Shown in pieces: positions 1 to 64,000 of a stretch of DNA of 64,000 nucleotides. How positions within the stretch are numbered: position 1 is the first letter of the stretch; each line of letters begins with the position of its first letter. Made by a program: the position numbers and the translations under genes. The stretch lies in contig JAWKSP010000001.1 in NCBI GenBank assembly GCA_041389025.1, positions 128,002 to 192,001 of the forward strand, read 5' to 3'. Below the pieces are notes generated by a model that was not told where the DNA came from, searched no databases, and saw only the letters and a program-made list of their open reading frames with translations. Source of the DNA: Minisyncoccota bacterium. Its GTDB lineage: Bacteria > Patescibacteriota > Minisyncoccia > Phycocordibacterales > UBA918.

Positions 1-1011
1 AGTCTCAGCTTCTTGTCCGGTGATACCAAGTGAGCTGTATACGTCGGCGAGAAGCAAGTGATTGTCTGTACCACCCCCCAAGAGCCTAATACCAGCCGTC
101 TTAAAGACTAGCTCCATGGCTTTGGCGTTTTTGAGAATCTGTTTGGTGTAATCCTGAAAAGCTGGAGTTAAAGCTTCACCAAAAGCTACTGCTTTTGCGG
201 CCACGATATGCATATGTGGTCCACCTTGCATCCCTGGAAAAACTGACCGATTGATTTTCTTAGCAATTTCCTCATCTTCTCGAACTAAAATCATTCCACC
301 ACGTGGTCCGCGAAGAGTCTTATGTGTAGTGGTGGTGATCACATCAAATCCTGCATCAAAAGGGTTTTTAGCTACCCCACCAGCTATCAACCCAGCAATA
401 TGTGCCATATCAGCCACAGTGTACGCTCCTACTTCTTTGGCAATTTCGACAAATTTAACATAATCAAGTTCACGACTATAAGCGGAAAATCCAGCCAAAA
501 TAATTTTTGGTTTCTCTTTAAGAGCCACTGCTCTTAACTCATCATAATCAATCTCACCAGTGTCGACGTTTTTCATTTTGTAGCGAACAAAATTGAAAAC
601 TTTATTGATGGCGGTAGTTGGATGTCCATGAGTTAAGTGCCCACCATGACCCAAATCCATACCCAAAACAGTATCACCTGGTTCCATTAAAGCAAAGTAC
701 ATTGCAACATTAGCATTAGCACCACCTAGAGGCTGTACATTAGCAAATTTGGCGTTAAATAATTTTTTAGCTCTTTCGATTGCAACTGTTTCTACTACGT
801 CGGTAAACTCTTGTCCCCCATAATAACGTCTTCCTGGATAACCTTCAGAATATTTATTTGTAAAAACAGAACCATTTGCTTCCAAGACGGCTCTGGACAC
901 GTAGTTTTCACTCGGTATCAACTCCACTCCTTTTAATTCTCTTTCTTCTTCCCCTACCAAAGCGTTGTAGATTTCTGAATCTTGATCTTTAATAAATTTA
1001 TATTCGTTCAT
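1..1011 (-). CDS. glyA: Serine hydroxymethyltransferase, partial: N-terminal ~337 aa in window, 3' end lies beyond position 1
   Basis: Minus-strand translation from ATG at 1009-1011 reads MNEYKFIKDQDSEIYNALVGEEEREKGVELIPSENY...HKTLRGPRGGMIL, canonical SHMT including the PLP-lysine motif region. Confidence 0.9.
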   Translation of the reverse strand, partial: MNEYKFIKDQDSEIYNALVGEEERELKGVELIPSENYVSRAVLEANGSVFTNKYSEGYPGRRYYGGQEFTDVVETVAIERAKKLFNAKFANVQPLGGANANVAMYFALMEPGDTVLGMDLGHGGHLTHGHPTTAINKVFNFVRYKMKNVDTGEIDYDELRAVALKEKPKIILAGFSAYSRELDYVKFVEIAKEVGAYTVADMAHIAGLIAGGVAKNPFDAGFDVITTTTHKTLRGPRGGMILVREDEEIAKKINRSVFPGMQGGPHMHIVAAKAVAFGEALTPAFQDYTKQILKNAKAMELVFKTAGIRLLGGGTDNHLLLADVYSSLGITGQEAET

Positions 1012-1123
1012 AATAAATAGCTTAAAAGTGATAAATTCTTATCTTAACTGAGTTTCGAACGAGTAAATTTAAATCATAGTAGTTTAAGGTTATTGATAAG
1101 GATTATAACACAACAAAAATAAT

Positions 1124-2131
1124 CTACTTTTTCTCAAAGCCACCGATATTGGCGATTGGAGCTCGTAAAGATGCGTGAGATTGATAATTTTCCAGAATAA
1201 TATCATCCAAAGTAAAGCTATCAATATCTTTAATATCAGGCTTCAGCTTTAGATTAGGAAAAGGTAGTGGTTCACGAGTCAGCTGTTCTTTTACTTGATC
1301 AAAATGATTTGAGTAAATATGCACATCTCCAAAAGTATGTACAAATTCTCCAGCTGGCAAATCTACTACCTGAGCCACCATCTTAAGAAGCAAAGCGTAG
1401 CTAGCGATATTGAAAGGTACCCCTAAAAATAAATCTCCTGAACGTTGATATAAGCCTAAGTTTAACTTGCCGTTAGCTACTTGAAACTGATACATAGTGT
1501 GACAAAAAGGTGGAACCTGTGACTGCTGCCCTTCAGAAGCCATATCATAGATAAAATCCGGATTCCAAGCACTAACTACATAAGATTTACGATCTGGTTT
1601 TTTCTTTAAACCTTCAATTACCCAAGCCAACTGATCAATTTCTCGACCATCTTTGGCTGGCCACCTCCGCCACATTCGACCGTAGATAGTGATTAAATCT
1701 CCCCATTTTTGTACAAACGGATCACTCTCTGGTAAAGAAGCAATCTTGGCAATAAATTCATCTTGCTCCATATCTTCAGCAGGAGCATTTTCAAGCGCCC
1801 ACATGTGATACATCTTCCAAGCCCATTCATCCCAAATATGATTATTAGCATCAATCAATGGTTTTAAATTAGAGCTACCAGACAAAAACCATAAAAGTTC
1901 AGTGGTAATCCCTCGCCAAAAAGTTTTTTTAGTAGTTAGCAACGGAAATCCATCTTCTAAATTAAATCTAATCTGCCGACCAAATACCGAACGTATAAAA
2001 GGTGGTTTCTCTCCATTTTTTTTATACTGCTCTAAAACAACATCATTAAAAAATAACTCCTTATCAGCTCCATTGTCTAAAATATCCTGCATTAAATCTA
2101 AATATTGATACTCTGGGTGTTTTTTTGACAT
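1124..2131 (-). CDS. thyA: Thymidylate synthase (ThyA)
   Basis: 335-aa ORF; contains PPCH-type motif (VPPFCHTMYQFQV) and SGDLFLGVPFNIASYALLL characteristic of ThyA; ATG start. Confidence 0.93.
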   Translation of the reverse strand: MSKKHPEYQYLDLMQDILDNGADKELFFNDVVLEQYKKNGEKPPFIRSVFGRQIRFNLEDGFPLLTTKKTFWRGITTELLWFLSGSSNLKPLIDANNHIWDEWAWKMYHMWALENAPAEDMEQDEFIAKIASLPESDPFVQKWGDLITIYGRMWRRWPAKDGREIDQLAWVIEGLKKKPDRKSYVVSAWNPDFIYDMASEGQQSQVPPFCHTMYQFQVANGKLNLGLYQRSGDLFLGVPFNIASYALLLKMVAQVVDLPAGEFVHTFGDVHIYSNHFDQVKEQLTREPLPFPNLKLKPDIKDIDSFTLDDIILENYQSHASLRAPIANIGGFEKK

Positions 2132-2157
2132 GATTTTAAAAGTTATTATTTTTATAA

Positions 2158-2703
2158 TTATTTCTTCGGCTCCGCAAAGTGGTTAGAATTTTCACTATCA
2201 TAGCGCCCGACCTCCTCGTAAGACTTGCTAGTTGACGAAGAAAGCTTGGCAAATAAAAGCTGAGCAATATGCATCCCCGGACGAAGAATAATCGGGATAT
2301 TACTAGCATTCACCAACTCAAAAGTCGGATAAAACTTATGCCCCGGATTAAAGAGCATGGCGGTATTGTGTACCACGAGCCCTATCCTCGCCAAGCTACT
2401 CTTGCCAGAAAGTAGAATTAGGTGCTCGTTATCGACTCCAATAAACTCTCGCTGCTTTCCCAGCACATTCTCCCCCGGATGAAGTACGAATTCATTATCA
2501 TCATCAATACTAAATTTTCGGGTAGAAGGATAGATTTTTCTAGCCGGATCAGACGCTTGTACTAAGTGTCTGTCCACCACCTCAAATTCATTACCTAAAG
2601 TTACATCGTAACTAGCTAGCTGAAGTTGTTCTTCGTTAAACGGCTCTATAGTCAAACTACCAGATTTTATTCCTTTAATAATATCTACATCCGAAAGAAA
2701 CAT
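2158..2703 (-). CDS. dcd: dCTP deaminase
   Basis: 181 aa with GKSSLARIGL and dUTPase-fold trimer motifs; immediately downstream of thyA on same strand. Confidence 0.85.
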   Translation of the reverse strand: MFLSDVDIIKGIKSGSLTIEPFNEEQLQLASYDVTLGNEFEVVDRHLVQASDPARKIYPSTRKFSIDDDNEFVLHPGENVLGKQREFIGVDNEHLILLSGKSSLARIGLVVHNTAMLFNPGHKFYPTFELVNASNIPIILRPGMHIAQLLFAKLSSSTSKSYEEVGRYDSENSNHFAEPKK

Positions 2704-2714
2704 AAAAAAATAAA

Positions 2715-3389
2715 TTACTCGACAGTAAAAGTCTTATCAGTACCATAATAATCAGGCCAGTTTTTATTATAAAAAGCAAACATGCGAGCTAGACGGTCTT
2801 GTGATAATTCCTCTACTCCAAGCTCAACCATTATAGCTTCCAGATTACCCTTAACTTTATCGAGACTATCTTCATCTTCGGTCACTGTCTCAAATTCCGC
2901 CAAATAACCATAGCCAGCGTTACAATCAATACATACCGACACATCTTTGTACTCGTATTCATTACGATCACGCGACCACTTAGCTTCGTATGCAAAGCCA
3001 GCCTCTAGTACCAGCTGATCAAGCTCGTCTAAAGTAACAGCCACCGGTTCTTCAAACTCCATTCTCGAGACAGTATTACTACTGGTACCCCCATCAATAG
3101 AAGCCTTTACTACCAATAAAACCTCGTCGTTCTTTTGTCGGCTACGTACAGAAAAGTCAGATCCCTTATCGGCAATCTTTTTAAACTTATCATGCTGTTC
3201 GCCAACAAATAAATGCTCGACTTTTTCGTAAAGTTTGTGTAAATCACCACCGGTAAAATAGTGGTTGAGTTGGCTATTATGAGCAGTTTTCTTGAAGTTT
3301 GGATCCAGAGACCGCATTTTTTCTACTAATTCATCCGCCTTAGCTTTTTCTCCAAGTAAACTCTTAATTTCTATTTCAAAGTGTGCCAT
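2715..3389 (-). CDS. CYTH-domain protein (CyaB/thiamine-triphosphatase-like fold), start taken at ATG 3389 rather than the TTG at 3413
   Basis: N-terminal HFEIEIKSL resembles the CYTH EXEXK motif; remainder not recognised; same operon as thyA-dcd. Confidence 0.45.
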   Translation of the reverse strand: MAHFEIEIKSLLGEKAKADELVEKMRSLDPNFKKTAHNSQLNHYFTGGDLHKLYEKVEHLFVGEQHDKFKKIADKGSDFSVRSRQKNDEVLLVVKASIDGGTSSNTVSRMEFEEPVAVTLDELDQLVLEAGFAYEAKWSRDRNEYEYKDVSVCIDCNAGYGYLAEFETVTEDEDSLDKVKGNLEAIMVELGVEELSQDRLARMFAFYNKNWPDYYGTDKTFTVE

Positions 3390-3465
3390 AGTAGATGAAT
3401 TATAACAGACCAAGCCGAGGAGAAAATGCGACAGTAATAAAAATCTATGCCATAATCAGAATATT

Positions 3466-3978
3466 ATGGAAAAACCTAAAGTACCAGTAGTGATAGTAGC
3501 GGCCATGAGTCAAGGAAAACACGTGATTGGTAAAGAAAATAAACTACTCTGGCATGCACCAGAAGATTTAAAACGTTTTAAATCTCTAACTCTAGGACAT
3601 CCAGTAATCATGGGAAGAAAAACCTTTGAGTCAATTATAGAAATACTGGGTAAACCCTTACCTGGCCGCACCAACATAGTTATTACCAGAAATCCTAATT
3701 ATCACCACGAAGGTATCATAACCACAACCTCGCTCGAAGAAGCTTTTGCGGTGGCTGAAAAAGAAAACCCTACCGAAATTCATATCGGTGGTGGTGCGGA
3801 AATTTACCGACAAGCTCTACCATATGTAGACCGCCTACATCTAACTTTTTTTGATGATGAACCAGAAGGCGACACTTTCTTCCCCGACTTTACCCAGGAT
3901 TTTGTCGAAACAAAAAAACACCCTTCGCAAGAATACGAAGGGTTGAAATATCAGTGGGTAGATTTTGAAAGAAAGTAA
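3466..3978 (+). CDS. folA: Dihydrofolate reductase
   Basis: 170 aa; VIVAAMSQGKHVIG...LLWHAPEDLKRFKSLTLGHPVIMGRKTFESI matches DHFR signature; divergent from the thyA operon. Confidence 0.88.
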   Translation: MEKPKVPVVIVAAMSQGKHVIGKENKLLWHAPEDLKRFKSLTLGHPVIMGRKTFESIIEILGKPLPGRTNIVITRNPNYHHEGIITTTSLEEAFAVAEKENPTEIHIGGGAEIYRQALPYVDRLHLTFFDDEPEGDTFFPDFTQDFVETKKHPSQEYEGLKYQWVDFERK

Positions 3979-3991
3979 GTTAATTCTAAAC

Positions 3992-4402
3992 TTAAATTAG
4001 ATTATTTTCAACCAAAATCTCTTTTATTGTTTTTCCATCAGGTTCAATACAAAAACCTAACTCTGCAAATTGTAATAAAATATCATCTGTAAAATCATAA
4101 AAATCATTTTCATGGACAAATTCTCGCTCCTTATCTTGCTCCATGTATACAAAAAGATATATCTTTTCTTGATATAAAAAATACTCATAATTAATTACCT
4201 TTAATTTTTCAAAAGAAGGATTCAAACTAGTACAAATTACCACACGACCAATCGATGGAATCATCTCTACAGGCCAAGGTAAACAAACAAGTACAGTTTC
4301 ACTATAAATATAATCATCAAGAACTTCAATATATTTTTGCGAAATTTTTTCAAAACTCACTGCAATACGTAAGTACACAGCAATATTTTTTGTATTCTTC
4401 AC
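3992..4402 (-). CDS. Hypothetical protein
   Basis: 136-aa ORF, no recognisable motif; sits where rplA would normally follow rplK. Confidence 0.3.
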   Translation of the reverse strand: MKNTKNIAVYLRIAVSFEKISQKYIEVLDDYIYSETVLVCLPWPVEMIPSIGRVVICTSLNPSFEKLKVINYEYFLYQEKIYLFVYMEQDKEREFVHENDFYDFTDDILLQFAELGFCIEPDGKTIKEILVENNLI

Positions 4403-4472
4403 GCTTCTCTCCTTGTATTTTTATACAACAAAAATTTAACACATAAATAGAATTTTTCAAGTGCAACACACC

Positions 4473-4500
4473 AAAGGCCGGCGCGTAGCGCCGACCTTTT
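4473..4500. terminator. GC-rich hairpin (GGCCGGCGC/GCGCCGACC, one mismatch) followed by TTTT; candidate terminator downstream of rplK
   Basis: Read directly from sequence. Confidence 0.4.
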
Positions 4501-4523
4501 GTGTTGCTATTTTAAAGAATCTA

Positions 4524-4949
4524 TTACCCTTCAACATTAACCCCCATTGAACGAGCAGTTCCCTCTACCGTCTTCATAGCAGCTTCAATTGAAGCAGCGT
4601 TTAGGTCAGGCATTTTTTCTTCCGCGATCTCTTTTACCTGAACTTTAGTCAGAGTACCAGCTCTTGAAACCTTATTTTTACCAGAACCTTTTGGTTTACC
4701 AAGTTTTTTCAAAATAAGACGTGACATCGGTGATACTTTAGTGATAAAAGTAAAACTTCGGTCATCATATACAGATATTTCTACCGGTACTATCTCACCC
4801 ATTTTCTCACGAGTTTGTTCGTTAAATTGGTTTACAAATTCACCAATATTGATACCAGCCTGTCCAAGTACCGGACCTAGTGGTGGAGCTGGAGTAGCCT
4901 TACCACCCACAGCCTGTACTTTAATCTTTTTTACTAATTTTTTTGCCAT
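4524..4949 (-). CDS. rplK: 50S ribosomal protein L11
   Basis: 141 aa; AVGGKATPAPPLGPVLGQAGINI...KTPP region is diagnostic of L11. Confidence 0.93.
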   Translation of the reverse strand: MAKKLVKKIKVQAVGGKATPAPPLGPVLGQAGINIGEFVNQFNEQTREKMGEIVPVEISVYDDRSFTFITKVSPMSRLILKKLGKPKGSGKNKVSRAGTLTKVQVKEIAEEKMPDLNAASIEAAMKTVEGTARSMGVNVEG

Positions 4950-5096
4950 GTTTTATTAAAATTAAGATTTTATTGTTATTTTGAGCAGTCCGTTCCATAA
5001 CCAGACTTCTCATTAGAAGCCCGCGTATCGTACAAGAAAAATACACTTTTTGCAAGAAAATAAAAACTAGCTAAAGTGCATTTCTCCAACAAGAGA

Positions 5097-5549
5097 TTAT
5101 TTTATATTGTCATAGCCACAGACAATTTCTGTATCATTTTCAAGTATACCACTATTAGAAAAAGTTACGTCGCACATGTAGCTTGGTAGGACATTCGCCT
5201 TAAACACAATATGCCAGCTGTTATCATTTGTTTCAGGTAAAACCAGCTTCTTAGCAGTTACCGTCCAATAAATCTCTGTATCGACAGCTTCAGCCCATCT
5301 ATTAAAAACCTTATTTTCTTCAACCATTTTAGTTTTAACTTCATCCAATGAAAAAGCCGTGTATATTGCTTCCATATTAGTTATTGGTGGGAAATTAGCC
5401 GGTTTTTTTTCCAAGGAAGACAAATCATAGATTTTCAACTCCTCAGTTTCAAAATTAGAAACAGAATCACTAGATAAATACGCCAAATATATTATTGTCG
5501 GAAATAAGATTAGTAATAATATTATTGTTGTTATTTTGTAGACACTCAC
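5097..5549 (-). CDS. Hypothetical membrane-anchored protein
   Basis: 150 aa, one N-terminal TM helix, inserted between nusG and rplK. Confidence 0.4.
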   Translation of the reverse strand: MSVYKITTIILLLILFPTIIYLAYLSSDSVSNFETEELKIYDLSSLEKKPANFPPITNMEAIYTAFSLDEVKTKMVEENKVFNRWAEAVDTEIYWTVTAKKLVLPETNDNSWHIVFKANVLPSYMCDVTFSNSGILENDTEIVCGYDNIK

Positions 5550-5573
5550 TATATTTTAATAGTTATTTGCTCA

Positions 5574-6119
5574 TTACACTTTCTTAACCTGCAAGAAATC
5601 TAGTTCCACCGGAGTCTCACGTCCAAACATTGAAACCAAGACCTTCACTTTTCCGCTCTTCTCATCTACCTCACCAATTCGTCCTTCCAAGTCCTTAAAC
5701 GGTCCGTCAACGATATTTACAATATCACCAGTCGCTAAATCGACTTTATGCTTGATAGTGTCAGTCGACATTTGTTTTACCAAGGCATCGTATTCTTCTT
5801 TAGTAAGAGGTACTGGCTGAGTCCCACTTCCTACAAAACCAGTCACTCGAGGAGTATTCCTAACTACATACCAAGACTCGTCATCTACAATCATCTCTAC
5901 CAAGACATATCCTGGATATACTCTTTCTTCTTCGATTACTCGCTTACCCCCCTTGACCCTAATTTTCTTTTCAGTCGGTACGATTACATTGAAAATCTTA
6001 TCGTTCATTCCAAGTGAGTCGATGCGTTGCTTAAGATTACGAGTTACTGCATTTTCATAACCAGAGTAAGTATGAATCGCATACCACTGTCTTTCTCCGG
6101 TACCTTTTTGTTTTGCCAT
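5574..6119 (-). CDS. nusG: Transcription termination/antitermination factor NusG
   Basis: 181 aa; WYAIHTYSGYENAV...KOW motif GDIVNIVDGPFKDLEGRIGEVD. Confidence 0.9.
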   Translation of the reverse strand: MAKQKGTGERQWYAIHTYSGYENAVTRNLKQRIDSLGMNDKIFNVIVPTEKKIRVKGGKRVIEEERVYPGYVLVEMIVDDESWYVVRNTPRVTGFVGSGTQPVPLTKEEYDALVKQMSTDTIKHKVDLATGDIVNIVDGPFKDLEGRIGEVDEKSGKVKVLVSMFGRETPVELDFLQVKKV

Positions 6120-6132
6120 AGAAAATATAAAA

Positions 6133-6321
6133 TTAAACTCGACCAGTAATAAACTGAATGCCTAGATTGAAAATGTAATCAAAAGCACCCAAAAATAGTG
6201 ACACTACTAAAGATATAACAATCACTAAAACTGTATAGAAAAAAGCTTGCTTTTGGGACGGCCAGCTAACCTGTTTCATTTCAGCGGCAGTATCGCGTAA
6301 ATAGTTACTAAAGTTGCTCAT
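6133..6321 (-). CDS. secE: Preprotein translocase subunit SecE, start taken at internal ATG
   Basis: 62 aa from MSNFSNYLRDTAAEMKQVSWPS with single C-terminal TM helix; canonical secE-nusG-rplK order. Confidence 0.7.
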   Translation of the reverse strand: MSNFSNYLRDTAAEMKQVSWPSQKQAFFYTVLVIVISLVVSLFLGAFDYIFNLGIQFITGRV

Positions 6322-6475
6322 ATAAATAATCTTACAAAATAAAAACGCCTCTGTGCGAATTGAACACATTATACTCCTGTTTTAAATATTGTCAAAAATC
6401 TTGCAAAACAACCTTAAACTCTAGCCAAATGTTTATATATGAATACAAACAAATTAAGTCCTAAGCTTAAAAGAA

Positions 6476-6512
6476 AAACAGAGTGGTCTTTAACCACTCT
6501 GTTTTTCTTTTT
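6476..6512. terminator. Intrinsic terminator hairpin (AAAACAGAGTGG/CCACTCTGTTTT) flanked by A/T runs, bidirectional
   Basis: Perfect 12-bp stem; separates the SIMPL/metzincin genes from the secE operon. Confidence 0.55.
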
Positions 6513-6531
6513 TAAGCTTTTATCACCCAAC

Positions 6532-7326
6532 CTATCGCACCTGATAAGTAATATTAACATTACTAGTCACAGTATTTTCTCCAGCGGCCACTGATACTGA
6601 ATCAAGACTGGCGTTTTTCACCATAGCTTCTTCTGCCATATCACCACCATAACCATAATATGGCATTGGACCATTTTCATTTTCATAGTAACCAACCATT
6701 TTTACCACACGCACTCCAAGCTCTGAGGCTAACGTCTTGGCTTTGGCTTTGGCATCAGCAATCGCTATAGCCCTAGCTTGCTCCTTTAAAATATCAGTGT
6801 CATCGATGGTGAATTGCAAACCACTGATATTGGTTGCACCAAAATCTCCCACTCCAGCCAATAACATACCCGCCTTATCCAAATCTCGCACCTTTACTGT
6901 TACCATTTGATTGACCTCAAAACCGTCCTGAACACGATTCGGTGAACAATACTGTCCTTCAACACAAAGCTGGTTTTCATAACGGTATTTTGGATTAAGA
7001 TTATAAAAACTAGTTTTTATATCTTTTTCTTCAACTCCGTTATTTTTTAGATAATCAAAAATAGTTTTTATTTTAGAGTCTGAAGCTTGTTGCGCGCTAC
7101 CAGCATCCTCGCCTTCAGCCATAACTGAAAAATTAAACTGGCCAATATCTGGGGTGGCTTTTACTTCTCCCGTTCCCAATACAGTGATAGTAGTTGGTCC
7201 ACTGTACATATATTTTGCCTGCTTTAATGTATAGCCAGCATACGCAATTAGAGATACTAAAAGTGCAATCAACACCAATGACCCTAAAGTACGATTTGTC
7301 TTTGAACTAAAAAAAGATGGTTCCAT
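6532..7326 (-). CDS. SIMPL-domain (DUF541, 26 kDa periplasmic immunogenic protein family) secreted protein
   Basis: 264 aa; N-terminal TM; ...GVGDFGATNISGLQFTIDDTDILKEQARAIAIADAKAKAKTLA matches SIMPL family. Confidence 0.65.
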   Translation of the reverse strand: MEPSFFSSKTNRTLGSLVLIALLVSLIAYAGYTLKQAKYMYSGPTTITVLGTGEVKATPDIGQFNFSVMAEGEDAGSAQQASDSKIKTIFDYLKNNGVEEKDIKTSFYNLNPKYRYENQLCVEGQYCSPNRVQDGFEVNQMVTVKVRDLDKAGMLLAGVGDFGATNISGLQFTIDDTDILKEQARAIAIADAKAKAKTLASELGVRVVKMVGYYENENGPMPYYGYGGDMAEEAMVKNASLDSVSVAAGENTVTSNVNITYQVR

Positions 7327-7362
7327 AAAAAATTAAATAAAATTGCTAAATTATTGATAAAT

Positions 7363-8316
7363 TTAAAATACTGAATTTATTAAGTACTTAACTTTATGAG
7401 AAAATCCTGTCCCATCACCACAGACTTCCACCAAAGCGACCTTGTCTGGTTCTGATAAAACTAAAGAACCGGATTCTTCATCCATTAAATAGTACATGAT
7501 AGATTCGTTACCTTCAACATGTTCTATTCCGAGTGAATGACCAAACTCATGCGCCAACACTCTTGATAGCTCTGTTTCATTACTGAATTTATAGATGTTT
7601 ATCCTTTCTCGCTTAAAATCTCCTTGGGTAAATACTTCTCGATTACCAAATATTTCATTGTATTCTTTAACATTTTGATTATACTTTTCTATCACCAAGT
7701 TTACCTCCTCTCCTTTCTTGTTTATATCATTAACTAAACTATTTAAGTTATTTTCCGCTATTATTAAATCTGACATTATTTCAGATAAATACTCTTGTTC
7801 TTTTTGTAACTCTTTATACTTGTTTTCAGGCGCTCCACCCTGACTGTTGTAGTCTTCAACTTTTTTGTTATAGGTAGCCAATCTGTTCTCATAAGTCCCG
7901 CGTTGTTTTTTGTATTCACTTTCAACCTTTTTATACTCTTCGTTCATTTGATTTACTTCTTCCAGTAATTCTTTACCGTATTTCTCTTCCTCGTCTAAAC
8001 TAATTCTCCACTCTTCTTCAGTTCGAACCAACTGCTGTCTTTCATCATAAATAAAATTTACCGTAAACTTAGAAGCAGGATCATAGATAAATAAGTCCCT
8101 GCCAGCCGTCTTTTCCCATAAAGCTTCAACTCTCTCAAGGATAACTTTGATTTCATCCTCTTCAATTTCAAACCGGTCATCTACACTACCAACACTGTAT
8201 TTAATTGGAGCCGGACAAATATTAGCTGAACTGGTGTACCAAAAACTGGTTACAGATATTAAAATAAAAATAATTGTAATAATTAACAGCTGTGGCATAT
8301 GTACGATATAAATCAT
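7363..8316 (-). CDS. Membrane-anchored metzincin (matrixin/M10-like) zinc metalloprotease with coiled-coil region; start ambiguous (GTG 8346 / ATG 8316 / ATG 8298)
   Basis: HEFGHSLGIEH (HEXXHXXGXXH) followed by Met-turn SIMYY; N-terminal TM; long K/E-rich coiled coil. Confidence 0.6.
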   Translation of the reverse strand: MIYIVHMPQLLIITIIFILISVTSFWYTSSANICPAPIKYSVGSVDDRFEIEEDEIKVILERVEALWEKTAGRDLFIYDPASKFTVNFIYDERQQLVRTEEEWRISLDEEEKYGKELLEEVNQMNEEYKKVESEYKKQRGTYENRLATYNKKVEDYNSQGGAPENKYKELQKEQEYLSEIMSDLIIAENNLNSLVNDINKKGEEVNLVIEKYNQNVKEYNEIFGNREVFTQGDFKRERINIYKFSNETELSRVLAHEFGHSLGIEHVEGNESIMYYLMDEESGSLVLSEPDKVALVEVCGDGTGFSHKVKYLINSVF

Positions 8317-8348
8317 ACCATTTTTTTGAGATAAGCCACCAAACACAA

Positions 8349-8408
8349 AAGCCTGATGGCGGGGACTGCGTTGTCGCGAAACGTAGTCCCTGCCATCAGG
8401 CTTTTCTT
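8349..8408. terminator. Long hairpin AAAGCCTGATGGC(A)GGGACT...AGTCCCTGCCATCAGGCTTTTC
   Basis: About 20-bp near-perfect inverted repeat with T-run; between 8675..8884 ORF and metzincin start. Confidence 0.4.
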
Positions 8409-8674
8409 ACGTATACATAATACACCGTCGAGTAACTTAAAATAGTTAGCTTTCAACAGTATCAAAAAAAATAAAAGCCGGTTGTTACACCGACTTTTGT
8501 ATGGATAAAAAAATAAAATCAGACTCTTCTTTTCCTTATTTGAAGACTTTTTTTAACATGTCTTTCTTTAACTCTTTCTTTTAACAGCATTACCTTTAGA
8601 GGAAAGCCAAAAAATCTTCTTTTGTATTTCTCTAAAAGAGCTAATGGGAATAGTAAGCTCATTATCACTCCCTC

Positions 8675-8884
8675 CTATTTATCTTCACCATAGACACTAG
8701 GTCTAATTTTTTGGTATTTAAAACCTATTTTGTCTTCAGGGTTTACTTGAGAATCAATATGAGAATCAACAGTAATTGGTCTACCTACGGTCTCATATCT
8801 TATTTTTTTAGTAGAATCGCCTTTAGAACTATCAGTTTCATCTATTTCTTCTTTCAACTTTTTTCTCCTTACTTCTTTGTACAA
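8675..8884 (-). CDS. Small hypothetical ORF (low confidence)
   Basis: 69 aa, K/E/D rich, no motif. Confidence 0.2.
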   Translation of the reverse strand: MYKEVRRKKLKEEIDETDSSKGDSTKKIRYETVGRPITVDSHIDSQVNPEDKIGFKYQKIRPSVYGEDK

Positions 8885-8964
8885 AAAACAGCCCTTACTA
8901 TAAATTTGTGCTTTGCTAAAGTCAAATCAATAATGAAAGTGGCGACCAACGGTCGCCACTTTCA

Positions 8965-10653
8965 TTATTGATTACTAATTTTCTTCTCAGTCAGTTTCTT
9001 TCTCACCATCTGTTGCGCTGCGTTCATACTGTGCTGGTAGTAAAGAGACTTAATTCCCTGCTTCCAAGCTTCAATATAAAGTTTATTGATATCTTTTACC
9101 GGTGTATCCGGTGCCACCATCACATTTAAAGATTGGCCCTGATCAAGATACTTTTGTCGATCAGCTGCTTGTTTTATTACTATTGATTGATCAATTTCAG
9201 CAAAAGTTCGATAAATTTCTCGCTCCTCTATTGATAAGAAATCCAAGTGTTGAACTGAACCATCATGATCACGAATACTATCCCAGATTTCTTTATTATC
9301 TTTACCTTTTTCTTCAAGTAGCTTTTTAAGGTTAGGATTTTTAATTGTCACCTTCATTTTAGCCACATCTTTTACGTAACAGTTAGACCAAATTGGTTCA
9401 ATCCCCTGTGAAACTTGTCCTAAAATAAAAGCTGATGAAGTATTAGGTGCAATTGCTAATAGCGTGGTATTTCTTCTTCCATAACCAGTCAATATTTCCG
9501 GCTCTCCAAGCTCTTTAGCTAATTCTTTTGTGGCTTTTTTCGCTTGTTCGTTAATAAGCTTAAAAACCTCCACATTTATCTCTTGTGCCTCTTTACTCTC
9601 AAAAGAGAGTTTTTTGGCTTGGAGAAGTGAATGCCAACCAAGCGTACCGAGACCAAGTGCTCGATTAGCTTTAGCAAAATTATAGGCTCGTTCCATGAAA
9701 GTAAAAGCTAGCCGCTTCTCTTTATCTTCACTATCACGCATTACTTCTAGTTTCTTGATAAAATCTTCCATCACTGCATCCAAAAAAGCAATCATAGTCT
9801 CAACTAAGTCGGTATCTTTCCAGTCATCATAATGTCTTAGATTAATAGAAGACAAACAACATACAAACGACCAATCATCATGAGATGGCAACATAATCTC
9901 ACTACACATGTTGCTAGCATAAATCTTCAATTTTTTATCTTTATAGACATCAACAGTGTTTTTATTGGCAGTATCTTGAAACATTATATATGGATATCCC
10001 ATTTCACCACGACGCTGAATTACCCTTGCCCAAATTGCTCTTTTTTCTTCATCACCAGCAATCATCTCTTCCAACCATTCATCAGTTACTGTTACACCGT
10101 GGGTTAGTTTTTGAATTGGATTGCCTTCAGTTCCGATATCAAGAAATTCCAAAATATCAGGATGTTCAATTGGTAAGTAGGGTGAGAAATGCCCTCGACG
10201 TACTGATCCTTGACTAACCACATCGACCAAAGTCTCAAACAATTGCATAAAATGTACCGCTCCAGAGGAACTTCCATTATCTCCGGATATACGAGATCCT
10301 CGTTCTCTTAAATCACCAAAATAGCCCGAGCAACCACCACCAAATTTACTTTGCATTCCTACCTCAGCATTAGTGTATAGAATGCCTCCCATATTGTCAG
10401 AAACATAAGAACCAAAACAACTAATCGGCAATCCTTTATCAATACCAAAATTTGACCAAACTGGAGAAGCTAAGGAAATCCAGCCTTTAGACATATAATC
10501 AACGAACTTATCAGCAAACCCTTTACGGTTTAGAAATTTCTCCGCCGCTTTAGCGATAACTTCAATTCTATCTTCAGCCGTTTGTCCTTCTGCCAGATAA
10601 CCCCGAGCAAGAAAACCTCGACTATTTTCATTCAACCAGTACCATGAATCCAT
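8965..10653 (-). CDS. nrdA: Class I ribonucleotide reductase large (alpha) subunit, short form without N-terminal ATP-cone
   Basis: 562 aa; active-site motif ASNMCSEI (NxCxE), ...GLGTLGWH..., C-terminal region; begins directly MDSWYW with no cone. Confidence 0.85.
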   Translation of the reverse strand: MDSWYWLNENSRGFLARGYLAEGQTAEDRIEVIAKAAEKFLNRKGFADKFVDYMSKGWISLASPVWSNFGIDKGLPISCFGSYVSDNMGGILYTNAEVGMQSKFGGGCSGYFGDLRERGSRISGDNGSSSGAVHFMQLFETLVDVVSQGSVRRGHFSPYLPIEHPDILEFLDIGTEGNPIQKLTHGVTVTDEWLEEMIAGDEEKRAIWARVIQRRGEMGYPYIMFQDTANKNTVDVYKDKKLKIYASNMCSEIMLPSHDDWSFVCCLSSINLRHYDDWKDTDLVETMIAFLDAVMEDFIKKLEVMRDSEDKEKRLAFTFMERAYNFAKANRALGLGTLGWHSLLQAKKLSFESKEAQEINVEVFKLINEQAKKATKELAKELGEPEILTGYGRRNTTLLAIAPNTSSAFILGQVSQGIEPIWSNCYVKDVAKMKVTIKNPNLKKLLEEKGKDNKEIWDSIRDHDGSVQHLDFLSIEEREIYRTFAEIDQSIVIKQAADRQKYLDQGQSLNVMVAPDTPVKDINKLYIEAWKQGIKSLYYQHSMNAAQQMVRKKLTEKKISNQ

Positions 10654-10674
10654 AAAAATAAATTAGATGTTAAA

Positions 10675-11988
10675 TCAGAATAAATCATCACTAGTTACAC
10701 TAGCACTACGCTTATTATAATTGATTGAGCGTTTATGGAAAAAGTCTACGTGTTTGGTAGCAATCACCTCATTATCAAACCAATCAGTTTCTTCAAGCAA
10801 AGCTTCGCTCACTTCAAAAATGCGAGGTAGCCCGATAGATGCCAAAGAATTATTCAGACGATTCTTTACAAATTCTTTTACATTAGTAGACGGCATAAAA
10901 TCTAGCTCACCTGCTTCATAAATCCAGTCAATAATCTCACTTTCCGCTTCATACGCTTCATAACAAGCATTTATGATCATTTCCTTACAATCTTCATCAA
11001 ACCACTCCGGATGTTCTTGTTTAATGATATTAATAACATCAATCCCAAACATACCATGAATATTTTCTTCTTTAGAAGTAGCTTCTACAGCGTTACTAAT
11101 CCCTTTTAGTAAGTTTTTATGCTTATTAAAAGACATTATTATTAAAAACTGTGAAAATAAAGAGACGTGCTCAATAAACAAAGAGAACAACAGGACCGAG
11201 TGCATATACTGACGATTCTCATCCGTTTTAGACAAAGTGATAGTCTTTTCCAAATAATTAATTCGTTTTTTAATAACCGGCACATCAGTAATCTTTTCAA
11301 ATTCTGAATTAAGACCGAGTATCTCTAAAAGGTGTGAATAAGCGTCCATATGTCTCGCTTCACTTTCAGCAAAAGTCACGCCAACTGCGCTAATTTCCGG
11401 CTTAGGCATTTTTTTGTAGATATCACCCCAAAATGTCTTTACTGCCACTTCTATCTGAGCAATAGCTAACATAGCGTTTTTAATAGCATTTCTCTCTGAC
11501 TCATTTACATTTACATGGAAATCATTGATATCACTGGTGTAATTGAACTCGGTATGAATCCAATATGAATGCCTGATTGAATTTACATATTCGTATAATT
11601 CAGGGTATTCATATGGTTTTAGGTTGATTCTTTTATGAAAAATATCTCTTTCTCGTAACTTTTTACGAGCATTACGATAAATGATATAGGCTTTGGCTGT
11701 CTCAAAATAATCTAACTCCATTAAAGACTGTTCTACTAAGTCTTGAATTTCCTCCACTGCCGGATAACCATCTATACATTTCTTAGACTTAGGATCATCA
11801 GCTGAAGCTGTAGCTGCTTGCACACACATTGCTACCGTTTTTTGGTGAGCTAAATCAGCTACTTTTTTAGCGTCCTCAGCCTTACCTTCACCACTTCCTT
11901 CCAAGGCTTTTAAAATAGCATTCTCAATTTTTGCAATATTAAAAGACTGAACTGAACCGTCTCTTTTTCGAATTTGCTTAATCTCCAT
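10675..11988 (-). CDS. nrdB: Class I RNR small (beta, R2) subunit with an N-terminal ATP-cone domain fused
   Basis: 437 aa; residues 1-~90 (MEIKQIRKRDGSVQSFNIAKIENAILKAL...) look like an ATP-cone; remainder has ferritin-like diiron motifs (ESERNAIKNAMLAIAQIEVAV..., FAESEARHMDAYSHL, ...EENIHGMFG). Confidence 0.8.
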   Translation of the reverse strand: MEIKQIRKRDGSVQSFNIAKIENAILKALEGSGEGKAEDAKKVADLAHQKTVAMCVQAATASADDPKSKKCIDGYPAVEEIQDLVEQSLMELDYFETAKAYIIYRNARKKLRERDIFHKRINLKPYEYPELYEYVNSIRHSYWIHTEFNYTSDINDFHVNVNESERNAIKNAMLAIAQIEVAVKTFWGDIYKKMPKPEISAVGVTFAESEARHMDAYSHLLEILGLNSEFEKITDVPVIKKRINYLEKTITLSKTDENRQYMHSVLLFSLFIEHVSLFSQFLIIMSFNKHKNLLKGISNAVEATSKEENIHGMFGIDVINIIKQEHPEWFDEDCKEMIINACYEAYEAESEIIDWIYEAGELDFMPSTNVKEFVKNRLNNSLASIGLPRIFEVSEALLEETDWFDNEVIATKHVDFFHKRSINYNKRSASVTSDDLF

Positions 11989-12352
11989 ACCAAACTAATT
12001 TCTAACAAAACTTAATAAATATTTTTAATTATTCCCATCATCAACACGTTGCTACAAAAAACACTCATTGATACTTTCTTTGGCGGTAGTGAGGTTAAAA
12101 GACTGTTGTTTCCATGTGTTAATGCACTTTTGATGTCAAAACACACGGTGGAGAAACACGTGCGTGACTAAATGATAACATTTTGTTATTAACATCATTT
12201 TTAAACCTTTTCCAAAAATAAGGTTATTTTTAATTTTTTTATGATTATTGTTTATAATAATGTGGATAACCTTAAACTTGTATTAATTTATGATAATTAT
12301 TTTTAATTTTGCCTAGTGTCTTAGATTTAAAATATGTTTTCTGATAATAAAA

Positions 12353-12385
12353 TACCCCGCCGGCAAAGCCGGCGGGGTATTTTTC
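12353..12385. terminator. Rho-independent terminator TACCCCGCCGGC-AAA-GCCGGCGGGGTA + TTTTT, downstream of mscL
   Basis: Perfect 12-bp GC-rich stem with flanking A/T runs. Confidence 0.65.
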
Positions 12386-12400
12386 TTACCTTTATTTAAA

Positions 12401-12787
12401 TTAGTTACGATTTTTTAAATTATCTCGAATTTCACGCAATAATACGACTTCTTCAGTTGGTTCTTTTGGTTTTTCTTCCTTTGCTTCTTCTTTTTTCTTA
12501 AGTTTACTTAGAGCTTTGATAGCTATAAAGATAGCAAAAGCAATTACAATAAAATCAAAAACACTCTGCAAAAAGACTCCATACTTGATTTCAGCATCAC
12601 CTAAAATAAAAGTAAAGCCGGTAAAATCAACCCCACCAAGCAACACACCGATCAATGGAGTCACAATATTCTCTACCAAAGAAGACACTATCTTACCGAA
12701 AGCGGCTCCAATAACTACCGCTACCGCCAAATCCATCACGTTACCCTTCATAGCAAAGGCTTTGAATTCATTGACAAAATTTTTCAT
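12401..12787 (-). CDS. mscL: Large-conductance mechanosensitive channel
   Basis: 128 aa; [31 protein letters not shown] diagnostic of MscL. Confidence 0.9.
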
Positions 12788-12838
12788 AATATACTTAACT
12801 TATCTTTATAAATAAGCTATTTATAACACCTTTTTTAA

Positions 12839-13993
12839 CTAATGTTTAGCCTCTTCATCAACCGGATGCGAACATATATGTACCCCATCTTCTTTTACTA
12901 TTTTGTCCTTAAAATACCAAGCTGCCATAGCAGTAGTAAGTGGTACCGCTAAAATAAGACCGATACTTCCCACCACAATTCTTAGTACTTCAGCTGCCAC
13001 AACCTCCTGATTAATAACCAAAAATATCGGTGACGCACCATAAGCAAAGAGTAATATCATCGGTAATGCCGCCCCAACATAAGCCAAAGCCAGAGTATTT
13101 ACCAAAGAACCAACATGATCCCGGCCGACCTTAATAGCTCTATTATAAAGTTCTTTGAATCCAAAAACAGCGTTGGCACTCTTTAATTCTTGTACTACCG
13201 AAGCTTGTGTAATAGAAACATCATCCAAAAGGCCTAAAAGACCGATAATAATACTACCGAGCAGTAGACCTGATAAATCCAAAGTACCACCAGTCGCGAA
13301 ATTTAAATAAACCGAAGCATCATCACCAAAACCAGTTAACTTCATCCACTTGACCCAAATCCAAGCAATTGCACAAGTAACAAAGACCGCAGAGAAAGTG
13401 CCCAAGAAAGTTATAAACACTCTTGGTTTAAAACCATGTGTAAAGAACAAGGTAACACTTAAAATCAGACCAGATATAGCTAAACTAGCCAAAGCTGGCG
13501 AATACCCTTTAAGTAAAGCTGGTACTAAAAGGAAAATAATAGCCAAGATACTAATAGCTAGACTGGTAATAGCTCTTAAACCTTGCCGACCAGATAACCA
13601 AATTATTAAAGCAAAAAATAGTATAACAATTGCCAACATCGGACCCCTCCTCTCTACATCCTTAAAGGTAAAATATTCAATTCCATCTACAGCAACCAAA
13701 CGATTAACAAAAATATCGTCACCAACCGACAAAACCATTAAATCATTTTCCAGATCCACCATTTCTCCAGTCCTCTCTCCGTCTTTTAGTTTTATTTTTA
13801 ACTCTTGAACCGTAGTTGAAGCACCAGTACCCATAATGTCTCGTTCGTATTGATTAGTAACCTCAATAACTTCAGCTTTAATTGTCTCTTGAAATTCTTG
13901 ATGCACTTCTTGAGCTAACAGTAGGGATGGTAGAGATAAAATAAGAAAAAATAATGTGAAAATAACTTTTTTTATGATAATTATTGATTGCAT
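12839..13993 (-). CDS. YibE/F-family polytopic membrane protein
   Basis: 384 aa, signal/TM N-terminus then ~8 TM helices; overall similarity to YibE/F family (family-level call from composition/motifs). Confidence 0.55.
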   Translation of the reverse strand: MQSIIIIKKVIFTLFFLILSLPSLLLAQEVHQEFQETIKAEVIEVTNQYERDIMGTGASTTVQELKIKLKDGERTGEMVDLENDLMVLSVGDDIFVNRLVAVDGIEYFTFKDVERRGPMLAIVILFFALIIWLSGRQGLRAITSLAISILAIIFLLVPALLKGYSPALASLAISGLILSVTLFFTHGFKPRVFITFLGTFSAVFVTCAIAWIWVKWMKLTGFGDDASVYLNFATGGTLDLSGLLLGSIIIGLLGLLDDVSITQASVVQELKSANAVFGFKELYNRAIKVGRDHVGSLVNTLALAYVGAALPMILLFAYGASPIFLVINQEVVAAEVLRIVVGSIGLILAVPLTTAMAAWYFKDKIVKEDGVHICSHPVDEEAKH

Positions 13994-14284
13994 GATTAAA
14001 TAAAATAATAATTGTTAGAAATTTAATTGAACTAATAGTTAAAAAAGAAAACGCGCTACATAAAAACCGACTCCTGCTCCTAAAGCAAAAACAAAAAATA
14101 GTGTGACCAGTAAAGCTTCTTGGTCCATAATCACTTTCAATTCTAACATCACCTCTTTTTGACAACAAGCTTTACCCTCGACTTTTTCTCAAAAAATAGG
14201 TATAACAGTGCATACTGTTAAGTAAACAGCACTTGGTAAGGGAGACGCGGCTCCGCCACGCCTCCCTCCTTTACCAAAAAACAT

Positions 14285-14360
14285 GGCGGCTATCGTATAA
14301 CGGCTATTACTCCAGTTTGTGGCACTGGTAATCTGGGTTCGATTCCCAGTAGTCGCCCCA
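14285..14360 (+). tRNA. tRNA-His (anticodon GTG) with genomically encoded G-1 and 3' CCA
   Basis: Cloverleaf: acceptor GCGGCTA/TAGTCGC with G-1:C73, anticodon loop TTGTGGC, T-loop TTCGATT, terminal CCA. Confidence 0.85.
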
Positions 14361-14430
14361 ATTTTAAAGCCTATCAAATAAGGGTTTTCTAGATACCCTG
14401 TCGAGAGGCTCGAACTGATATACTATATGC

Positions 14431-14751
14431 ATGGAAAGTTTTGATGGAAAAACAGAAGCGGGTTTTGAAAAGATCGAAAGAGAAATGAGAGAGCTACTCA
14501 CAAAAATTCGAGAGAGCATCGCCACTCAAAAAACTGAAAAAACAACTTGGTGGCTAAATAAAATGCAAGAATTCAAACATAAAGTTTACCAATACGAAGA
14601 TGAAGAAGATGTATGGAACTGTCTTGGTTATCACTTACTTTGGGGCAGTACTCCACCATACGAGCAAATAACCCGTGCTGATTTCCCACATCCTTATTCC
14701 ATTAAAGAATTTTTGCTAGATACTCAAGCTGAATTAGAAGAAACAGCGTAA
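14431..14751 (+). CDS. Hypothetical protein
   Basis: 106-aa ORF, no recognised domain. Confidence 0.35.
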   Translation: MESFDGKTEAGFEKIEREMRELLTKIRESIATQKTEKTTWWLNKMQEFKHKVYQYEDEEDVWNCLGYHLLWGSTPPYEQITRADFPHPYSIKEFLLDTQAELEETA

Positions 14752-14989
14752 CTATCTTAAGACTACAACCGGAATATGGATTGTCGAGTCACCCATCTTT
14801 TCAAAAACAGTTCGAACATCCTCTACGACGTCGCCCTACTGTCCTAGACACCTAGGAAACATAAAAAAATAACAACTTTTGGTTCCACTAAAGTATTAGG
14901 AGTCGGTTTTTGTGTATATGTGGACATTATACATTGTTTATTGTACCACCCTCCTTCAGATGGACCTTCAAAATAAACAGGAGATGACT

Positions 14990-15694
14990 ATGAGCAATAT
15001 CATACATTTTTCACCCAACATGAGTATAAAGGATGACCTTCTTCCCTTTCTTAACAAACACCTACATACAGCAGGTTGGACACTAGTTAGATTACAGCCA
15101 TCAGACAAAATCGAAACTGATTTACTGTTGATCTCTGCTCTTGCAGGACAGATGTTCGGAAATAATTTTGGATACCATGTACTTGACGCAAACAATGCAC
15201 ACGAGATACTTGCTATACACACCGAAGGTATTTCAAATGAAGACGGGATTATTCCCTATTTCGCCCTCGGTTACATCAGACCGTCGACTTAAGGTGGTCA
15301 AACAAGATTATTTGATGGACGGATTGCGGCAGAAAAGATCACAGCAACTCCTGAGTTATCAAATGTCTTGATTGAATATTCAGCTCTAGCCAACCCACAA
15401 TTAAGAGTACGTCATCCACTTGTAATTCCAGAGTATGGGAAAACGGTTCGTTATCGTTCCCAAGTGGAAACAAACACAGTTATAAATTCTGGTGTATTTT
15501 CTGTGAATGAAATGTATCGTCATGTAGACAAAATCATTCATGATAGCCTTATAGTGAGCCATCAATGGAATATAGGAGATTTACTCTTTGTAAATAACCT
15601 GATCACTCTACACGATCGACTTCCATTCATGGGTCAACGAAGAATGTTACGTGTGCGGTATAATGACAATCTCAACTTTCTTATAAGGTATTAA
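14990..15694 (+). pseudogene. TauD/TfdA-like Fe(II)/2-oxoglutarate dioxygenase interrupted by a single in-frame TAA at 15290-15292
   Basis: ORFs 14912..15292 and 15368..15694 are in the same frame; joined reading gives ...AIHTEGISNEDGIIPYFALGYIRPST*GGQTRLFDG...LHDRLPF...RRMLRV, the HxD/E...GGxT...H...R facial-triad layout of TauD family; AGGAG SD 6 nt before ATG 14990. Confidence 0.6.
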
Positions 15695-15697
15695 GAA

Positions 15698-16174
15698 ATG
15701 AAAATGAAACAAACAATCTATACCCTCATCATGCCGGTAGTAAAATTATATTGGCGTATCTTCAAACCACAATCATACGGAGTCAAAGTTGTTATTGTAC
15801 ACCCACATGATCAAAATAAGGTGCTGTTAGTTCGACATTCTTACGGAAATACTACACTCTGGAATATTCCAGGCGGTGGATTTAATCCCAAGAAAGAAAC
15901 TGCTTACTCAGCTATTTTACGCGAGGTTCAAGAAGAACTTGGTATTGATGTTTTCAACCTAAGAGAATTGGAAGAATACCACACAGGAGGCGAAGGGAAA
16001 AAAGATACCGTCACTTTATTTTCTGGGATAATAAAAAATCCCGAGAATATAAAGATCAATCCTGAAATATCAGCACTTGCTTGGGTAGAAATGAGCATAT
16101 TACGCGACCGAGGTGATGATGTCGCTAGAGTAGCAAGGCGAGCGGTTGAAAAAATCCTTACCTCAAACGTTTAA
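15698..16174 (+). CDS. NUDIX hydrolase
   Basis: 158 aa; Nudix box GGGFNPKKETAYSAILREVQEELGI (GX5EX7REUXEEXGU). Confidence 0.8.
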   Translation: MKMKQTIYTLIMPVVKLYWRIFKPQSYGVKVVIVHPHDQNKVLLVRHSYGNTTLWNIPGGGFNPKKETAYSAILREVQEELGIDVFNLRELEEYHTGGEGKKDTVTLFSGIIKNPENIKINPEISALAWVEMSILRDRGDDVARVARRAVEKILTSNV

Positions 16175-16451
16175 TCCTACCAAATTCAACAAGCCCTAGC
16201 CCTGCCAAATCAATTTGGTAGAGCTCTTTTACTTTTGGGCGACTAAAGAAGTGCCCTACGGCACTTCTGTCTGGGAATCGAAAAACGGTGATCGATATGA
16301 ATTTCAGAGCAGAGTAGAAAAATAAACTAGCTAAGTTAAGATCATAAATAATGAGTTTACGATTATATTCTTTAAAGAGAATAATTATTTGCAAAAATTT
16401 TATTCAGTTATATATTTTAATTAGATCAAACCCTACAGCGAGGTACAATAA

Positions 16452-16892
16452 ATGCCAGAAAGATACATTCTTCCTAAGCGAGAAGTAGTATTTATAAAGT
16501 CACTGAAGTATCATGGATTTCGAGTAACCAGAAAAAGGGGAAATCTAAAATATACAACCGGTTACATTATTCCATCAACCAAACGAGAGGATCATAGTGG
16601 TATTGATTTTTGGGTAAAAATGCCTAGAGATGAAAGGCTTTTTCCTGTACAAATTACTCAACGTGGTGTTAGTATTTTAAAAAAGTACCAAGGTTTTACA
16701 GAGGATAGATTTAAAATTTTAATTCTAGAGTCTGAGTCTAGGATTAGAAATAAAAGAAAGCGCTGTAAACAACACGGAATTGCTTTTGTTTTAGTCAGAG
16801 ACTACAGAGGTAGTAAAACAAACCCTAGGATTGCTTGGGGAGATATAAAAGCCTTACGCTATGCAATCGCCCACCTTAAGCGTTGGTTATGA
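16452..16892 (+). CDS. Hypothetical basic protein
   Basis: 146 aa, K/R rich, no motif. Confidence 0.35.
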   Translation: MPERYILPKREVVFIKSLKYHGFRVTRKRGNLKYTTGYIIPSTKREDHSGIDFWVKMPRDERLFPVQITQRGVSILKKYQGFTEDRFKILILESESRIRNKRKRCKQHGIAFVLVRDYRGSKTNPRIAWGDIKALRYAIAHLKRWL

Positions 16893-16926
16893 TTTTGGTA
16901 AAATCATAACCAACGCTTTATTTTTT
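16880..16926 (+). terminator. Intrinsic terminator (17-bp perfect stem GCGTTGGTTATGATTTT/AAAATCATAACCAACGC) + T-run; overlaps stop codon of 16452..16892
   Basis: Read from sequence. Confidence 0.6.
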
Positions 16927-16956
16927 ATGTTATTTATACTAACCTAAACTAACTCC

Positions 16957-17340
16957 ATGGATTTATTTATAATATTTTTGATCGGTTTTCTTTCCAGTTT
17001 CTTTGGTAATTTTGCCAGCGGGATAACTTCAACACTTTCACTGTCTGGTTTATTAGCTTTTGGTCTTCCGAGTCACACCGCCCTAGCCACTCACCGCCTT
17101 GGTTTGTTTGGATTTGATTTAGGAGGAATAAGAGAGTATGTCAAACATAATAAAATTGACTGGAGTTTAATACCTATACTTTCCTTAATCGGGATAGTCG
17201 CAGCTATTATTGGCTCAAACATTATTTTGTCAGTTGACCAAGAACTATTATCAAAACTATTAGGTATCGTAATACTATTTTTTATTCCCATAATGCTTCT
17301 AAAACCTCATCTGGGTTTAGTAAGCTGGAGAAATTTATGA
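16957..17340 (+). CDS. Small 4-TM membrane protein, half-size TauE/SafE (TSUP)-like
   Basis: 127 aa; four predicted TM helices; G-rich helix starts similar to TSUP repeat unit. Confidence 0.4.
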   Translation: MDLFIIFLIGFLSSFFGNFASGITSTLSLSGLLAFGLPSHTALATHRLGLFGFDLGGIREYVKHNKIDWSLIPILSLIGIVAAIIGSNIILSVDQELLSKLLGIVILFFIPIMLLKPHLGLVSWRNL

Positions 17341-17357
17341 GATATTTATAAAATAAT

Positions 17358-17789
17358 ATGTCAAAACAGATCATTTTAAAAACCAGTAAAAATAACAACA
17401 GCGTCGCTAAGTATATAAAAAATGTTCCGAAGGAGATGCAAAAGGATGCTAAGGTTCTGCTAAAATTATTTAAAGAAACAACCGGTACAAAAGCCGAGAT
17501 GTGGGGCGCCAGTATTATTGGTTTTGGTGAATACACTTACCACAGATCTAATGGATATGAAGGTAAATTCATGGCCACTGGCTTCTCAATTCGAAAATCC
17601 GGCCCTACCCTATACATCATGCCAGGTTATCAAGACTACTCAAAACTACTAGAAAAACTTGGTCCCCACAGACTTGGAAAATCTTGTCTGTATTTAAAAA
17701 ACCTTGAAGGAATTGATTTAAAAGTTATTGGTAAACTTATTAAACAAGGTTTGAAAGATTTGAAGAAGAAACATAAAGTAAAACTATAG
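17358..17789 (+). CDS. DUF1801 (YdhG-like) domain protein
   Basis: 143 aa; pattern ...AKYIKNVPKEMQKDAKVLLKLFKE...KFMATGFSIRKSGPTLYIM... typical of DUF1801. Confidence 0.45.
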   Translation: MSKQIILKTSKNNNSVAKYIKNVPKEMQKDAKVLLKLFKETTGTKAEMWGASIIGFGEYTYHRSNGYEGKFMATGFSIRKSGPTLYIMPGYQDYSKLLEKLGPHRLGKSCLYLKNLEGIDLKVIGKLIKQGLKDLKKKHKVKL

Positions 17790-17815
17790 TTTGTATAAAT
17801 TATTTTTTATATATA

Positions 17816-17841
17816 AAAAGGCCTCGCACGCGAGGCCTTTT
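17816..17841. terminator. Bidirectional terminator AAAAGGCCTCG-CACG-CGAGGCCTTTT
   Basis: Perfect 11-bp stem between convergent genes. Confidence 0.6.
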
Positions 17842-17881
17842 AACAAACCGCTAAAACGGTTGGTCCATGAAACAAATTACA

Positions 17882-18616
17882 TCAAACTCCGTATTTCCGC
17901 TGGTAAGCTTGAATCTTTCTCAAGATTTCACCAGTCTTACCATCACTACTTTCAACTGAAATTTGCTGTATCAAATCAGCAAAAGTAGCAATCGCCCGAA
18001 CAGGAATTTTGTTTTTATTTTCAAACTCCTGAACTGCAGATTTAGTGGTCCCAACTCCAGTTTCTTGCCGATCAAAAGCGATCACGCAACCGACAGGAGT
18101 ACCGCCATTGGCACAAATAATCTCCACAGCTTCATCTGAAGATATACCTGTTGTCATGGCGTCATCTAGAATCAGTGCGTTCTTCCCAGCAAGTGATGCT
18201 CCCACGATTGTTCCACCTTCAGCATGATCCTTCTTTTCTTTGCGATTGAAAGCATATCCAACATTTATACCATAGTCACTTTCTAGCAAGAGAGTAACTC
18301 CAACAACAAGAGGAATACCCTTGTATGCCGGTCCAAATAATACGTCAAAAGAAATATCTTCTCTGTCGCAAAGAGTAATAATAGTTTCGGTGTAAGCTTT
18401 TATAAGAACACCAAGAGTCACTCCATCATTGAACAGTCCAGAGTTAAAGAAATACGGAGACAACCTTTTACTTTTCAAGCTTATTCCTTCAGATGGAAAT
18501 TTCAACGCTTCAATTTTTATAGCGTAAGAAATAAAATCTCTCGCTGTACTAAATGTTTCTTGGGTATACAATCCTGAATTATTAAATCCATCGTCAGGAA
18601 GTTCTACTATAGACAT
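17882..18616 (-). CDS. pyrE: Orotate phosphoribosyltransferase (start at internal ATG, MSIVELPDD...)
   Basis: PRPP-binding motif ALILDDAMTTGISS and overall OPRTase similarity. Confidence 0.85.
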   Translation of the reverse strand: MSIVELPDDGFNNSGLYTQETFSTARDFISYAIKIEALKFPSEGISLKSKRLSPYFFNSGLFNDGVTLGVLIKAYTETIITLCDREDISFDVLFGPAYKGIPLVVGVTLLLESDYGINVGYAFNRKEKKDHAEGGTIVGASLAGKNALILDDAMTTGISSDEAVEIICANGGTPVGCVIAFDRQETGVGTTKSAVQEFENKNKIPVRAIATFADLIQQISVESSDGKTGEILRKIQAYQRKYGV

Positions 18617-18630
18617 AATTTCTCCTTTAT

Positions 18631-19368
18631 CTAAAGTGTAGCATTTATGCATTGGTTGAAATTTTGTAAGACAGCCAGTGGATCAGTGGCCTCAGTAATA
18701 GGTCGTCCAATCACCAAATAATTCGCTCCATTTTTAAGGGCGACCTCCGGTGTAGCGACTCGCTTTTGATCATCTCGGCTTCCGTCAGACAGACGAATTC
18801 CTGGTGTAACTAAAACAAAATTGTCGCCGACAACCTGTCTTACTACGGAAACTTCTTGCCCAGAACAAACAACTCCATCAAGACCAAAATCTTTAGCTAA
18901 TCTAGCTAAGCGAATCATAGGTAATGACGAGTCTTCAATTCCATTTTCGTTAATCAAGCTTATACCTACTCGCTTCATATCACCGACACTCATACTGGTT
19001 AGTATAGTGACTCCAATGATAAGTGGTTGTTTTTCTTTCTCAATACCACTTATTGAGTCAACAACTGTCCTCAACACTCTTTCTCCACCTAAAGTATGAA
19101 CGCTTACCATCCAAACTCCCAAATCAGTAGCTACTCGTACAGCTTTAGCTACGGTATTTGGAATATCGTGATATTTTAAGTCAAGAAAAATTTCAAAACC
19201 TAATCCCATCAAGTCCTTGACAATAGCAGGGCCTGAGGCGGTAAACAATTCCTTCCCAACTTTTAGACGGCACAGCTTTGGATCTAATCTTTTGGCCATA
19301 CTTACCGCTTCATTGTAGCTGGGAAAGTCCATCGCCACGATTATGCGTTTTTTATATTTAAGGTACAT
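18631..19368 (-). CDS. pyrF: Orotidine-5'-phosphate decarboxylase (start at MYLKYKKRIIVAMDF)
   Basis: IIVAMDF...LKVG...DLKYHDIPNTV catalytic motifs. Confidence 0.85.
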   Translation of the reverse strand: MYLKYKKRIIVAMDFPSYNEAVSMAKRLDPKLCRLKVGKELFTASGPAIVKDLMGLGFEIFLDLKYHDIPNTVAKAVRVATDLGVWMVSVHTLGGERVLRTVVDSISGIEKEKQPLIIGVTILTSMSVGDMKRVGISLINENGIEDSSLPMIRLARLAKDFGLDGVVCSGQEVSVVRQVVGDNFVLVTPGIRLSDGSRDDQKRVATPEVALKNGANYLVIGRPITEATDPLAVLQNFNQCINATL

Positions 19369-19420
19369 TAATAACCCTCCTAAAGTTATGTAACCAAAGT
19401 GCATATTGCCACATAAGACA

Positions 19421-19456
19421 AAAAAGTAAAAGGGCGACGGCTAAAGCCGTCGCCCT
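19421..19456. terminator. Terminator AGGGCGACGGC-TAAA-GCCGTCGCCCT with A/T runs, downstream of hsp20
   Basis: Perfect 11-bp stem. Confidence 0.55.
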
Positions 19457-19482
19457 GTTACTTCCTTCCCCCACTCTATCAA

Positions 19483-19902
19483 TTACCTCACCTGCACCTT
19501 AACTTTCTTCTCAGCTGCCTTTTCTCGTTTTGGCATTGTAATCTTAAGTACCCCATCTTTATATTCCGCTTCTACTTTTTCTTGTTCCACCATATCCGGT
19601 AGTTGCACGACTCGTTCAAATGAACCACGTCGAATCTCTTTGACGTAATGACTCTTTTCTTTCTTCTCTTGCATTTCTTCACGCCGACCGGAAATCCGCA
19701 AGTAATTATCCTCCACCTCTACATCAATATCATCTGCTTTCAAACCTGGAACGTTCATCTCGGCTACTAGATTTTGCCCGTCTTCATAAACATCAACTGC
19801 CATATCAAACCCCATCTGACCACCACGCGAAGATAAAGCCGGACTTAAATCTCTAAAAATTCGATCAAATTCATCAAACGGTTCCCATTTTATAAGTGAC
19901 AT
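19483..19902 (-). CDS. Hsp20/alpha-crystallin small heat-shock protein
   Basis: 139 aa; alpha-crystallin domain ...NLVAEMNVPGLKADDIDVEVEDNYLRISG...GVLKITMPK. Confidence 0.85.
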   Translation of the reverse strand: MSLIKWEPFDEFDRIFRDLSPALSSRGGQMGFDMAVDVYEDGQNLVAEMNVPGLKADDIDVEVEDNYLRISGRREEMQEKKEKSHYVKEIRRGSFERVVQLPDMVEQEKVEAEYKDGVLKITMPKREKAAEKKVKVQVR

Positions 19903-20000
19903 AAAATACTAACTTAAAATATCTGATAAACTATGGCCGACTTGCCATATAAATATTATACGCCTAAAAAATCTAGTTTCAAAAGGTGAAGTCGGCTTCT

Positions 20001-20882
20001 TTAAAATACGTTTAATCCCTTTAAATTATTTCGCAATCGTTGTCTTTCTTCAACAAAATCCGGTTCAGTATAAAAATATCTTATTTTTTGCTCTTCTATG
20101 CTATTACCGCTAGGTATCTCTCCTCGAACAAAAAATACAAAAGTTTCAGCCAGATCCTCATCCACACTGACTGTAGCGTAGTCGCTAACAAACCTATCTT
20201 CGTTATTATTGTAGTACTTGCTCGTGTATGAAAAACGATCTTTAATATCAACTTTTTCAACTGCCAATTGATTAGCAATATCGGCCTCGGTCCAAAATTT
20301 TTCCTTGTAATTCTTTTTAAAGGAAGGATATTTGGTTAGTAAAATATGTAAATATTCGTGTATATATAAATTCACAAAAGACTCGGTGTTTCTTCTATCA
20401 TTGGGTTGATAATTTTCCCGATTAACCCCAACGATCCAGCTAGTCATATTATTTATTGACTCCACATAGGCGCCAGTATCAATCTTCCCATCATAAAAAA
20501 TACGCCACTCACTCACCAAACCATCCACTTCATTCTCCCCTACCACCCCAACAAACAAATCAAAAAGTTTTTCATCATCACTTCGAACAAGTTTAGAGCC
20601 ATCAGAATTCACCAACTTTAAATCATCCACAAAATAAATCGCTTCGTACGGAAAAGTAAAAAATTTTGATTTATAAGGATCTCTAGTCGTATTGGTACTC
20701 GAAATAACCTCCAACCGTTGTTGCAACTCCAAAACTTCCTCCAATAAATTTTGTATTTTAAAGAGCAACTCAATCCTTTCTTCAGATGAAAGTTGGTTGT
20801 CGGCCTTTACTACATTTGGTATCACACTAAAAACCAAAATAAGACTAAAAATAATCAGTACGGCTGTTTGTTTGATTATCAT
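20001..20882 (-). CDS. Secreted/membrane-anchored hypothetical protein with HEYLH (HEXXH-like) motif; upstream ORF extension to 21065 probably not translated
   Basis: ATG at 20882 gives MIIKQTAVLIIFSLILVFSV signal/TM; HEYLH at ~residue 220. Confidence 0.4.
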   Translation of the reverse strand: MIIKQTAVLIIFSLILVFSVIPNVVKADNQLSSEERIELLFKIQNLLEEVLELQQRLEVISSTNTTRDPYKSKFFTFPYEAIYFVDDLKLVNSDGSKLVRSDDEKLFDLFVGVVGENEVDGLVSEWRIFYDGKIDTGAYVESINNMTSWIVGVNRENYQPNDRRNTESFVNLYIHEYLHILLTKYPSFKKNYKEKFWTEADIANQLAVEKVDIKDRFSYTSKYYNNNEDRFVSDYATVSVDEDLAETFVFFVRGEIPSGNSIEEQKIRYFYTEPDFVEERQRLRNNLKGLNVF

Positions 20883-21005
20883 ACAGGTATTATAACCTTG
20901 TTTTAAAATAGACGCTTTACGCAAAAGTTGTTTAGAATTTACTAAAACATACCTGAATCTACCCCCCCGCGACAAATTCAACAACCTAAACTGATTCCAG
21001 TCGTC

Positions 21006-21332
21006 TTGAAGTTGAAAGATATTTACCGCATATGGCAGGAATATCTGATATCTTTTCCTAAGCAAAACCGCTACACACTCGGTAACAAAATTGACGAAGT
21101 GTTTTTACTCGCTATCGAGTACTGCTTCTTAGCTAGTTACGCCAGCAAAGACACAAAGCTGATTCACCTTGAACGCTGTATATCACGAGTTGATTTGTTG
21201 AAATTGTTACTCCAACTAGCCTGGGAAATACACGCACTTGATACTAAAAAATACGCAGTGCTTGGAGAACAGTTACAAGAAGTTGGTCGGATGCTCGGTG
21301 GTTGGAAGAAAGGTATTGAAAGTAAACGATGA
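21006..21332 (+). CDS. Four-helix-bundle protein of the 23S-rRNA-IVS/Avd family; candidate DGR accessory variability determinant
   Basis: 108 aa; IWQEY...SFPKQNRYTLGNKIDE...LERCISRVDLLKLLLQLA...LQEVGRMLGGW matches the PF05635/TIGR02436 four-helix-bundle pattern; located 140 bp from TR. Confidence 0.6.
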   Translation: MKLKDIYRIWQEYLISFPKQNRYTLGNKIDEVFLLAIEYCFLASYASKDTKLIHLERCISRVDLLKLLLQLAWEIHALDTKKYAVLGEQLQEVGRMLGGWKKGIESKR

Positions 21333-21474
21333 AATGAAATGAAATTTATTCGTCCAGCAATTTCTTCTAGAAATGGAAGAAATTGCTGGACGTAAATTCG
21401 CAATATTCGCTTGCGCTCGTTTGCTCATTTAAAAAACTCCCCACCAAAGTGAGGAGAAAACTTTTGAGTTGCTT

Positions 21475-21573
21475 GAGAACACGGTTACCGTCATTCCACT
21501 GGTTAGCGTTAGCCGGATTGACGTTGACGTTCCAGTCGTCACCATTCCGATTGACGTTGACGTACAACACCTG
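21475..21573 (-). repeat. DGR template repeat (TR), 99 bp, adenine-rich on the minus (sense) strand
   Basis: 83/99 identity to VR; all 16 mismatches are TR-A (minus strand) versus non-A in VR. The overlapping 95-aa ORF (N-rich: NVNRNGDDWNVNVNPANANQWNDGNR) is an artefact of AAC codons. Confidence 0.8.
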
Positions 21574-21820
21574 TTCGTATGTGACACCACCCATCCGTAC
21601 CACCAGCATTTGATAGAAAACTAACAAACGCTTGTATTTTATGCAGGACATCAAAGTCCTCCAGATAGTATCACCAACTGCTTAATGTTTTTTTCAGATT
21701 TATACAAACTACACTCACCACAACCTTGATCATAGTGACTCTGAGTATTGCATGAAACCAAAACCCGCTGTCAAAGCCTTGACCGTGACATAATACGAAT
21801 TTCATTATTAGTATACAAAA

Positions 21821-21851
21821 GTCTCTTGAACACGCGAAGTATCCAAGAGAC
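21821..21851 (-). promoter_or_regulatory. Hairpin GTCTCTTG-(15 nt)-CAAGAGAC 48 bp downstream of VR 3' end
   Basis: 8-bp perfect stem; position analogous to the DGR stem-loop downstream of IMH. Confidence 0.4.
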
Positions 21852-21880
21852 GAAGGGTCAAAGGACCGAAGGACTCATGT

Positions 21881-22531
21881 CTAAGTGGCAGTTACCGAGA
21901 GAACACGGTAACCGTCACGCCACTGGCAAGCGAGAGCCGGACCGACGTAGACGCCCCAGTCGCCACCAATCCGAAAGACGTTGACGTACAACACCTGCTT
22001 CGAATTCTCCGGGTTACAGATGTAGCCAATATTGGCCTTGCCGTCGGTGTGCAGGTCGCCCGAACCATCCTCGGCATTATCGATCAACTGACCAATTATC
22101 AAATCCATCAGTGGAACCGAGTTGACGACTACGGCTTCACCCAGCTCACTGATAATCCCCGGCCTATCATCCGTATCAAGATCAGCCAGGGGTTCATTAA
22201 GATCACACCACTCAAGCGTTCGCTCTTTAGCCTCCGGCATTTCATAATCTTCTCCACCGAAAATCTTGTCCGCCATGCCGTAAAAGTAGACATTGCGATG
22301 TTTCAGTCGTTTCGGCTTTTTGACCGCTGACAGAGTGATGACGGTCGGGGCGGTGAGGCAAGATTTGATCGTCACCTCGGCACGACCTTGAAGAACAGGC
22401 AGGATTTTATACCACATGTCTTCATGGGCAAGTTTTGCCCATTCTGCTTGACCAGCACCAGCTTTACGACCAGTCACAACGACCTCGTGTATGAGGCCAA
22501 AATCTTTTCCAAATTCAGACGCACTGCTCAT
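21881..22531 (-). CDS. DGR variable (target) protein, FGE-sulfatase/C-type-lectin-fold-like, VR encodes the C-terminal ~33 aa
   Basis: 216 aa; ...ERTLEWCDLNEP... resembles FGE/CLec (WEWCxD); C-terminus NVFRIGGDWGVYVGPALACQWRDGYRVLS aligns with TR-encoded NVNRNGDDWNVNVNPANANQWNDGNRVL. Confidence 0.7.
   Translation of the reverse strand: MSSASEFGKDFGLIHEVVVTGRKAGAGQAEWAKLAHEDMWYKILPVLQGRAEVTIKSCLTAPTVITLSAVKKPKRLKHRNVYFYGMADKIFGGEDYEMPEAKERTLEWCDLNEPLADLDTDDRPGIISELGEAVVVNSVPLMDLIIGQLIDNAEDGSGDLHTDGKANIGYICNPENSKQVLYVNVFRIGGDWGVYVGPALACQWRDGYRVLSVTAT
21899..21997 (-). repeat. DGR variable repeat (VR) at 3' end of target gene
   Basis: See TR entry; VR ends 15 nt before the stop codon. Confidence 0.8.
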
Positions 22532-22589
22532 AGCAACACACCTCCTAATTATATTCGCCAGTGGGCTCCTAAGTTTTTAGGTTTTTAGG

Positions 22590-22641
22590 TTTACCATAGC
22601 TTCAAATCAACAAGAGTTTGCGGACTTAAAGCTATGGTAAA
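22590..22641. promoter_or_regulatory. 13-bp perfect inverted repeat TTTACCATAGCTT...AAGCTATGGTAAA (26-nt spacer) plus tandem GTTTTTAG x2, between relE-like stop and DGR target start
   Basis: Read from sequence; terminator or operator. Confidence 0.35.
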
Positions 22642-22713
22642 TATGAAAAGAACAACGCGTCAACTATAACACTTTTACTGTTATTAGTCAATACTTGCAA
22701 CCTGAATTCTCAC

Positions 22714-22968
22714 TCAATACAGCTGGCTATGAGTACCAATATTCACAAGCACCACAGTGTCGCTTTCTTTTTTGTAGTGGACTCTTATGTCACCAGTTAC
22801 ATCAATACTTCTTAAAATTTTGTACTTGCCTAAAAGTGTATGATTATTCAGAGAAGAGTGGAACTCGTCCTCTGAAAATTGCTGTATTACGATCTTGAAC
22901 TTTGCCTGAGTGCTTTTTGATTGTTTGGAAAAAGCTTTCTGAAACTTCTTATGAAAAACGATTTTCAT
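22714..22968 (-). CDS. RelE/YafQ-family type II toxin (mRNA interferase)
   Basis: 84 aa; ...LLGKYKILRSIDVTGDIRVHYKKESDTVVLVNIGTHSQLY typical RelE/ParE C-terminus; 1-nt gap to antitoxin gene. Confidence 0.7.
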   Translation of the reverse strand: MKIVFHKKFQKAFSKQSKSTQAKFKIVIQQFSEDEFHSSLNNHTLLGKYKILRSIDVTGDIRVHYKKESDTVVLVNIGTHSQLY

Positions 22969-22969
22969 A

Positions 22970-23242
22970 CTACTCTTGAAGTGCTTTCATAAGATCGGTG
23001 ACACTGGTAAAGGTTGGGGAAAGATTTCTACCTGCCTTGATATCACGCAAGATCTTCTCGTATTCCTTTTTTGTTTTCTCATTAAGCTCTGGTTCAACAC
23101 TGAGAACCAATCTTCGCTCGCGTATAAAATTCTTAAGCATACTGTTAACAACAGCACTGAAAGACACTCCCAGTTCACCCGCGAGTTTTGTTGCTTCTTT
23201 CTTTACTTCTTTATCTAATTTGATACTTGTTGTAGTCTTCAT
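22970..23242 (-). CDS. RelB/DinJ-family antitoxin (ribbon-helix-helix)
   Basis: 90 aa; TSIKLDKEVKKEATKLAGELGVSFSAVVNSMLKNFIRE matches DinJ N-terminal RHH. Confidence 0.65.
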   Translation of the reverse strand: MKTTTSIKLDKEVKKEATKLAGELGVSFSAVVNSMLKNFIRERRLVLSVEPELNEKTKKEYEKILRDIKAGRNLSPTFTSVTDLMKALQE

Positions 23243-23414
23243 ATACTACTTAGTATATAGTTTGTAATTTCTGTGTCAAGCGGCTTTGCTTTTGACCTAA
23301 TTTTTAATGAGCTTGCGACTATAAAAATGAAAATGCTCTTGTGGGGCAACTCCAGACGCAAGCAAAACTATTTGCTTGCTTCCTAGACACAAAAAGTCGG
23401 CTAAACTCCGACTT

Positions 23415-23568
23415 TATTTTGTGGGGTCAAGTTACTAAGTAAAATTTTTCACTACGTTCAAATTTTACTAAGTACTTGCTCCCCCGACTCGACCTTTTTC
23501 TTCTCTAGGAAGGAGAAGAAAACATGTCTCCGCCCGACACAAAGGTACGTAAGCCAAGCAGTTGGCTT
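23415..23568 (+). repeat. tRNA-trailer-associated repeat element, copy A (contains conserved hairpin 23496-23522 and CATGTCTCCGCCC box)
   Basis: About 75% identical to copies at 30887-31012 (inverted) and 35491-35650. Confidence 0.7.
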
Positions 23569-23573
23569 ACTAT

Positions 23574-23609
23574 AAAAACCGGCTATGATAATAATCACAG
23601 CCGGTTTTT
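23574..23609 (-). terminator. Terminator AAAAACCGGCT...AGCCGGTTTTT immediately 3' of tRNA-Leu
   Basis: 11-bp stem + T-run in tRNA sense. Confidence 0.55.
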
Positions 23610-23618
23610 ATACCTTTG

Positions 23619-23703
23619 TGTCCAGGACTGGAGTTGAACCAGCACGGGAATAATTCCCACTACCCCCTCAAGGTAGCGCGTCTACCAGTTTCGCCACCTG
23701 GAC
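23619..23703 (-). tRNA. tRNA-Leu (anticodon GAG), long variable arm, no encoded CCA
   Basis: Minus strand GTCCAGG...CTACC-TTGAGGG-GGTAG...variable arm TGGGAATTATTCCCGT...TTCAACT...CCTGGAC-A. Confidence 0.8.
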
Positions 23704-23770
23704 AGTTATGTCTCTATTTAGAAAATAAAGCCCCTGCATTATGCCTGAAAAGGTAAGTCACTTCAAGTTA

Positions 23771-23809
23771 AAAGGCCCACAAGCGAAGCTTGTGGGCCTT
23801 TTCTTTTTT
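23771..23809. terminator. Hairpin AAAGGCCCACAAGC-GAA-GCTTGTGGGCCTTT + T-run, downstream of rplS
   Basis: 14-bp perfect stem. Confidence 0.5.
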
Positions 23810-23818
23810 CTAAATCAA

Positions 23819-24403
23819 TTAGTCCTTCTTTTCTTCGGTCGTCTCTTCTCTTACCTCCTCTTTAACTTCATCTTTTGATTCTTCAGGAGTTTCTACCGCC
23901 TCAGCTTTAGCTACTTCTTCTTTGGCTTTCTCTTCAGCTTCTTTAGCTTCTTTCTCTTTTAGTTCCGCTTCCTCAAGAGCCTTGGCTTCAGCTGCCGCTC
24001 GCACCGCAGCTTCTGCTTCCGACTCAGTAGCCAAACTAAGAAATGAAGTTCGACGCATTTGTCGTTTAATCTCACGAGCCACCTTCTCACGGATGTAATA
24101 AAGCTTAGAGCGACGCACTTTAGCTCGCTTTACAATCTCAAGCTTGTCTATAAGTGGTGAATAAAGCGGGAAGATTTTTTCCACCCCGACACCACTGGCG
24201 ACTTTTCGTACTGTAAAAGTAGCTCCTGGCTCATCGCCATGCTTGCGGGCTAGCACCAAACCTTCAAAGATCTGAATACGAGTTTTACCCTTATCTTGAA
24301 TTTTTTGATGAACGCGCACAGTGTCTCCGGCACGAATACCCAGACCGCGTCGTTCCTCCATATTTACCGGTGAAATATTCACCCCTGTTACTGCTGTTTT
24401 CAT
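23819..24403 (-). CDS. rplS: 50S ribosomal protein L19 with ~75-aa acidic/lysine-rich C-terminal extension
   Basis: N-terminal 115 aa match L19 (GDTVRVHQKIQDKGKTRIQIFEGLVLARKHG...); tail is EAEAAVRAAAEAKALEEAELKEKEAKEAEEKAKEEV... Confidence 0.85.
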   Translation of the reverse strand: MKTAVTGVNISPVNMEERRGLGIRAGDTVRVHQKIQDKGKTRIQIFEGLVLARKHGDEPGATFTVRKVASGVGVEKIFPLYSPLIDKLEIVKRAKVRRSKLYYIREKVAREIKRQMRRTSFLSLATESEAEAAVRAAAEAKALEEAELKEKEAKEAEEKAKEEVAKAEAVETPEESKDEVKEEVREETTEEKKD

Positions 24404-24462
24404 ATAATTTATTACTAAACTCTAGAAGCGTTTAAGCGTGCCATAATCTACCACATACCTCT

Positions 24463-25239
24463 CTACTCTGCAATACGCTCGGCCGCTATTTCAAAATCAA
24501 TTGGTAAAGGAGCAATGAAACGCCTTTCTTCTCCATTTGGCAATGTAATCTCTAATATATGAGAGTGAAGTGCCAGTCTGGTTAATTCAAGGTTATTTGA
24601 ATCTTTCATTTTGTAATCAGCATAAAGCTCATCTCCGACAATCGGTCGATCAATCGCTCTTAAATGCACTCTTAGCTGATGAGTTCGACCTGTCTCTGGC
24701 TTTAGCTTAAGATAAGAAAAAGATTCACCCTCATATTCACCAACTCCGATTCTTTCAAAATGAGTAACAGCTGGTCGTAAAGTTCCTTTAGCTCCTTTTA
24801 AGGCTGAACGTTTTTTAAAATCCTTCGCACTACGACCAATCGGTCGATTGATAGTACCCCAACGGTCATGAATTCGTCCATACACAAAAGCTCGGTATTC
24901 TTTTTTTGCCAACCGATCGTGAAATTGAGCTTTAAGGAAAGCATGGGCTTCATTGGTCTTAGCCATAACCATCACCCCAGATGTCTCACGATCCAGTCGA
25001 TGCACCACCCCCGAACGCTCAAGTAAAGTACCGTCCGGTTTTTTTGACTCCTCCCCCACTCCTTTAGCGTCAGGGCACAAAGATAAAAACCAATCGACCA
25101 CCGTATCTTTGATACCAGAAGTCCAGTCCTCATGTACCAACATACCGTAAGGTTTATTGACCACCGCTACCGCTTCATCTTCATATAAAACAACCGGCGC
25201 CACCACCTTATCTACCAATTCGTCTTTTCCTTTTTCCAT
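24463..25239 (-). CDS. RluA-family pseudouridine synthase (start at MEKGKDEL...)
   Basis: HRLDRETSGVMVMAKT catalytic-Asp motif; overlaps uppS 3' end by ~30 nt. Confidence 0.75.
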   Translation of the reverse strand: MEKGKDELVDKVVAPVVLYEDEAVAVVNKPYGMLVHEDWTSGIKDTVVDWFLSLCPDAKGVGEESKKPDGTLLERSGVVHRLDRETSGVMVMAKTNEAHAFLKAQFHDRLAKKEYRAFVYGRIHDRWGTINRPIGRSAKDFKKRSALKGAKGTLRPAVTHFERIGVGEYEGESFSYLKLKPETGRTHQLRVHLRAIDRPIVGDELYADYKMKDSNNLELTRLALHSHILEITLPNGEERRFIAPLPIDFEIAAERIAE

Positions 25240-25900
25240 ATTGCTCAAGAATACCGACAAATTCAGTTTTTGTAAAAGCGGGCCAGTTGGTGTCAATAAA
25301 AAAGAATTCGCTGTAGACTGACTGCCAAGGTAAAAAGTTTGATAAACGATGTTCCCCACTGGTACGAATTATTATGTCTGGATCAGGCATACCGACAGTC
25401 CAAAGTAATTTTAAAAATTCTTCTTCTTTAATTTTCTTTCCTTGTTCGATCGCCTTGTTTACCGCCATCATTATTTCTGCTCGACCGCCATACGATATAG
25501 CCAACCAAACAGTAGTTTTGTATTTCATTTCTGTCACCTCCAATTCCCCAATCATTCTTTGGATATCATCAGGCAAATCGACTCGCCGACCAATTATTCT
25601 TACATTCACCTTTCGCTTCTCTGAATCTTCCTTAATTTTTCGCAACATCTGACGAAACAGATCCATTAAATAGCCAACCTCGGTTTTATCACGTTGCCAA
25701 TTCTCAGTTGAGAAAGCATAAAAAACACCGTGTGGAATTTCTTCCTCCACCAACCAATCCACCACATCCAAAAATTTCTCCTTACCAGCCAAATGACCGG
25801 CAAGAGTACTTTGTTCTCGCTCTTTGGCAAATCGTCGGTTACCATCCATAATGAAACCAACACATCGAACGCTGATCTTGGCTAAATTTTTATCACTCAT
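25208..25900 (-). CDS. uppS: Undecaprenyl-diphosphate synthase (cis-isoprenyl transferase)
   Basis: IMDGNRRFA...and C-terminal ...RTSGEHRLSNFLPWQSVYSEF motifs. Confidence 0.88.
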   Translation of the reverse strand: MSDKNLAKISVRCVGFIMDGNRRFAKEREQSTLAGHLAGKEKFLDVVDWLVEEEIPHGVFYAFSTENWQRDKTEVGYLMDLFRQMLRKIKEDSEKRKVNVRIIGRRVDLPDDIQRMIGELEVTEMKYKTTVWLAISYGGRAEIMMAVNKAIEQGKKIKEEEFLKLLWTVGMPDPDIIIRTSGEHRLSNFLPWQSVYSEFFFIDTNWPAFTKTEFVGILEQYGKRKRRIGR

Positions 25901-25903
25901 ACT

Positions 25904-26176
25904 TTAGTTCAACACCGAAAAATCATCGTAGGTTACCAAAGCAGTTCGCCACTCTACCGACACTCCCTCCACTTTCGCCAAAAGCGAACCTTCATGAAGA
26001 TACTCTACCAACTCTTTTAAACCGTCAGGTTCACCCTGTGCCACTACCAAGACCGAACCATCACTTTGATTCTTCACATAACCAACCAGTCCAAGCTCTC
26101 CAGCGGAATTTTGCACATAATCACGAAACCTCACGCCTTGTACCTTGCCGGTAACATTTGCTCTCATCTCAATCAT
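25904..26176 (-). CDS. acyP: Acylphosphatase
   Basis: 90 aa; VTGKVQGVRFRDYV...GYVKNQSDGSV signature. Confidence 0.8.
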   Translation of the reverse strand: MIEMRANVTGKVQGVRFRDYVQNSAGELGLVGYVKNQSDGSVLVVAQGEPDGLKELVEYLHEGSLLAKVEGVSVEWRTALVTYDDFSVLN

Positions 26177-26295
26177 AAATATAAGTGTCAGTATACAATT
26201 TTTGATTTAGATATTGAAATTATTTAAAAAAAATGTAGTATATAGCCTACTAACAGTTGCTACCTAGACGAAGTCGAAATTGTTACGTGAAAGAT

Positions 26296-26368
26296 GCGCG
26301 ATTAGCTCAGTTGGTAGAGCAGCTCGTTTACACCGAGAAGGTCGGGAGTTCAAGTCTCTCATCGCGCA
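26296..26368 (+). tRNA. tRNA-Val (anticodon TAC), no encoded CCA
   Basis: GCGCGAT-TA-GCTC-AGTTGGTA-GAGC...anticodon loop TTTACAC...GGGAG-TTCAAGT-CTCTC-ATCGCGC-A. Confidence 0.85.
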
Positions 26369-26689
26369 CATTAGATGGCCCGCTTTGCGGGCTTTTCTAA
26401 TGTGCGCGATAGCAAGCAAATTTCTTTGCTTGCGTGAGGACTTGAAAGACGGAGCGGTGAGGAAGAATGACGAACAAGCGAGTCGGCTATGAAAAAGCTG
26501 TGAACAACTAAAATATTAAGTTTTCTAACCCTTTCTATTTTTTGATAAGATATTATGAGAGACTTTGGCAACACGAAGGTAATCAAGTATCCTTCACACT
26601 TGGTTTCGTAACCCATGCGGCTATCCGTGCTAAAAGCACAAGGTGTCATACGTATTACGGGGTCTCAATCGGGGTCACGGTGTCACAGC

Positions 26690-27790
26690 ACCACCCTCGC
26701 TACGAGATCTCCACTCTTCGTGTTGCCAGAATCTCCCATATCAGAAAAGGTCCGAAAGGGCTCTTTCTTTTAACCAGATACCACATGATAGTGAGCATCT
26801 TTCGAGCTAAAGCAACTCCGAGCCACCTTAGAACCCTTTTTATCTTTGATTCTCGAATAGAATGTATATAACCTACCGGCTGAAGGTCTGATCTGACAGG
26901 CTGCTTCCACCATAATAGATCGCAGAAACGGTGAGCCTTTTCTGGTAATGTGTCCAAATCGCAACTTCCCTCCAGAAGAATGAGATGAGGATACTAATCC
27001 AGCGTAACTCGCTAACTGTTCTGGAGTCTTGAATCTTTCAAAATCTCCAACTTCAGCAATAATGGTTAGAGCGGTTAGTTCAGCTACACCAGGTATACTC
27101 ATCAATACCTTGGCACGTTCATCTATTTTAGCTTTTGATTTGATAATAACATCAAGTTCTTTGACTTCACTATTCACAAAATCAATGGTTTTTATTAATG
27201 ATTCAACCTCTTTTTATATAACTTATGGAAAACCTGATTCTTGATCCAGAGTTGTCCTTGTTTTCCAAACAGGTCAGTAACAGGACTTTCTAAACCATGT
27301 TTCCAGAGAATGCTATGGACTCGATTCTTAGTTCTGGTTCGTAAACGAATATAGAACATTCGCCAACGTACCAACTCACGCAGGTCTCTAACAGCCGGTG
27401 GTGCTAGGTATGCAGTGGCGATAAAATCTATACGAAGTAGTTCAGCGATAATTTCCGAGTCAACCTTATCGTGTTTAAGTCGACTTGCTGCAATAAGTTT
27501 AGTCTTAGCCGGATCTATCAGTTTAACTGTTATTCCAGTACTCTCCAGTACTTCAGCAAACCAACCCCATTGTGATACCGGTTCAATTCCGGCACATACT
27601 TTACTTATATTGATTGGTATCTGTTTTAGAGTAATAAGAGTATCTTGTTTGGTGGTTGGTACCTTACCTTGAAAAATTCTATTCTTATTTGAATCAATAA
27701 GTGTCCAATATCCGAAGGATTTATGCAGATCAATTCCTAAATAATATTCATTCATAGTACTAGTGTTACATTAATAATAATCAACTATTA
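26690..27790 (-). mobile_element. Degraded IS110-family insertion sequence (transposase split into three frames) adjacent to tRNA-Val
   Basis: 27195..27755 = DEDD N-terminal domain (LGIDLHKSFGYWTLID...); 26770..27177 = Transposase_20 core (LMSIPGVAELTALTIIAEVGDFERFKTPEQLASYAGL...); 26700..26957 = C-terminal tail in a third frame. Confidence 0.7.
26700..27755 (-). pseudogene. IS110-family transposase pseudogene (at least two frameshifts)
   Basis: As above. Confidence 0.65.
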
Positions 27791-28188
27791 ATATCGACCT
27801 ATGTATAGGCTAGCACTTTTTCATGACATCGGGGTCGTGAAAAATTTTTGAAGAAAATTTATTTGTGACCAAGTCTCTCATCGTATAACCTCACAACTCA
27901 ATACCTCCCCTTAAAATTTCAAAATACAACCTAGCAATCGCGGCTTGAGTCATTGGACTAAATTCTCCCTTCATTGCTTTTGTATACAGCTCCTCTACTG
28001 AATAATCTATTGTATCCAAAACCTCACCATCTGTTTCAGACACTTTCTTAAAATCTTTCACACAAAAAACTACTTGCTTAAAAAGTCAATAAACCACCCC
28101 GCACCACGAGCCTTAAACATCAACAAAAAAATGAACTCAGTAAAATGTTATGCTTAAAACATTATAAATTTGTATCTTAAGCTTAAGT

Positions 28189-30129
28189 TTGAATACAATA
28201 AAAATTGAAAATATGATAAACACTAATTGGTCAAAATATTATCTACCTAAACTTTCCAAGAACTTATTGTTTTCTACAATTATATTGAGTGTCGTTTTAG
28301 TTTTAGTTTTATCATTATTCATCTTACCCCAAAACGCGTCAGCTTCGACCGACAACCCCTCCTCTTACACCATAACATCGTATGATTATGTACCGGCCTT
28401 TAATGCTAAATTTTTTAATGGTGTTCCAGATATTTATCATCTTGATACAGTTACTATTCGTTATGAAACAGACAGCAACATGGATATCGTGCCACCGCCA
28501 GAAGTTAGTAATATTTTGGCTAGATTATATTATGTAAACAGTGATGGACAAAGACAAATTGAATATCAGTTTTTTGATATTGATCACTTATTTGTACCCG
28601 CACCTTATGTATGGACAAAAGCTGGGCAATATGAGGTGGACATATTTGGTTACACAAGCACATCAACTACCAGTGTATACCTAACAACCATGCAGTTTAA
28701 TGTAATCATAAATGGCGGACCATCTCCCACTTGTACCCTAACCGCCACTCCTGACACTATAGACCCTAACCAAAATCAAAGTGCTCTTTTAGAATGGAGC
28801 AGCACCAATGCCTCCACTACAATAATTGATCAAGGTGTCGGACCGGTGACCACTTCCGGATCAATATTAGTCTCACCCAATGCCACAACCACTTACACCG
28901 CTAATTTTACCGGACCAAACGGCACCAGTTCTTGTAGCGTGACAGTAAATGTGCCTAATCCAAAATTTATTCCACTTAACGAACAGGCGGCAAACTTAGC
29001 TCGTCAACTAGTTAATCATACTGAAGCCTATCTTTGGGGTGGTAAAGGTTGGGATTACGATCTAAGGGAATTCACTACTCCCGAGCGCATCCTATCCGGC
29101 TACACTTACTACAACCCAGATATAAAAGCTAAGGATACCGGCATAGGTGTAGACTGTTCAGGATTAATAACTTGGGCATTTAATCGTAGTTATAATGCCG
29201 TGGCCGGGTTTAATAATAATTTTATAAAGTATGTAAATGCTGACGGTATGTACCGAGACCATCAATCCGACCCAGTGAGCGAATCTGATCTTCTTCCTGG
29301 TGATACTCTTTCTTTTGATTGGGACAGTGATGGTTATATGGATCACGTGGCGATGTATGTCGGCGAAAGTGGTGGATATGATGTGGTTAATGCAGGAAGT
29401 CCAATAATTGGTATAGAAGAACAAATTAAAGATATTTATTCAAAAGTACCAGGTTTTGTTTCTTTCAGACGAATCCATCAAGCTGATACAAAGCTTGCCA
29501 TCAAAACTGGTTCACCGGTCGATTTGGAGATTATCGACCCTGACGGCAACACCTTATCCGCCGCCAGCACCATCCCTTCTGACGAAGAATACATTAGAGA
29601 AATTCCTAGTGAGATGTATTACCTCGAACTAGAGCAAGGTCACGATGGTCGCCCCGAAGACATAGTACTCTCACCCACAGCTAAAGATGGTGTATATACC
29701 ATAAAAGTTATTCCTGAAGCCGGAGCCGACCCAGCAGCCACCTACTCTTTAACTATAGAATTAAATGGTGTAGAAACAGTAGTTGCCAACAATGAAACTC
29801 TAGATACCATACCAGCTGAAGGTTTTGCTCTAAAATTGGCGGTTGGAGAAATCATCGGTCTTGATTCGACGGTTAAGGTTTTGCTTAGTGACCTATATCA
29901 GTCAGTTAGTAATCTAAACCTAAATTCAACACAACGTCAGAAAAACCTCCTATCAACGATTGAGTCGGCCATAAACTGGTTTGACAAAAACCGACCCGAT
30001 CAAATAGTCCGTAAACTCACAAAATTGCAAAATGATACCAATAGACATCTCGCCAATGAGCTCACAACCGAAGAATTAGCCAATATTATTCAGCAAATAG
30101 ATAACCTTCTGTTATTATTACAAGCATGA
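28189..30129 (+). CDS. Large secreted NlpC/P60-family cell-wall peptidase with N-terminal TM anchor and C-terminal PPC-like domain
   Basis: 646 aa; catalytic Cys in GVDCSGLITWAF and His in DHVAMYVGE; S/T/N-rich N-terminal region. Confidence 0.7.
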   Translation: MNTIKIENMINTNWSKYYLPKLSKNLLFSTIILSVVLVLVLSLFILPQNASASTDNPSSYTITSYDYVPAFNAKFFNGVPDIYHLDTVTIRYETDSNMDIVPPPEVSNILARLYYVNSDGQRQIEYQFFDIDHLFVPAPYVWTKAGQYEVDIFGYTSTSTTSVYLTTMQFNVIINGGPSPTCTLTATPDTIDPNQNQSALLEWSSTNASTTIIDQGVGPVTTSGSILVSPNATTTYTANFTGPNGTSSCSVTVNVPNPKFIPLNEQAANLARQLVNHTEAYLWGGKGWDYDLREFTTPERILSGYTYYNPDIKAKDTGIGVDCSGLITWAFNRSYNAVAGFNNNFIKYVNADGMYRDHQSDPVSESDLLPGDTLSFDWDSDGYMDHVAMYVGESGGYDVVNAGSPIIGIEEQIKDIYSKVPGFVSFRRIHQADTKLAIKTGSPVDLEIIDPDGNTLSAASTIPSDEEYIREIPSEMYYLELEQGHDGRPEDIVLSPTAKDGVYTIKVIPEAGADPAATYSLTIELNGVETVVANNETLDTIPAEGFALKLAVGEIIGLDSTVKVLLSDLYQSVSNLNLNSTQRQKNLLSTIESAINWFDKNRPDQIVRKLTKLQNDTNRHLANELTTEELANIIQQIDNLLLLLQA

Positions 30130-30710
30130 GATATTTTTTAGTTACCATTATACTTCTAGCCCTTGGAGTAGGTTATTACTGGTGGACATCAGTCACCACT
30201 CCAACCAATGAAGATAAAACAGATGTAGTATCAACTACCACTACCCAAAGCCAAAATCCTACTCCAGAAACTGAAACGACAACAAAATTAGACCACCAAG
30301 TCTACACCAATGATACGTGGGGTATTAAATTTAACTATCCAAATGATTGGGAGGTGTTAGCTAACACATTTAAAGCAGGGTCTAGCTTGTTCAATGTAAT
30401 AATACAACCAGAATCAAATGAGTCATTACCAAGACCTGTCTTTATAATAATAACCCCATCTGACTGGGGTAAAACAATGATTAAAAAATATCACGAAAAT
30501 GAAATCACTGATAGTGAATTAAAAACAGCAGGTCTTGAATACTTTAATTTTGAATCATCTGACATGGGAATACCGATACAAACTTACTTTATACCAATTA
30601 ACAACACCTACTGGATAAACATCTCCGGTAAAAAAGGCTATGAAACCGAACTCAACCAAGTTTTAGACTCACTAGAAATAACACCGGTTGAAATCAATAA
30701 CATTGAATAA
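30126..30710 (+). CDS. Hypothetical membrane-anchored protein (T/P-rich linker)
   Basis: 194 aa; overlaps preceding stop by 4 nt (operon). Confidence 0.35.
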   Translation: MRYFLVTIILLALGVGYYWWTSVTTPTNEDKTDVVSTTTTQSQNPTPETETTTKLDHQVYTNDTWGIKFNYPNDWEVLANTFKAGSSLFNVIIQPESNESLPRPVFIIITPSDWGKTMIKKYHENEITDSELKTAGLEYFNFESSDMGIPIQTYFIPINNTYWINISGKKGYETELNQVLDSLEITPVEINNIE

Positions 30711-30773
30711 AAATTCAATCTATTTCTACATATTCCCTCTTTTACATTTTTCTGTTATTCTAGCTCACACATT

Positions 30774-30845
30774 GCCCCCATAGTTCAATGGATAGAACAG
30801 GAGACTTCTAAGCTCTTGATGTGGGTTCGATTCCTGCTGGGGGCA
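30774..30845 (+). tRNA. Probable tRNA-Arg (anticodon TCT); atypical anticodon stem (one mismatch) and wobble-rich T-stem
   Basis: GCCCCCA-TA-GTTC-AATGGATA-GAAC...CTTCTAA...GTGGG-TTCGATT-CCTGC-TGGGGGC-A. Confidence 0.55.
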
Positions 30846-30855
30846 CAGCGTTAAG

Positions 30856-30881
30856 AAAAACAAAAACTGCTTTTTGTTTTT
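30856..30881 (+). terminator. A/T-only hairpin AAAAACAAAAA-CTGC-TTTTTGTTTTT directly after tRNA-Arg
   Basis: 11-bp perfect stem + T-run. Confidence 0.45.
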
Positions 30882-30886
30882 TAGCT

Positions 30887-31012
30887 GTGCCGGGCGGAGA
30901 CATGTTTTCTTCTCCTTCCCAGAGAAGAAAACAGTTGAGCCGGGGTCGCGAGCACTTAGTAGATTTCGCACGTAGTGCAGAAATATACTTAGTGACTCGT
31001 GACCACAAAATA
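30887..31012 (-). repeat. tRNA-trailer-associated repeat element, copy B (inverted relative to A/C; hairpin 30904-30932 GTTTTCTTCTC/GAGAAGAAAAC)
   Basis: Reverse complement aligns with copy C over ~125 bp. Confidence 0.7.
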
Positions 31013-31063
31013 GTGAGACTGACTTCAAGTGGCTGATCCCCCACCAATCTCGGTAAGTCTAGT

Positions 31064-31102
31064 AAAACAATAAAACCACTCGATTAAGTGGTTTTATTGT
31101 TT
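31064..31102. terminator. 16-bp perfect hairpin AAACAATAAAACCACT-CGATTA-AGTGGTTTTATTGTTT
   Basis: Read from sequence; downstream of the minus-strand pil gene cluster. Confidence 0.5.
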
Positions 31103-31305
31103 AAGCAATAGTATCAAAATGTTCTCGAACAGTTTTAACCTAATAGATCCAATAGATAGTTCCCTGAATAGCTTTCCAACCCTTTCCGAAGTTTTTCTTT
31201 TAAATACCTCTAGCTGTTGTTAAAAATGATGTTTCCTTACCCTTATATTTTATCTTTCCATTTGGCAATATTGTGCTATGAAAAAACTATGTAGAAATAC
31301 TTACT

Positions 31306-31797
31306 CTAAAAAGAGTTGGTTGGTAATAAAATTTCTCCGTCAATCACTGAATCCATATTAGGTGTATCTATATCGCCTTCTACCTCATCAACAGAAATAC
31401 TACTTGGTAAACCTTCAGTCGTTGTCGCACCAATCGAATTATCAAATTCATCCTCTATTGGAATCACTAAATCCTGATAGCCATTAACAGAAGCCTTTTT
31501 TAAATAATTATCATAAACCTCTTCCCTTTTACCAAAATAATCTACTACACTATCTACTAATTCTTTCTTATAGATAACACTATCAATAGCGATTTCAGAG
31601 TCTTTAGTGTCAATCATTCGATATTCTTGATAAGAATTAAAACTCCAAACACCACCAAGAATAAAGAGTAACAACCCTATGGTTACGCCTAAAAACCATT
31701 CTCTCTCTACATGCATTATATGATTATCAACAAACTTTCTCTTCCTTGGATGCAAGATACCATCTGCCATCTTTTTTATTTCTTCCTTATTTATCAT
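31306..31797 (-). CDS. Hypothetical single-TM protein downstream of pilO (start uncertain)
   Basis: One TM helix; same operon as pilMNO. Confidence 0.35.
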   Translation of the reverse strand: MINKEEIKKMADGILHPRKRKFVDNHIMHVEREWFLGVTIGLLLFILGGVWSFNSYQEYRMIDTKDSEIAIDSVIYKKELVDSVVDYFGKREEVYDNYLKKASVNGYQDLVIPIEDEFDNSIGATTTEGLPSSISVDEVEGDIDTPNMDSVIDGEILLPTNSF

Positions 31798-32321
31798 GGT
31801 GATTTTGTTGTTATGAAGGCTGTTATTGTTCCTTCCCAAAGACCTTCTTCTATCTCACTTAGAGTCAAGGCTTCGATATAAGAGTGATAAGGTAAATTTT
31901 CCATAACTTTAGTAAAATCAAGGACAGAATTCTTCTTGCCGCTATAAGCAAAAGTAGCCTTCACCGCTTCTTGATCACCAGCCTTACCCACCACACCATC
32001 TAAAGCTTTGGTCTGGAAAGTGAGTCCAAACTTTGGTGCTAAGGTCTCAATTTCACTCAAAAAAACAATGGTATCATCATTACCTTTAAGAAATTTCCTA
32101 CCCAACAACAGCCTTTCCTCCTCTGTCTCAGTCGCTGTTCTGGTAATATTTCTATAAGCTGCTTCTTTTTTATTATTCTCCTCCAAAAGACTGACCTTTT
32201 CCTCCAGACGATCACCTTGTTTGTTGATAAAAAATAAAAAGAAAGAAAATATACTAGCGGAAACAATCACTACTACGATAGAAATTATAAATACGTATTT
32301 TGTTTTATTGTTGATTCTCAT
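31794..32321 (-). CDS. pilO: PilO-like type IV pilus assembly protein
   Basis: 175 aa, N-terminal TM + coiled coil, position after pilN. Confidence 0.5.
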   Translation of the reverse strand: MRINNKTKYVFIISIVVVIVSASIFSFFLFFINKQGDRLEEKVSLLEENNKKEAAYRNITRTATETEEERLLLGRKFLKGNDDTIVFLSEIETLAPKFGLTFQTKALDGVVGKAGDQEAVKATFAYSGKKNSVLDFTKVMENLPYHSYIEALTLSEIEEGLWEGTITAFITTKSP

Positions 32322-32323
32322 AA

Positions 32324-32866
32324 CTAATTTTCTTGATCATTTAAAGTAACAGCGATAGAAAAGTCTATATCGCGATCTTTAGCTAAGTTTGAAATAGGTA
32401 AATCTACTTGACTAACTTTTGATAAAGATAATAAATTATTTCTAAAATCAGACAAATCTTGCCTAGTCTTGGCTTCACCCATAAGTTGAACCGAATTCAA
32501 CTTTAAATCTGATCGATTAAACTGCATACTACTAATGGACAAACCATTATTTTGAAGAGAGTTAAAACTATCAACTAAATCAGAAAACTTCTTAATACTT
32601 CTAAGATTAATCAACACTTGTGCTTGATTATTGGCTTTAACTAAAGATTGTTGCGCATTGTCAAAATCAGCAACTTTAGTAGCCATTTCATTTACCTTAT
32701 TTTCATAAACCCCAATTTGTGAATCAATCAACACATACACCGGAAGCAATAGAAGTGAAACTGAAATTAAAACCACACTAAGAATAAAAATCCAAACCGA
32801 AGTTACTCTGATCCAGTACTCAGTCACAACATTTTTCTTTGCTTCTGGTGGTAGTAGGTTAATCAT
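32324..32866 (-). CDS. pilN: Type IV pilus assembly protein PilN
   Basis: Starts MINLLPPEAKK (INLLP hallmark) then TM helix. Confidence 0.7.
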   Translation of the reverse strand: MINLLPPEAKKNVVTEYWIRVTSVWIFILSVVLISVSLLLLPVYVLIDSQIGVYENKVNEMATKVADFDNAQQSLVKANNQAQVLINLRSIKKFSDLVDSFNSLQNNGLSISSMQFNRSDLKLNSVQLMGEAKTRQDLSDFRNNLLSLSKVSQVDLPISNLAKDRDIDFSIAVTLNDQEN

Positions 32867-32870
32867 AATA

Positions 32871-33971
32871 TTAAACGGTATTTTTTATAGCTAAACCAAT
32901 CGCTGTAGCATAGCCATATGAATAGCGTTTTTCAATTGGTGGTATCATAAGCGAAGTGTCAAAAGCATTTTCCCAGACATTACCCCGAAAACAGGGCACT
33001 CCCAAAACCTCAGTCAAATAATCTGGCAACCCACGTAAATTAACACTACCACCACACATTACTATTCTTTTAATTTTTCTCGACTTATCTCCATCAGTCC
33101 TTTGGTGCCAGTATTGCATCCGTAAAGCAATTTCGTCTTTTATTATTGATACCACCTGTATAAGAGACTCAGCAATTCGATCGTCATTTATATCTCCCAC
33201 TAAACCATAGGTATTTTTTATATTAGTCAGTTCTTTTTCCGATGTATCATTGCCAAGAACTTTACGTAGAGCTTGTGAAAGTTGACCACCACCAACATCG
33301 ATAGTCGAAGTGTATAAAAGAGACTCTCCAATCACAATACCGACTCCGGTTCTAGTCTTACCAAAATCAATAAGCATTACCACATCATCCTCATAAGATT
33401 TTGATACAACCGAACGAGCCATTGCTTGGGCCTCAACTTCAAATGAAAGTGGGGTTAGACCAGCTTCAATACAAACCTCGTGATACTTCATTACAGTTTC
33501 TTTTTGATAAGCCGACACAACAATGTTAGTAACATTATTCTTTCCTTTATTTTCTAATACATCATAATCAAAAATTGCATCTCGAGCTGAAATTGGCACG
33601 TTTTCTTCCAACCTAAATTCCAACAAACTCCTGACTTCATCAGCCGGTACATCAGTTTTTATTTCTGTTTCAAAAATATAAGTTTTTTCTTCTGGTAAAG
33701 AGACTCTTATGTATTCTGCTCCGGTTTGTTTTTTAAACTCTTTCAATACGTTGACCATAGCCTTCTGATCAACAATCTCTCCTCTTTCTAAAACACTGCT
33801 TGGTATATCTATATCACCCCATTTATCTAAAATTCTAAACCGATCGGTTCGTAGCGACGGTTTAAAAGAAACATACTTCATAGAAGTATCCGATATATCA
33901 ACCCCTACTCCAGCCATAGACAGATAATTTGGTGGCGGTAAAATTTTTGAAAAAGCTGAAAAGACACTCAT
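32871..33971 (-). CDS. pilM: Type IV pilus assembly ATPase-like protein PilM (actin fold)
   Basis: 366 aa; ...VMLIDFGKTRTGVGIV...HVVVGGGG... actin-like motifs. Confidence 0.75.
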   Translation of the reverse strand: MSVFSAFSKILPPPNYLSMAGVGVDISDTSMKYVSFKPSLRTDRFRILDKWGDIDIPSSVLERGEIVDQKAMVNVLKEFKKQTGAEYIRVSLPEEKTYIFETEIKTDVPADEVRSLLEFRLEENVPISARDAIFDYDVLENKGKNNVTNIVVSAYQKETVMKYHEVCIEAGLTPLSFEVEAQAMARSVVSKSYEDDVVMLIDFGKTRTGVGIVIGESLLYTSTIDVGGGQLSQALRKVLGNDTSEKELTNIKNTYGLVGDINDDRIAESLIQVVSIIKDEIALRMQYWHQRTDGDKSRKIKRIVMCGGSVNLRGLPDYLTEVLGVPCFRGNVWENAFDTSLMIPPIEKRYSYGYATAIGLAIKNTV

Positions 33972-34014
33972 GTGTATAGTATACGCTGTTCACTCTCTAA
34001 TAATTGGCAAAAAC

Positions 34015-34617
34015 TCACAGTGTTAACCAAAGATAAACAGCTACCACAATTAGAGTAATAATTGTAATAGGATAGATATTGCCACGAGCAATTCTTACTG
34101 CGTCCTCTCCATATTTATAAGTTAGATAACCAGCTATACCATAACGAATTGATCGACCAATAAACACACCGATTAAAAACAAGATTAAATTACCTTTAAT
34201 TGCCCCTGCTGCCAAAGCAGCTAGAGTAAACGGTACTGGTGTAATTGCACCCACCAAACCAAGAGCAAAAGTACTATCACGAAATCGTTCAACTATATTA
34301 TAAAATTGACCAACTGAATCTGACGATAAAAAACCAAGAATGACATCAATAAAAAACGTTGCTGTTACATAAGCTATCACCCCACCAATAATAGAAGTGA
34401 AGGTAGTAACAATTACAGCTGTCACCACTCTTTTGCGGTGTAAAATTATATAAGCTACTAAAAAAGGATCAGTTATCAAAGGAATAAGGAGAACAGATTC
34501 AACAAAAGACACTATTCCCAAAAACCAAAGACCGTAACGTGAACCAAGCAAGCCGCGTGACCGTTTAGTTACTTCTTTCATCTCTTTATTTGGATTTGTG
34601 ATTGGTTCTAATGACAT
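34015..34617 (-). CDS. Polytopic membrane protein (YqaA/DedA-like, uncertain)
   Basis: 200 aa, ~5 TM helices. Confidence 0.3.
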   Translation of the reverse strand: MSLEPITNPNKEMKEVTKRSRGLLGSRYGLWFLGIVSFVESVLLIPLITDPFLVAYIILHRKRVVTAVIVTTFTSIIGGVIAYVTATFFIDVILGFLSSDSVGQFYNIVERFRDSTFALGLVGAITPVPFTLAALAAGAIKGNLILFLIGVFIGRSIRYGIAGYLTYKYGEDAVRIARGNIYPITIITLIVVAVYLWLTL

Positions 34618-34620
34618 TTT

Positions 34621-34953
34621 TTATTTAGCACTGGCACCAGATTCAATTTTTATTTGTGGCACAAGTAAGCTAAAAGAATCTTCTGTGCTAGTTGCCAAAA
34701 TCATACCATGACTCATAAGGCCTTTTATTTTTCTTGGTTCTAAATTGGTAATAAAAGGACATTGCACTTCTACCAAAGATTGCGGGTCTTCAAAATAAGT
34801 ACGAATACCGGAGATTATTTGTCTCAACTCTTCTTCCCCAACATCTACCATTAATTTTAAAAGACGATCTGCTTCCGGTACCACCTCAACTGATTTAATT
34901 GTACCGATTTTTATTTCTATCTTTGCGAAATCATCATAAGTTATATATTCCAT
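34621..34953 (-). CDS. tRNA-binding domain protein (CsaA/Myf-type OB fold)
   Basis: 110 aa; KIEIKIGTIKSVEVVPEADRLLKLMVDVGEE...GLMSHGMILA typical. Confidence 0.7.
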   Translation of the reverse strand: MEYITYDDFAKIEIKIGTIKSVEVVPEADRLLKLMVDVGEEELRQIISGIRTYFEDPQSLVEVQCPFITNLEPRKIKGLMSHGMILATSTEDSFSLLVPQIKIESGASAK

Positions 34954-34973
34954 AATTTTTTATTTAAATTAGC

Positions 34974-35351
34974 TTATCTTCTGCTTAAAAAACCTTCCAA
35001 TATCAAAGCCGCTGCTGAAGCATCAGTCATATTATTTCTCCCTTGTGTACGAATAGCTGCTTGAGTAGTAAATTGCTCTGGCTCGAGATGAATTGGTAAA
35101 CCAGTCTCTAAAGTCAGATCTGTTATTAATTCTTCTACCAATTTATGTATTTCATTAGCCTTTCCCTTCTTATCAACCGAGTGTCCAACAACAATCTCTC
35201 CAACTTGCCTTTCGTTAATTAAACTAATTATTTTATCAAATAACTTTTTGTCATTATCAATAACCGCATGAGGAAAAGCCATTTTTCCCATTTCATCACT
35301 AAGCGAAATCCCTACTCGCTTAGTACCATAATCAATCCCCAAATATCTCAT
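34974..35351 (-). CDS. ruvX: Holliday-junction resolvase-like YqgF/RuvX
   Basis: MRYLGIDYGTKRVGISLSD... diagnostic N-terminus. Confidence 0.8.
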   Translation of the reverse strand: MRYLGIDYGTKRVGISLSDEMGKMAFPHAVIDNDKKLFDKIISLINERQVGEIVVGHSVDKKGKANEIHKLVEELITDLTLETGLPIHLEPEQFTTQAAIRTQGRNNMTDASAAALILEGFLSRR

Positions 35352-35490
35352 AACTTAAAGAATAGCACGTGATTTTGTAGGTAGGCAAATTATCAGACGT
35401 AAATAAACCAAGATTAATTTATAATAGAAAACCAAGCAGTTGGCTTTCTAAAATGAAAATATATGATAAATTAATTTATCTATCAGATAC

Positions 35491-35650
35491 ATTCAGATAC
35501 ATTTTGTGGTCACGAATCACTAAGTATATTTGTTCGTCTTCGACTCCAAATATACTAAGTGTTCTCGACCCCAGCTCGACTGTTTTTCTGCCTAGAAAAA
35601 GGCAGAAAAACATGTCTCCGCCCAGCACAAAAGTACGAAAGCCAAGCAGT
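35491..35650 (+). repeat. tRNA-trailer-associated repeat element, copy C (hairpin 35572-35601 GTTTTTCTGCC/GGCAGAAAAAC). Flanked by a 28-bp direct repeat CCAAGCAGTTGGCTTTCTAAAATGAAAA (35432-35459 and 35632-35659)
   Basis: Alignment with copies A and B; compensatory stem substitutions relative to A/B. Confidence 0.7.
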
Positions 35651-35727
35651 TGGCTTTCTAAAATGAAAACATTGGTGACATAGTCACCAATGTTTTCATT
35701 TTACTTTTGTGCTCCCGCCAGGAATCG

Positions 35728-35919
35728 AAACTTACAGTTTCAGTACCCTGATTGGTTATTTTATTTCGTTTCACTCATAAAATATCTCAATCAGGCTTCG
35801 ATTCGTGCAACGGATTTTTCTTTCATTATCATTACAGAAAAATCCTGCACCTGCCGCTCGCACAAAAGTAAAATCGGCATTTAGCCGATTTTACTTTTGT
35901 GCTCCCGCCAGGAATCGAA
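35728..35919 (-). repeat. 31-bp direct repeat comprising the 3' 20 nt of tRNA-Arg plus 11 nt of trailer (35889-35919 and 35728-35758), att-like duplication
   Basis: Exact repeat TTTTACTTTTGTGCTCCCGCCAGGAATCGAA; also a 43-bp perfect palindrome at 35652-35694. Confidence 0.6.
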
Positions 35920-35971
35920 CCTGGAGCACTGGTACCGCAAACCAATATTTTATCCATTAAACTACGGGAGC
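35900..35971 (-). tRNA. tRNA-Arg (anticodon GCG as read), no encoded CCA
   Basis: Minus strand GCTCCCG-TA-GTTT-AATGGATA-AAAT...TTGGT-TTGCGGT-ACCAG...CAGGT-TCGATTC-CTGGC-GGGAGC-A. Confidence 0.65.
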
Positions 35972-36071
35972 AAAAACTGCGAAGCTAGCCTTTTAGAATA
36001 AAGCATACCGTAAACTTCATCATTAGAAATGATGATCATGATGGTAACCAGCTTCGCCTCCGCATAATACA

Positions 36072-36560
36072 TTAAAATCCAAAATTTTCCAGTAATCGCA
36101 TGAAGGCGGATTCTTCTAGATGTTCTTCTTTAAGGTTACTTTTTACTAAAAATTCAATCTCATCAATATGATCTATCGGTAAAGGAATGACCATAATTGG
36201 TGCAAAGTGCCGTTTAGTCAACACTAATAAATGTGGTCCTTTAGGATCATCCTCATCAATATAAAAAGATTTTAAGGTAGAATAAGGATGTAACTGGTCC
36301 TCAACTTTAATTCCTCTAACTGTAACCGCATATGGTACGATCGAAGGCTTTCGTATCGCCAATACCGTTAAGACCAATCCTGATACTATTATAAGTAAAG
36401 CTAAAAGAGTGTTTTCAAATAAAAGAGCCGCAACAACCAAAGCTATAATTATCAGAGCAAAGGAAAAATACCAATCCCCTCCCTTCTTTTTATACTCATA
36501 TTCAGGTGCTTCCCAAGCAATTGATCGTGATACTTTTTTTTCTGTTTGATCAGTTTCCAT
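36072..36560 (-). CDS. Hypothetical two-TM membrane protein (start at METDQTEK; the longer ORF to 36788 runs antisense through tRNA-Ser)
   Basis: N-terminal 76 aa of the long ORF (GGERGIRTLDTRKRMAVFKTAAFNHSAISP) is antisense tRNA translation. Confidence 0.4.
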   Translation of the reverse strand: METDQTEKKVSRSIAWEAPEYEYKKKGGDWYFSFALIIIALVVAALLFENTLLALLIIVSGLVLTVLAIRKPSIVPYAVTVRGIKVEDQLHPYSTLKSFYIDEDDPKGPHLLVLTKRHFAPIMVIPLPIDHIDEIEFLVKSNLKEEHLEESAFMRLLENFGF

Positions 36561-36684
36561 GTCTAAAATTATATCATGCAAAGGTGTACATTTTACAGGT
36601 AATTTGGTAGTATCTGTTGCTAACAGGACTAAGTTACACCTGTTTAAAAAGAAGAAAATACTTAATGAGTATTTTAATAAAAAC

Positions 36685-36771
36685 GGAGAGATGGCTGAGT
36701 GGTTGAAGGCAGCGGTCTTGAAAACCGCCATACGTTTACGCGTATCGAGGGTTCGAATCCCTCTCTCTCCG
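36685..36771 (+). tRNA. tRNA-Ser (anticodon TGA), long variable arm
   Basis: GGAGAGA-TG-GCTGAGTGGTTGAAGGC-A-GCGGT-CTTGAAA-ACCGC-variable arm-GAGGG-TTCGAAT-CCCTC-TCTCTCC-G. Confidence 0.85.
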
Positions 36772-37113
36772 CCGTTTAGAGCTAGCATGAGACACTATGT
36801 CTGGTGCTAGTTTTGTTTATGATATTTGTATGAATAAAAAGACATTATAATTACTAACAGATTTACATACACACCAAAAAGCCCAAGCAGCGATAAAGAA
36901 TTTTTCCAAGCCCTATCATTATTTGTAATTAATGTTGAATATGAGATATAAATAGCTGATATTGTATGTAGACCAGTTCTGAAACCATTGCACTTTTGAA
37001 GTGCTACAAACGCTCACATAACAGCGGTTGATTTTATACCTGTTTTTCTTGATAAAGAAAAACAGAGGCTTACTGTAGTAAATCTATTTATAGAATTGGG
37101 AAATAAAATTAAA

Positions 37114-37608
37114 CTAATCACCATCCAAATAACTATCAAAGTAAATGGAGTGACAAGTATAGCCACTAGGATTCTTCTGTAAGTAGTCTTGATGGTATTC
37201 TTCAGCCGGCCAAAAGCGGTCAAAATGTTCTAAAGTAGTAATCACCGGATCTGACCAACGACCAGATTCATTTACAATTTCAATCATTTCCTCAGCCACT
37301 TTTCTCTGCTCTTCGTTGGCATAAAAAATCGCGCTACGATAGCTGGTACCTTTATCATTTCCTTGTTGATTTAAGGTAGTTGGATTATGAATTTGAAAAA
37401 AGAAATCTAATATTTTTTTATAATTAGTTTTTTCTGGATCATAAGTTATTTCAATCGCTTCAGCGTGTCCAGGATGATTTTCGTAAGTAGGATTATCATT
37501 TTTTCCTCCGGTGTAACCAACTTCCGTGTCGACTACGCCGACTTGGGAGCGAATAAGGTCTTCCATACCCCAGAAACACCCGCCTGCTAATATTATTTTT
37601 TTATTCAT
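37114..37608 (-). CDS. msrA: Peptide methionine-S-sulfoxide reductase
   Basis: [13 protein letters not shown]... GCFWG motif. Confidence 0.9.
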
Positions 37609-37719
37609 GATAGTGAAGTTTTATTTATAATTCTTCCACTTCTTACAAAAGGCAATACACTTTGTTACTAATTTGCTTTAGACACTTAAAAGCTACCAAT
37701 CACTGACGCTACAAAAAAA

Positions 37720-38124
37720 CTAGGTTGTTTCGTGACTTAAGCAAACACCATTTATACAATAACGATCATGCCGACCAAAATTTCTCTCCCCATCCCCTTT
37801 TCGCTCTGGTCCATCAGGAAAAACATGACCTAGATGAGCGTCACATTTAGCACACCTAACTTCTGTTCGACGCATACCATGACTATCGTCAGGTATCATT
37901 TTAACCGCCTCTTTACTTACCGGTTCGGTAAAAGATGGCCAGCCAGTACCAGAATCAAACTTAGTCTCCCCCTTAAAAAGTGAGGCTCCGCAAACAGCAC
38001 AATGAAAAATTCCTTCTTTATCTGCAAAAAGTAAGTCACTGGAATTAGGCGCCTCAGTCCCGCCCTCGCGTGCTATCCGATATAACTCTGGATTTTCTTT
38101 TTTTAATGTTTCATCATCCTTCAT
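37720..38124 (-). CDS. msrB: Peptide methionine-R-sulfoxide reductase
   Basis: CAVCGASLF...GWPSF...RTEVRCAKCDAHLGHVFPDGP SelR motifs. Confidence 0.88.
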   Translation of the reverse strand: MKDDETLKKENPELYRIAREGGTEAPNSSDLLFADKEGIFHCAVCGASLFKGETKFDSGTGWPSFTEPVSKEAVKMIPDDSHGMRRTEVRCAKCDAHLGHVFPDGPERKGDGERNFGRHDRYCINGVCLSHETT

Positions 38125-38244
38125 AAAATACTGATTAATATCTATTATGTTTTTTATATAATACTAGTTAAGCTAATTAAATTCCATTTCTAATGGTAGT
38201 AAATCAAGAGAATAATAAAAAAGTGTTATAATCTAGCCTGTCTT

Positions 38245-39198
38245 ATGAAAATATTTAAAAATAGCTGGTTATTAGGGTTAATTACCATAAGCCTACCATT
38301 TACTACCTCAGCCGCTTGGCTGGACAACAAACCAGTCAAAGATATTCCTGTACCAGTTTTGTTTGGAATAGATTTAAACAAACTAATTCCTGATTTTGGT
38401 GACTCACGTGGTGGAGGGACTCGATTACACGAAGGTCAAGATATGCGCGCACCTAAAGGGACTCCGATTATCTCACCAACAGATGCTATAGTCAGAAAAA
38501 CCGGAGAAGAAAATAGCGCAGGTAAATTTGTCTATACCGATAACCCAGGTGGAGAGAATTTCAGATATATGCACTTAGATACAATAGAAGTTAAAGTTGG
38601 TGATAAGTTAAAAGCTGGAGACTTAATCGGTACTGTCGGCGACACAGGAAATGCACCAGATGGTGTTTATCATTTACACTTTGAGATAAGAAAAGACCGA
38701 AAAGCGACCGATCCTTTTCCTAGACTCGTAGACAGCTATAACCTAAAAGAAAAAATGGCTTTACTTGATAGTATTTTTGACGATATAAAAGATGAAGATG
38801 GACTAGCAGAAATTTTGGTAAGTAATTTTTCAGACCTGTTTCAGATTGCTCTAAATGAAAATTATGATTTACCCAGAGAACTAGAAAAAGAGTTAACTAA
38901 CCAGAAAATTACCTCCACAGCAGATTTATTAAAAACACTAAATGAATTAATAGACAAAATCCCTATATTACTAAACATGGAATTAAATATTGGTGATGAA
39001 AACATTGCTGTTTCCCTTCTACAAACCTATTTAATATTTTCAAGTAATGGCCCAAACAAAGAACTATTAGCCAACACTGGAGCTACTGGTTACTTTGGAC
39101 CTTTAACCAAAGACGCCATGGTTGAATATCAAAAAAATAATAGCTTACCTCTCACTGGCATCTACGACCAAAACACTCGTTTAAAAATGATTAAATAA
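38245..39198 (+). CDS. Secreted M23-family peptidoglycan endopeptidase with C-terminal peptidoglycan-binding-like domain
   Basis: HEGQDM (HxxxD) and YHLHFEIR (HxH) M23 motifs; signal peptide. Confidence 0.75.
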   Translation: MKIFKNSWLLGLITISLPFTTSAAWLDNKPVKDIPVPVLFGIDLNKLIPDFGDSRGGGTRLHEGQDMRAPKGTPIISPTDAIVRKTGEENSAGKFVYTDNPGGENFRYMHLDTIEVKVGDKLKAGDLIGTVGDTGNAPDGVYHLHFEIRKDRKATDPFPRLVDSYNLKEKMALLDSIFDDIKDEDGLAEILVSNFSDLFQIALNENYDLPRELEKELTNQKITSTADLLKTLNELIDKIPILLNMELNIGDENIAVSLLQTYLIFSSNGPNKELLANTGATGYFGPLTKDAMVEYQKNNSLPLTGIYDQNTRLKMIK

Positions 39199-39206
39199 AA
39201 AAACAA

Positions 39207-39232
39207 CCGACTGTCTGACAGTCGGTCTTCTA
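39207..39232 (+). terminator. Hairpin CCGACTGTC-T-GACAGTCGG after M23 gene
   Basis: 9-bp stem; weak T-run. Confidence 0.4.
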
Positions 39233-39261
39233 AATTTATTCATCTCAAACTCTTTATTCGC

Positions 39262-39870
39262 TTAAGTTTTCCTTACCAAGGCCAAGTATTGATCCCAAGG
39301 TAAGACAGAGTGGCAAACGTGCTTATCTACTTGAGCCACAAAGGTTTGCTCTAGTGCCCAACTTGGTTTATTTTTAACCTTTTCGGGGTTGTAATAAAAA
39401 ACCGCATCTGGGCAAGGGTTTTTAGACTTGCCAGACAAAACCTTTAAAACGATACCAGCAATTTTGTTATAGGTATCTCTGTCAATCGGTTTTATTAAAG
39501 ACAGTTGACAAATACCGTCATACTCACAAGGCATGTGGGCACGTTTTTGGTTTTGTTGTAAAGCGACTTCCAAAACAGTATTTGGAAAACGGTCACTATT
39601 TACTCGGTTTAGTACGTTGTGTACAACCATTGCCTGCCCGAGCTCGCTCTCACCTCGTGCCTCAACATATGTGAGTAAAACCAACATATGTACATCAGCT
39701 ATTGCATGTCCATACAAATTCAATCTCTCAACTTCTTCAGCTGAATAAGCTTTCTCTTCAACCGAAGTAGAGTCTAAAGAATTAAATTTATACGGCTCCT
39801 CAAACCAAGCCACCAAAGCAAAGATTAAGGTAACAATAAAAAGAACTGGGATAAAATACGTAATTTTCAC
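39262..39870 (-). CDS. SleB/CwlJ-like cell-wall hydrolase (Hydrolase_2 family)
   Basis: VEARGESELGQAMVVHNVLNRV motif; N-terminal TM. Confidence 0.6.
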   Translation of the reverse strand: MKITYFIPVLFIVTLIFALVAWFEEPYKFNSLDSTSVEEKAYSAEEVERLNLYGHAIADVHMLVLLTYVEARGESELGQAMVVHNVLNRVNSDRFPNTVLEVALQQNQKRAHMPCEYDGICQLSLIKPIDRDTYNKIAGIVLKVLSGKSKNPCPDAVFYYNPEKVKNKPSWALEQTFVAQVDKHVCHSVLPWDQYLALVRKT

Positions 39871-39928
39871 TACACTCTCCTCATTTAAAATTTAGAAGTA
39901 TTAAATGATAACATGAAACACAATTTTG

Positions 39929-40624
39929 TCAATGTTGGGGTATCTGCCCGTCTTTGCCCCTTTGTTTTCTAAGGGAAAGCTTTCTAAATACCCTAGGTGC
40001 AAATGGTATTCTTTGTCGTCTTTTCATCCACGAAAATCCTAGCAAAGCTACTACCAAGGCCCCGGCTCCATTAAAGATAAAGTCCCACATCGTATCTGGT
40101 AAACCAGTTTCTTGCATATTGTATCCAAACAAAGTATCTACCATATACTCATATATCTCCCAGACCACCGATATGGCAAGTGAAAAACAAATTGCAAAAA
40201 AAGCAATGAAACCCGGACTCATGGTAAGTTTGTCAGACTTTCTGGCGTTTAGTATATAAACCAACACAAACCCTACTGCTCCGAGCAATATACCGGATTG
40301 AATATGTAACCCAACATCCCACCAATAAAATCTTTCATAGAAATTGTGTAAACTGCCTAAAAAAAGAGACAGAAATATAAATACGACAATGGCAAAATCT
40401 ATTTCAAAAGGTAGGTAAAAACGATACTGTTGTTTCAGAAAAGGTGGTAACAACATTAAAAGAAGAATGAAAGTCGCACTAATAGCCGACTCCCATTCAC
40501 CCCACAGCAAAAACACTGGGGCTGATAAAGCTACGAAAGCGCGCATGCCAAAATAGATATACAAAGCTAATTTACTTTGTTTTTTTTCAGCTGAAACTTC
40601 TTTACTCATAACTGCATTATACAA
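39929..40624 (-). CDS. Hypothetical polytopic membrane protein
   Basis: 231 aa, ~6 TM helices. Confidence 0.35.
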   Translation of the reverse strand: MYNAVMSKEVSAEKKQSKLALYIYFGMRAFVALSAPVFLLWGEWESAISATFILLLMLLPPFLKQQYRFYLPFEIDFAIVVFIFLSLFLGSLHNFYERFYWWDVGLHIQSGILLGAVGFVLVYILNARKSDKLTMSPGFIAFFAICFSLAISVVWEIYEYMVDTLFGYNMQETGLPDTMWDFIFNGAGALVVALLGFSWMKRRQRIPFAPRVFRKLSLRKQRGKDGQIPQH

Positions 40625-40687
40625 ATAATTTAATTATTTACTATAAAACCAGCAACTTCTACAGAAATATGTTTTAATCATATCGTT

Positions 40688-41332
40688 ATGAAAAGTGGTT
40701 TCTTTGACTTTATAAAAATAATATTAATTGCAATATTTTTTATTATAGCTTTACTTATTACCAATTTTTTTCAAACAGAGATTTCTGCTTATTTGGATTT
40801 TGGTTATTGGGGTATGATTTTTTATGTACTGTTAGGGATTACAGCTACCGTTTTGGCTCCCATCAGTACGATTCCTCTAATACCGGTTGCTACCGCTTTA
40901 TGGGGCGCGTTCATTACAGCCACACTTAGTGTTATTGCTTGGTCGATCGGTGCTGTCATAGCTTTTGTATTAGCCAGAAATTACGGTAAGCCAATATTAA
41001 AAAAATATGTAGATATAAAAAAAGTTTCCCAATACGAAAATTTGTTTGGTGAAAAATATATTTTTTGGAATATTGTGTTATTAAGAATGATGATTCCGGT
41101 AGATATCTTGAGCTACGCTATCGGATTATTTTCTTCAATCAATTTAAGGAGTTATATTATGGCCACCATAATCGGTATTACTCCTTTTGCTTTCGTTTTA
41201 GCCTATTTACCCGATATGGATTTATCTAAACAAATACCAATTGGTATATTTATAATTTTTATAGCTTTTCTGGGTTATAAAAAAATGTTAAATCAAAATA
41301 AAAATTCATCACCTACCATGGATGAAAATTAA
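40688..41332 (+). CDS. TVP38/TMEM64 (DedA-related) family membrane protein
   Basis: TVLAPISTIPLIPVATALWGAFITATLSVIAWSIGAVIAFVLARNYGKPIL motif pattern. Confidence 0.5.
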   Translation: MKSGFFDFIKIILIAIFFIIALLITNFFQTEISAYLDFGYWGMIFYVLLGITATVLAPISTIPLIPVATALWGAFITATLSVIAWSIGAVIAFVLARNYGKPILKKYVDIKKVSQYENLFGEKYIFWNIVLLRMMIPVDILSYAIGLFSSINLRSYIMATIIGITPFAFVLAYLPDMDLSKQIPIGIFIIFIAFLGYKKMLNQNKNSSPTMDEN

Positions 41333-41352
41333 CCTAAACAAATAACTCTTTA

Positions 41353-42711
41353 CTACCGTCCAACTTCATTAGCGTTTCCAATATCTAACGGTGGGTAAAA
41401 ATTAACAATAAGATTATCCGTACTCAATCTGGCAGTTAACCAAGAAGTAACAACTTCTCCCTCTTCAAGATTTAAAGGAATAGTACTGGTAGCATATACC
41501 AAAGCCACCAAAGCCTCTTTGTCTAACCCTTCTTCTTCAAGATTGCCGTAAGACACGTCGCCGATAGCGATATTTGTTACTTTATTATTTATTGATCTAG
41601 CTTCATCCAATAATCGAGCTGGACTCTGAAAAGACTGCCTTTCACTCTCAAGCTTTGCTTCCATTGCCAATAATTTTTCATCGTCACTTCTAACCTCCTT
41701 TAGCACCTCCTGCCACTCTTCTTCAGTTAACGAAAAACCGTCCTGCCTGATTCTTAACTCAATACCATTTAAACCAAAATCTAACAACCTGTCTTCAAAT
41801 CCATTGATCTGGTCCTCGGTAAAACGGTCACTAAGAAAAGCTAGTTCAATAAATTTTGGTTCTGTATTATATGAAATATTTTTATAGACAATTACATACC
41901 CTTTATTCTCAAATACAGTTTCTATAAACTTAATTGAATTTTGATTAAAATTATTTTGATCGACAAACGTAACTGCTAGATAAATAGCTGGAATAGTGAT
42001 GATAAAAATTATAGCGGTTATTATATTTCTCACCTGTTTTTTCTTATTTTCATCAGGGTATTCTTTTTTGGGTAAATTCAAATATTTAGCTACTAATAAA
42101 GCTGAGAGGCAAATGAAAATACTGTTTATTAAAAATAAATACAACGCTCCAAAAATAAATTTTGGTTGCAAAGTTCCGAGACCATAACCGACCGTACATA
42201 AAGGCGGCATCAAAGCTGTGGCAATCGCTACTCCTGGAATAACATTACTTTGTTTCACGCGACTAACTCCAATAAAACCGGCAATACCACCAAAGATAGC
42301 TATCAATACATCAAAGATAGTTGGTTGAGTGCGTGCTAAAAGTTCAGACTGAGCATTGCTGATCGGAGAAATAGCAAAGTATATAGAAGAAATAACAATA
42401 CTAATTATAACTAGAGTAAGAAGATTACGAAACGAACGACGCATTAGACCCCAATCATTTATAGAAAGTGCTAGTCCAATGCTAACAATCGGACCCATCA
42501 AAGGTGATATAAGCATAGCTCCGATAATTACTGGAATGGAGTTTATGTTCAAACCAATTGAAGCTAAACCAATAGCAAACACCAGTGTCCAGAAACGAGC
42601 TGAACTGAAATCAGCGTCATCTTTTATATTTTCAATTATAGTTTGCTTCTCCTCAGCACCTTCACGTAAGTTGAACAATTTTTTTAAAAAAGAATTTACT
42701 TGTTGTTCCAT
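41353..42711 (-). CDS. DUF389-domain membrane protein
   Basis: 452 aa; ...IGAMLISPLMGPI...GIAGFIGVS...ATALMPPL... conserved blocks of DUF389/TIGR00341. Confidence 0.5.
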   Translation of the reverse strand: MEQQVNSFLKKLFNLREGAEEKQTIIENIKDDADFSSARFWTLVFAIGLASIGLNINSIPVIIGAMLISPLMGPIVSIGLALSINDWGLMRRSFRNLLTLVIISIVISSIYFAISPISNAQSELLARTQPTIFDVLIAIFGGIAGFIGVSRVKQSNVIPGVAIATALMPPLCTVGYGLGTLQPKFIFGALYLFLINSIFICLSALLVAKYLNLPKKEYPDENKKKQVRNIITAIIFIITIPAIYLAVTFVDQNNFNQNSIKFIETVFENKGYVIVYKNISYNTEPKFIELAFLSDRFTEDQINGFEDRLLDFGLNGIELRIRQDGFSLTEEEWQEVLKEVRSDDEKLLAMEAKLESERQSFQSPARLLDEARSINNKVTNIAIGDVSYGNLEEEGLDKEALVALVYATSTIPLNLEEGEVVTSWLTARLSTDNLIVNFYPPLDIGNANEVGR

Positions 42712-42738
42712 ATTTTAGTTAATAAATAAAAGTATATA

Positions 42739-44052
42739 TCAACTTTGCAAAATTTTCTTGGTTTCAATCTTATAAGATTCTACATTTGGCTGATCAAATG
42801 GATTAACATTGAGTAATTTACCTAGATACATTACCTCCACCATCTTAAACTGCATAAAGGCACCGAGCTCGTAAGGATTCAGCGTTTCGAGTTGAATCTC
42901 CATAAAAGGTAGCTGTTTATTATTGTAGGCAATTTTTGTCCCTTCCAAAATTGCCGACATGATATCTGCAACAGAAGAATCATTTATCATTTCAACCACT
43001 GAAGAAAAAGTACGATTTTCTGGAATCTTAACATCATTTGACTTATCTATACTGTAAATAAAAGTAGTTATTTTATCATCTGGACCACCAAGATAAAGTT
43101 GTCCAACCGAGTGAAGATCAGTAGATCCGATAGAGACTGTCGGAGTGAGTCCAGCCCGAACTACTTTTCCGTCTTTATCATATTCTTTTCCAATACTTTC
43201 ACCTAAAAGTTGCCGATACCACTTCCCTAAAGATTCCAATTCACTATTAAAAATAAAATTATCATTGATAATTTTTCCGGACTCAAACGCATTTGCTAAA
43301 ATAGTGGCTGATTGAACTGCTGGATTTTTAAAAAAATCAATTTCCAAACATATTTCTCTCATATCACGCGCACCTTTTTGAAAACTTTCAATATCAAAGC
43401 CTAGTGCCGCCAAAGGAAACATACCAACCGCTGAAAAAACCGAGTAACGCCCACCAACTTTTTCCGGTAAAGTTAATGTTGTAAGTTTTTTTTCAATTGA
43501 TACCTGCCAATATTTTGAATTTTCATCTGTTATAACCACTAAACGATTCAATGAAGTATCTCCAAACTTTTGTAAAAAAGTATTTTGTAAAATTTCAGTA
43601 TTGGCAATAGTTTCAGTCGTACCACCTGATTTGCTAATAGTGACCAATAAATATTCTTCAGTTGACTTAATAGTCGGAATCAACTCATCAATATATATAC
43701 GTAAAACTTTGGTGTTTGTAGTATCAACAAAAATCATCTTCGGTCTAGCTTGCTCCAGTACATCTTCTGTCTCATAAAGGGCATCATACACTGCTTTTGT
43801 CCCCAAGTTTGAACCGCCGATACCGACAATAAATATATACCGTAGCTTTTCATTTGTTTTTTCAGCCACCATTTGTTTTACCACTGATAATAATTCATCA
43901 TTAAAAGGAAGGTTGATAGACGACTCATCAGCTTCGTAAGTATTTTTTTTAGCAATCTCTTTTAAGTCTTCAATATAAGGAACAAGTGTCTTTGCCCTAG
44001 AAAAAACTGAGTCCTGATTTACAGCTTCTGATGTTTTGAAAAAAAATTTCAT
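42739..44052 (-). CDS. pgi: Glucose-6-phosphate isomerase
   Basis: 437 aa; YIFIVGIGGSNLGTKAV and ...KSGGTTET... SIS-domain motifs. Confidence 0.8.
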   Translation of the reverse strand: MKFFFKTSEAVNQDSVFSRAKTLVPYIEDLKEIAKKNTYEADESSINLPFNDELLSVVKQMVAEKTNEKLRYIFIVGIGGSNLGTKAVYDALYETEDVLEQARPKMIFVDTTNTKVLRIYIDELIPTIKSTEEYLLVTISKSGGTTETIANTEILQNTFLQKFGDTSLNRLVVITDENSKYWQVSIEKKLTTLTLPEKVGGRYSVFSAVGMFPLAALGFDIESFQKGARDMREICLEIDFFKNPAVQSATILANAFESGKIINDNFIFNSELESLGKWYRQLLGESIGKEYDKDGKVVRAGLTPTVSIGSTDLHSVGQLYLGGPDDKITTFIYSIDKSNDVKIPENRTFSSVVEMINDSSVADIMSAILEGTKIAYNNKQLPFMEIQLETLNPYELGAFMQFKMVEVMYLGKLLNVNPFDQPNVESYKIETKKILQS

Positions 44053-44072
44053 ACTAAAAAAATTAATAACCC

Positions 44073-45341
44073 TTACAATCTTCCTCGCCCTTTTTCGGCT
44101 TCAATAATTCTGTTTATCGCTAAACGATAGCTTTGTTTTCTTAAGTCAGTCAAATCCTGATTACTTTCTTGAATTACTTTTTTAAACGCCATCACCAATC
44201 TTGATTCCAACTCAGAATAAACTTTCTCTATTGTCCAATAATCATTAGTACTATTCTGTATCCACTCAAAGTAGCTTACCATAACCCCACCGGCGTTAGC
44301 GATAATATCTGGTATTATCACCACACCGTTATCTTCCAACACCTCATCCGCCTCAGCAGTAATAGGATCATTGGCTAATTCTAAAATAACTCTGGCTTTT
44401 ATCTCACGAGCATTATTGTTGGTAATTTGATGAGAAATCGCTGCTGGCACCAACACATCAACATCAAGTAAAAGTAATTCTTCATTAGTGATTTCTTTAG
44501 CCTTATAACCTTCGGGCAGAGCACCAATTTTTTCACTTTTAAGAAGAGTCTCAATGTCTAAACCATTTTGATTATATATACCTTTTTTAGAATCACTCAC
44601 CGCCACCACCTTCGCTCCCCACTCGTACAGTATCTTCACAACATGCAAACCAACATTACCAAAACCCTGTACCGCCACAGTGGTATTTTTTATGTCTTTT
44701 CTAATATGCTCTAAATAAGTCTTTAAAATATAAGCTCCACCAAGTGAAGTGGCCTCTGTTCGTCCCGCAGAACCACCAAGTAAAACAGATTTACCGGTAA
44801 TAATCCCTGGAACAAAATAACCTCTGATTTTAGCATACTCATCAGCCATGTAGCCCATAATGGTCGAGTTGGTATTTACATCAGGAGCTGGAATGTCTGT
44901 TCTCTCTCCAATAAAAGGATGTACTTCACGAATAAAACTTCGTGATAATCGCTCTACTTCATTTCTAGTTAGAGTACGCGGATCAACCTCCACTCCACCC
45001 TTAGCTCCGCCAAAAGGGATATTGACTAAAGAACATTTCAAAGCCATAAGAAAAGCTAGATTTTTAACCTCTTGTAGATGTACATCGGAATGAAAACGGA
45101 TACCGCCCTTTCCCGGACCTAAAGCATCATTATAAAGAACACGATAGGCATTGAAAGTTTTTACCTCACCTGAATCCATGCGAATCGGTACAGCAAAAGT
45201 TAAGGTGCGCTTAGGACGATGTAGTAAATCAATCTCGGCTTCTGAATATTGATCAGTAGTCAAAATTTTATTAAGTCGTTGTCGACAATCGCCACAAATA
45301 TTATTGTCTTCAATGGTTTGAGTAGTAGTGAGTTTAGTCAT
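44073..45341 (-). CDS. gdhA: Glutamate dehydrogenase
   Basis: GGAKGGV..., GFGNVGLH... Rossmann motif, K-G-G catalytic region. Confidence 0.88.
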   Translation of the reverse strand: MTKLTTTQTIEDNNICGDCRQRLNKILTTDQYSEAEIDLLHRPKRTLTFAVPIRMDSGEVKTFNAYRVLYNDALGPGKGGIRFHSDVHLQEVKNLAFLMALKCSLVNIPFGGAKGGVEVDPRTLTRNEVERLSRSFIREVHPFIGERTDIPAPDVNTNSTIMGYMADEYAKIRGYFVPGIITGKSVLLGGSAGRTEATSLGGAYILKTYLEHIRKDIKNTTVAVQGFGNVGLHVVKILYEWGAKVVAVSDSKKGIYNQNGLDIETLLKSEKIGALPEGYKAKEITNEELLLLDVDVLVPAAISHQITNNNAREIKARVILELANDPITAEADEVLEDNGVVIIPDIIANAGGVMVSYFEWIQNSTNDYWTIEKVYSELESRLVMAFKKVIQESNQDLTDLRKQSYRLAINRIIEAEKGRGRL

Positions 45342-45451
45342 AATTTGTTTACTAAATAATAAATAATATTTTTATAAATTCATGTATAAAGTTAATTGTT
45401 TCATTTTACCATTCATGTTAGTATTTAAGCAATCACGCAAATAATTAACCA

Positions 45452-45772
45452 ATGACTGAGAAAATTGGCCTAACAAAAATCAAACAAAATCTTAACTCCT
45501 CTGAGGCGGATATGATTTTAACTGATATTTTCAAACTACTTGGTGACAAAAACCGTTATCGGATTATGAAAATAATATCTGAAGATAAGGAGCTTTGTGT
45601 TGGGGACTTAGCTAAGATTCTCGACACTTCCATGTCGGCTGTATCCCAACATTTACGCATATTGGAAATGTCCGGACTAATTGAAGGTAATAGACGCGGG
45701 CAGTCGATGTGTTACAAACCTCTCCTCACCCACCCTAAAATTAAAGAAGTGTTAAAATTAATGAAACAATAA
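45452..45772 (+). CDS. ArsR/SmtB-family transcriptional regulator
   Basis: LCVGDLAKILDTSMSAVSQHLRILEMSGLI wHTH. Confidence 0.7.
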   Translation: MTEKIGLTKIKQNLNSSEADMILTDIFKLLGDKNRYRIMKIISEDKELCVGDLAKILDTSMSAVSQHLRILEMSGLIEGNRRGQSMCYKPLLTHPKIKEVLKLMKQ

Positions 45773-45804
45773 TTCTTATAATAAGGATAATTTTAAATTA
45801 CATT

Positions 45805-45863
45805 AAAACAAGAACATAATAAGACCGCGAGCAAAGCTCGCGGTCTTATTATGTTCTTGTTTT
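45805..45863. terminator. 28-bp perfect palindrome AAAACAAGAACATAATAAGACCGCGAGC-AAA-GCTCGCGGTCTTATTATGTTCTTGTTTT between convergent arsR-like and creD
   Basis: Read from sequence. Confidence 0.6.
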
Positions 45864-45870
45864 AATAATA

Positions 45871-47214
45871 CTACCGACCACCAACCGAATACCAATCCAA
45901 ATTCCTAGTGATATACATTACTATCGCCAATACTCCAAACAACAGTACCGAACCAAACAATAATGAATACTGATCCAATTGCAGAAGAATGTACAAGTAA
46001 CCATAGAGAGCGGTAAGCAAAGCTAATATAGACAACGCACGCTTCTTTAACTTAAGTACACTAAAACAGTAGCCAGTGATAAGTAACGTTGTCGCCAAAG
46101 CCGCTGTCACATAAGCCGCCACAAACCCAATAATTTCAGCAAACGAAAGCAAGAGTAGATAGAAGAGAGCGATCGCCAACCCTACCAGCAAGTACTGCAC
46201 TGGATGGATACGTAGCCCAGCCAATATCTCATACATAAAGAAAGTTAAGAACGTCAAACTGATAAAAAGAATTGAGTACTTGGTTGAACGATCAACCATA
46301 GTATAAAAATCAACTTCTTGATAAAGACCAACCCCAAATGTTTTAGACAAAAGAACATCAGGATTTATTGTTGCCGAATTACCAATCCACGATTGTGGTA
46401 AATTCTTTCCGTAAGAAGTGATTTTCCAAGTAGCTGAAAAACCATTTTCATTAATACTTCTCTCCTCCGGTAAAAATTCACCAATGAAACTAGGCGTATT
46501 CCAATCAGAATTTATGGTCACATCAGTGTTTTCTCCGAGTGGCAAAAAAGATATTTCTCTACTTCCTTTCAGCGGGAAATCAAAGGAAAAAGGATAACTA
46601 GTCTGACCTGGATCAATCTTCACCTCCGCATGCACACCACTATTATTAATAATTGAAAAGTTCGAAGCCGGTAGTAGCTGGTATTTATTTTCATTTAGGA
46701 CAAGGTCAAACATTGACGATATTCCTCTCGGATCAGAAACATTAATAGAGACAACTGCCTTATCCCAAAGTATTCTAGAATCTGCACCCACCTCTTTATT
46801 GATATTTGATAAATCAAAATTACCAGCCCCGCTAACGGTCGTGGTGTAGACCGGAGTATCATACACTCCTCTAGTTAAAAGTTTGGCGGCAACCTGACTG
46901 TCATAAGAAAGATTTTGTGGCAACAAAGTCAAAATAACTGTACTCACACCCCTTTCTCCAGTAGGTGTTATGCTCGTCTTTTCAACCGGAATAGTCAGCA
47001 CCGGACCAGCAATAGTCTGTGGCCGACTCCACTGTTCTGAGATTTGCGCCGAAACTTCCCTTTGTCTATCTTCCCTATCTTGAATCACTCCCCAGACAAA
47101 CTGAGTAGCGATCCAAGCCACCCCCATCAAAATAGCTAAGGTGAGTAATTTTTTAGTTAATCCATTATCACCCCTACGGTCATTTGTATTATTTACATTT
47201 TCGTTCATATTCAT
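45871..47214 (-). CDS. creD: CreD-family inner-membrane protein
   Basis: 447 aa; C-terminal HPVQYLLVGLAIALFYLLLLSFAE... block typical of CreD. Confidence 0.7.
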   Translation of the reverse strand: MNMNENVNNTNDRRGDNGLTKKLLTLAILMGVAWIATQFVWGVIQDREDRQREVSAQISEQWSRPQTIAGPVLTIPVEKTSITPTGERGVSTVILTLLPQNLSYDSQVAAKLLTRGVYDTPVYTTTVSGAGNFDLSNINKEVGADSRILWDKAVVSINVSDPRGISSMFDLVLNENKYQLLPASNFSIINNSGVHAEVKIDPGQTSYPFSFDFPLKGSREISFLPLGENTDVTINSDWNTPSFIGEFLPEERSINENGFSATWKITSYGKNLPQSWIGNSATINPDVLLSKTFGVGLYQEVDFYTMVDRSTKYSILFISLTFLTFFMYEILAGLRIHPVQYLLVGLAIALFYLLLLSFAEIIGFVAAYVTAALATTLLITGYCFSVLKLKKRALSILALLTALYGYLYILLQLDQYSLLFGSVLLFGVLAIVMYITRNLDWYSVGGR

Positions 47215-47289
47215 AGTCGTTCATTATTTAAGGTTTTTATACCTTTCTATTACTAAACTATACCCAAATTAGTTACTGACTAAATTTGT

Positions 47290-47625
47290 GATTATTTTTT
47301 TGATTGATTGTATCGTACTTATTATCTATCCTCGTACCACCATAAGGTTGGTAGTTTAGTAACTGATTTAAGTATCCGGTTTGATCGGTAACTTTGGTAG
47401 TAGAGTTTAAGTGATCTTGGTGGTTGTAGTATGTCTTGGGTGCTGGTGTATCTGCTTCTATGGTAGCTACTAGAGTATGGTTGGTGTAGATGTGTTTGGT
47501 AATGTTCCCATTCTTTAGTTCGTAGTTGGAGAATGGGTAGAGGGTGGTGTTGGTACCGGTGGTTTTGGAGACTCTTTGACCGGTGTGGTCGTAGGTGTAG
47601 GTGGTGGTGTTAGATACCTCGATTT
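47290..47625 (-). repeat. Truncated Rhs core-repeat remnant (no toxin tip), 4th copy of the 3' core homology
   Basis: About 95% identical to 54980-55270, 49460-49750, 51670-51950. Confidence 0.75.
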
Positions 47626-48011
47626 TGTTTTATTGGTCTATGTACATGTACACCACCTCCTACATAAGGATCATAATACTTTTCACACTCAAAGCATTTC
47701 CATCCACCTCTACTATTCCAACGTTGAAGATGTATATGTTTTTTTGAACCATCAAGACATTTTTGACAAAACGGCACATTATCTCCCTTCTTCCAATACA
47801 ACCCGTTCTTTAAGACAAAATCATGTTTAGTAGCAAGTTCCAACTTCAGAGCCTGATTTTCTTCTTTTAGAGCAATATTCTCATCTTTAATTGAAACAAT
47901 AAACTCACGCAAGCTTACTATCTTTTCTTGCAGATCAAGAGTTGCTGATTTTTTAACCAGCTCGGTGATACTTTCCAATATTGACTTTGCTTCTGAAAAA
48001 TTCAAATTCAT
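47610..48011 (-). CDS. Coiled-coil + zinc-ribbon hypothetical protein
   Basis: CQKC...CFEC pairs. Confidence 0.35.
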   Translation of the reverse strand: MNLNFSEAKSILESITELVKKSATLDLQEKIVSLREFIVSIKDENIALKEENQALKLELATKHDFVLKNGLYWKKGDNVPFCQKCLDGSKKHIHLQRWNSRGGWKCFECEKYYDPYVGGGVHVHRPIKQNRGI

Positions 48012-48055
48012 GTTTTTATATTTTACTATCTACATATATTTACCTCAACTTAACA

Positions 48056-48352
48056 CTACCACTTTAACCTTTCTTTCAACTCCAAAACCCTATCTGAAAG
48101 TAACAAAAAAATATCATTTTTAAATTCAGTATTACAACCAAAGGATTCAATAAAAATACCAGTGAGTTTTTCTGTGAAAATTACTTTTTCATTATCCTCC
48201 TTTAGCAAAGAGACTATTTTGATTACCTCATCATAATACTCATCACCCGGTGCCCCGCCTCCGATTAAGTTGACTGGATCTAATTCATTGACAATCTCGT
48301 GAATGTTTTTAAATACAATTTTATATAAATTCATACAACACAATTGAATCAA
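48056..48352 (-). CDS. Hypothetical small protein, candidate immunity protein for orphan CT at 48653..49396
   Basis: Position only. Confidence 0.35.
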   Translation of the reverse strand: MIQLCCMNLYKIVFKNIHEIVNELDPVNLIGGGAPGDEYYDEVIKIVSLLKEDNEKVIFTEKLTGIFIESFGCNTEFKNDIFLLLSDRVLELKERLKW

Positions 48353-48711
48353 TCGCTTTCAAACTTTGCAAACTCATGCATTTTAATCTTTGTTAAAAAC
48401 TCAACAAGGTTGTCGATGTCCGATTTTGAATCTTTTGAAGAGATTTCATCCTTCAATCGTTTAAGTTCTTCAACAACAAAGGTAATTTGAATTTCATTGA
48501 AATATGTATCCTGATTAGGGTCTACACATCTCAAGAGTGGATATTTTGATAAATCACGTGCATCATTCCACATTTCTTCAATCAGGAAATCATACCTATT
48601 ACCTACTTCTAATCTGTTTTGGTTTTCATCTATTTTTACTAATTTCATACGTTTATTTTTCTTTATTATTGTAACGAGGCTTGCCCGGATGCGCTGTAAC
48701 CAAATCACCAT
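48349..48711 (-). CDS. Hypothetical small protein, candidate immunity protein
   Basis: Immediately downstream of orphan CT, overlapping stop/start. Confidence 0.4.
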   Translation of the reverse strand: MVIWLQRIRASLVTIIKKNKRMKLVKIDENQNRLEVGNRYDFLIEEMWNDARDLSKYPLLRCVDPNQDTYFNEIQITFVVEELKRLKDEISSKDSKSDIDNLVEFLTKIKMHEFAKFESD

Positions 48712-49805
48712 TTTTTCTTGTAACCACTGTTACAACATTAGTGCCTTTACCAGATACCGCATCATATCCTATAGAACGATCCAACTCTACAGATCTAACT
48801 ATATTTCCATTTTTCTGTAAGACACCCTTTTGTCCATTAACGCTTTTTATTAGACTTGTAATTTCATCGGCGTTATTAAAATAACTATCTTTACCAAGAC
48901 TAAACTCACTTCCACCTATAGTATGTCTATTTAATACATGATTTTTCCTACTCTGAGAAATACTTACATTCGAAGCAGTTCTTAATGAACCAGTAGTAAC
49001 ATTCTTCACAACCTTCCCGCCACTCATCGACATACCTACCACAAAAGCTTTCTCTCCCACAGAAGCATTTGGATCTGCTAAGGTAGCTACACTGTCTCCC
49101 ACACTGCTACTTAGTAAAGCGCTATTTGTTATCGCAATACTGGCCGCTATTATTTCAGGTGCATAAATAACCAATGGTGCGGCAGCAAACCAAAAGAACT
49201 CCCCACCCTCATCAACATACTTAATCGGATTATTCGCCGTATAACTATAAGTGTTTTGTGACTGTGGACTCTTTAGATAATAACCTAATTTATTGTTGGT
49301 TTTATCTTGGACTGTTTTCCAATCTCCTAGAGCTAACGACACCGGATCCTGAGAAGTGAAGCGACCAGTATCCCCTGACTGGTAGCGTGCACCCATATAG
49401 GAAAGACTAGTCTCCTCATCATAATCATGCCCTGTATACCTCTTAGTTTGATTGATTGTATCGTACTTATTATCTATCCTCGTACCACCATAAGGTTGGT
49501 AGTTTAGTAACTGATTTAAGTATCCGGTTTGATCGGTAACTTTGGTAGTAGAGTTTAAGTGATCTTGGTGGTTGTAGTATGTCTTGGGGGCTGGTGTATC
49601 TGCTTCTATGGTAGCGACTAGAGTATGGTTGGTGTAGATGTGTTTGGTAATGTTTCCATTCTTTAGTTCGTAGTTGGAGAATGGGTAGAGGGTGGTGTTG
49701 GTACCGGTGGTTTTGGAGACTCTTTGACCGGTGTGGTCGTAGGTGTATGAAGTGGTTATTCCTGCTTTTGTGGACTCAGTTAGTTCGTTGCGGTGGTTCC
49801 AGGTG
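48653..49805 (-). pseudogene. Orphan Rhs C-terminal cassette: ~480-bp core-repeat fragment (49325-49805) + distinct toxin tip ORF 48653..49396 (begins MGARYQSGDTGRFTSQDPVSLALG)
   Basis: Core fragment nearly identical to 54855-55325 of the main rhs gene; tip contains ...NHVLNRHTIGG... putative nuclease-like motif. Confidence 0.7.
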
Positions 49806-49809
49806 TTCC

Positions 49810-50433
49810 TTATTTTTTATCTAACACGCTCTCACATTCACCACCAACACCTATATAATTTAACTCATTATTATTTTCATTGTCAGAAATAAACCAATAT
49901 CTTATAAAACCAACAAAAAAACTTACAGACAATAACAAAATACTAACTATTAGATGAGGAATTCCAATAAAAATAATAAAATAATAATTAGTAATAAATG
50001 TTATAAAGAAAATAACGATCAAAATATCAGTTATTTTGTGAAAAAATACTGATTTATAATAATTTTCTTTGAGTATTCTATTTACTTCCATTTTATCTAA
50101 CGAAATAGTTGTATTTTTTGAAATAAAATTTATACGCTTTGTGGACAAAGTATAAGTAACTATCGCACCAAGCAAAAAAGGAAACACCCAAATCAAAAAA
50201 TATTTTACAGCTTCATCTTTAACAATAGGCATCAGAGTAAATAGTCCTGCAATAGTAATTAACACACCTTGTCTAAGAGTAAAATCAGATAGATATCTTT
50301 CAATACGAATATTTTCCTCAGCATAAGATACAGAGTCATTATCATCAATCAATTCACCTAATGCGTTTAAACTTAATACACCAACTTCATGTTGAAGCTT
50401 ATTTATCTTAATCATTAATTCTTCCTTGTTCAT
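49810..50433 (-). CDS. Hypothetical multi-TM protein (candidate immunity for CT at 50888..51427)
   Basis: 207 aa, 4 TM. Confidence 0.35.
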   Translation of the reverse strand: MNKEELMIKINKLQHEVGVLSLNALGELIDDNDSVSYAEENIRIERYLSDFTLRQGVLITIAGLFTLMPIVKDEAVKYFLIWVFPFLLGAIVTYTLSTKRINFISKNTTISLDKMEVNRILKENYYKSVFFHKITDILIVIFFITFITNYYFIIFIGIPHLIVSILLLSVSFFVGFIRYWFISDNENNNELNYIGVGGECESVLDKK

Positions 50434-50483
50434 ACACCCAGGTTATACGTTTACATTATAATCTACAAAAATTATAGTTTATA

Positions 50484-50882
50484 TTATTTACCATAAACTA
50501 AAGTGTTGAATTTAGACCAAACACTATCTTGAGAACCATTTTCTATATGCTTCTGACACCATACGTAAGGGAATATCGTCTTTCCATTAGTCAATGTTAC
50601 AGGAAAAGTATCTTTGCCAAATTCTTGATGATCTCTAGACATGTCTATAAAAAAACCTTTTTTTTCAATAACTCTTGAGATATACATAGCCATTTCGAGA
50701 GCAATACCATTTAACCCTTCATTGTTGCCAGTTTGCATAAAATCATCATGGACAAGAGATAATATTTCATCAACATGTTTTATAGACTCTACTGAATAAT
50801 CAAGCTTATAGTCAAAATCTTTACCAATTTCAACAGCTAATTCCACTAACTTCTCTCTCATTTTTTGTAATTCTTTTTCCAT
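50484..50882 (-). CDS. Hypothetical protein (candidate immunity)
   Basis: 132 aa directly downstream of orphan CT. Confidence 0.4.
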   Translation of the reverse strand: MEKELQKMREKLVELAVEIGKDFDYKLDYSVESIKHVDEILSLVHDDFMQTGNNEGLNGIALEMAMYISRVIEKKGFFIDMSRDHQEFGKDTFPVTLTNGKTIFPYVWCQKHIENGSQDSVWSKFNTLVYGK

Positions 50883-50887
50883 AATTA

Positions 50888-51955
50888 TTACTGGTTTAAT
50901 TCCTTTCTTGTTACTTTTGCACCTGTGTTATCTAGAGATTGTTGTAGTGGCTTTGATAATTTTGTAGTAGGTCTGGTAATTAATTCCATTGTGTAGCCGT
51001 TTTGTTTTGAGTATTCAGTAAAAGCACGTAGCTGAGCTGTATTTGATTGATACTTTACATTTTTTACTTCTTGCAACGTTTTTGTTTGATGATTCAAACC
51101 ATCAGGTATTCGTTGCTTACCATTTCCTTTAATCAAATCTGGTATCTTCTCTGTATTTTTTTGTATACCAGACACAACTTCACCTATAGACCCTTTTCTC
51201 CTTACGTCAGCCAACTTATCGGCAACATTTCCAACAACCTTCCCTCCCGCCTTCACTTCTCCCGCAGGACTAGCAAACAAAGCAACAGCGATAGCTTTGT
51301 CTCCCAAAGAAGCATTCGGGTCAGAAACAGTTTGTCCGGTAGTATATGCATCATAAGCTGTTAACCCAGCCATCACTGCAGCTATAGCTAACGGGATAAT
51401 GTTTCCGTTAGGATCTGAAATAATCATTGGATTATTTCTAGCGTAACTATAAGTATTAAACTGCTGAGGATCTCTAAGGAATACATCTAACGGTCGACTG
51501 TATGTATCTTCCCAACTTTGTGCACCTAGGTCAAGGTTAGCTTGGTCTTGACTGGTAAATCTGGCAGTCTGTCCATTTTCATAACGACTACCTAGATAGT
51601 TTAATCCAGTCTCTTCATCTTTGGTTTCACCTAGATACTGACGGTGTTGGTTTATGCTTCCATACTGTTCATCAATTCTAGTGTCTCCAAACGGTTGATA
51701 GCTTAGTAACTGATTAAGGTAACCATCTTTGTCGGTGACAGCATTGGTAGAGTTTAAGTGATCTTGGTGGTTGTAGTATGTCTTGGGGGCTGGTGTATCT
51801 GCTTCTATGGTAGCGACTAGAGTATGGTTGGTGTAGATGTGTTTGGTAATGTTTCCATTCTTTAGTTCATAGTTGGAGAATGGGTAGAGGGTGGTGTTGG
51901 TACCGGTGGTTTTGGAGACTCTTTGACCGGTGTGGTCATAGGTGTATTTTACTTA
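50888..51955 (-). pseudogene. Orphan Rhs C-terminal cassette: core fragment (51660-51955) + distinct toxin tip ORF 50888..51427
   Basis: Core homology to main rhs; tip unrelated to the other two tips. Confidence 0.65.
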
Positions 51956-51957
51956 TA

Positions 51958-52398
51958 TTACTTAATATCGGTAACTGGCTTCACTTCAACATTTTTACCA
52001 GTAAACTCAGTGTTTACACGACGAGTAAGACGACTATCGTCAGTGAACACAACAATTTGCTCTGTCGGATCAAACAGTCTCTCAATCTTTTGGATAGTAA
52101 ACATATCCAATACAGTATGAATAGTGGCAAGAATAGAAATATCACCAAAGCCAGTCATGTTAAAAAATGATCTACCTCCATGGATATTAAGCATACGTTT
52201 ATAGTGATTTAAGTATAACACTTCGTCAAATTCATCAATAACAACAATCTCTGATATTCCTACCGGAATACTTTGACTATGAACAAGCTGTGCCAACTCA
52301 ACCTCTTCGATTACATCAGGCACTAAATAATAATCCTCAGTCAGAGAGATTTGTCTATCAAAAATATAAGAAACGCCATTTGTGTCAATTAAATTCAT
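51958..52398 (-). CDS. PIN-domain protein (VapC-like nuclease)
   Basis: MNLIDTNGVSYIF (Asp5), ...IVVFTDDSRL (Asp cluster); 4-nt ATGA overlap with upstream gene. Confidence 0.6.
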   Translation of the reverse strand: MNLIDTNGVSYIFDRQISLTEDYYLVPDVIEEVELAQLVHSQSIPVGISEIVVIDEFDEVLYLNHYKRMLNIHGGRSFFNMTGFGDISILATIHTVLDMFTIQKIERLFDPTEQIVVFTDDSRLTRRVNTEFTGKNVEVKPVTDIK

Positions 52399-53592
52399 AT
52401 ACCAAGTTCTTTTCGATACTTACGAAACCCTTTCTTATTTACAGCACCGAAAATCAAGTACTGTGCTTGTGTACTTGATAGAGTCTTTGAACGGATACCA
52501 GTATTTATTGTCTTAAATGATTTACTACCACAAAACTTTCTCACTGACGTAGAAATATTTGGTGACCTAGCATGATTTTTTGTCTTCTTAGATATAAATG
52601 GAGGAGGTTTTAAAGTTTCAAATTCTTTCTTAGTCAGAATTCCTCTCATACGAAGCGTAATAATGAGTGCCAATGGAGATACTTTAAACTTCAAAGCAAG
52701 TTGGTCTCTCTTTGTAGTAGTAACTTCTCGTCCACGTAGTTTTTCAGTCTCATTCACAGGCATAAGTAGTTCAGCTGTAATGGCGTGGATTCGTGCTGAC
52801 ATTTTTTGTGATTTCATAAGCTTTGCTTTGAAATTTTTCTCAAGTACATAGTCGTATTGATCAAGCCCAATTACCACCAAAAGATAAACAAGTGTGTAAA
52901 TCTGACGACTCTCAACTTCGTCAGGATTAACTTCACTCGGAAGAAAAACAAACGGAATTTTGTCATCTTTGATAGCAAAACCGCTAGTGTTTTTATACAC
53001 ATCATTACCAACCACTTGGTGATTAGGTAGAATCTTGTTTGTCAGTACACCACGAGAGACATTGACTGATTTTTTGATTAACTTTTTCAATCAGATATTC
53101 GAGAGCCGTTCCCTTTCCTGTATAATTCCAGAATTTATCTCGGTCTATTTCAAAGTGTGTCAGGATTTTATTGACTGCATTTTGCAGTCTTAGTCCCTTA
53201 AGTGAACCACAAAAAGGATTTAGTGGTAACGTACTAACTGAAGTGATGTAGTTCTGCTGACGAATAAGTCGATCAATGATGCGTTTAGAAGTAACATCGC
53301 CAGCACCTTTACGCTTCGCAACAAGCTTTCTTGACACCTTATGCTGACGCTGTGCCTCAATATGATTAATGGTGGTATTAAGATTAGCTGGTGTCAGGAG
53401 AAACATCTGCCACGGAATAAGAATTTTCTCGCTTTCCTCCCTAAGTTCGTACAGTTCTATGCTGCCAGTAGCGAACGCCTTTTGAAATACTGGTCTACTT
53501 ACTAGCTCCTCTTCTGGATACAGCTTAAGAACACGTTCGACAACGCCATCATAAATCTCTGTTGAACTTGTTCCATTAATAACAACCCACAT
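52395..53592 (-). CDS. Hypothetical ~410-aa protein apparently split by a frameshift at an A6 run (ORFs 53023..53592 and 52395..53090)
   Basis: The two ORFs overlap by 68 nt in different frames across CAAAAAATCAG; C-terminal part has a weak ImmA/IrrE-like helix (SPLALIITLRMRGIL). Confidence 0.4.
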
Positions 53593-53751
53593 ATGAGGTC
53601 TTCGTTTGATTTAAGTACTTGGCGTTTATTCGTCATAGCACACAATAAAACTAGCATAAGTAAACAAATTTTTACAGCCTGACTCAGACAATCACGGGGT
53701 TAGATCAAGAATTGTCTATTATCAGACCATAGAAAAGGAATTAATTGAAAG

Positions 53752-54219
53752 TTATCTGGTAGAATTCACTAACTTTGTAATTTTTAATTCAACTGAACCT
53801 GCCCCCATCATATTATCTTGAGGATACATCTTTAACTCAGAATTTTCATTTAAGTCATACTTAACTTCCTTAACAAACTTCATTGTTACGTCATCATAGT
53901 AAGATAAAAAAATCAAACCAGCCTCATCGTCTATTCTCATCAATGGCGGCATAGTCCATTTTTCTCTATCCCAGTTTTCAATCTTTTTAACCACTGACCA
54001 AGAATTCTCAATTAAACCTAAATCACCAAATTTTCCAACTAGAATTGCTTTTTCTGGTTCTAATTTACTTAAATCAGCGTCTGGTTGAAAAAAGTAACCA
54101 AAGATTTTACCTTTTCTATCCATTCTAGCTATAACCCCATATCCATTTCTTCCTGAATCATCACGAAGTGGAACACTAACTATGTCTCCTTCCGAATAAT
54201 TAATTTTTGCATCTTTCAT
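53752..54219 (-). CDS. Hypothetical protein, candidate cognate immunity protein for the Rhs C-terminal toxin
   Basis: 155 aa, starts 19 nt after rhs stop. Confidence 0.45.
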   Translation of the reverse strand: MKDAKINYSEGDIVSVPLRDDSGRNGYGVIARMDRKGKIFGYFFQPDADLSKLEPEKAILVGKFGDLGLIENSWSVVKKIENWDREKWTMPPLMRIDDEAGLIFLSYYDDVTMKFVKEVKYDLNENSELKMYPQDNMMGAGSVELKITKLVNSTR

Positions 54220-54237
54220 ATAGCTAATATATCAGAT

Positions 54238-57200
54238 TTAATTAGCCGCGTCTTCGTATTCTTTCTTACGAGGATTCTGGTTACTAATCGGTTGCTGCTT
54301 GTTCAAGCCTCCATTTTCATATTTAGCCTCTGGATGTTGATCATAGATCTTTTGTTCTTGACCTCGTTGCGTTGCGTAATCATCTGTTCTTCTGTTAACC
54401 TCAAAATCATAATCTCTTGTTTCAGGATTTCGCGCATGTTCGTATTCACGTCTCTCAAGATTATTGGTTCTACCAGTTCTTACAACCTTTCCTGTTTCAC
54501 TGTCGATGAGTTTATATGTTCCACCCACAGCTTCAACAGCCTCATCACTATACTGAGCAACCCTCCTTAATGATCCAACTCCTACAACTCCAGGCACAAG
54601 TGCTCCACCAGCATCAAGAGCCAGGTTAGTTGCTTCACCCCTTACATCACCACCAGTCAGAATTGCTTCACCTAGTTTATAAGCACTGTAAGCCGTGAAT
54701 CCAACATCAACAACGATATCTAACCATTCTCCATTTTTATCTTGATATTTGAGTGGGTTGTTAGCTGTGTAACTATAAGTATTTTGGGCTTGTGGGTTTT
54801 TTAGATAGATATCTACTGTTGAATCCATTTTATCTCTCATCAGCCCAGGACTACCCAAAGCTAACGACACCGGATCCTGAGAAGTGAAGCGACCAGTATC
54901 CCCTGACTGGTAGCGTGCACCCATATAGGAAAGACTAGTCTCCTCATCATAATCATGCCCTGTATACCTCTTAGTTTGATTGATTGTATCGTACTTATTA
55001 TCTATCCTCGTACCACCATAAGGTTGGTAGTTTAGTAACTGATTTAAGTATCCGGTTTGATCGGTAACTTTGGTAGTAGAGTTTAAGTGATCTTGGTGGT
55101 TGTAGTATGTCTTGGGGGCTGGTGTATCTGCTTCTATGGTAGCGACTAGAGTATGGTTGGTGTAGATGTGTTTGGTAATGTTTCCATTCTTTAGTTCATA
55201 GTTGGAGAATGGGTAGAGGGTGGTGTTGGTACCGGTGGTTTTGGAGACTCTTTGACCGGTGTGGTCATAGGTGTATGAAGTGGTTATTCCTGCTTTTGTG
55301 GACTCAGTTAGTTCGTTGCGGTAGTTCCAGGTATTAGTAGTACTACCGTCTGTTAGGAGGTTACCGTTTTGGTCATAGGTGTGGGTGGTACCTCCGATGG
55401 CGGTGGCAGCGTGTGGGTTGGCGTAGTTGGTACCAGTGTCTCCTTGGTAGGAGTATGTTCCTTGATCTGATTTAGTAAGGATGTTTCCTATACTGTTGTA
55501 TGAGTAGGTTTCACTGTATGGGGTGGTGCTGGCGCCCGTGGTTGAGGCGGAAGTCAGGCGATATAGATCATCGTAGGTGTAGGTAATAGTACCAGCAGAG
55601 TCTGTCTCACTATTGTCTATTATTTGAGTAATGTTACCGACAGTGTCGTAGGTGTAGGTGAGATTTTGGACATTCTCAACAAAGATTGGAAGAGTTGGAG
55701 TGGTGGTACTGGTGGTAGTACCGGCCGCTAATGAGAAAGTAGCCGTCTCAGTACTCCACTCTCCTTCTGTGTCACTGTCATCCCAGAATTTTATACGCCA
55801 GTGGTAGGTGGTGCTGGAAGCTAGTGGTAAACCACCATATGTGATGTCGGCAGTTCTGTTTCCTGCTGTTACTTGACTGACTAGCGCAGTCTTTGTACTA
55901 TCCCAAATATTGTTGGTGAAAGCAGTTGAAGTTGATACTTGGAGTTGGTAATGAGTTGCCGTATCTCCTGTATCTGGGTCATTGTATATAGCTGTGAATT
56001 CTGGTGTGTTGTCGGTGATATCTGTCGGATTGGTTTGTCCTTCTGTTTCAAGAAGTGTTGGTGCAGTTGGGGTGGCGTTGGTTGGTGGTGGAGGTATATT
56101 TCCTGTTTCATAAGTTGCATATATTGAATGTAAGGCGTGACCAGCATCAGTACACGATGGACTGTTTGGTGCTAAAAAACTATTAGTATGGTCAAATATT
56201 TCATGTACACCATAAGCAAAATCTAGCTTAATATCAGGATAACCCTTAGACACTATGGTAAGAGCATAGTTTGTATTTGGATTAATTGACACAGGTATTT
56301 CAAAAACACTTTCCGTCCAAGCAAAATTTGTTGGAATATTTGCAGACACACCAACTCCATCAGACACAATTCCACAGGTATTTGTATCTATTACAACTCC
56401 TTTGAATTTATCATTGCTGTAATACTTTCTTGTAAAAAAATTTATACCAGTGACAGTAGTAGCGTCTGACGGACTAGTGTATACATTGCCAATCATCCAA
56501 TTATGTCCAACATAATCCGTATAGGCACCAACAGAAGTATTGCCAAAAGTCGGATCCACAACCACTGGATAAGTTGCTGTTTCTAAGAAGTTTTGTGGGA
56601 CAGTAACAGAGAGCATTCCCTCTTTATAATCTAATTCTCCCCATACCTCTTCACCATTGGCGTCTTTAATTTTTGGTCTATATATATGATAGACTTTTCC
56701 GGTAGCATAATTTATCTCTCCTTTTACATGATTCTTCTTAGTCTTGTGGTATACCGCATAACTACCAACTATATTTTCTGCTCGCTCCAGGGTTACTCTA
56801 CCACCCTCATCAATACACTTCGTTTCCGTACAAATCTCTCCTTCTCCAAACAACCCTTCAAGTGAAACTGGTTGATAAAAGAAATCAAGATCCTCATATC
56901 CATCAATTTCAAACTCAAATACATTGGTGTCCGGTTTTTCGTCCAAAATCACTTCGATTTCAAACCCTCCATCTTCCATTTGCTCAGTGGCAGGCAACGG
57001 ATAAGCATGTATTCTTTCTTTCTTGTCTTTGTCTTTCCATTCAACTACATCAGTTCCTAAAATATTTTCCCCTTGCCCTTTTACTTTGTTGTATCTAACA
57101 CCAAGATCAATTTCTCCTTTCCATTTGTGAAGACGTACCTCGGGATGGGTTTTCTTTAGAATAACTTTATCTTTGTTCTTATTATTTTGTATTAAAAATA

Positions 57201-60200
57201 AGCTATCATCACCTTCAATGTACTTACTTTTCTTATCTGAGTTATTAATTTTATCTATTACATCTAAAATTATGGATGTTTTTGTCTCTGGTAAGAAAGT
57301 CCTATTTGTATTAGGTTCATGTACAGATACAGTATAATTCTCGTCAGTGGAGGTAGATATTATTTCGATACTTTCTGACACACCAATAGTTGTAATCAAC
57401 TCTTCAACGTACATATCTTCATCAGTAACCACTGACCCAGTTCCAGCCGAAGTGGTAGTAGTTGCAGTATCAGATAGTGATGTAGTAATGTCGGAAGAAG
57501 TAGCGATTGGCTCATCCACTGTTTCTACCACCATCTCTTCTTCGGTTGACGGAGCTATAGAGTCAGTAGTCAAAGCATCTAGCTCAGCCTCTATGGTAGC
57601 CAACTCTTCACCCCCATTACCGGTACCGTAAGTACTGGTAGCAGTAGTGAGGATATTTTTCAATCGGTACAGTTCGGTCGCGTCATAAGTACGAGTAGTT
57701 ATAGAGCCGTTGCCGTATTCGATATTTTCCATCTGACCATGCGGCCCATAATCAATATCACTGACGATATTTGCAAAAGTTCCCCCACTCTCTCTTTGTT
57801 CCACTTTGTCTACCTGACCACCTTTATTAAAGATGTACTTAACTTCTGAGTTATCTGGATAAGTAATGAGTGTTTGGTTGCCTTGGCGATCATACTGGTA
57901 GCTAGTGGTATAGGTATTACTATTTATTGTTTTAGCTTCTGAAGCCAAAAGATTATTTGGAGTATAAGTGTAGTTAGTGGTAGCCGAAGAATTAACGGCG
58001 GTACAAAGCTGTCCCACGCCACCCGTACAAGTGTCGTAGGTATAAGTAATTTCTGTACCAGCTTGTCCGGTGTAGTTCTCGGTCAACTGACGATTGAGAG
58101 CGTCGTAGGTGTAGTTGGTAGTCTGACTCTCTGGATCAGTCTTGCTGGTTAGGTTGCCGGCATTATCGTAAGCAAAAGTCCAAGTACCAAAAGTACTATC
58201 ACTCGGTGCATGCAAGTCCTCCAAGCTAGTACGCCGACCAAGCGAGTCATAACTTATATTTCGCACATTACCTTCCGCATCAGTTATCTTGGTCAAGTTA
58301 CCAAGATTATTCCAAGTGTAGCCTGTGGTATATGAATTGGTTCCTTCGTTTTCAGTCACGGCTACCAGTCGACCAAAAGCATCATATTGGAATTTCTTAT
58401 CGTTGCCAGCGGTATCGGTAACAATTTCTTTCCATTGGTCATAAACTGTTTCAGTTGTACCGACCACAGTCTCCACTGAAGACACCCTGCCAACCGGATC
58501 ATAGTTGAAAATACTTAAAAGATTATTGTTGGTAGTAGGTACACTTCTTGCTGAACCGGTATCAAAATACCGTAAAGACTCTTTGGCCAAAAGACCATTA
58601 TCACCATAAACGTAATCTTTCACTACATACTGATTACTTTCTTCCGCTTCTTGTCTTTCTTGTATCTTTCGACCAAAACCATCCAAGAATGTGTATGAAT
58701 TTTTAACCAAACTGCTGTTTAGATAATTTTTCTTTTGCACGCTGACACTGCCAACCGTATCGGTGTAGACATACTCAGTTTGTACTACCGGAGCGCCGGT
58801 CTGTGGGTCAGGTAATGTAACAGTAAGTGGTCGGCCAAATCCATCGTAAGTAGTGGCAAAAATATTTCCATTAGCGTCGGTAGTAGTCGCTACTTGCCCG
58901 GAAGAATAATCATACTCATACTGTGTAGTCTGGTTGAGAGAGTTGGTGACACTGGTCGGATATAAGTTGTATGCATCGTAAGTGTAGTTAGTGGTGTTAC
59001 CGTTTGGATCAGTCTCGGCTGTTACTAGCCCTAGACTGTTGTATGTCCATTGTTTGTTTATATAGTTGCTACCACCTAACCAATTTTCTTCTTTGGTCTT
59101 ATTACCTAGAGTAACCGTACCAAGTGGTTGGTTATCGTAGTAGAAGAGAGACTCTTGGACTTTGGTGCCGGAGTTGTCGGTCAAGGTTTGTTTGGATGGT
59201 AGTACCATACCGCTAGCATTAGTAGCATACTCAATAGTCGTTACTTGTTTGTCGGTACCAGTATCTGAGAAAGTGCCATCAGAATTACCATTCACCTCTC
59301 CCCACTCGGTTTTTGTGAGAAGTGAGCCGTTGGTGTTGTTGTATGTATAGCTGTTGGCCGAAGCTTTTTTGTCGCTATCACCATCGTAATCAAGCTTAAG
59401 GTCACTCTCTAATTTTAAAAATATATTTCCACCACTAAGTGAAGTGGTAGAAAAATTGTTATGAGAGAGTGCATAAATATTATCTGAAAAATCGTTTACT
59501 TCACTACGATACACTTGGCCGATCAAAAACTCGCCATCTACCCTCTCTTCAGATGTGGTTGAGACCCCGTTTCCTTGATGGTAATAATTTACTTCTTTGT
59601 TTAAACTGGTGATCTTAGAGACTTCACCAAAACCAGAAAACTTGCGTTCGTATATATTATCTGCATCGTAATAAAAATCAGCTTTTTTATAATCATAAAC
59701 CTCAATTTGTACATCACCAAAATTTGAACTCATCTCCTTACTGGTTACCACCACGGGGTTAAATCTTGGTTTTCCAATTTCTTGATAATTCACCCGTCCA
59801 TCTTCCAAATAACCACTATATGAAACTTCAATATTTCCAGATTTTGAAGAAGAAATAAGAGAAAGTTGATCGGGAACAATTTGATCATTTAATTTTACCG
59901 AACCACCACTTGTATGCACTTCATATAAATCATTGAATTCCAAATCCAAGATATCAACAATAGTATCTCCGTCTATATCTACAAAAGCTTTTCCATAGTT
60001 ATGACCACTATAACTATGAGTTAAGAAAAAAGGTAAAGAATAACTTTCTTTTTTCCAACCATTTCCGGTATTAATGTATGTTTCAGCAAACTGCTGACCA
60101 CTATAATACAGTGATTTAACTATATCGGGTAATCTATCACCATTAATATCAACTAAATTATAACCTGTATTAGGAGAACCAGTACTTTTTATGTAAAAAT

Positions 60201-62064
60201 CCACAGGTAAAATCCAATCGGAACTGGTAGCCCAACCATTTCCGGTATTAAGATACACGATTCTTTCGTCTATTTCTGGATTAAATTCTTTTCTATCATC
60301 CTTATAACCTCTAACAGCATCAATTAACCCATCACCGTTAACATCTATCAATCTAGTACCCATATCTGAAAAACTTTTCCATCCGTATCTACTAGATTTA
60401 TTCCCTAAAGGAACCGGAAAATATAATTCTGAATCTTCCCAACCCTGACCGTTATTTAATGCTACTGATGATCTTATATTTTCAGGAACAGAACCATTCT
60501 CAAGCGAAATAAACTCAGAGGTTATGATGTCTGGTAACCCATCACCGTTCACATCTGCGAATGTTCTTGCTGAGTTTGCAAACTTAGAATCAGGATAATA
60601 CCACCAAGTAAAAGACAATAATCCAGTCCAATTTGTATCTTTTACAAAACCACTGCCATTGTTTATATAGACACCGTATTGCTCCAAAGGATACCAAGAA
60701 GGGTATTCATAGTATGAAGAAGGTCCGTCGTAGGCTACTACTATGTCGTCTAACCCATCACCGTTCACATCTATCAATCTAGTGCCCATATCGATATATT
60801 GTGTAGGGTTACTTGTGTTGTCTTTTTCTCTAATCGAGAAAGGCACCTTGATATCATCCCAACTCCAATCAACATCATAATCCCATTGTCCGCCACCTTT
60901 ATTTATATGTACTCTTCTAACCAAATGATTCTCCCATGGATATTGATCACGATCAAAGAAGTGGTAGTATCTAACAACATCAATTAATCCGTCTCCATTT
61001 AAATCGCCAAACCTTACTCCGGTATCTTTAGAATTTAAAGGTTCCGGAAAGTTTTCATATTCCGTACTATTCGACCAATCAGGCAATTTAACACCACCAT
61101 ACTCAAAAATAGTTTCCGGTAAAATAACCTCACCTGATTCTCCGTAACCTTTCTCAGTTATACCTAACAACAAAATTCTACTCTCATTTATACCTTCACC
61201 AAATCGTAAATCATAGCTTCTTACTTTTTCATCATTAACGTAAACGCCTATACCTGAAACGTTGTATTTTCTTGTGACTTTAAAGTTTTTATCATATGAA
61301 GTAAATGGAGTTGTGCTTGTCGCCAATGAAAACTTGACCTCGAAAATATCACTATAAGAAATACTTTCTGGATATATCGAGCCGTTACTTTTTACATATG
61401 TATAATTTGTAACATTTCCGTCTTTATCTTCCACTTTTTCTAGCATCCATTTAGCAACCTCGTTTTCGTTACCAGTATTACTTTGACGAGAATTGTCAGT
61501 TAGACCAAAGTAATATTTATTTCCACTTTTATCTCTAACCTCCCAAACATTATCCAGAAAAATATAGGATAAAAAATCTCCTCTCTCTATTCTAGACACA
61601 AATGTGGTTGAGTCGTTAGTAGGAAACAATTCCCCTGATAAGGACGAATAAAAAGTTGATGACGCAATATACAATTTATCAACACCTCTTTTGTTTATAG
61701 TTTCAATAAAAGGTATAGAGGACTTCCAACCATAACCAAACACATCAACGTCACTTGCTTGCTGATTATTGTATGTAAGTTTTAACATTGGTGTATATTG
61801 ACCTCTCCCTTCAGGAAAAGAAAAGTCATATTTATATTCAAAAGCACCGGTAGATAAATTTATCGTTCCACTATTTAGAAAACTTATATCTCTTGACGGT
61901 ATATTGGTAACAAAACCATCTTCATTTGTGTACACGTCAGCTGATGCAAAATTTTCTAAAGGTATAGCAAAAAATAAAAACACAAGCATAAGGCTTGTGT
62001 TTTTATAAAGAAAATTAAAAAACTTACTTTCGGTTTTTGGTTTGGTTAAACAGAAAAAATTCAT
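54238..62064 (-). CDS. Rhs/YD-repeat polymorphic toxin (2608 aa): signal peptide, FG-GAP/VCBS-like Ca-binding repeats, YD repeats, P/T-rich linker + FN3-like domain, Rhs core ending ...GRFTSQDPVSLALG, C-terminal GIY-YIG-like nuclease tip
   Basis: Repeated xDxNGDGLxDxV motifs; dozens of YD repeats (YTYDxxGNL...); core ...YMGARYQSGDTGRFTSQDPV; tip GTYKLIDSETGKVVRTGRTNNLERREYEH fits GIY-x10-YIG...R...E/H pattern. Confidence 0.85.
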   Translation of the reverse strand: MNFFCLTKPKTESKFFNFLYKNTSLMLVFLFFAIPLENFASADVYTNEDGFVTNIPSRDISFLNSGTINLSTGAFEYKYDFSFPEGRGQYTPMLKLTYNNQQASDVDVFGYGWKSSIPFIETINKRGVDKLYIASSTFYSSLSGELFPTNDSTTFVSRIERGDFLSYIFLDNVWEVRDKSGNKYYFGLTDNSRQSNTGNENEVAKWMLEKVEDKDGNVTNYTYVKSNGSIYPESISYSDIFEVKFSLATSTTPFTSYDKNFKVTRKYNVSGIGVYVNDEKVRSYDLRFGEGINESRILLLGITEKGYGESGEVILPETIFEYGGVKLPDWSNSTEYENFPEPLNSKDTGVRFGDLNGDGLIDVVRYYHFFDRDQYPWENHLVRRVHINKGGGQWDYDVDWSWDDIKVPFSIREKDNTSNPTQYIDMGTRLIDVNGDGLDDIVVAYDGPSSYYEYPSWYPLEQYGVYINNGSGFVKDTNWTGLLSFTWWYYPDSKFANSARTFADVNGDGLPDIITSEFISLENGSVPENIRSSVALNNGQGWEDSELYFPVPLGNKSSRYGWKSFSDMGTRLIDVNGDGLIDAVRGYKDDRKEFNPEIDERIVYLNTGNGWATSSDWILPVDFYIKSTGSPNTGYNLVDINGDRLPDIVKSLYYSGQQFAETYINTGNGWKKESYSLPFFLTHSYSGHNYGKAFVDIDGDTIVDILDLEFNDLYEVHTSGGSVKLNDQIVPDQLSLISSSKSGNIEVSYSGYLEDGRVNYQEIGKPRFNPVVVTSKEMSSNFGDVQIEVYDYKKADFYYDADNIYERKFSGFGEVSKITSLNKEVNYYHQGNGVSTTSEERVDGEFLIGQVYRSEVNDFSDNIYALSHNNFSTTSLSGGNIFLKLESDLKLDYDGDSDKKASANSYTYNNTNGSLLTKTEWGEVNGNSDGTFSDTGTDKQVTTIEYATNASGMVLPSKQTLTDNSGTKVQESLFYYDNQPLGTVTLGNKTKEENWLGGSNYINKQWTYNSLGLVTAETDPNGNTTNYTYDAYNLYPTSVTNSLNQTTQYEYDYSSGQVATTTDANGNIFATTYDGFGRPLTVTLPDPQTGAPVVQTEYVYTDTVGSVSVQKKNYLNSSLVKNSYTFLDGFGRKIQERQEAEESNQYVVKDYVYGDNGLLAKESLRYFDTGSARSVPTTNNNLLSIFNYDPVGRVSSVETVVGTTETVYDQWKEIVTDTAGNDKKFQYDAFGRLVAVTENEGTNSYTTGYTWNNLGNLTKITDAEGNVRNISYDSLGRRTSLEDLHAPSDSTFGTWTFAYDNAGNLTSKTDPESQTTNYTYDALNRQLTENYTGQAGTEITYTYDTCTGGVGQLCTAVNSSATTNYTYTPNNLLASEAKTINSNTYTTSYQYDRQGNQTLITYPDNSEVKYIFNKGGQVDKVEQRESGGTFANIVSDIDYGPHGQMENIEYGNGSITTRTYDATELYRLKNILTTATSTYGTGNGGEELATIEAELDALTTDSIAPSTEEEMVVETVDEPIATSSDITTSLSDTATTTTSAGTGSVVTDEDMYVEELITTIGVSESIEIISTSTDENYTVSVHEPNTNRTFLPETKTSIILDVIDKINNSDKKSKYIEGDDSLFLIQNNKNKDKVILKKTHPEVRLHKWKGEIDLGVRYNKVKGQGENILGTDVVEWKDKDKKERIHAYPLPATEQMEDGGFEIEVILDEKPDTNVFEFEIDGYEDLDFFYQPVSLEGLFGEGEICTETKCIDEGGRVTLERAENIVGSYAVYHKTKKNHVKGEINYATGKVYHIYRPKIKDANGEEVWGELDYKEGMLSVTVPQNFLETATYPVVVDPTFGNTSVGAYTDYVGHNWMIGNVYTSPSDATTVTGINFFTRKYYSNDKFKGVVIDTNTCGIVSDGVGVSANIPTNFAWTESVFEIPVSINPNTNYALTIVSKGYPDIKLDFAYGVHEIFDHTNSFLAPNSPSCTDAGHALHSIYATYETGNIPPPPTNATPTAPTLLETEGQTNPTDITDNTPEFTAIYNDPDTGDTATHYQLQVSTSTAFTNNIWDSTKTALVSQVTAGNRTADITYGGLPLASSTTYHWRIKFWDDSDTEGEWSTETATFSLAAGTTTSTTTPTLPIFVENVQNLTYTYDTVGNITQIIDNSETDSAGTITYTYDDLYRLTSASTTGASTTPYSETYSYNSIGNILTKSDQGTYSYQGDTGTNYANPHAATAIGGTTHTYDQNGNLLTDGSTTNTWNYRNELTESTKAGITTSYTYDHTGQRVSKTTGTNTTLYPFSNYELKNGNITKHIYTNHTLVATIEADTPAPKTYYNHQDHLNSTTKVTDQTGYLNQLLNYQPYGGTRIDNKYDTINQTKRYTGHDYDEETSLSYMGARYQSGDTGRFTSQDPVSLALGSPGLMRDKMDSTVDIYLKNPQAQNTYSYTANNPLKYQDKNGEWLDIVVDVGFTAYSAYKLGEAILTGGDVRGEATNLALDAGGALVPGVVGVGSLRRVAQYSDEAVEAVGGTYKLIDSETGKVVRTGRTNNLERREYEHARNPETRDYDFEVNRRTDDYATQRGQEQKIYDQHPEAKYENGGLNKQQPISNQNPRKKEYEDAAN

Positions 62065-62250
62065 ACAAAAAATAAACGTTAAGATATGTTAATTATTTAG
62101 AATGATAACAAATTATTTTATATAGTTAACACAACAACTCATTTACACAACACCTTACAAATAATACAAAATTCCGACACAAACTTTTATAAAAGCCATT
62201 CTCAGCCCCAGTTAAAGATGCTAAGCTAAACGAATAATCTAGTGTTTTAT

Positions 62251-63168
62251 ATGGCAAAACTTTACAATCAGGCGTTTTTGAAGGACAAGATTATACCGAT
62301 TCATGAGGCTAGTTTAAACATAGCTAGTTCGGCGGTTTTATACGGTCTTAGTGTTTACACTGTTTTCCCGATTATTGTTAAAGAAAATAAACTGTATGCT
62401 TTTAGATTAAAGGATCATTATCGCCGTTTGGTAAATTCAGCTAAGATAATTGGCTTAGACGACATTACAAAAAATTGGTCTTATGAAAAATTTTTAGAGG
62501 TGGTAAAAGACTTAGCCAAAGCCAACGATATAAAAGAAGAAGTTTTTGTTCGTACCACCATTCATGTCGATGAACTACTCCCCGGCACTCGCTCTCGTGG
62601 ACTGTCCACCGATCTTAGTATTTTTATCTATGAAGCTAAGCCAATAGTGCCGCAAGACGGCATGCGACTAAAGACCAGTGTCTGGCGCCGTATACCCGAC
62701 TACTCTATTCCATCGCGAGCTAAAGTAAACGGAGCTTATGTAAACTCGGTTTTAGCTAAGCAAGACGCACTGGATAGCGGTTATGATGATTGCATTTTTC
62801 TAGATGTTGATGGACACGTTTGCGAACTAAGTGCAGCCAACATTTTTTTGATAAAAAATAACATCCTCATTACTCCCGATACCGCCAGTGATTTACTGGA
62901 AGGAATAAACCGTCGCACCGTACTTGAATTGGCCAAAAAGGAAAATTTGGAATACGAGCTTAGAACCATTGATCTAACCGAACTCTACACCGCCGATGAA
63001 ATATTTGTTTGTGGCACTTCTTCGTATTTAGCACCGGTAAAAGAAGTGGACGCCAGAAAAATTGGCGATGGCGAAACTGGTAAAGTCACCGAAAGATTAC
63101 GAGATCTTTATCTTAAAACTTTACGCGGAGAGTTGGATCTAAGAAAAAATATGACAGAGTTGAGTTAA
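62251..63168 (+). CDS. Class IV aminotransferase (branched-chain amino acid / D-amino acid aminotransferase)
   Basis: Fold-type IV PLP motifs ...EAKV (Lys)...; start taken at ATG 62251 (ORF track start 62242 is GTG). Confidence 0.7.
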   Translation: MAKLYNQAFLKDKIIPIHEASLNIASSAVLYGLSVYTVFPIIVKENKLYAFRLKDHYRRLVNSAKIIGLDDITKNWSYEKFLEVVKDLAKANDIKEEVFVRTTIHVDELLPGTRSRGLSTDLSIFIYEAKPIVPQDGMRLKTSVWRRIPDYSIPSRAKVNGAYVNSVLAKQDALDSGYDDCIFLDVDGHVCELSAANIFLIKNNILITPDTASDLLEGINRRTVLELAKKENLEYELRTIDLTELYTADEIFVCGTSSYLAPVKEVDARKIGDGETGKVTERLRDLYLKTLRGELDLRKNMTELS

Positions 63169-63193
63169 GATGTTAAGAATCAGATACATTATT

Positions 63194-64000
63194 TTATTTT
63201 TTGTGTTTATCTAGAGCTAACTCAATTAGTTTATCTACCAGTTCTATATTTGATACACCACTGACCTCCCACAGTTTTGTATACATACTCAAAGAAGTAA
63301 ATCCTGGAATAGTGTTTATCTCATTGACGTAAAGGGAACCGTCTTTACATAAAAAGAAATCAATCCGACCAAAACCAGCACTATTTAATACTTTAAAAAC
63401 ATTAACTGCCATGTCCTGAATCTGTTTAATTTTAGCTTTAGAAAGTTTAATTGGTGCAATTAAACTCACTCCGTTTTCATTCAAATACTTTGCTTCATAT
63501 GAATAAAATTTATGAGACGTCTTGTCTGTTACAATTTCTCCTAGCAAAGAAACAGTAGGGTTATCATTACCCAGCACAGAACATTCAATTTCTCTACCCT
63601 CAATGTATTCTTCCACGATTACTTTGGTATCGTAAAGAAAAGCTTTTTCTATACCTACTTTATAATCCATCTCATTATCAGCCTTGGATATACCAATTGA
63701 TGAACCTTGATTCGCTGGTTTTATAAATAAAGGCAATCCAAGTTTTTTCTTAACCTCTGCAAAAGCAACCGTCTTAATATTTTTATGTAAAACAAAAAAT
63801 TTACCTACCGGTAATCCAGCTTCACGTAACAACCTTTTCATTATATCCTTATCCATACCAACCGCACTACCCAAAACCCCAGAACCAACAAAAGGTATAT
63901 CTAACATTCTCAACAAACCTTGAATAGTTCCATCTTCACCATACAGACCATGCAAAACAGGAAAAACAACATCGAATTTATGCTTTATAATGTTGTCACC
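63194..64000 (-). CDS. ddl: D-alanine--D-alanine ligase, C-terminal ~265 aa; N-terminus beyond window end
   Basis: ATP-grasp motifs HGLYGEDGTIQGLLRMLDIPFVGSG...; reading frame open to 64000. Confidence 0.85.
   Translation of the reverse strand, partial: GDNIIKHKFDVVFPVLHGLYGEDGTIQGLLRMLDIPFVGSGVLGSAVGMDKDIMKRLLREAGLPVGKFFVLHKNIKTVAFAEVKKKLGLPLFIKPANQGSSIGISKADNEMDYKVGIEKAFLYDTKVIVEEYIEGREIECSVLGNDNPTVSLLGEIVTDKTSHKFYSYEAKYLNENGVSLIAPIKLSKAKIKQIQDMAVNVFKVLNSAGFGRIDFFLCKDGSLYVNEINTIPGFTSLSMYTKLWEVSGVSNIELVDKLIELALDKHKK

Follow-up and report, generated by a model that had tools for sequence, protein, structure and literature searches.

ImmA/IrrE-type proteins are partners at the hub of toxin-antitoxin and defence systems, among them RosmerTA, CBASS regulated by CapP/CapH, and PD-Lambda-2. 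How these partners sense a trigger and control the toxin is not settled, and proteolysis is usually assumed. Pairs of an HTH-COG2856/DUF955 protein and a PIN-like gene, DUF4411 for example, have been predicted to form toxin-antitoxin systems; retention of the zinc site in the PIN-associated DUF955 proteins was stressed in that work, and an association with restriction-modification (R-M) genes was also reported (Matelska et al. 2017, PMC5499597). ImmA-type antitoxins with varied toxins, PIN-like ones included, constitute the RosmerTA/NetFlax D25 class (Ernits et al. 2023, PMC10440598; preprint 10.1101/2022.05.11.491447). Gene order varies in the ImmA/Rosmer node of NetFlax, and in its vicinity it is uncertain which protein is the toxin and which the antitoxin (PMC10440598).

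Here we analyzed a locus in a window of 64,000 nucleotides (the whole stretch of DNA under analysis) from a Minisyncoccota bacterium. A preliminary description had regarded it as an unrecognised module of three ORFs, the large protein of which belonged to no nameable family. The locus actually consists of two genes, A and B (Table 1), and modules of its predicted kind have already been described (PMC5499597, PMC10440598). It is an unusual branch of that kind, with a partner protein that is predicted to be protease-dead.

Table 1. Features of the two-gene module and its surroundings (positions in the window)
Feature	Position	Strand	Basis or remark
Imm26-family immunity gene of the main Rhs toxin, outside the module	53752..54219	-	Pfam Imm26, E 5.3e-7
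Upstream intergenic region, 159 nt; presumed promoter/operator	53593..53751	-	scans at chance level
Gene A, reconstructed, 398 aa; protease-dead XRE/ImmA-IrrE-like (RmrA-like) putative antitoxin	52395..53592	-	two ORFs here via +1 A frameshift
ORF1, 189 aa; gene A residues 1-174, then 15 out-of-frame residues and stop	53023..53592	-	
ORF2, 231 aa from a TTG start; gene A residues 175-398, +1 frame	52395..53090	-	
A6 homopolymer with extra base (T6 on the plus strand)	53070..53075	-	sequence and codon comparison with 13 homologous loci
Gene A N-terminal domain, aa 1 to about 125; aligns with the XRE-type HTH region of canonical relatives; degenerate	53218..53592	-	alignment A8 with P0434, P0438 (PF01381 + PF06114)
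Gene A central ImmA/IrrE (Peptidase_M78/COG2856)-like domain, aa about 135-330; predicted catalytically dead	52602..53190	-	PHROG 2439, PADLOC RmrA, Peptidase_M78, CapP, profile evidence
YLLVV codons, aa 236-240; equivalent of the HEXXH zinc-binding/catalytic motif	52872..52886	-	alignment A8
Gene A C-terminal helical domain, aa about 345-398; common to canonical XRE-M78 relatives of about 385 aa	52398..52559	-	AF2 helices 346-396 and alignment A8
ATGA stop/start overlap of genes A and B	52395..52398	-	sequence; same 4-nt overlap in homologous loci
Gene B, 146 aa; predicted PIN-like nuclease, putative toxin	51958..52398	-	acidic residues, AF2, Rrp44 match, hhalign to A10
Gene B acidic codon D5	52384..52386	-	
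Gene B acidic codon E32	52303..52305	-	
Gene B acidic codon D86	52141..52143	-	
Gene B acidic codon D121	52036..52038	-	
First orphan Rhs C-terminal cassette, core-end fragment (VKYTYDHTGQRVSK...) with Tox-REase-7 tip	50888..51952	-	translation; Tox-REase-7 E 4e-24; repeat family D1

Gene A is split by a single-base lesion

All three ORFs were located on the minus strand at the positions previously assigned to them. ORF1 and ORF2 overlap by 68 nt, with a frame difference of one. When one A is removed from the A6 run (minus strand CAAAAAATC), the A5 version restores the frame (CAA AAA TCA GTC AAT, encoding QKSVN) and a single protein of 398 aa is obtained, instead of the about 410 aa estimated before. 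The repaired junction, ...EYLIEKVNQK followed by SVNVSRGVL..., fits intact homologues such as P0001 (...EYLIRQVDRKSINVSRGVL...) without a gap, and the repaired gene A aligns end to end and gap-free with more than 100 intact homologues of 396-400 aa, the nearest of which is found at E = 6e-206. On the HMM of the gene A family, ORF1 covers profile positions 1-174 and ORF2 positions 169-399. The proposal that the two overlapping ORFs are one gene frameshifted at the A6 run is thus borne out. In the annotation of the source MAG, ORF2 is given as a separate hypothetical protein, R3B60_00990 (P0066).

Since the gene is uninterrupted in 20 of 20 fetched homologous loci, the split is confined to the window copy. 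At the junction site, none of the 13 homologous loci compared has the A run or a frameshift. Programmed frameshifting or phase variation was rejected as the main reading, because the run is absent in 13/13 loci and the homologues are all single ORFs. The lesion can be explained by an inactivating mutation of very recent date or by an error of the assembly consensus. That A6 is a sequencing or assembly artefact, so that the organism carries an intact and functional A5 module, we put only slightly below an even chance. A single-base change in homopolymer length is a typical residual error of long-read consensus, and the intact state of the 20 other loci points the same way. Every family-invariant residue of gene A (97 homologues) and gene B (61 homologues) is retained here, and no other stop or indel was found besides the A6 lesion when the window copy was searched for them. 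In addition, a toxin-antitoxin model predicts selection against cells in which the antitoxin is inactivated and the toxin intact. Against an artefact, the homopolymer has only 6 bases, and indel errors do not seem widespread in the remaining window, where the 7.8-kb Rhs ORF is unbroken. Pervasive assembly indels were rejected, since the three other overlapping ORF pairs in the window are separate full-length genes with complete Pfam coverage. The question of an artefact concerns the state of this copy only, and an artefact would be compatible with the interpretation of the module that is preferred below.

Gene A is related over its full length to XRE-M78 proteins

When the three ORFs and the fusion were scanned with Pfam and NCBIfam, nothing significant was obtained for gene A or gene B, and the HTH region of the window protein was not recognised by Pfam. 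Gene A is matched by PHROG 2439 at E 9e-6, the label of which is transcriptional regulator. Weak matches were obtained with PADLOC RmrA PDLC03949 (E 1.5e-3 for ORF2 and 4.4e-3 for the fusion, over 83 residues only and below a sensible RmrA threshold), with PADLOC capP and, in 31 of the 97 family members, with Pfam Peptidase_M78 (best E 3.3e-4). Profile A7, which represents the wider family or sister branch of gene A, found the PF06114/XRE proteins P0432-P0443 at E 1.4e-24 to 4e-11, and alignment A8 indicates that the kinship with XRE-HTH + Peptidase_M78 (ImmA/IrrE, COG2856) proteins spans the full length. Conserved motifs of the N-terminal domain are IPWQMF and KRKGxGxVTSKRIIDRLIRQQN. The canonical relatives have 'XRE family transcriptional regulator' as their annotation; those bearing HEXXH match RmrA HMMs with E down to 2e-22, and a DUF4411 PIN-like gene is the downstream neighbour of P0432 and P0434 on the two contigs looked up. 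Many members of the family carry the JGI name 'Zn-dependent peptidase ImmA (M78 family)'.

The AF2 model of gene A has a pLDDT of 89.6 and a pTM of 0.88. With Foldseek against the PDB its top match is CapP (7t5t), with a probability of 0.95 over 209 columns, but E is 0.09 and TMq is 0.26 for the three-domain model. All Foldseek matches of the gene A and gene B models have E > 0.01 and TM <= 0.53, and no meaningful match was obtained when the profiles of the two families were searched against PDB sequences. As judged from its sequence, gene A is a homologue of the Peptidase_M78/ImmA-IrrE family and predicted not to be an active member. The ImmA/IrrE resemblance noticed earlier is therefore real, but its limitation to a C-terminal helix was wrong, since the homology to RmrA-type proteins with XRE-HTH + Peptidase_M78 extends over the whole protein. 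No housekeeping homologue of the large protein was found.

The zinc site is replaced in the gene A lineage

In A8 the canonical RQIFTLFHELAH lies opposite RQIYTLVYLLVV of the window protein, with HELAH opposite YLLVV. It can be seen that His, Glu and His of the motif correspond to Y236, L237 and V240, and that the third-ligand Glu corresponds to S263. No invariant His was found anywhere in gene A among 97 sequences. HExxH at any position occurs in one of 119 close members and one of 97 distant members, as opposed to 12 of 12 canonical relatives. These alignments indicate that the zinc site has been lost across the whole gene A lineage with the scaffold kept. With none of the zinc ligands left and the catalytic Glu exchanged as well, gene A is not expected to be able to work by proteolysis. 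In the literature searched we found no described protease-dead ImmA-type antitoxin with a PIN toxin, which is not proof of absence. The family-wide loss of HEXXH, a more unusual feature of the locus, had been missed in the preliminary description.

Gene B encodes a PIN-like protein

Residues D5 (in LIDTN), E32 (DVxEE), D86 (GFGDISILA) and D121 (FTxD) are invariant in 61 gene B homologues, and T119 of the T-x-D motif is conserved in at least 90% of them. The four acidic sites are at the canonical PIN positions, namely the end of beta1, the helix after beta2, the start of the helix after beta3 and after beta4, and the same four positions are invariant in the sister partner family A10. The AF2 model (pLDDT 90.4) has alternating strands and helices. 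Its top Foldseek match in the PDB, a weak one with E > 0.01, is the PIN-containing exosome subunit Rrp44 (probability 0.97); the search against viral BFVD models was uninformative.

No direct match to a PIN family was found at E <= 1 for the window gene B and its 61 homologues, PADLOC and PHROGs gave nothing significant for this ORF, and hhalign of the gene B family against a single distant partner gave no significant match. Comparison of the gene B family profile (A4) with A10 by hhalign gave a probability of 91.9% with E 7e-7 over 116 columns. Members of A10 match Pfam PIN_4 in 8 of 28 cases (best E 1.5e-5, the single bit score shown, that of member 1, being below the gathering score); further matches are to PIN (4), PIN_5 and PIN_6, and to DUF4411 in 1 of 28 at E 0.01. 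Gene B thus appears to be PIN-like, linked to the PIN families via the A10 profile comparison, which agrees with the earlier assignment of the downstream ORF; a loss of its acidic residues was not seen in the 61 homologues. DUF4411 (PF14367) was matched by none of the 61 homologues, and hhalign of A4 against two genuine DUF4411 proteins gave a probability below 1%. The genomic position of gene B is analogous to that of DUF4411 genes, but its sequence does not place it in that family. The gene B family has in addition a lineage-specific, highly conserved GRSFFNMTGFGD loop.

The two genes are strictly paired in varied contexts

As described before, gene B is joined to gene A by an ATGA overlap, and this overlap is a translational coupling of the two genes. 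The pair is kept in 19 of 19 close and 30 of 30 distant loci, mostly with the 4-nt overlap, so that co-occurrence of gene A homologues with PIN genes holds elsewhere, and the order, the large gene upstream and the PIN-like gene downstream, is fixed in 49 of 49 assessable loci. Taxonomic distribution is patchy: mainly Patescibacteria, and also FCPU426, Methylophilus and Flavobacteriaceae. The surroundings of the close family change from one locus to the next, and R-M genes and recombinases are frequent in them. Type I R-M genes are neighbours of close homologues at three loci, within the operon in L002 and L014 (two genomes), and large serine recombinases at four; ResIII, Type ISP, and SMODS with Hypoth_Ymh were also found. 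A conserved overlapping bicistronic pair in many unrelated contexts, as is typical of type II toxin-antitoxin systems in general, is therefore observed here.

In the window the module has the neighbours previously given to it. On one side is the Imm26-type immunity gene, which follows the gene of a 2608-aa Rhs protein (RHS_repeat E 1.4e-33); on the other is the first orphan cassette, which starts 6 nt after the stop of gene B. The 300-nt Rhs core-end repeat (repeat family D1) is present in four copies. Sigma-70-like sites, terminators and inverted repeats around the module were at chance level in scans that may not suit Patescibacteria promoters; no Rfam family was found in 47000-56000 and no tRNA within 15 kb, and the GC content of the module is not distinctive. 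The GC, repeat, promoter, terminator, Rfam and tRNA scans thus pointed to no insertion boundaries or att sites.

The exact fit between the Imm26 gene and the orphan reading frame might suggest that the module forms part of the Rhs system, e.g. an extra immunity/toxin pair or a cassette-exchange factor. This is extremely improbable. RHS_repeat is outside the 25 most frequent of 120 neighbour families (136 neighbour proteins from 15 non-redundant homologous loci, the 44 metagenome loci L027-L070 being left out of the check as not annotated), there is no Rhs among the called genes of L001-L007 and L021-L026, and gene A gives no PAAR, Rhs or immunity-family signal. Among the loci examined, linkage of the module to Rhs occurs in this window only.

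Proposed function and alternative explanations

We consider that the locus is probably a horizontally mobile two-gene module of the toxin-antitoxin type, of the class that combines an XRE-HTH/ImmA-IrrE (COG2856) partner with a PIN-like nuclease and includes RosmerTA. This is supported directly by the gene structure, the homology, the loss of the active site, the strict pairing and the mobile and defence-island contexts. The best reading is a RosmerTA-like type II toxin-antitoxin or defence module, the antitoxin of which would work without proteolysis. The module would have entered the Rhs array by insertion, with the immunity gene of the main toxin on one side and the first orphan cassette on the other, and would have no functional part in the Rhs system. 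Gene B would be a small metal-dependent PIN-like nuclease that, by analogy with VapC and other PIN toxins, may cleave RNA and arrest growth. Gene A, an RmrA-type relative of three domains (HTH-like and degenerate at the N-terminus, M78-like in the core, helical at the C-terminus), would most likely keep the nuclease inactive via direct binding, and might repress the operon as well; the nuclease would then be released on a trigger, e.g. phage infection or loss of the module. The suggestion of a defence or novel toxin-antitoxin module in a toxin island is thus upheld for a mobile, toxin-antitoxin- or defence-like module in the Rhs array, but not for its being a new kind. If gene A is the antitoxin, a truly frameshifted gene A beside an intact gene B should be harmful; this expected harm favours an assembly error or working fragments, or else counts against a simple antitoxin model.

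In a more specific and rather tentative version, the HEXXH-less ImmA/IrrE-like protein is a non-catalytic sensor, the dead cleft and degenerate HTH of which bind a phage-derived ligand or protein and thereby release the PIN-like nuclease. If this were true, the module would represent a separate type of abortive-infection system that is common in Patescibacteria (at least 420 clusters at 50% identity) and often lies within type I R-M operons, and the M78 scaffold of RosmerTA-like systems could operate without proteolysis.

Another possibility is that gene A is only an XRE-family repressor and the PIN-like nuclease is non-toxic, possibly a housekeeping or DNA/RNA-processing enzyme, with no toxin-antitoxin relation between them. 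The annotation of the canonical relatives and the label of PHROG 2439 would agree with this, and a frameshifted gene A beside an intact gene B would be tolerable if gene B were non-toxic. It seems unlikely, however, in view of the strict 1:1 pairing with a 4-nt overlap across very divergent lineages, and of the patchy cross-phylum spread, the R-M operons, the recombinase-flanked islands and the Rhs array, which are marks of selfish or defence genes and not of housekeeping. Moreover, related ImmA-type proteins are antitoxins confirmed by experiment (PMC10440598). In the three-component model of Matelska et al., an M78 protease cleaves the HTH domain or repressor on stress, with the result that the PIN gene is transcribed; the model was proposed for canonical HTH-DUF955 + DUF4411/PIN_14/PIN_20 operons, with reference to the cleavage of HTH repressors by ImmA and IrrE (PMC5499597), and gene A has the full architecture of the canonical proteins. 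The model needs a retained HEXXH, and its application here is highly unlikely with Tyr, Leu, Val and Ser at these positions, with the loss family-wide and no invariant His; the HTH region of gene A is also too degenerate for Pfam. No greater probability is given to reversed or shared roles, in which the COG2856-like protein would be the toxic or effector component and the PIN-like protein accessory or the antitoxin. COG2856 was reportedly predicted as a toxin in Xre-COG2856 pairs by Makarova and co-workers in 2009. The variable gene order of the ImmA/Rosmer node (PMC10440598) would also allow such an exchange, but the protease site needed for an effector role is gone, the PIN-like protein keeps a complete and strongly conserved nuclease-type acidic site, and the large gene comes first and the PIN-like gene second in 49/49 loci.

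On the preferred reading as a toxin-antitoxin-type module, a large and strictly PIN-coupled lineage has replaced all its catalytic residues and strongly conserved its three-domain scaffold. This suggests a natural separation-of-function mutant, since binding alone appears to suffice for the module to be maintained. Patescibacteria thereby gain a further candidate module for defence or addiction, and the Methylophilus homologue offers a cultivable entry point. The window copy itself is more ordinary: a recombination-prone Rhs orphan array has received a mobile cassette of toxin-antitoxin-like type, which may be broken.

Comparison with known systems

The closest organisation is that of the HTH-DUF955 + DUF4411 operons, in which an upstream protein of about 385-400 aa with an HTH region, an M78 core and a C-terminal domain is likewise followed by a small overlapping or abutting PIN-like gene. 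In contrast to these, the window lineage is without the zinc site, its HTH is undetected by Pfam and its partner has no direct PF14367 match. The proteolytic switch put forward for the canonical HTH-DUF955 systems should not be able to operate in this lineage. RosmerTA (Millman et al. 2022; NetFlax D25) resembles the module in having a large ImmA-type antitoxin, often with an N-terminal HTH, and swappable toxins; it is associated with phage defence and defence islands, and an association with PIN-like domains was noted in NetFlax. The RmrA antitoxin, however, has a Zn-peptidase domain, whereas the domain of the window protein is without zinc-binding and catalytic residues; the toxin candidate here is a predicted PIN-like nuclease, in contrast to the RmrT types so far tested, which are membrane-depolarising or of unknown kind, and the module is found mostly in Patescibacteria.

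With VapBC the module shares a (here putative, PIN-like) toxin with four acidic residues downstream of its partner, a stop/start overlap, and mobility in multiple contexts. It is not a canonical small-antitoxin VapBC pair, as had been recognised: VapB is a DNA-binding protein (AbrB, RHH, Phd or HTH) of about 70-90 aa, whereas the partner here has 398 aa and an M78-like core, and gene B is below the thresholds of the Pfam PIN families. Gene A may have the M78 fold in common with CapH/CapP of CBASS, ImmR/ImmA and DdrO/IrrE, CapP being the best structural match in the PDB. In these systems DNA damage leads an active metalloprotease to cleave an HTH repressor that is a separate protein, whereas gene A has no catalytic site, carries its HTH-like region fused within the same protein, and would control the gene of a PIN-like nuclease.

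Organization of the locus and the frameshift in gene A

The module lies inside an Rhs cassette array, as the preliminary description had it: a 2608-aa Rhs-type protein (RHS_repeat, E 1.4e-33, with SpvB and FG-GAP domains) is encoded upstream, followed by an Imm26-family immunity gene. An orphan Rhs C-terminal fragment (VKYTYDHTGQRVSK...) with a Tox-REase-7 tip begins six bases after the module's last stop codon. The three ORFs proposed there are present, but they represent two genes, one of which is split. ORF1 and ORF2 overlap by 68 nt in different reading frames, and the frame change sits at the minus-strand run CAAAAAATC (T6 on the plus strand). Deletion of one A from this run gives a single product of 398 aa (gene A), not about 410 aa as had been estimated. 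When the repaired fusion was used as a query against 5.8 billion proteins, 249 matches were obtained; most of the 120 matches listed are 396-400 aa long, with query coverage of 99-100% and identity of 48-80%. Two alignments, one of 18 and one of 97 sequences, show no gap at the junction (...EYLIEKVNQK/SVNVSRGVL...). In the family HMM, ORF1 covers positions 1-174 and ORF2 positions 169-399, and the homologue is one uninterrupted ORF in all 20 related loci fetched. These results bear out the proposal that the two overlapping ORFs are one gene frameshifted at an A6 run, and the ATGA overlap joining it to the downstream PIN-like gene (gene B) was also seen.

Features of the module and its surroundings (window positions)
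Feature	Position	Strand	Remarks
ORF1	53592..53023	minus	189 aa, from ORF listing
ORF2	53090..52395	minus	231 aa, listed start TTG
T6 run	53070-53075	plus	site of the frame change
Gene B ORF	52398..51958	minus	146 aa, from ORF listing
ATGA overlap of ORF2 and gene B	52395-52398	minus	from sequence
Gene B loop, residues 75-86	52141-52176	minus	GRSFFNMTGFGD
Rhs core-end repeat, 300 nt, four copies	47178-47477, 49326-49625, 51525-51824, 54854-55153		repeat search of 47-55 kb
Rhs protein gene	54238-62064	minus	2608 aa
132-aa and 207-aa protein genes	49810-50882	minus	downstream of Tox-REase-7 orphan tip
CreD-family gene	45871-47214	minus	full length, E 6e-141

Programmed frameshifting was rejected because homologues share neither the A run nor the shift: 13 homologous loci were compared at the junction, and they read K-(N/S/Y/F)-(I/V)-(N/T) with varying codons, none of them keeping the run. 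The frameshift is a mutation of very recent date or else an error in the consensus, with roughly even odds. An assembly artefact would agree with a lesion consisting of a one-base homopolymer change, with the retention of all invariant residues of genes A and B, and with the expectation that a dead antitoxin beside an intact toxin should be counter-selected. A real lesion, which we consider about equally probable, would fit the shortness of the homopolymer run and the state of the rest of the window, where the genes checked include no broken one: the 7.8-kb Rhs ORF runs without interruption, and each of three overlapping ORF pairs consists of two complete genes. A Candidatus Paceibacterota MAG encodes a protein, R3B60_00985, with 100% identity to the product of gene B, and the 231-aa ORF2 fragment is annotated separately in it as R3B60_00990; the public assembly therefore shares the frameshift, which is no independent evidence on the reads.

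Gene A is predicted to be a protease-dead ImmA/IrrE-like protein

Direct searches with gene A gave weak matches to RmrA, the antitoxin of RosmerTA (PADLOC, E 1.5e-3), to capP, and to PHROG 2439 'transcriptional regulator' (E 9e-6), while Pfam Peptidase_M78 was matched weakly by 31 of 97 family members (best E 3.3e-4). The structural model is confident (pLDDT 89.6, pTM 0.88), and its top PDB fold match is CapP (7t5t; probability 0.95, with a weak E of 0.09). When 1.84 billion cluster representatives were searched exhaustively with HMMER for the gene A family, the hits comprised 420 clusters at E <= 1e-3, 158 at <= 1e-10 and 53 at <= 1e-30, and relatives at about 20% identity keep the whole architecture of about 400 aa. 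A profile of the distant branch of this family reaches PF06114 proteins at E 1.4e-24 to 4e-11; one of them also carries PF01381 (HTH_3), and one protein reached is named XRE family transcriptional regulator.

The joint alignment of the distant branch with canonical relatives spans all three domains of gene A. In it the canonical motif RQIFTL(F/V)HEL(A/V)H aligns with RQIYTLVYLLVV of gene A, so that the motif residues His, Glu and His are replaced by Tyr236, Leu237 and Val240, and the downstream Glu ligand by Ser263. No invariant His is found anywhere among the 97 family sequences, and HExxH occurs in 1/119 close members, 1/97 distant members and 12/12 canonical relatives. Since the HExxH residues are replaced and the loss is family-wide, gene A is placed outside the catalytic M78 definition, as a homologue of that family without its defining feature. 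Searches with the canonical relatives gave matches to RmrA models (E 2e-22), capP and PD-Lambda-2_B. P0432 and P0434, the two relatives traced to their contigs, each have a DUF4411 gene directly downstream. The N-terminal domain of gene A aligns with their XRE-HTH region; Pfam recognised no HTH in it. Judged from these alignments, gene A is a protease-dead relative of the XRE-ImmA/IrrE (RmrA-type) proteins.

Gene B is predicted to be a PIN-like protein

As a single sequence, gene B had no significant match in Pfam, NCBIfam, PADLOC or PHROGs, nor did any of 61 homologues match a PIN family. The alignment of these homologues, however, shows no variation at the acidic residues D5 (LIDTN), E32 (PDVxEE), D86 (GFGDISILA) and D121 (FTxD), and almost none at T119. 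The AlphaFold model is confident (pLDDT 90.4) and has alternating strands and helices. In the PDB it is matched best by Rrp44, an exosome subunit that contains a PIN domain (probability 0.97, though at E 0.03 and TM 0.53). The decisive link appears to be transitive, through 28 aligned genes taken from downstream of the distant gene A branch. Of these, 8 match PIN_4 (best E 1.5e-5), 4 match PIN, and DUF4411, PIN_5 and PIN_6 are matched by one each. The gene B family profile aligns with this set in hhalign (probability 91.9%, E 7e-7, 116 columns), and the same four acidic positions are invariant in it. Two genuine DUF4411 proteins gave no match in a direct comparison with the gene B family. On the profile link and the acidic positions we therefore file gene B as a putative member of the PIN-like superfamily, in keeping with the preliminary description, and, given the unmatched proteins, not as DUF4411.

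Ahead of the third acidic residue, gene B carries the loop GRSFFNMTGFGD, which is almost invariant in the 61 homologues and lineage-specific, whereas the sister family of 28 has a shorter (N/G)KG(A/S)AD in this position. The loop is the sole low-confidence segment of the model (pLDDT < 50 at residues 77-80) and may serve to bind the substrate or the antitoxin.

The two genes travel together

The suggested check on co-occurrence with PIN genes was borne out. A PIN-like gene directly follows gene A in 19/19 close-family loci with downstream sequence, and in the HEXXH-less distant branch 30/30 loci with enough downstream sequence have, after gene A, an ORF of 130-162 aa that bears the D/E/D/D signature; most pairs of either kind overlap by 4 nt. 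Genes A and B are an obligate, mobile module. At one locus (L022, 3505-3948) the PIN-like gene downstream of the distant homologue P0283 is interrupted in the public contig by a stretch of N (bases masked or unresolved), and no gene is called there, though the flanking parts carry the PIN signature.

Among species-representative genomes, most hosts belong to the Patescibacteria (Parcubacteria/Paceibacterota, Kaiserbacteria, Saccharibacteria), with FCPU426, Methylophilus and a Flavobacteriaceae MAG outside them. Both genes are present in the cultured betaproteobacterium Methylophilus sp. DW102 (AP029023.1, 2798671-2811090; L005-L007), and the Flavobacteriaceae and candidate division FCPU426 MAGs are among the hosts of L015, L016 and L009; at all these loci identity is about 45-64% for both genes. 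Such close homologues indicate cross-phylum horizontal transfer of a mainly patescibacterial pair. The Methylophilus copy was found on 35 contigs, 24 of which were read, and provides a cultivable system for experimental work.

The neighbourhoods of 15 non-redundant loci supplied 136 proteins, in which the commonest families were ResIII (5) and large serine recombinase domains (4), followed by the type I R-M subunits HsdR, HsdM and HsdS (3 each); Type ISP and a Schlafen-like helicase are among those seen once. RHS_repeat is absent from the 25 most frequent families, so the Rhs setting in the window is regarded as incidental. In L002 (6001-7634) and L003 (4280-5913) the pair is lodged in a single type I R-M operon, between its called hsdS and hsdR genes and on the same strand, with ends that overlap or nearly abut them. 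L014 (7977-9634) has the same layout, judged by ORF size alone. These arrangements suggest co-transcription with the R-M system. In L004 (4871-9156) a Hypoth_Ymh (TIGR02391-like) gene flanks the pair on one side and a DUF6602 + SMODS pair on the other, with RadC and TrwB-like conjugation genes adjoining; the setting is a defence island carried by a probable integrative element. A serine recombinase adjoins the pair in L001.

The surrounding Rhs array

No insertion marks (Rfam families, tRNAs, flanking repeats, compositional breaks) were found around the module. The core-end repeat of the second orphan (49326-49625) is 99% identical to that of the main Rhs gene, and the remaining two copies are 68-69% identical, which suggests recent duplication or gene conversion of the main gene with the second orphan, not the first. 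The main Rhs protein (SpvB, FG-GAP, RHS repeats, Ig_Rha78A_N) has a TcB/TcC-like build and sits in a small Patescibacteria genome. Its C-terminal tip, which follows the core-end motif, has no Pfam match; by eye it shows a GIY-YIG-like pattern (GTYKLID...GRTNNLERREYEH), and the Imm26 gene follows. The 132-aa protein and the hydrophobic 207-aa protein matched no family and presumably are the cognate immunity protein and a passenger. The CreD-family inner-membrane protein gene lies directly beyond the last repeat copy (69% identity), which overlaps its start, and may mark the distal edge of the array.

Proposed function and relation to known systems

From homology and the operon plan, gene B would be the toxin, a PIN-like nuclease and probably an RNase, and gene A its antitoxin or regulator. 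The simplest mechanism would be neutralisation by direct binding, with release of gene B on a trigger; autoregulation through the remnant HTH of gene A is possible. The proteolytic switch that has been proposed for canonical systems was considered and ruled out, because the catalytic site is gone throughout the gene A lineage.

The earlier reading, by which a toxin island harbours a toxin-antitoxin or defence module, thus broadly holds by analogy. The kind of module, however, is a recognised one: by homology it is placed in the XRE-ImmA/IrrE + PIN-like (RosmerTA-like) class, as a divergent branch. In RosmerTA, a toxin-antitoxin system that acts in defence, the antitoxin is a Zn-peptidase (10.1101/2022.05.11.491447), and in NetFlax the ImmA/Rosmer domain (D25) is an antitoxin hub with varied toxins, including PIN-like domains (PMC10440598). 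HTH-DUF955/COG2856 genes co-transcribed with PIN-like genes (COG2405, DUF4411, PIN_14, PIN_20, PIN_26) are predicted three-component toxin-antitoxin systems, and PIN toxins have been linked to R-M systems (PMC5499597). The PIN-associated DUF955 proteins were explicitly noted there as retaining HEXXH, whereas the gene A lineage, which is common in Patescibacteria and comprises at least 420 clusters (50% identity), has lost it. What sets this branch apart is that its metalloprotease site is lost family-wide, yet it stays strictly coupled to a PIN-like nuclease.

Follow-up and report, generated by a model that had tools for sequence, protein, structure and literature searches.

A predicted TcdB/TcaC-type Rhs toxin with a divergent GIY-YIG tip and an adjacent Imm26 gene in Candidatus Paceibacterota

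Results

Architecture of the rhs gene

The window (the whole 64-kb stretch of DNA analyzed here) carries a long rhs gene followed by a small immunity gene and three fragments of the rhs core, all on the same strand (Table 1). The open reading frame of 2608 codons described in an earlier note on this DNA is real and intact, although the NCBI annotation sets the start 25 codons further in, giving a protein of 2583 aa. The 2608-aa protein is 100% identical to P0155, which NCBI labels as [quoted passage not shown] and which derives from a Candidatus Paceibacterota metagenome-assembled genome (MAG) with a 623-kb contig, in keeping with the reduced genome suspected before. The protein is composed, in order, of an N-terminal signal-like segment, an SpvB domain, an FG-GAP propeller with six motifs and RHS repeats; an S/T-rich and acidic linker, an all-beta insert and an Ig-like module come next, and a second set of RHS repeats, the Rhs core domain and a 161-aa tip complete the chain. 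Pfam and NCBIfam matches agreed in identifying an Rhs/YD polymorphic toxin protein with FG-GAP repeats, as had been proposed.

Table 1. Features of the rhs locus, with positions in the window; aa numbers refer to the 2608-aa Rhs protein.
Feature	Residues	Position	Strand	Basis
rhs gene	1-2608	54238..62064	-	intact 2608-aa ORF, ATG start
Signal-peptide-like N-terminus	1-43	61936..62064	-	Lys-rich n-region, hydrophobic LMLVFLFFAIPL, then FASA/D
SpvB domain	171-228	61381..61554	-	Pfam PF03534, E 1e-8, 35.2 bits vs cutoff 22
FG-GAP / integrin-like beta-propeller	~350-705	59950..61017	-	Pfam FG-GAP_3, E 2.8e-14
First RHS/YD repeat block	~900-1480	57625..59367	-	Pfam RHS_repeat, TIGR01643, YD motifs
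S/T- and acid-rich linker	1481-1599	57268..57624	-	32% S+T, 21% D+E
All-beta insert	1600-1995	56080..57267	-	AF2 model, pLDDT 78, all-beta
Ig-like module	2004-2109	55738..56055	-	Pfam Ig_Rha78A_N, E 3e-14
Second RHS block and Rhs-associated core, end NNPLKYQDKNGEW	2125-2447	54724..55692	-	TIGR03696
Gly/Ala-rich hydrophobic pre-toxin linker	2448-2510	54535..54723	-	read from sequence
Predicted GIY-YIG / Tox-URI1-like nuclease domain	2511-2608	54241..54534	-	family alignment, AF2 model, Foldseek
Imm26 immunity gene, 155 aa		53752..54219	-	Pfam PF15428, E 5.3e-7, 30.3 bits vs gathering 23.3
Orphan A: rhs core fragment, divergent core end, Tox-REase-7 toxin		50888..51947	-	blastn, translation, Pfam
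Candidate immunity gene of orphan A, 132 aa		50484..50882	-	position only: 5 nt past orphan A stop codon
Orphan B: rhs core fragment and a different C-terminal toxin		48653..49804	-	blastn, translation
Candidate immunity gene of orphan B		48349..48648	-	position only; likely start internal ATG at 48648
Remnant C: truncated rhs core fragment, no toxin module		47299..47599	-	98.3% identical to 54975-55275 (blastn)

The signal-peptide-like segment was judged by eye from the sequence alone and, followed by the SpvB domain and the FG-GAP propeller in that order, presents the features of the TcdB/TcaC-type export class. The calcium-binding-type xDxNGDGxxD repeats claimed for this region were located as six DxNGDxxxD motifs (aa 354, 432, 504, 574, 639 and 696) with a spacing of about 70 aa, and the 42-nt direct-repeat family D2 coincides with the propeller region. 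RHS repeats were recognized across the protein with PF05593 RHS_repeat (E 1.4e-33, nine stretches) and TIGR01643 YD_repeat (E 2.3e-22); the "dozens" of YD repeats announced previously came down to about 20 motifs when searched with simple patterns. Matches of the first RHS block in phmmer searches included the solved Rhs shells 7q97, 8qja, Tse5, Tse15 and Tre23.

The region between the two RHS blocks had been described as a P/T-rich linker with an FN3-like module. The FN3-like module corresponds to the Ig-like module of Table 1, and proline richness holds for a short linker (aa 1985-2010), the linkers being otherwise rich in S/T and acidic residues. The all-beta insert gave no Pfam match and is common to about 10 of the 120 top homologues. 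Foldseek returned no match below E 1e-3 for it, the weak ones being to the phage Bxb1 tail tip, a lectin-like domain, CBM6 and the SdrD/E adhesins. The insert is probably a surface-exposed binding module, and a variable all-beta insert placed between two RHS blocks is a candidate targeting module. With the whole Rhs protein as the phmmer query, neither TcB nor TcC chains came up at E<=1e-3, and placing the insert at a TcB/TcC seam therefore follows from domain order only.

The boundary between core and tip differs from the one proposed previously. The TIGR03696 Rhs_assc_core model matches aa 2346-2445 (E 2.7e-14, 53.4 bits vs cutoff 32.5) over positions 1-75 of its 76, placing the end of the core at NNPLKYQDKNGEW (aa 2447) instead of DPVSLALG (aa 2397-2404), which is the first of two DP motifs and the very point where identity with the downstream orphan B ends. 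Because of this core end, the tip is 161 aa long instead of 130, and consists of a Gly/Ala-rich linker of ~63 aa and a domain of ~100 aa. [quoted passage not shown] The core domain is predicted to cleave off the 161-aa tip by autoproteolysis, as other Rhs proteins do. Similar pre-toxin linkers stand ahead of the toxin in orphans A and B and in the proteins P0004 and P0005.

A divergent GIY-YIG domain at the C-terminus

The tip belongs to a large family, with 891 clusters at 50% identity at E<=1e-3 and 614 at E<=1e-10. In nearly all of the 118 proteins examined, 0-10 residues separate the end of the domain from the C-terminus, and its carriers comprise SpvB/FG-GAP/RHS, RHS plus PT-HINT and standalone scaffolds. 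Near-invariant family residues form the pattern GGxY, RTG, R, H, RGxE and N, the family-conserved positions in this protein being Y2517, R2529-T-G2531, R2539, H2543, R2567-G-x-E2570, N2588, N2597 and Y2603; the GTYKLID...RTGRTNNLERREYEH segment, to which a GIY-YIG layout had been attributed, spans aa 2515-2543. This pattern is close to the published Tox-URI1 signature, "Y, YxG, R, [RK]xxE, N" (Zhang et al. 2012, PMC3482391). Of the signature residues, Y2517, G2531, R2539, R2567-x-x-E2570 and N2588/N2597 are present and 89-100% conserved in the family. The second signature position (the Y of "YIG") is an arginine in 93% of the family, as with R2529 here, and the chemistry or substrate may therefore differ from those of canonical GIY-YIG DNases. 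The family thus delineated is a compact GIY-YIG toxin subfamily with arginine in place of the second signature tyrosine.

Comparisons with known GIY-YIG families were individually below threshold and pointed in one direction. The tip itself scored 14.4-15.2 bits against Pfam GIY-YIG, below the gathering score of 22.6; matches to this family were found in 7 of 9 and then in 29 of 38 tip family members, all weak (best E 1.5e-5), and T5orf172 matches in 12 of the 38. When a profile of the 38 sequences was searched against the PDB, the two best matches were I-TevI (E 0.066) and UvrC (E 0.14), neither of them significant, with alignments that pair the GIY, YIG, R and H positions; hhalign of the tip family against I-TevI gave P 2e-4. 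The retroviral capsids at the top of the PDB matches of an 8-sequence tip profile were not significant and were discarded as spurious.

Structure prediction gave a concordant picture. The AF2 model of the tip (pLDDT 82.5) has a beta-beta-alpha-beta-alpha-beta-alpha topology, and its top Foldseek matches in the PDB were the UvrC GIY-YIG domain (prob 0.99, TM 0.51/0.58), I-TevI and PD-T4-3, a GIY-YIG enzyme; all the named top matches in BFVD were GIY-YIG endonucleases, although none of the Foldseek matches in PDB or BFVD reached E<=1e-3. As judged from family sequences and model together, the last ~100 aa are a divergent GIY-YIG domain. The earlier note's reading of the tip is thus upheld by model, fold searches and family profile, in spite of the tip's own sub-threshold Pfam score, and a nuclease fold, whose absence would have spoken against it, is what UvrC and I-TevI at the head of the model's matches indicate.

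The Imm26 gene and the orphan cassettes

The small gene previously singled out as a candidate immunity gene is Imm26, identified above the Pfam cutoff, and lies 18 nt beyond the rhs stop codon. The partnership is conserved: an Imm26 gene directly follows the tip in 5/5 metagenomic contexts, and an Imm26-like gene follows it in 15 of 18 genome loci in at least seven phyla, amongst them Minisyncoccia, Verrucomicrobiota, Myxococcota, Acidobacteriota, Planctomycetota, Bacteroidota and Actinomycetota. The genome scan for tip loci was run with an 8-sequence tip alignment because the 38-sequence alignment was too diverse. In the alignment of Imm26 from five loci, identity was 31-48%. Imm26 has been listed as a partner of Tox-URI1, with RHS and TcdB/TcaC proteins as carriers (Zhang et al. 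2012, PMC3482391). The earlier note had named the lack of a conserved immunity-like partner as a reason to drop its reading; the opposite was observed, and the partnership of GIY-YIG tip and Imm26 holds across at least seven phyla. The literature searched contained no experimental work on this pair.

Three orphan rhs-core fragments lie downstream of the main locus, two of them with their own toxin cassettes. The core fragment of orphan A shows 93% nucleotide identity to 55016-55276 (blastn), and its toxin is a Pfam Tox-REase-7 domain (E 4.4e-24). In orphan B, a 474-nt core fragment is 99.4% identical to 54859-55332 (blastn) and leads into a toxin with a weak, below-cutoff Pfam match to Ntox50 (E 0.0067); from its likely start, the immunity candidate of this cassette begins 5 nt past the toxin stop codon. 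Translation of remnant C meets a stop codon soon after ...NKYDTINQ. The near-identity of the orphan B repeat (99.4%) points to recent recombination activity. Neither the immunity candidates of orphans A and B nor the ORFs that separate Imm26 from orphan A had a significant match in Pfam, NCBIfam or PHROGs. A weak match to phrog_2439, "transcriptional regulator", was seen at 52395..53090.

Discussion

Comparison with known systems

The locus is of a standard bacterial polymorphic toxin type, combining an Rhs shell, a nuclease tip, an antidote gene and spare cassettes. This type is already known, and the locus described here is a further example of it, which improves on the NCBI label "FG-GAP-like repeat-containing protein". 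A close likeness is to TcdB/TcaC-type toxins (PMC3482391), with which the protein shares a signal peptide, SpvB, an integrin-like propeller, RHS repeats and a C-terminal toxin; those with a Tox-URI1 tip also share the Y, xG, R, [RK]xxE and N residues, the Imm26 gene immediately downstream and the occurrence of standalone and orphan cassettes. The lineage differs, Patescibacteria being unsampled in the 2012 set of Zhang et al., as does the arginine in place of the YxG tyrosine, the likeness to Tox-URI1 being drawn from the published signature and the partner gene. Additionally, the RHS repeats are split here by ~650 aa made up of the linker, the all-beta insert and the Ig module.

In enterobacterial rhs loci (E. 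coli and Salmonella), the main rhs gene is likewise followed by an immunity gene, and orphan rhs-CT/immunity arrays likewise hold downstream core fragments of high identity with alternative toxins. A GIY-YIG tip has also been predicted on an Rhs carrier in Salmonella Livingstone, as PAAR-RhsA-GIY-YIG (PMC11669294). The enterobacterial proteins are, however, PAAR/VgrG-linked T6SS effectors of ~1400 aa, whereas the protein studied here is almost twice as long, has no PAAR domain or T6SS context, and begins with a Sec-type leader and an SpvB/FG-GAP N-terminus.

Cocoon structures have shown that TcB consists of SpvB, an FG-GAP propeller and RHS repeats, and TcC of RHS repeats, the core and a variable tip. 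The domain order of the TcB-TcC cocoons of Photorhabdus (TcdB2-TccC3) and Yersinia (YenB-YenC2) is shared by the present protein, where it is fused in one chain. Unlike in the ABC Tc toxin complex, no TcA translocator gene is found in the window, and the tip, instead of being a eukaryote-directed ADP-ribosyltransferase, is of the antibacterial nuclease type and comes with an immunity gene. For the tip alone, the nearest known structures are I-TevI (PDB 1mk0/1ln0) and the UvrC N-terminal domain (1yd6), its best profile and fold matches, which share with it the tyrosine of GIY, the glycine of YIG and the positions of R, H, E and N. Identity to them is 10-23% in sub-threshold matches, and the tip differs in having arginine for the second tyrosine, in carrying no DNA-binding extension and in its use as a secreted toxin tip.

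Proposed mechanism and alternatives

We consider it likely that this is a TcdB/TcaC-type polymorphic toxin locus of Candidatus Paceibacterota (Patescibacteria) that works in the following way. Its domain content, the family and fold of the tip, the conserved neighborhood of toxin and immunity gene, the orphan repeats and the host lineage are observed; how the protein is exported, encapsulated and self-cleaved, its substrate and target cell, and any dependence on contact are inferred. The 2608-aa protein would be exported by the Sec pathway through its N-terminal signal-like segment. By homology to Rhs, TcB-TcC and teneurin-like shells, the SpvB domain, propeller and RHS repeats would form a closed shell around the tip, with the S/T-rich linker, the ~400-aa all-beta insert and the Ig-like module displayed on the outside, probably for binding. 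The Rhs core would then release the tip, and the ~100-aa Tox-URI1-like domain, a putative metal-dependent nuclease, would break down the nucleic acid (most probably DNA) of a neighboring cell in its cytoplasm. Imm26 would bind and block the nuclease in the producing cell and among its kin, and the orphan core fragments (99%, 98% and 93% nucleotide identity) could let one tip be exchanged for another through homologous recombination. The toxin may be contact-dependent, as the earlier note had it.

Amongst the other explanations, an unlikely one is that the target is the host bacterium of an episymbiont, with the insert binding the host surface, the nuclease freeing nucleotides and Imm26 merely protecting the producer. 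The Paceibacterota lineage with its small genome, the great abundance and diversification of the scaffold in Patescibacteria, and the secreted cell-wall-active enzymes and type IV pilus genes of the window would fit such a use, as would a middle insert that varies amongst homologues (LamG, CBM-like, Ig), about 10 of 120 sharing the one found here. However, orphan toxin-immunity arrays are a hallmark of conflict between kin or competitors, as is an immunity protein that diverges faster than its toxin (48% vs 86% identity); the tip-Imm26 pair also occurs in free-living Sorangium, Planctomycetota and Acidobacteriota; and symbiont tips with adjacent immunity genes have been argued to act in intraspecific conflict (Zhang et al., PMC3482391). 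A related proposal, to which we give little credence, is that fused TcB-TcC-like Rhs shells are a self-contained delivery device of Patescibacteria, in which the insert would serve as receptor-binding module for host or prey and the Gly/Ala-rich linker would carry the nuclease across the target membrane. If so, the nuclease could set host nucleotides free for the episymbiont, besides its part in competition. To our knowledge, Patescibacteria have no outer membrane.

Returning to the toxin directed at neighboring cells, its activity could also be other than that of a DNase, the tip having a GIY-YIG fold and acting as an RNase, a nucleic-acid-binding domain or an otherwise altered enzyme. The presence of RTG instead of YxG in 93% of the family and the sub-threshold level of all GIY-YIG matches leave some room for this, and one paper takes Imm26 to be characteristic of RNase-toxin immunity (PMC11669294). 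The published pairing of Imm26 with Tox-URI1, a URI nuclease, speaks against it (Zhang et al., PMC3482391). In the family itself, Y, R, H, RGxE and N, the rest of the signature, are 89-100% conserved, which speaks for a working metal-dependent active site. Characterized GIY-YIG enzymes are DNA endonucleases, and altogether a different activity appears improbable. That the protein serves chiefly as a surface adhesin or as a structural protein of the teneurin kind, with a vestigial tip and neighbor, is very improbable. The weak fold matches of the insert to MSCRAMM adhesins and lectin-like domains and the solved bacterial teneurin-like proteins amongst the sequence matches would suit it, but the 7.8-kb ORF and core are intact, the tip keeps every residue conserved in its family, the immunity gene is undamaged and closely linked, and the 99.4% orphan repeat implies recent recombination.

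Occurrence in Patescibacteria

The SpvB, FG-GAP and RHS scaffold was found in hundreds of proteins of 2-3.4 kaa, the named ones nearly all from Patescibacteria, and one such protein accompanied by an immunity gene has been reported from Saccharibacteria (PMC6031116). The locus is therefore not unusual for its lineage; that it might be unusual for CPR bacteria was ruled out on these grounds, and the earlier emphasis on its being notable for an episymbiont is weakened. Such Rhs proteins are common in Patescibacteria and hardly studied, and the spread of their scaffold bears on how episymbionts compete or interact with other cells. In this case, about 14 kb of a small Paceibacterota genome is given over to a complete polymorphic toxin locus and its orphan cassettes. 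Genes for a TcA-like partner, a T6SS or a T7SS were absent from the 64-kb window, where the largest other ORF encodes 646 aa, a point against the mechanism proposed above. The secreted cell-wall-active enzymes encoded in the window are of the NlpC/P60, M23 (with a PG-binding domain) and matrixin-like types, and genes for a type IV pilus are present as well.

Domain organization of the Rhs protein

Family scans of the 2608-aa Rhs/YD-repeat protein agreed with the domain list proposed in an earlier note made from the sequence alone. Pfam matches comprised RHS_repeat in nine stretches (E 1.4e-33), FG-GAP_3 (E 2.8e-14), SpvB (aa 171-228, E 1e-8) and the Ig-like module Ig_Rha78A_N (E 3e-14), and were accompanied by YD_repeat TIGR01643 (E 2.3e-22) and the RHS repeat-associated core domain TIGR03696 (aa 2346-2445, E 2.7e-14). 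Six DxNGDxxxD motifs, spaced by ~70 residues, correspond to the propeller blades, and ~20 YD motifs can be recognised. The tip boundary had to be moved, as the DPVSLALG taken for the core end (aa 2397-2404) corresponds to the first DP motif; because the core-domain model reaches as far as aa 2445, the end of the core falls at ...NTYSYTANNPLKYQDKNGEW (aa 2447). The post-core tip is thus 161 aa rather than 130 aa long, and the toxin domain is its final ~100 aa.

The N-terminus, with a Lys-rich n-region, hydrophobic LMLVFLFFAIPL and FASA|D, looks like a putative Sec signal peptide. The NCBI entry begins at Met26 (2583 aa; 61990-62064(-) lies upstream of that start). The upstream ATG at 62064 adds the Lys-rich n-region, and the predicted signal peptide would be more canonical from there than from Met26.

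At the rhs 3' end (window 54001-56000), GC content is 0.42, versus 0.35 in the flanks and the rhs 5' end, and GC skew switches sign. This shift may reflect repeat/toxin composition or a C-terminal cassette imported by recombination.

Features of the rhs locus (nucleotide positions are those of the window; aa, residues of the Rhs protein)
Feature	Position	Strand	Description
rhs ORF	54238..62064	-	uninterrupted, 2608 codons
S/T- and acid-rich linker	aa 1481-1599		between the two RHS blocks
~400-aa segment	aa 1600-1995; 56080-57267	-	between the RHS blocks
Short Pro-rich linker			between the ~400-aa segment and the Ig-like module
Ig-like module	aa 2004-2109		last element before second RHS block
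Imm26 ORF	53752..54219	-	Pfam Imm26 above gathering score
Orphan A	51687-51947	-	93.2% identity to main gene
Orphan B	49331-49804	-	99.4% identity to main gene over 474 nt
Remnant C	47299-47599	-	98.3% identity to main gene; truncated, without toxin
Pre-toxin linkers	54535-54723, 51200-51427, 49000-49200	-	Gly/Ala-rich hydrophobic

The C-terminal tip and its immunity partner

Several lines of evidence converge on a GIY-YIG domain for the tip, each of them sub-threshold. The tip of the main gene scored 14.4-15.2 bits against Pfam GIY-YIG (cutoff 22.6), and 29 of 38 diverse family members matched this model (best E 1.5e-5). T5orf172 and MUG113, which we take to be GIY-YIG-related families, were matched by 12/38 and 4/38 members, respectively. 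A profile of the 38 members searched against PDB sequences placed I-TevI (E 0.066) and UvrC (E 0.14) on top, in alignments pairing GGvY with GIY and RTG with YVG, plus R and H positions; hhalign of the family against an I-TevI sequence, two fragments of which agree with the PDB match, aligned the same 35 columns (P 2e-4). The AlphaFold model (pLDDT 82.5, pTM 0.72) has the order beta-beta-alpha-beta-alpha-beta-alpha. Its closest PDB folds by Foldseek were the UvrC GIY-YIG domain (prob 0.99, TM 0.51/0.58), I-TevI and the GIY-YIG restriction enzyme PD-T4-3, a result in line with the GIY-YIG-like tip of the earlier note, and the named entries among the top BFVD matches were all GIY-YIG or intron endonucleases; no E-value in PDB or BFVD was as low as 1e-3.

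Near-invariant residues in the family are G2514-G2515-x-Y2517, R2529-T2530-G2531, R2539, H2543, R2567-G2568-x-E2570, N2588, N2597 and Y2603. These come close to the signature of the toxin family Tox-URI1, 'Y, YxG, R, [RK]xxE, N' (PMC3482391), but depart from it in that the Tyr of YxG is Arg in 93% of tip-family members.

A word-indexed search recovered only 8 relatives of the tip, placed behind Rhs core ends (P0001, P0004, P0005), behind a HINT domain (P0003) or standalone (P0006, Gimesia). An exhaustive profile search returned 891 clusters at E<=1e-3, including 614 at <=1e-10. Nearly all of the 118 family members examined have a domain that stops 0-10 residues before the C-terminus. Carriers include SpvB + FG-GAP + RHS + Ig (P0012, with the scaffold type of the Rhs protein itself), RHS + PT-HINT (P0014) and FG-GAP + SpvB + TcdB_midN (P0061). 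Such C-terminal placement on varied carriers is how a polymorphic-toxin tip behaves.

The Imm26 ORF begins 18 nt past the rhs stop codon. The candidate immunity gene of the earlier note is borne out as a conserved partner, since an Imm26 gene lies directly downstream of the tip in 5/5 independent contexts of tip homologues (examined in the window's own Logan contig, a Minisyncoccia MAG, Gimesia, a JGI metagenome and two Logan contigs) and a same-strand Imm26-like ORF follows immediately in 15 of the 18 loci found by a genome scan for the tip. These loci belong to Minisyncoccia, Limisphaerales, Sorangium (four), Kiritimatiellales, Acidobacteriota, Planctomycetota, Bacteroidota, Actinomycetota and Sumerlaeota. 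The HMM for downstream ORFs, built from five immunity proteins, found no Imm26-like ORF at the remaining three (L011, L023, L024), which may carry another immunity family or, for L024, a partial match. Imm26 was described as a partner of Tox-URI1, with RHS, HINT and TcdB/TcaC carriers (Zhang et al., PMC3482391).

The closest tip homologue lies in the Minisyncoccia MAG contig JBNLFP010000019.1 (L002/L007, 2199-3368), in an orphan-type 228-aa ORF with an rve integrase gene nearby. Its tip is 86% identical to that of the main gene and its Imm26 only 48% identical to the window's; the immunity protein diverges faster than the toxin.

Altogether, the locus fits the TcdB/TcaC-type RHS + Tox-URI1 + Imm26 combination catalogued in 2012, and differs from it in lineage, in the Tyr-to-Arg change in the YIG motif and in a large variable insert. 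GIY-YIG tips on Rhs carriers were later predicted in Salmonella (PMC11669294) and Stenotrophomonas.

Orphan cassettes downstream

Three further copies of the 3' part of the rhs core lie downstream of the main gene (47299-51947(-)), an array absent from the earlier note. In orphan A, a diverged core end leads into Tox-REase-7 (E 4.4e-24) and a 132-aa ORF; in orphan B, the core fragment leads into a different C-terminal domain (weak Ntox50 match) and a small ORF. The three copies constitute a classic orphan rhs-CT array, a type that permits tip exchange via homologous recombination, as established for enterobacterial rhs.

In the main-gene, orphan A and orphan B cassettes, a linker of ~50-60 aa separates the core end (DxxG) from the toxin, with the motif SDPNAS[LV]G[DE]KA common to both orphans and comparable linkers in the distant homologues P0004 and P0005. 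The linkers had no Pfam PT-TG match, and may be pre-toxin or translocation helpers.

Three ORFs (189, 231 and 146 aa; 51958-53592(-)), the first two overlapping by 68 nt, separate the Imm26 gene from orphan A; none had a match in Pfam or NCBIfam. The 231-aa ORF weakly matched the phage 'transcriptional regulator' phrog_2439 (E 1.8e-5). These ORFs could be additional immunity genes or an inserted toxin-antitoxin/mobile module.

The insert between the RHS blocks

The ~400-aa segment had no Pfam match and was common to only ~10 of the best 120 of 972 homologues, with a strongly conserved YPVxVDPTFGY motif. Its predicted structure is all-beta (pLDDT 78); Foldseek gave no significant match, the weak ones being a mycobacteriophage tail-tip protein, a lectin-like domain, CBM6 and MSCRAMM adhesins. 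Going by the order of domains, aa 1-1480 (SpvB, propeller, RHS) are TcB-like and aa 2125-2447 (RHS + core) TcC-like; the insert may therefore lie outside the shell, in the position corresponding to the TcB/TcC seam. Phmmer with the Rhs protein matched Rhs and teneurin-like shells, and no TcB or TcC chain was among the matches.

Distribution of the scaffold in Patescibacteria

The Rhs protein is 100% identical to the NCBI entry 'MAG: FG-GAP-like repeat-containing protein [Candidatus Paceibacterota bacterium]', from a contig of 622,966 bp. The best 120 of 972 homologues (E<=1e-20) are 1.8-3.5 kaa long; nearly all combine SpvB + FG-GAP + RHS, and nearly all of those with a name come from Patescibacteria (Paceibacterota, Nomurabacteria, Ryanbacteria, Doudnabacteria and Falkowbacteria). 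The scaffold, which had been considered notable for a putative episymbiont, is thus routine in this lineage. Additional Pfam families vary between the 120, including the toxin families PF15649 (Tox-REase-7, as in orphan A) and PF00545 (ribonuclease). A Saccharibacteria genome was earlier reported to encode a 2487-aa Rhs/YD polymorphic toxin with an adjoining immunity gene (PMC6031116); no study devoted to the Rhs toxins of Patescibacteria came up in the literature searched. Modest alone, the rhs locus is a possible way into an abundant, under-studied family of Patescibacteria surface toxins.

Proposed mechanism and delivery

In the model with the most support, the Rhs protein would be exported through Sec and form a shell enclosing the tip, which autoproteolysis at the core end would free. 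Exposed beta modules may bind a neighbouring cell, which the tip would then enter and where the GIY-YIG domain would cleave nucleic acid, most likely DNA. Imm26, judging by family membership and conserved adjacency, would block the toxin in the producer and its kin. As no TcA, T6SS or T7SS genes were found in the 64-kb window, the main gap in this model concerns delivery.

Elsewhere in the window are genes for a matrixin-like peptidase (7363-8346), a 646-aa NlpC/P60 protein (28189-30129), an M23 peptidase with a PG-binding domain (38245-39198) and PilM with neighbouring pilus genes (31306-33971). Such a set of cell-wall-active, putatively secreted enzymes together with pilus genes would be consistent with life as an episymbiont.
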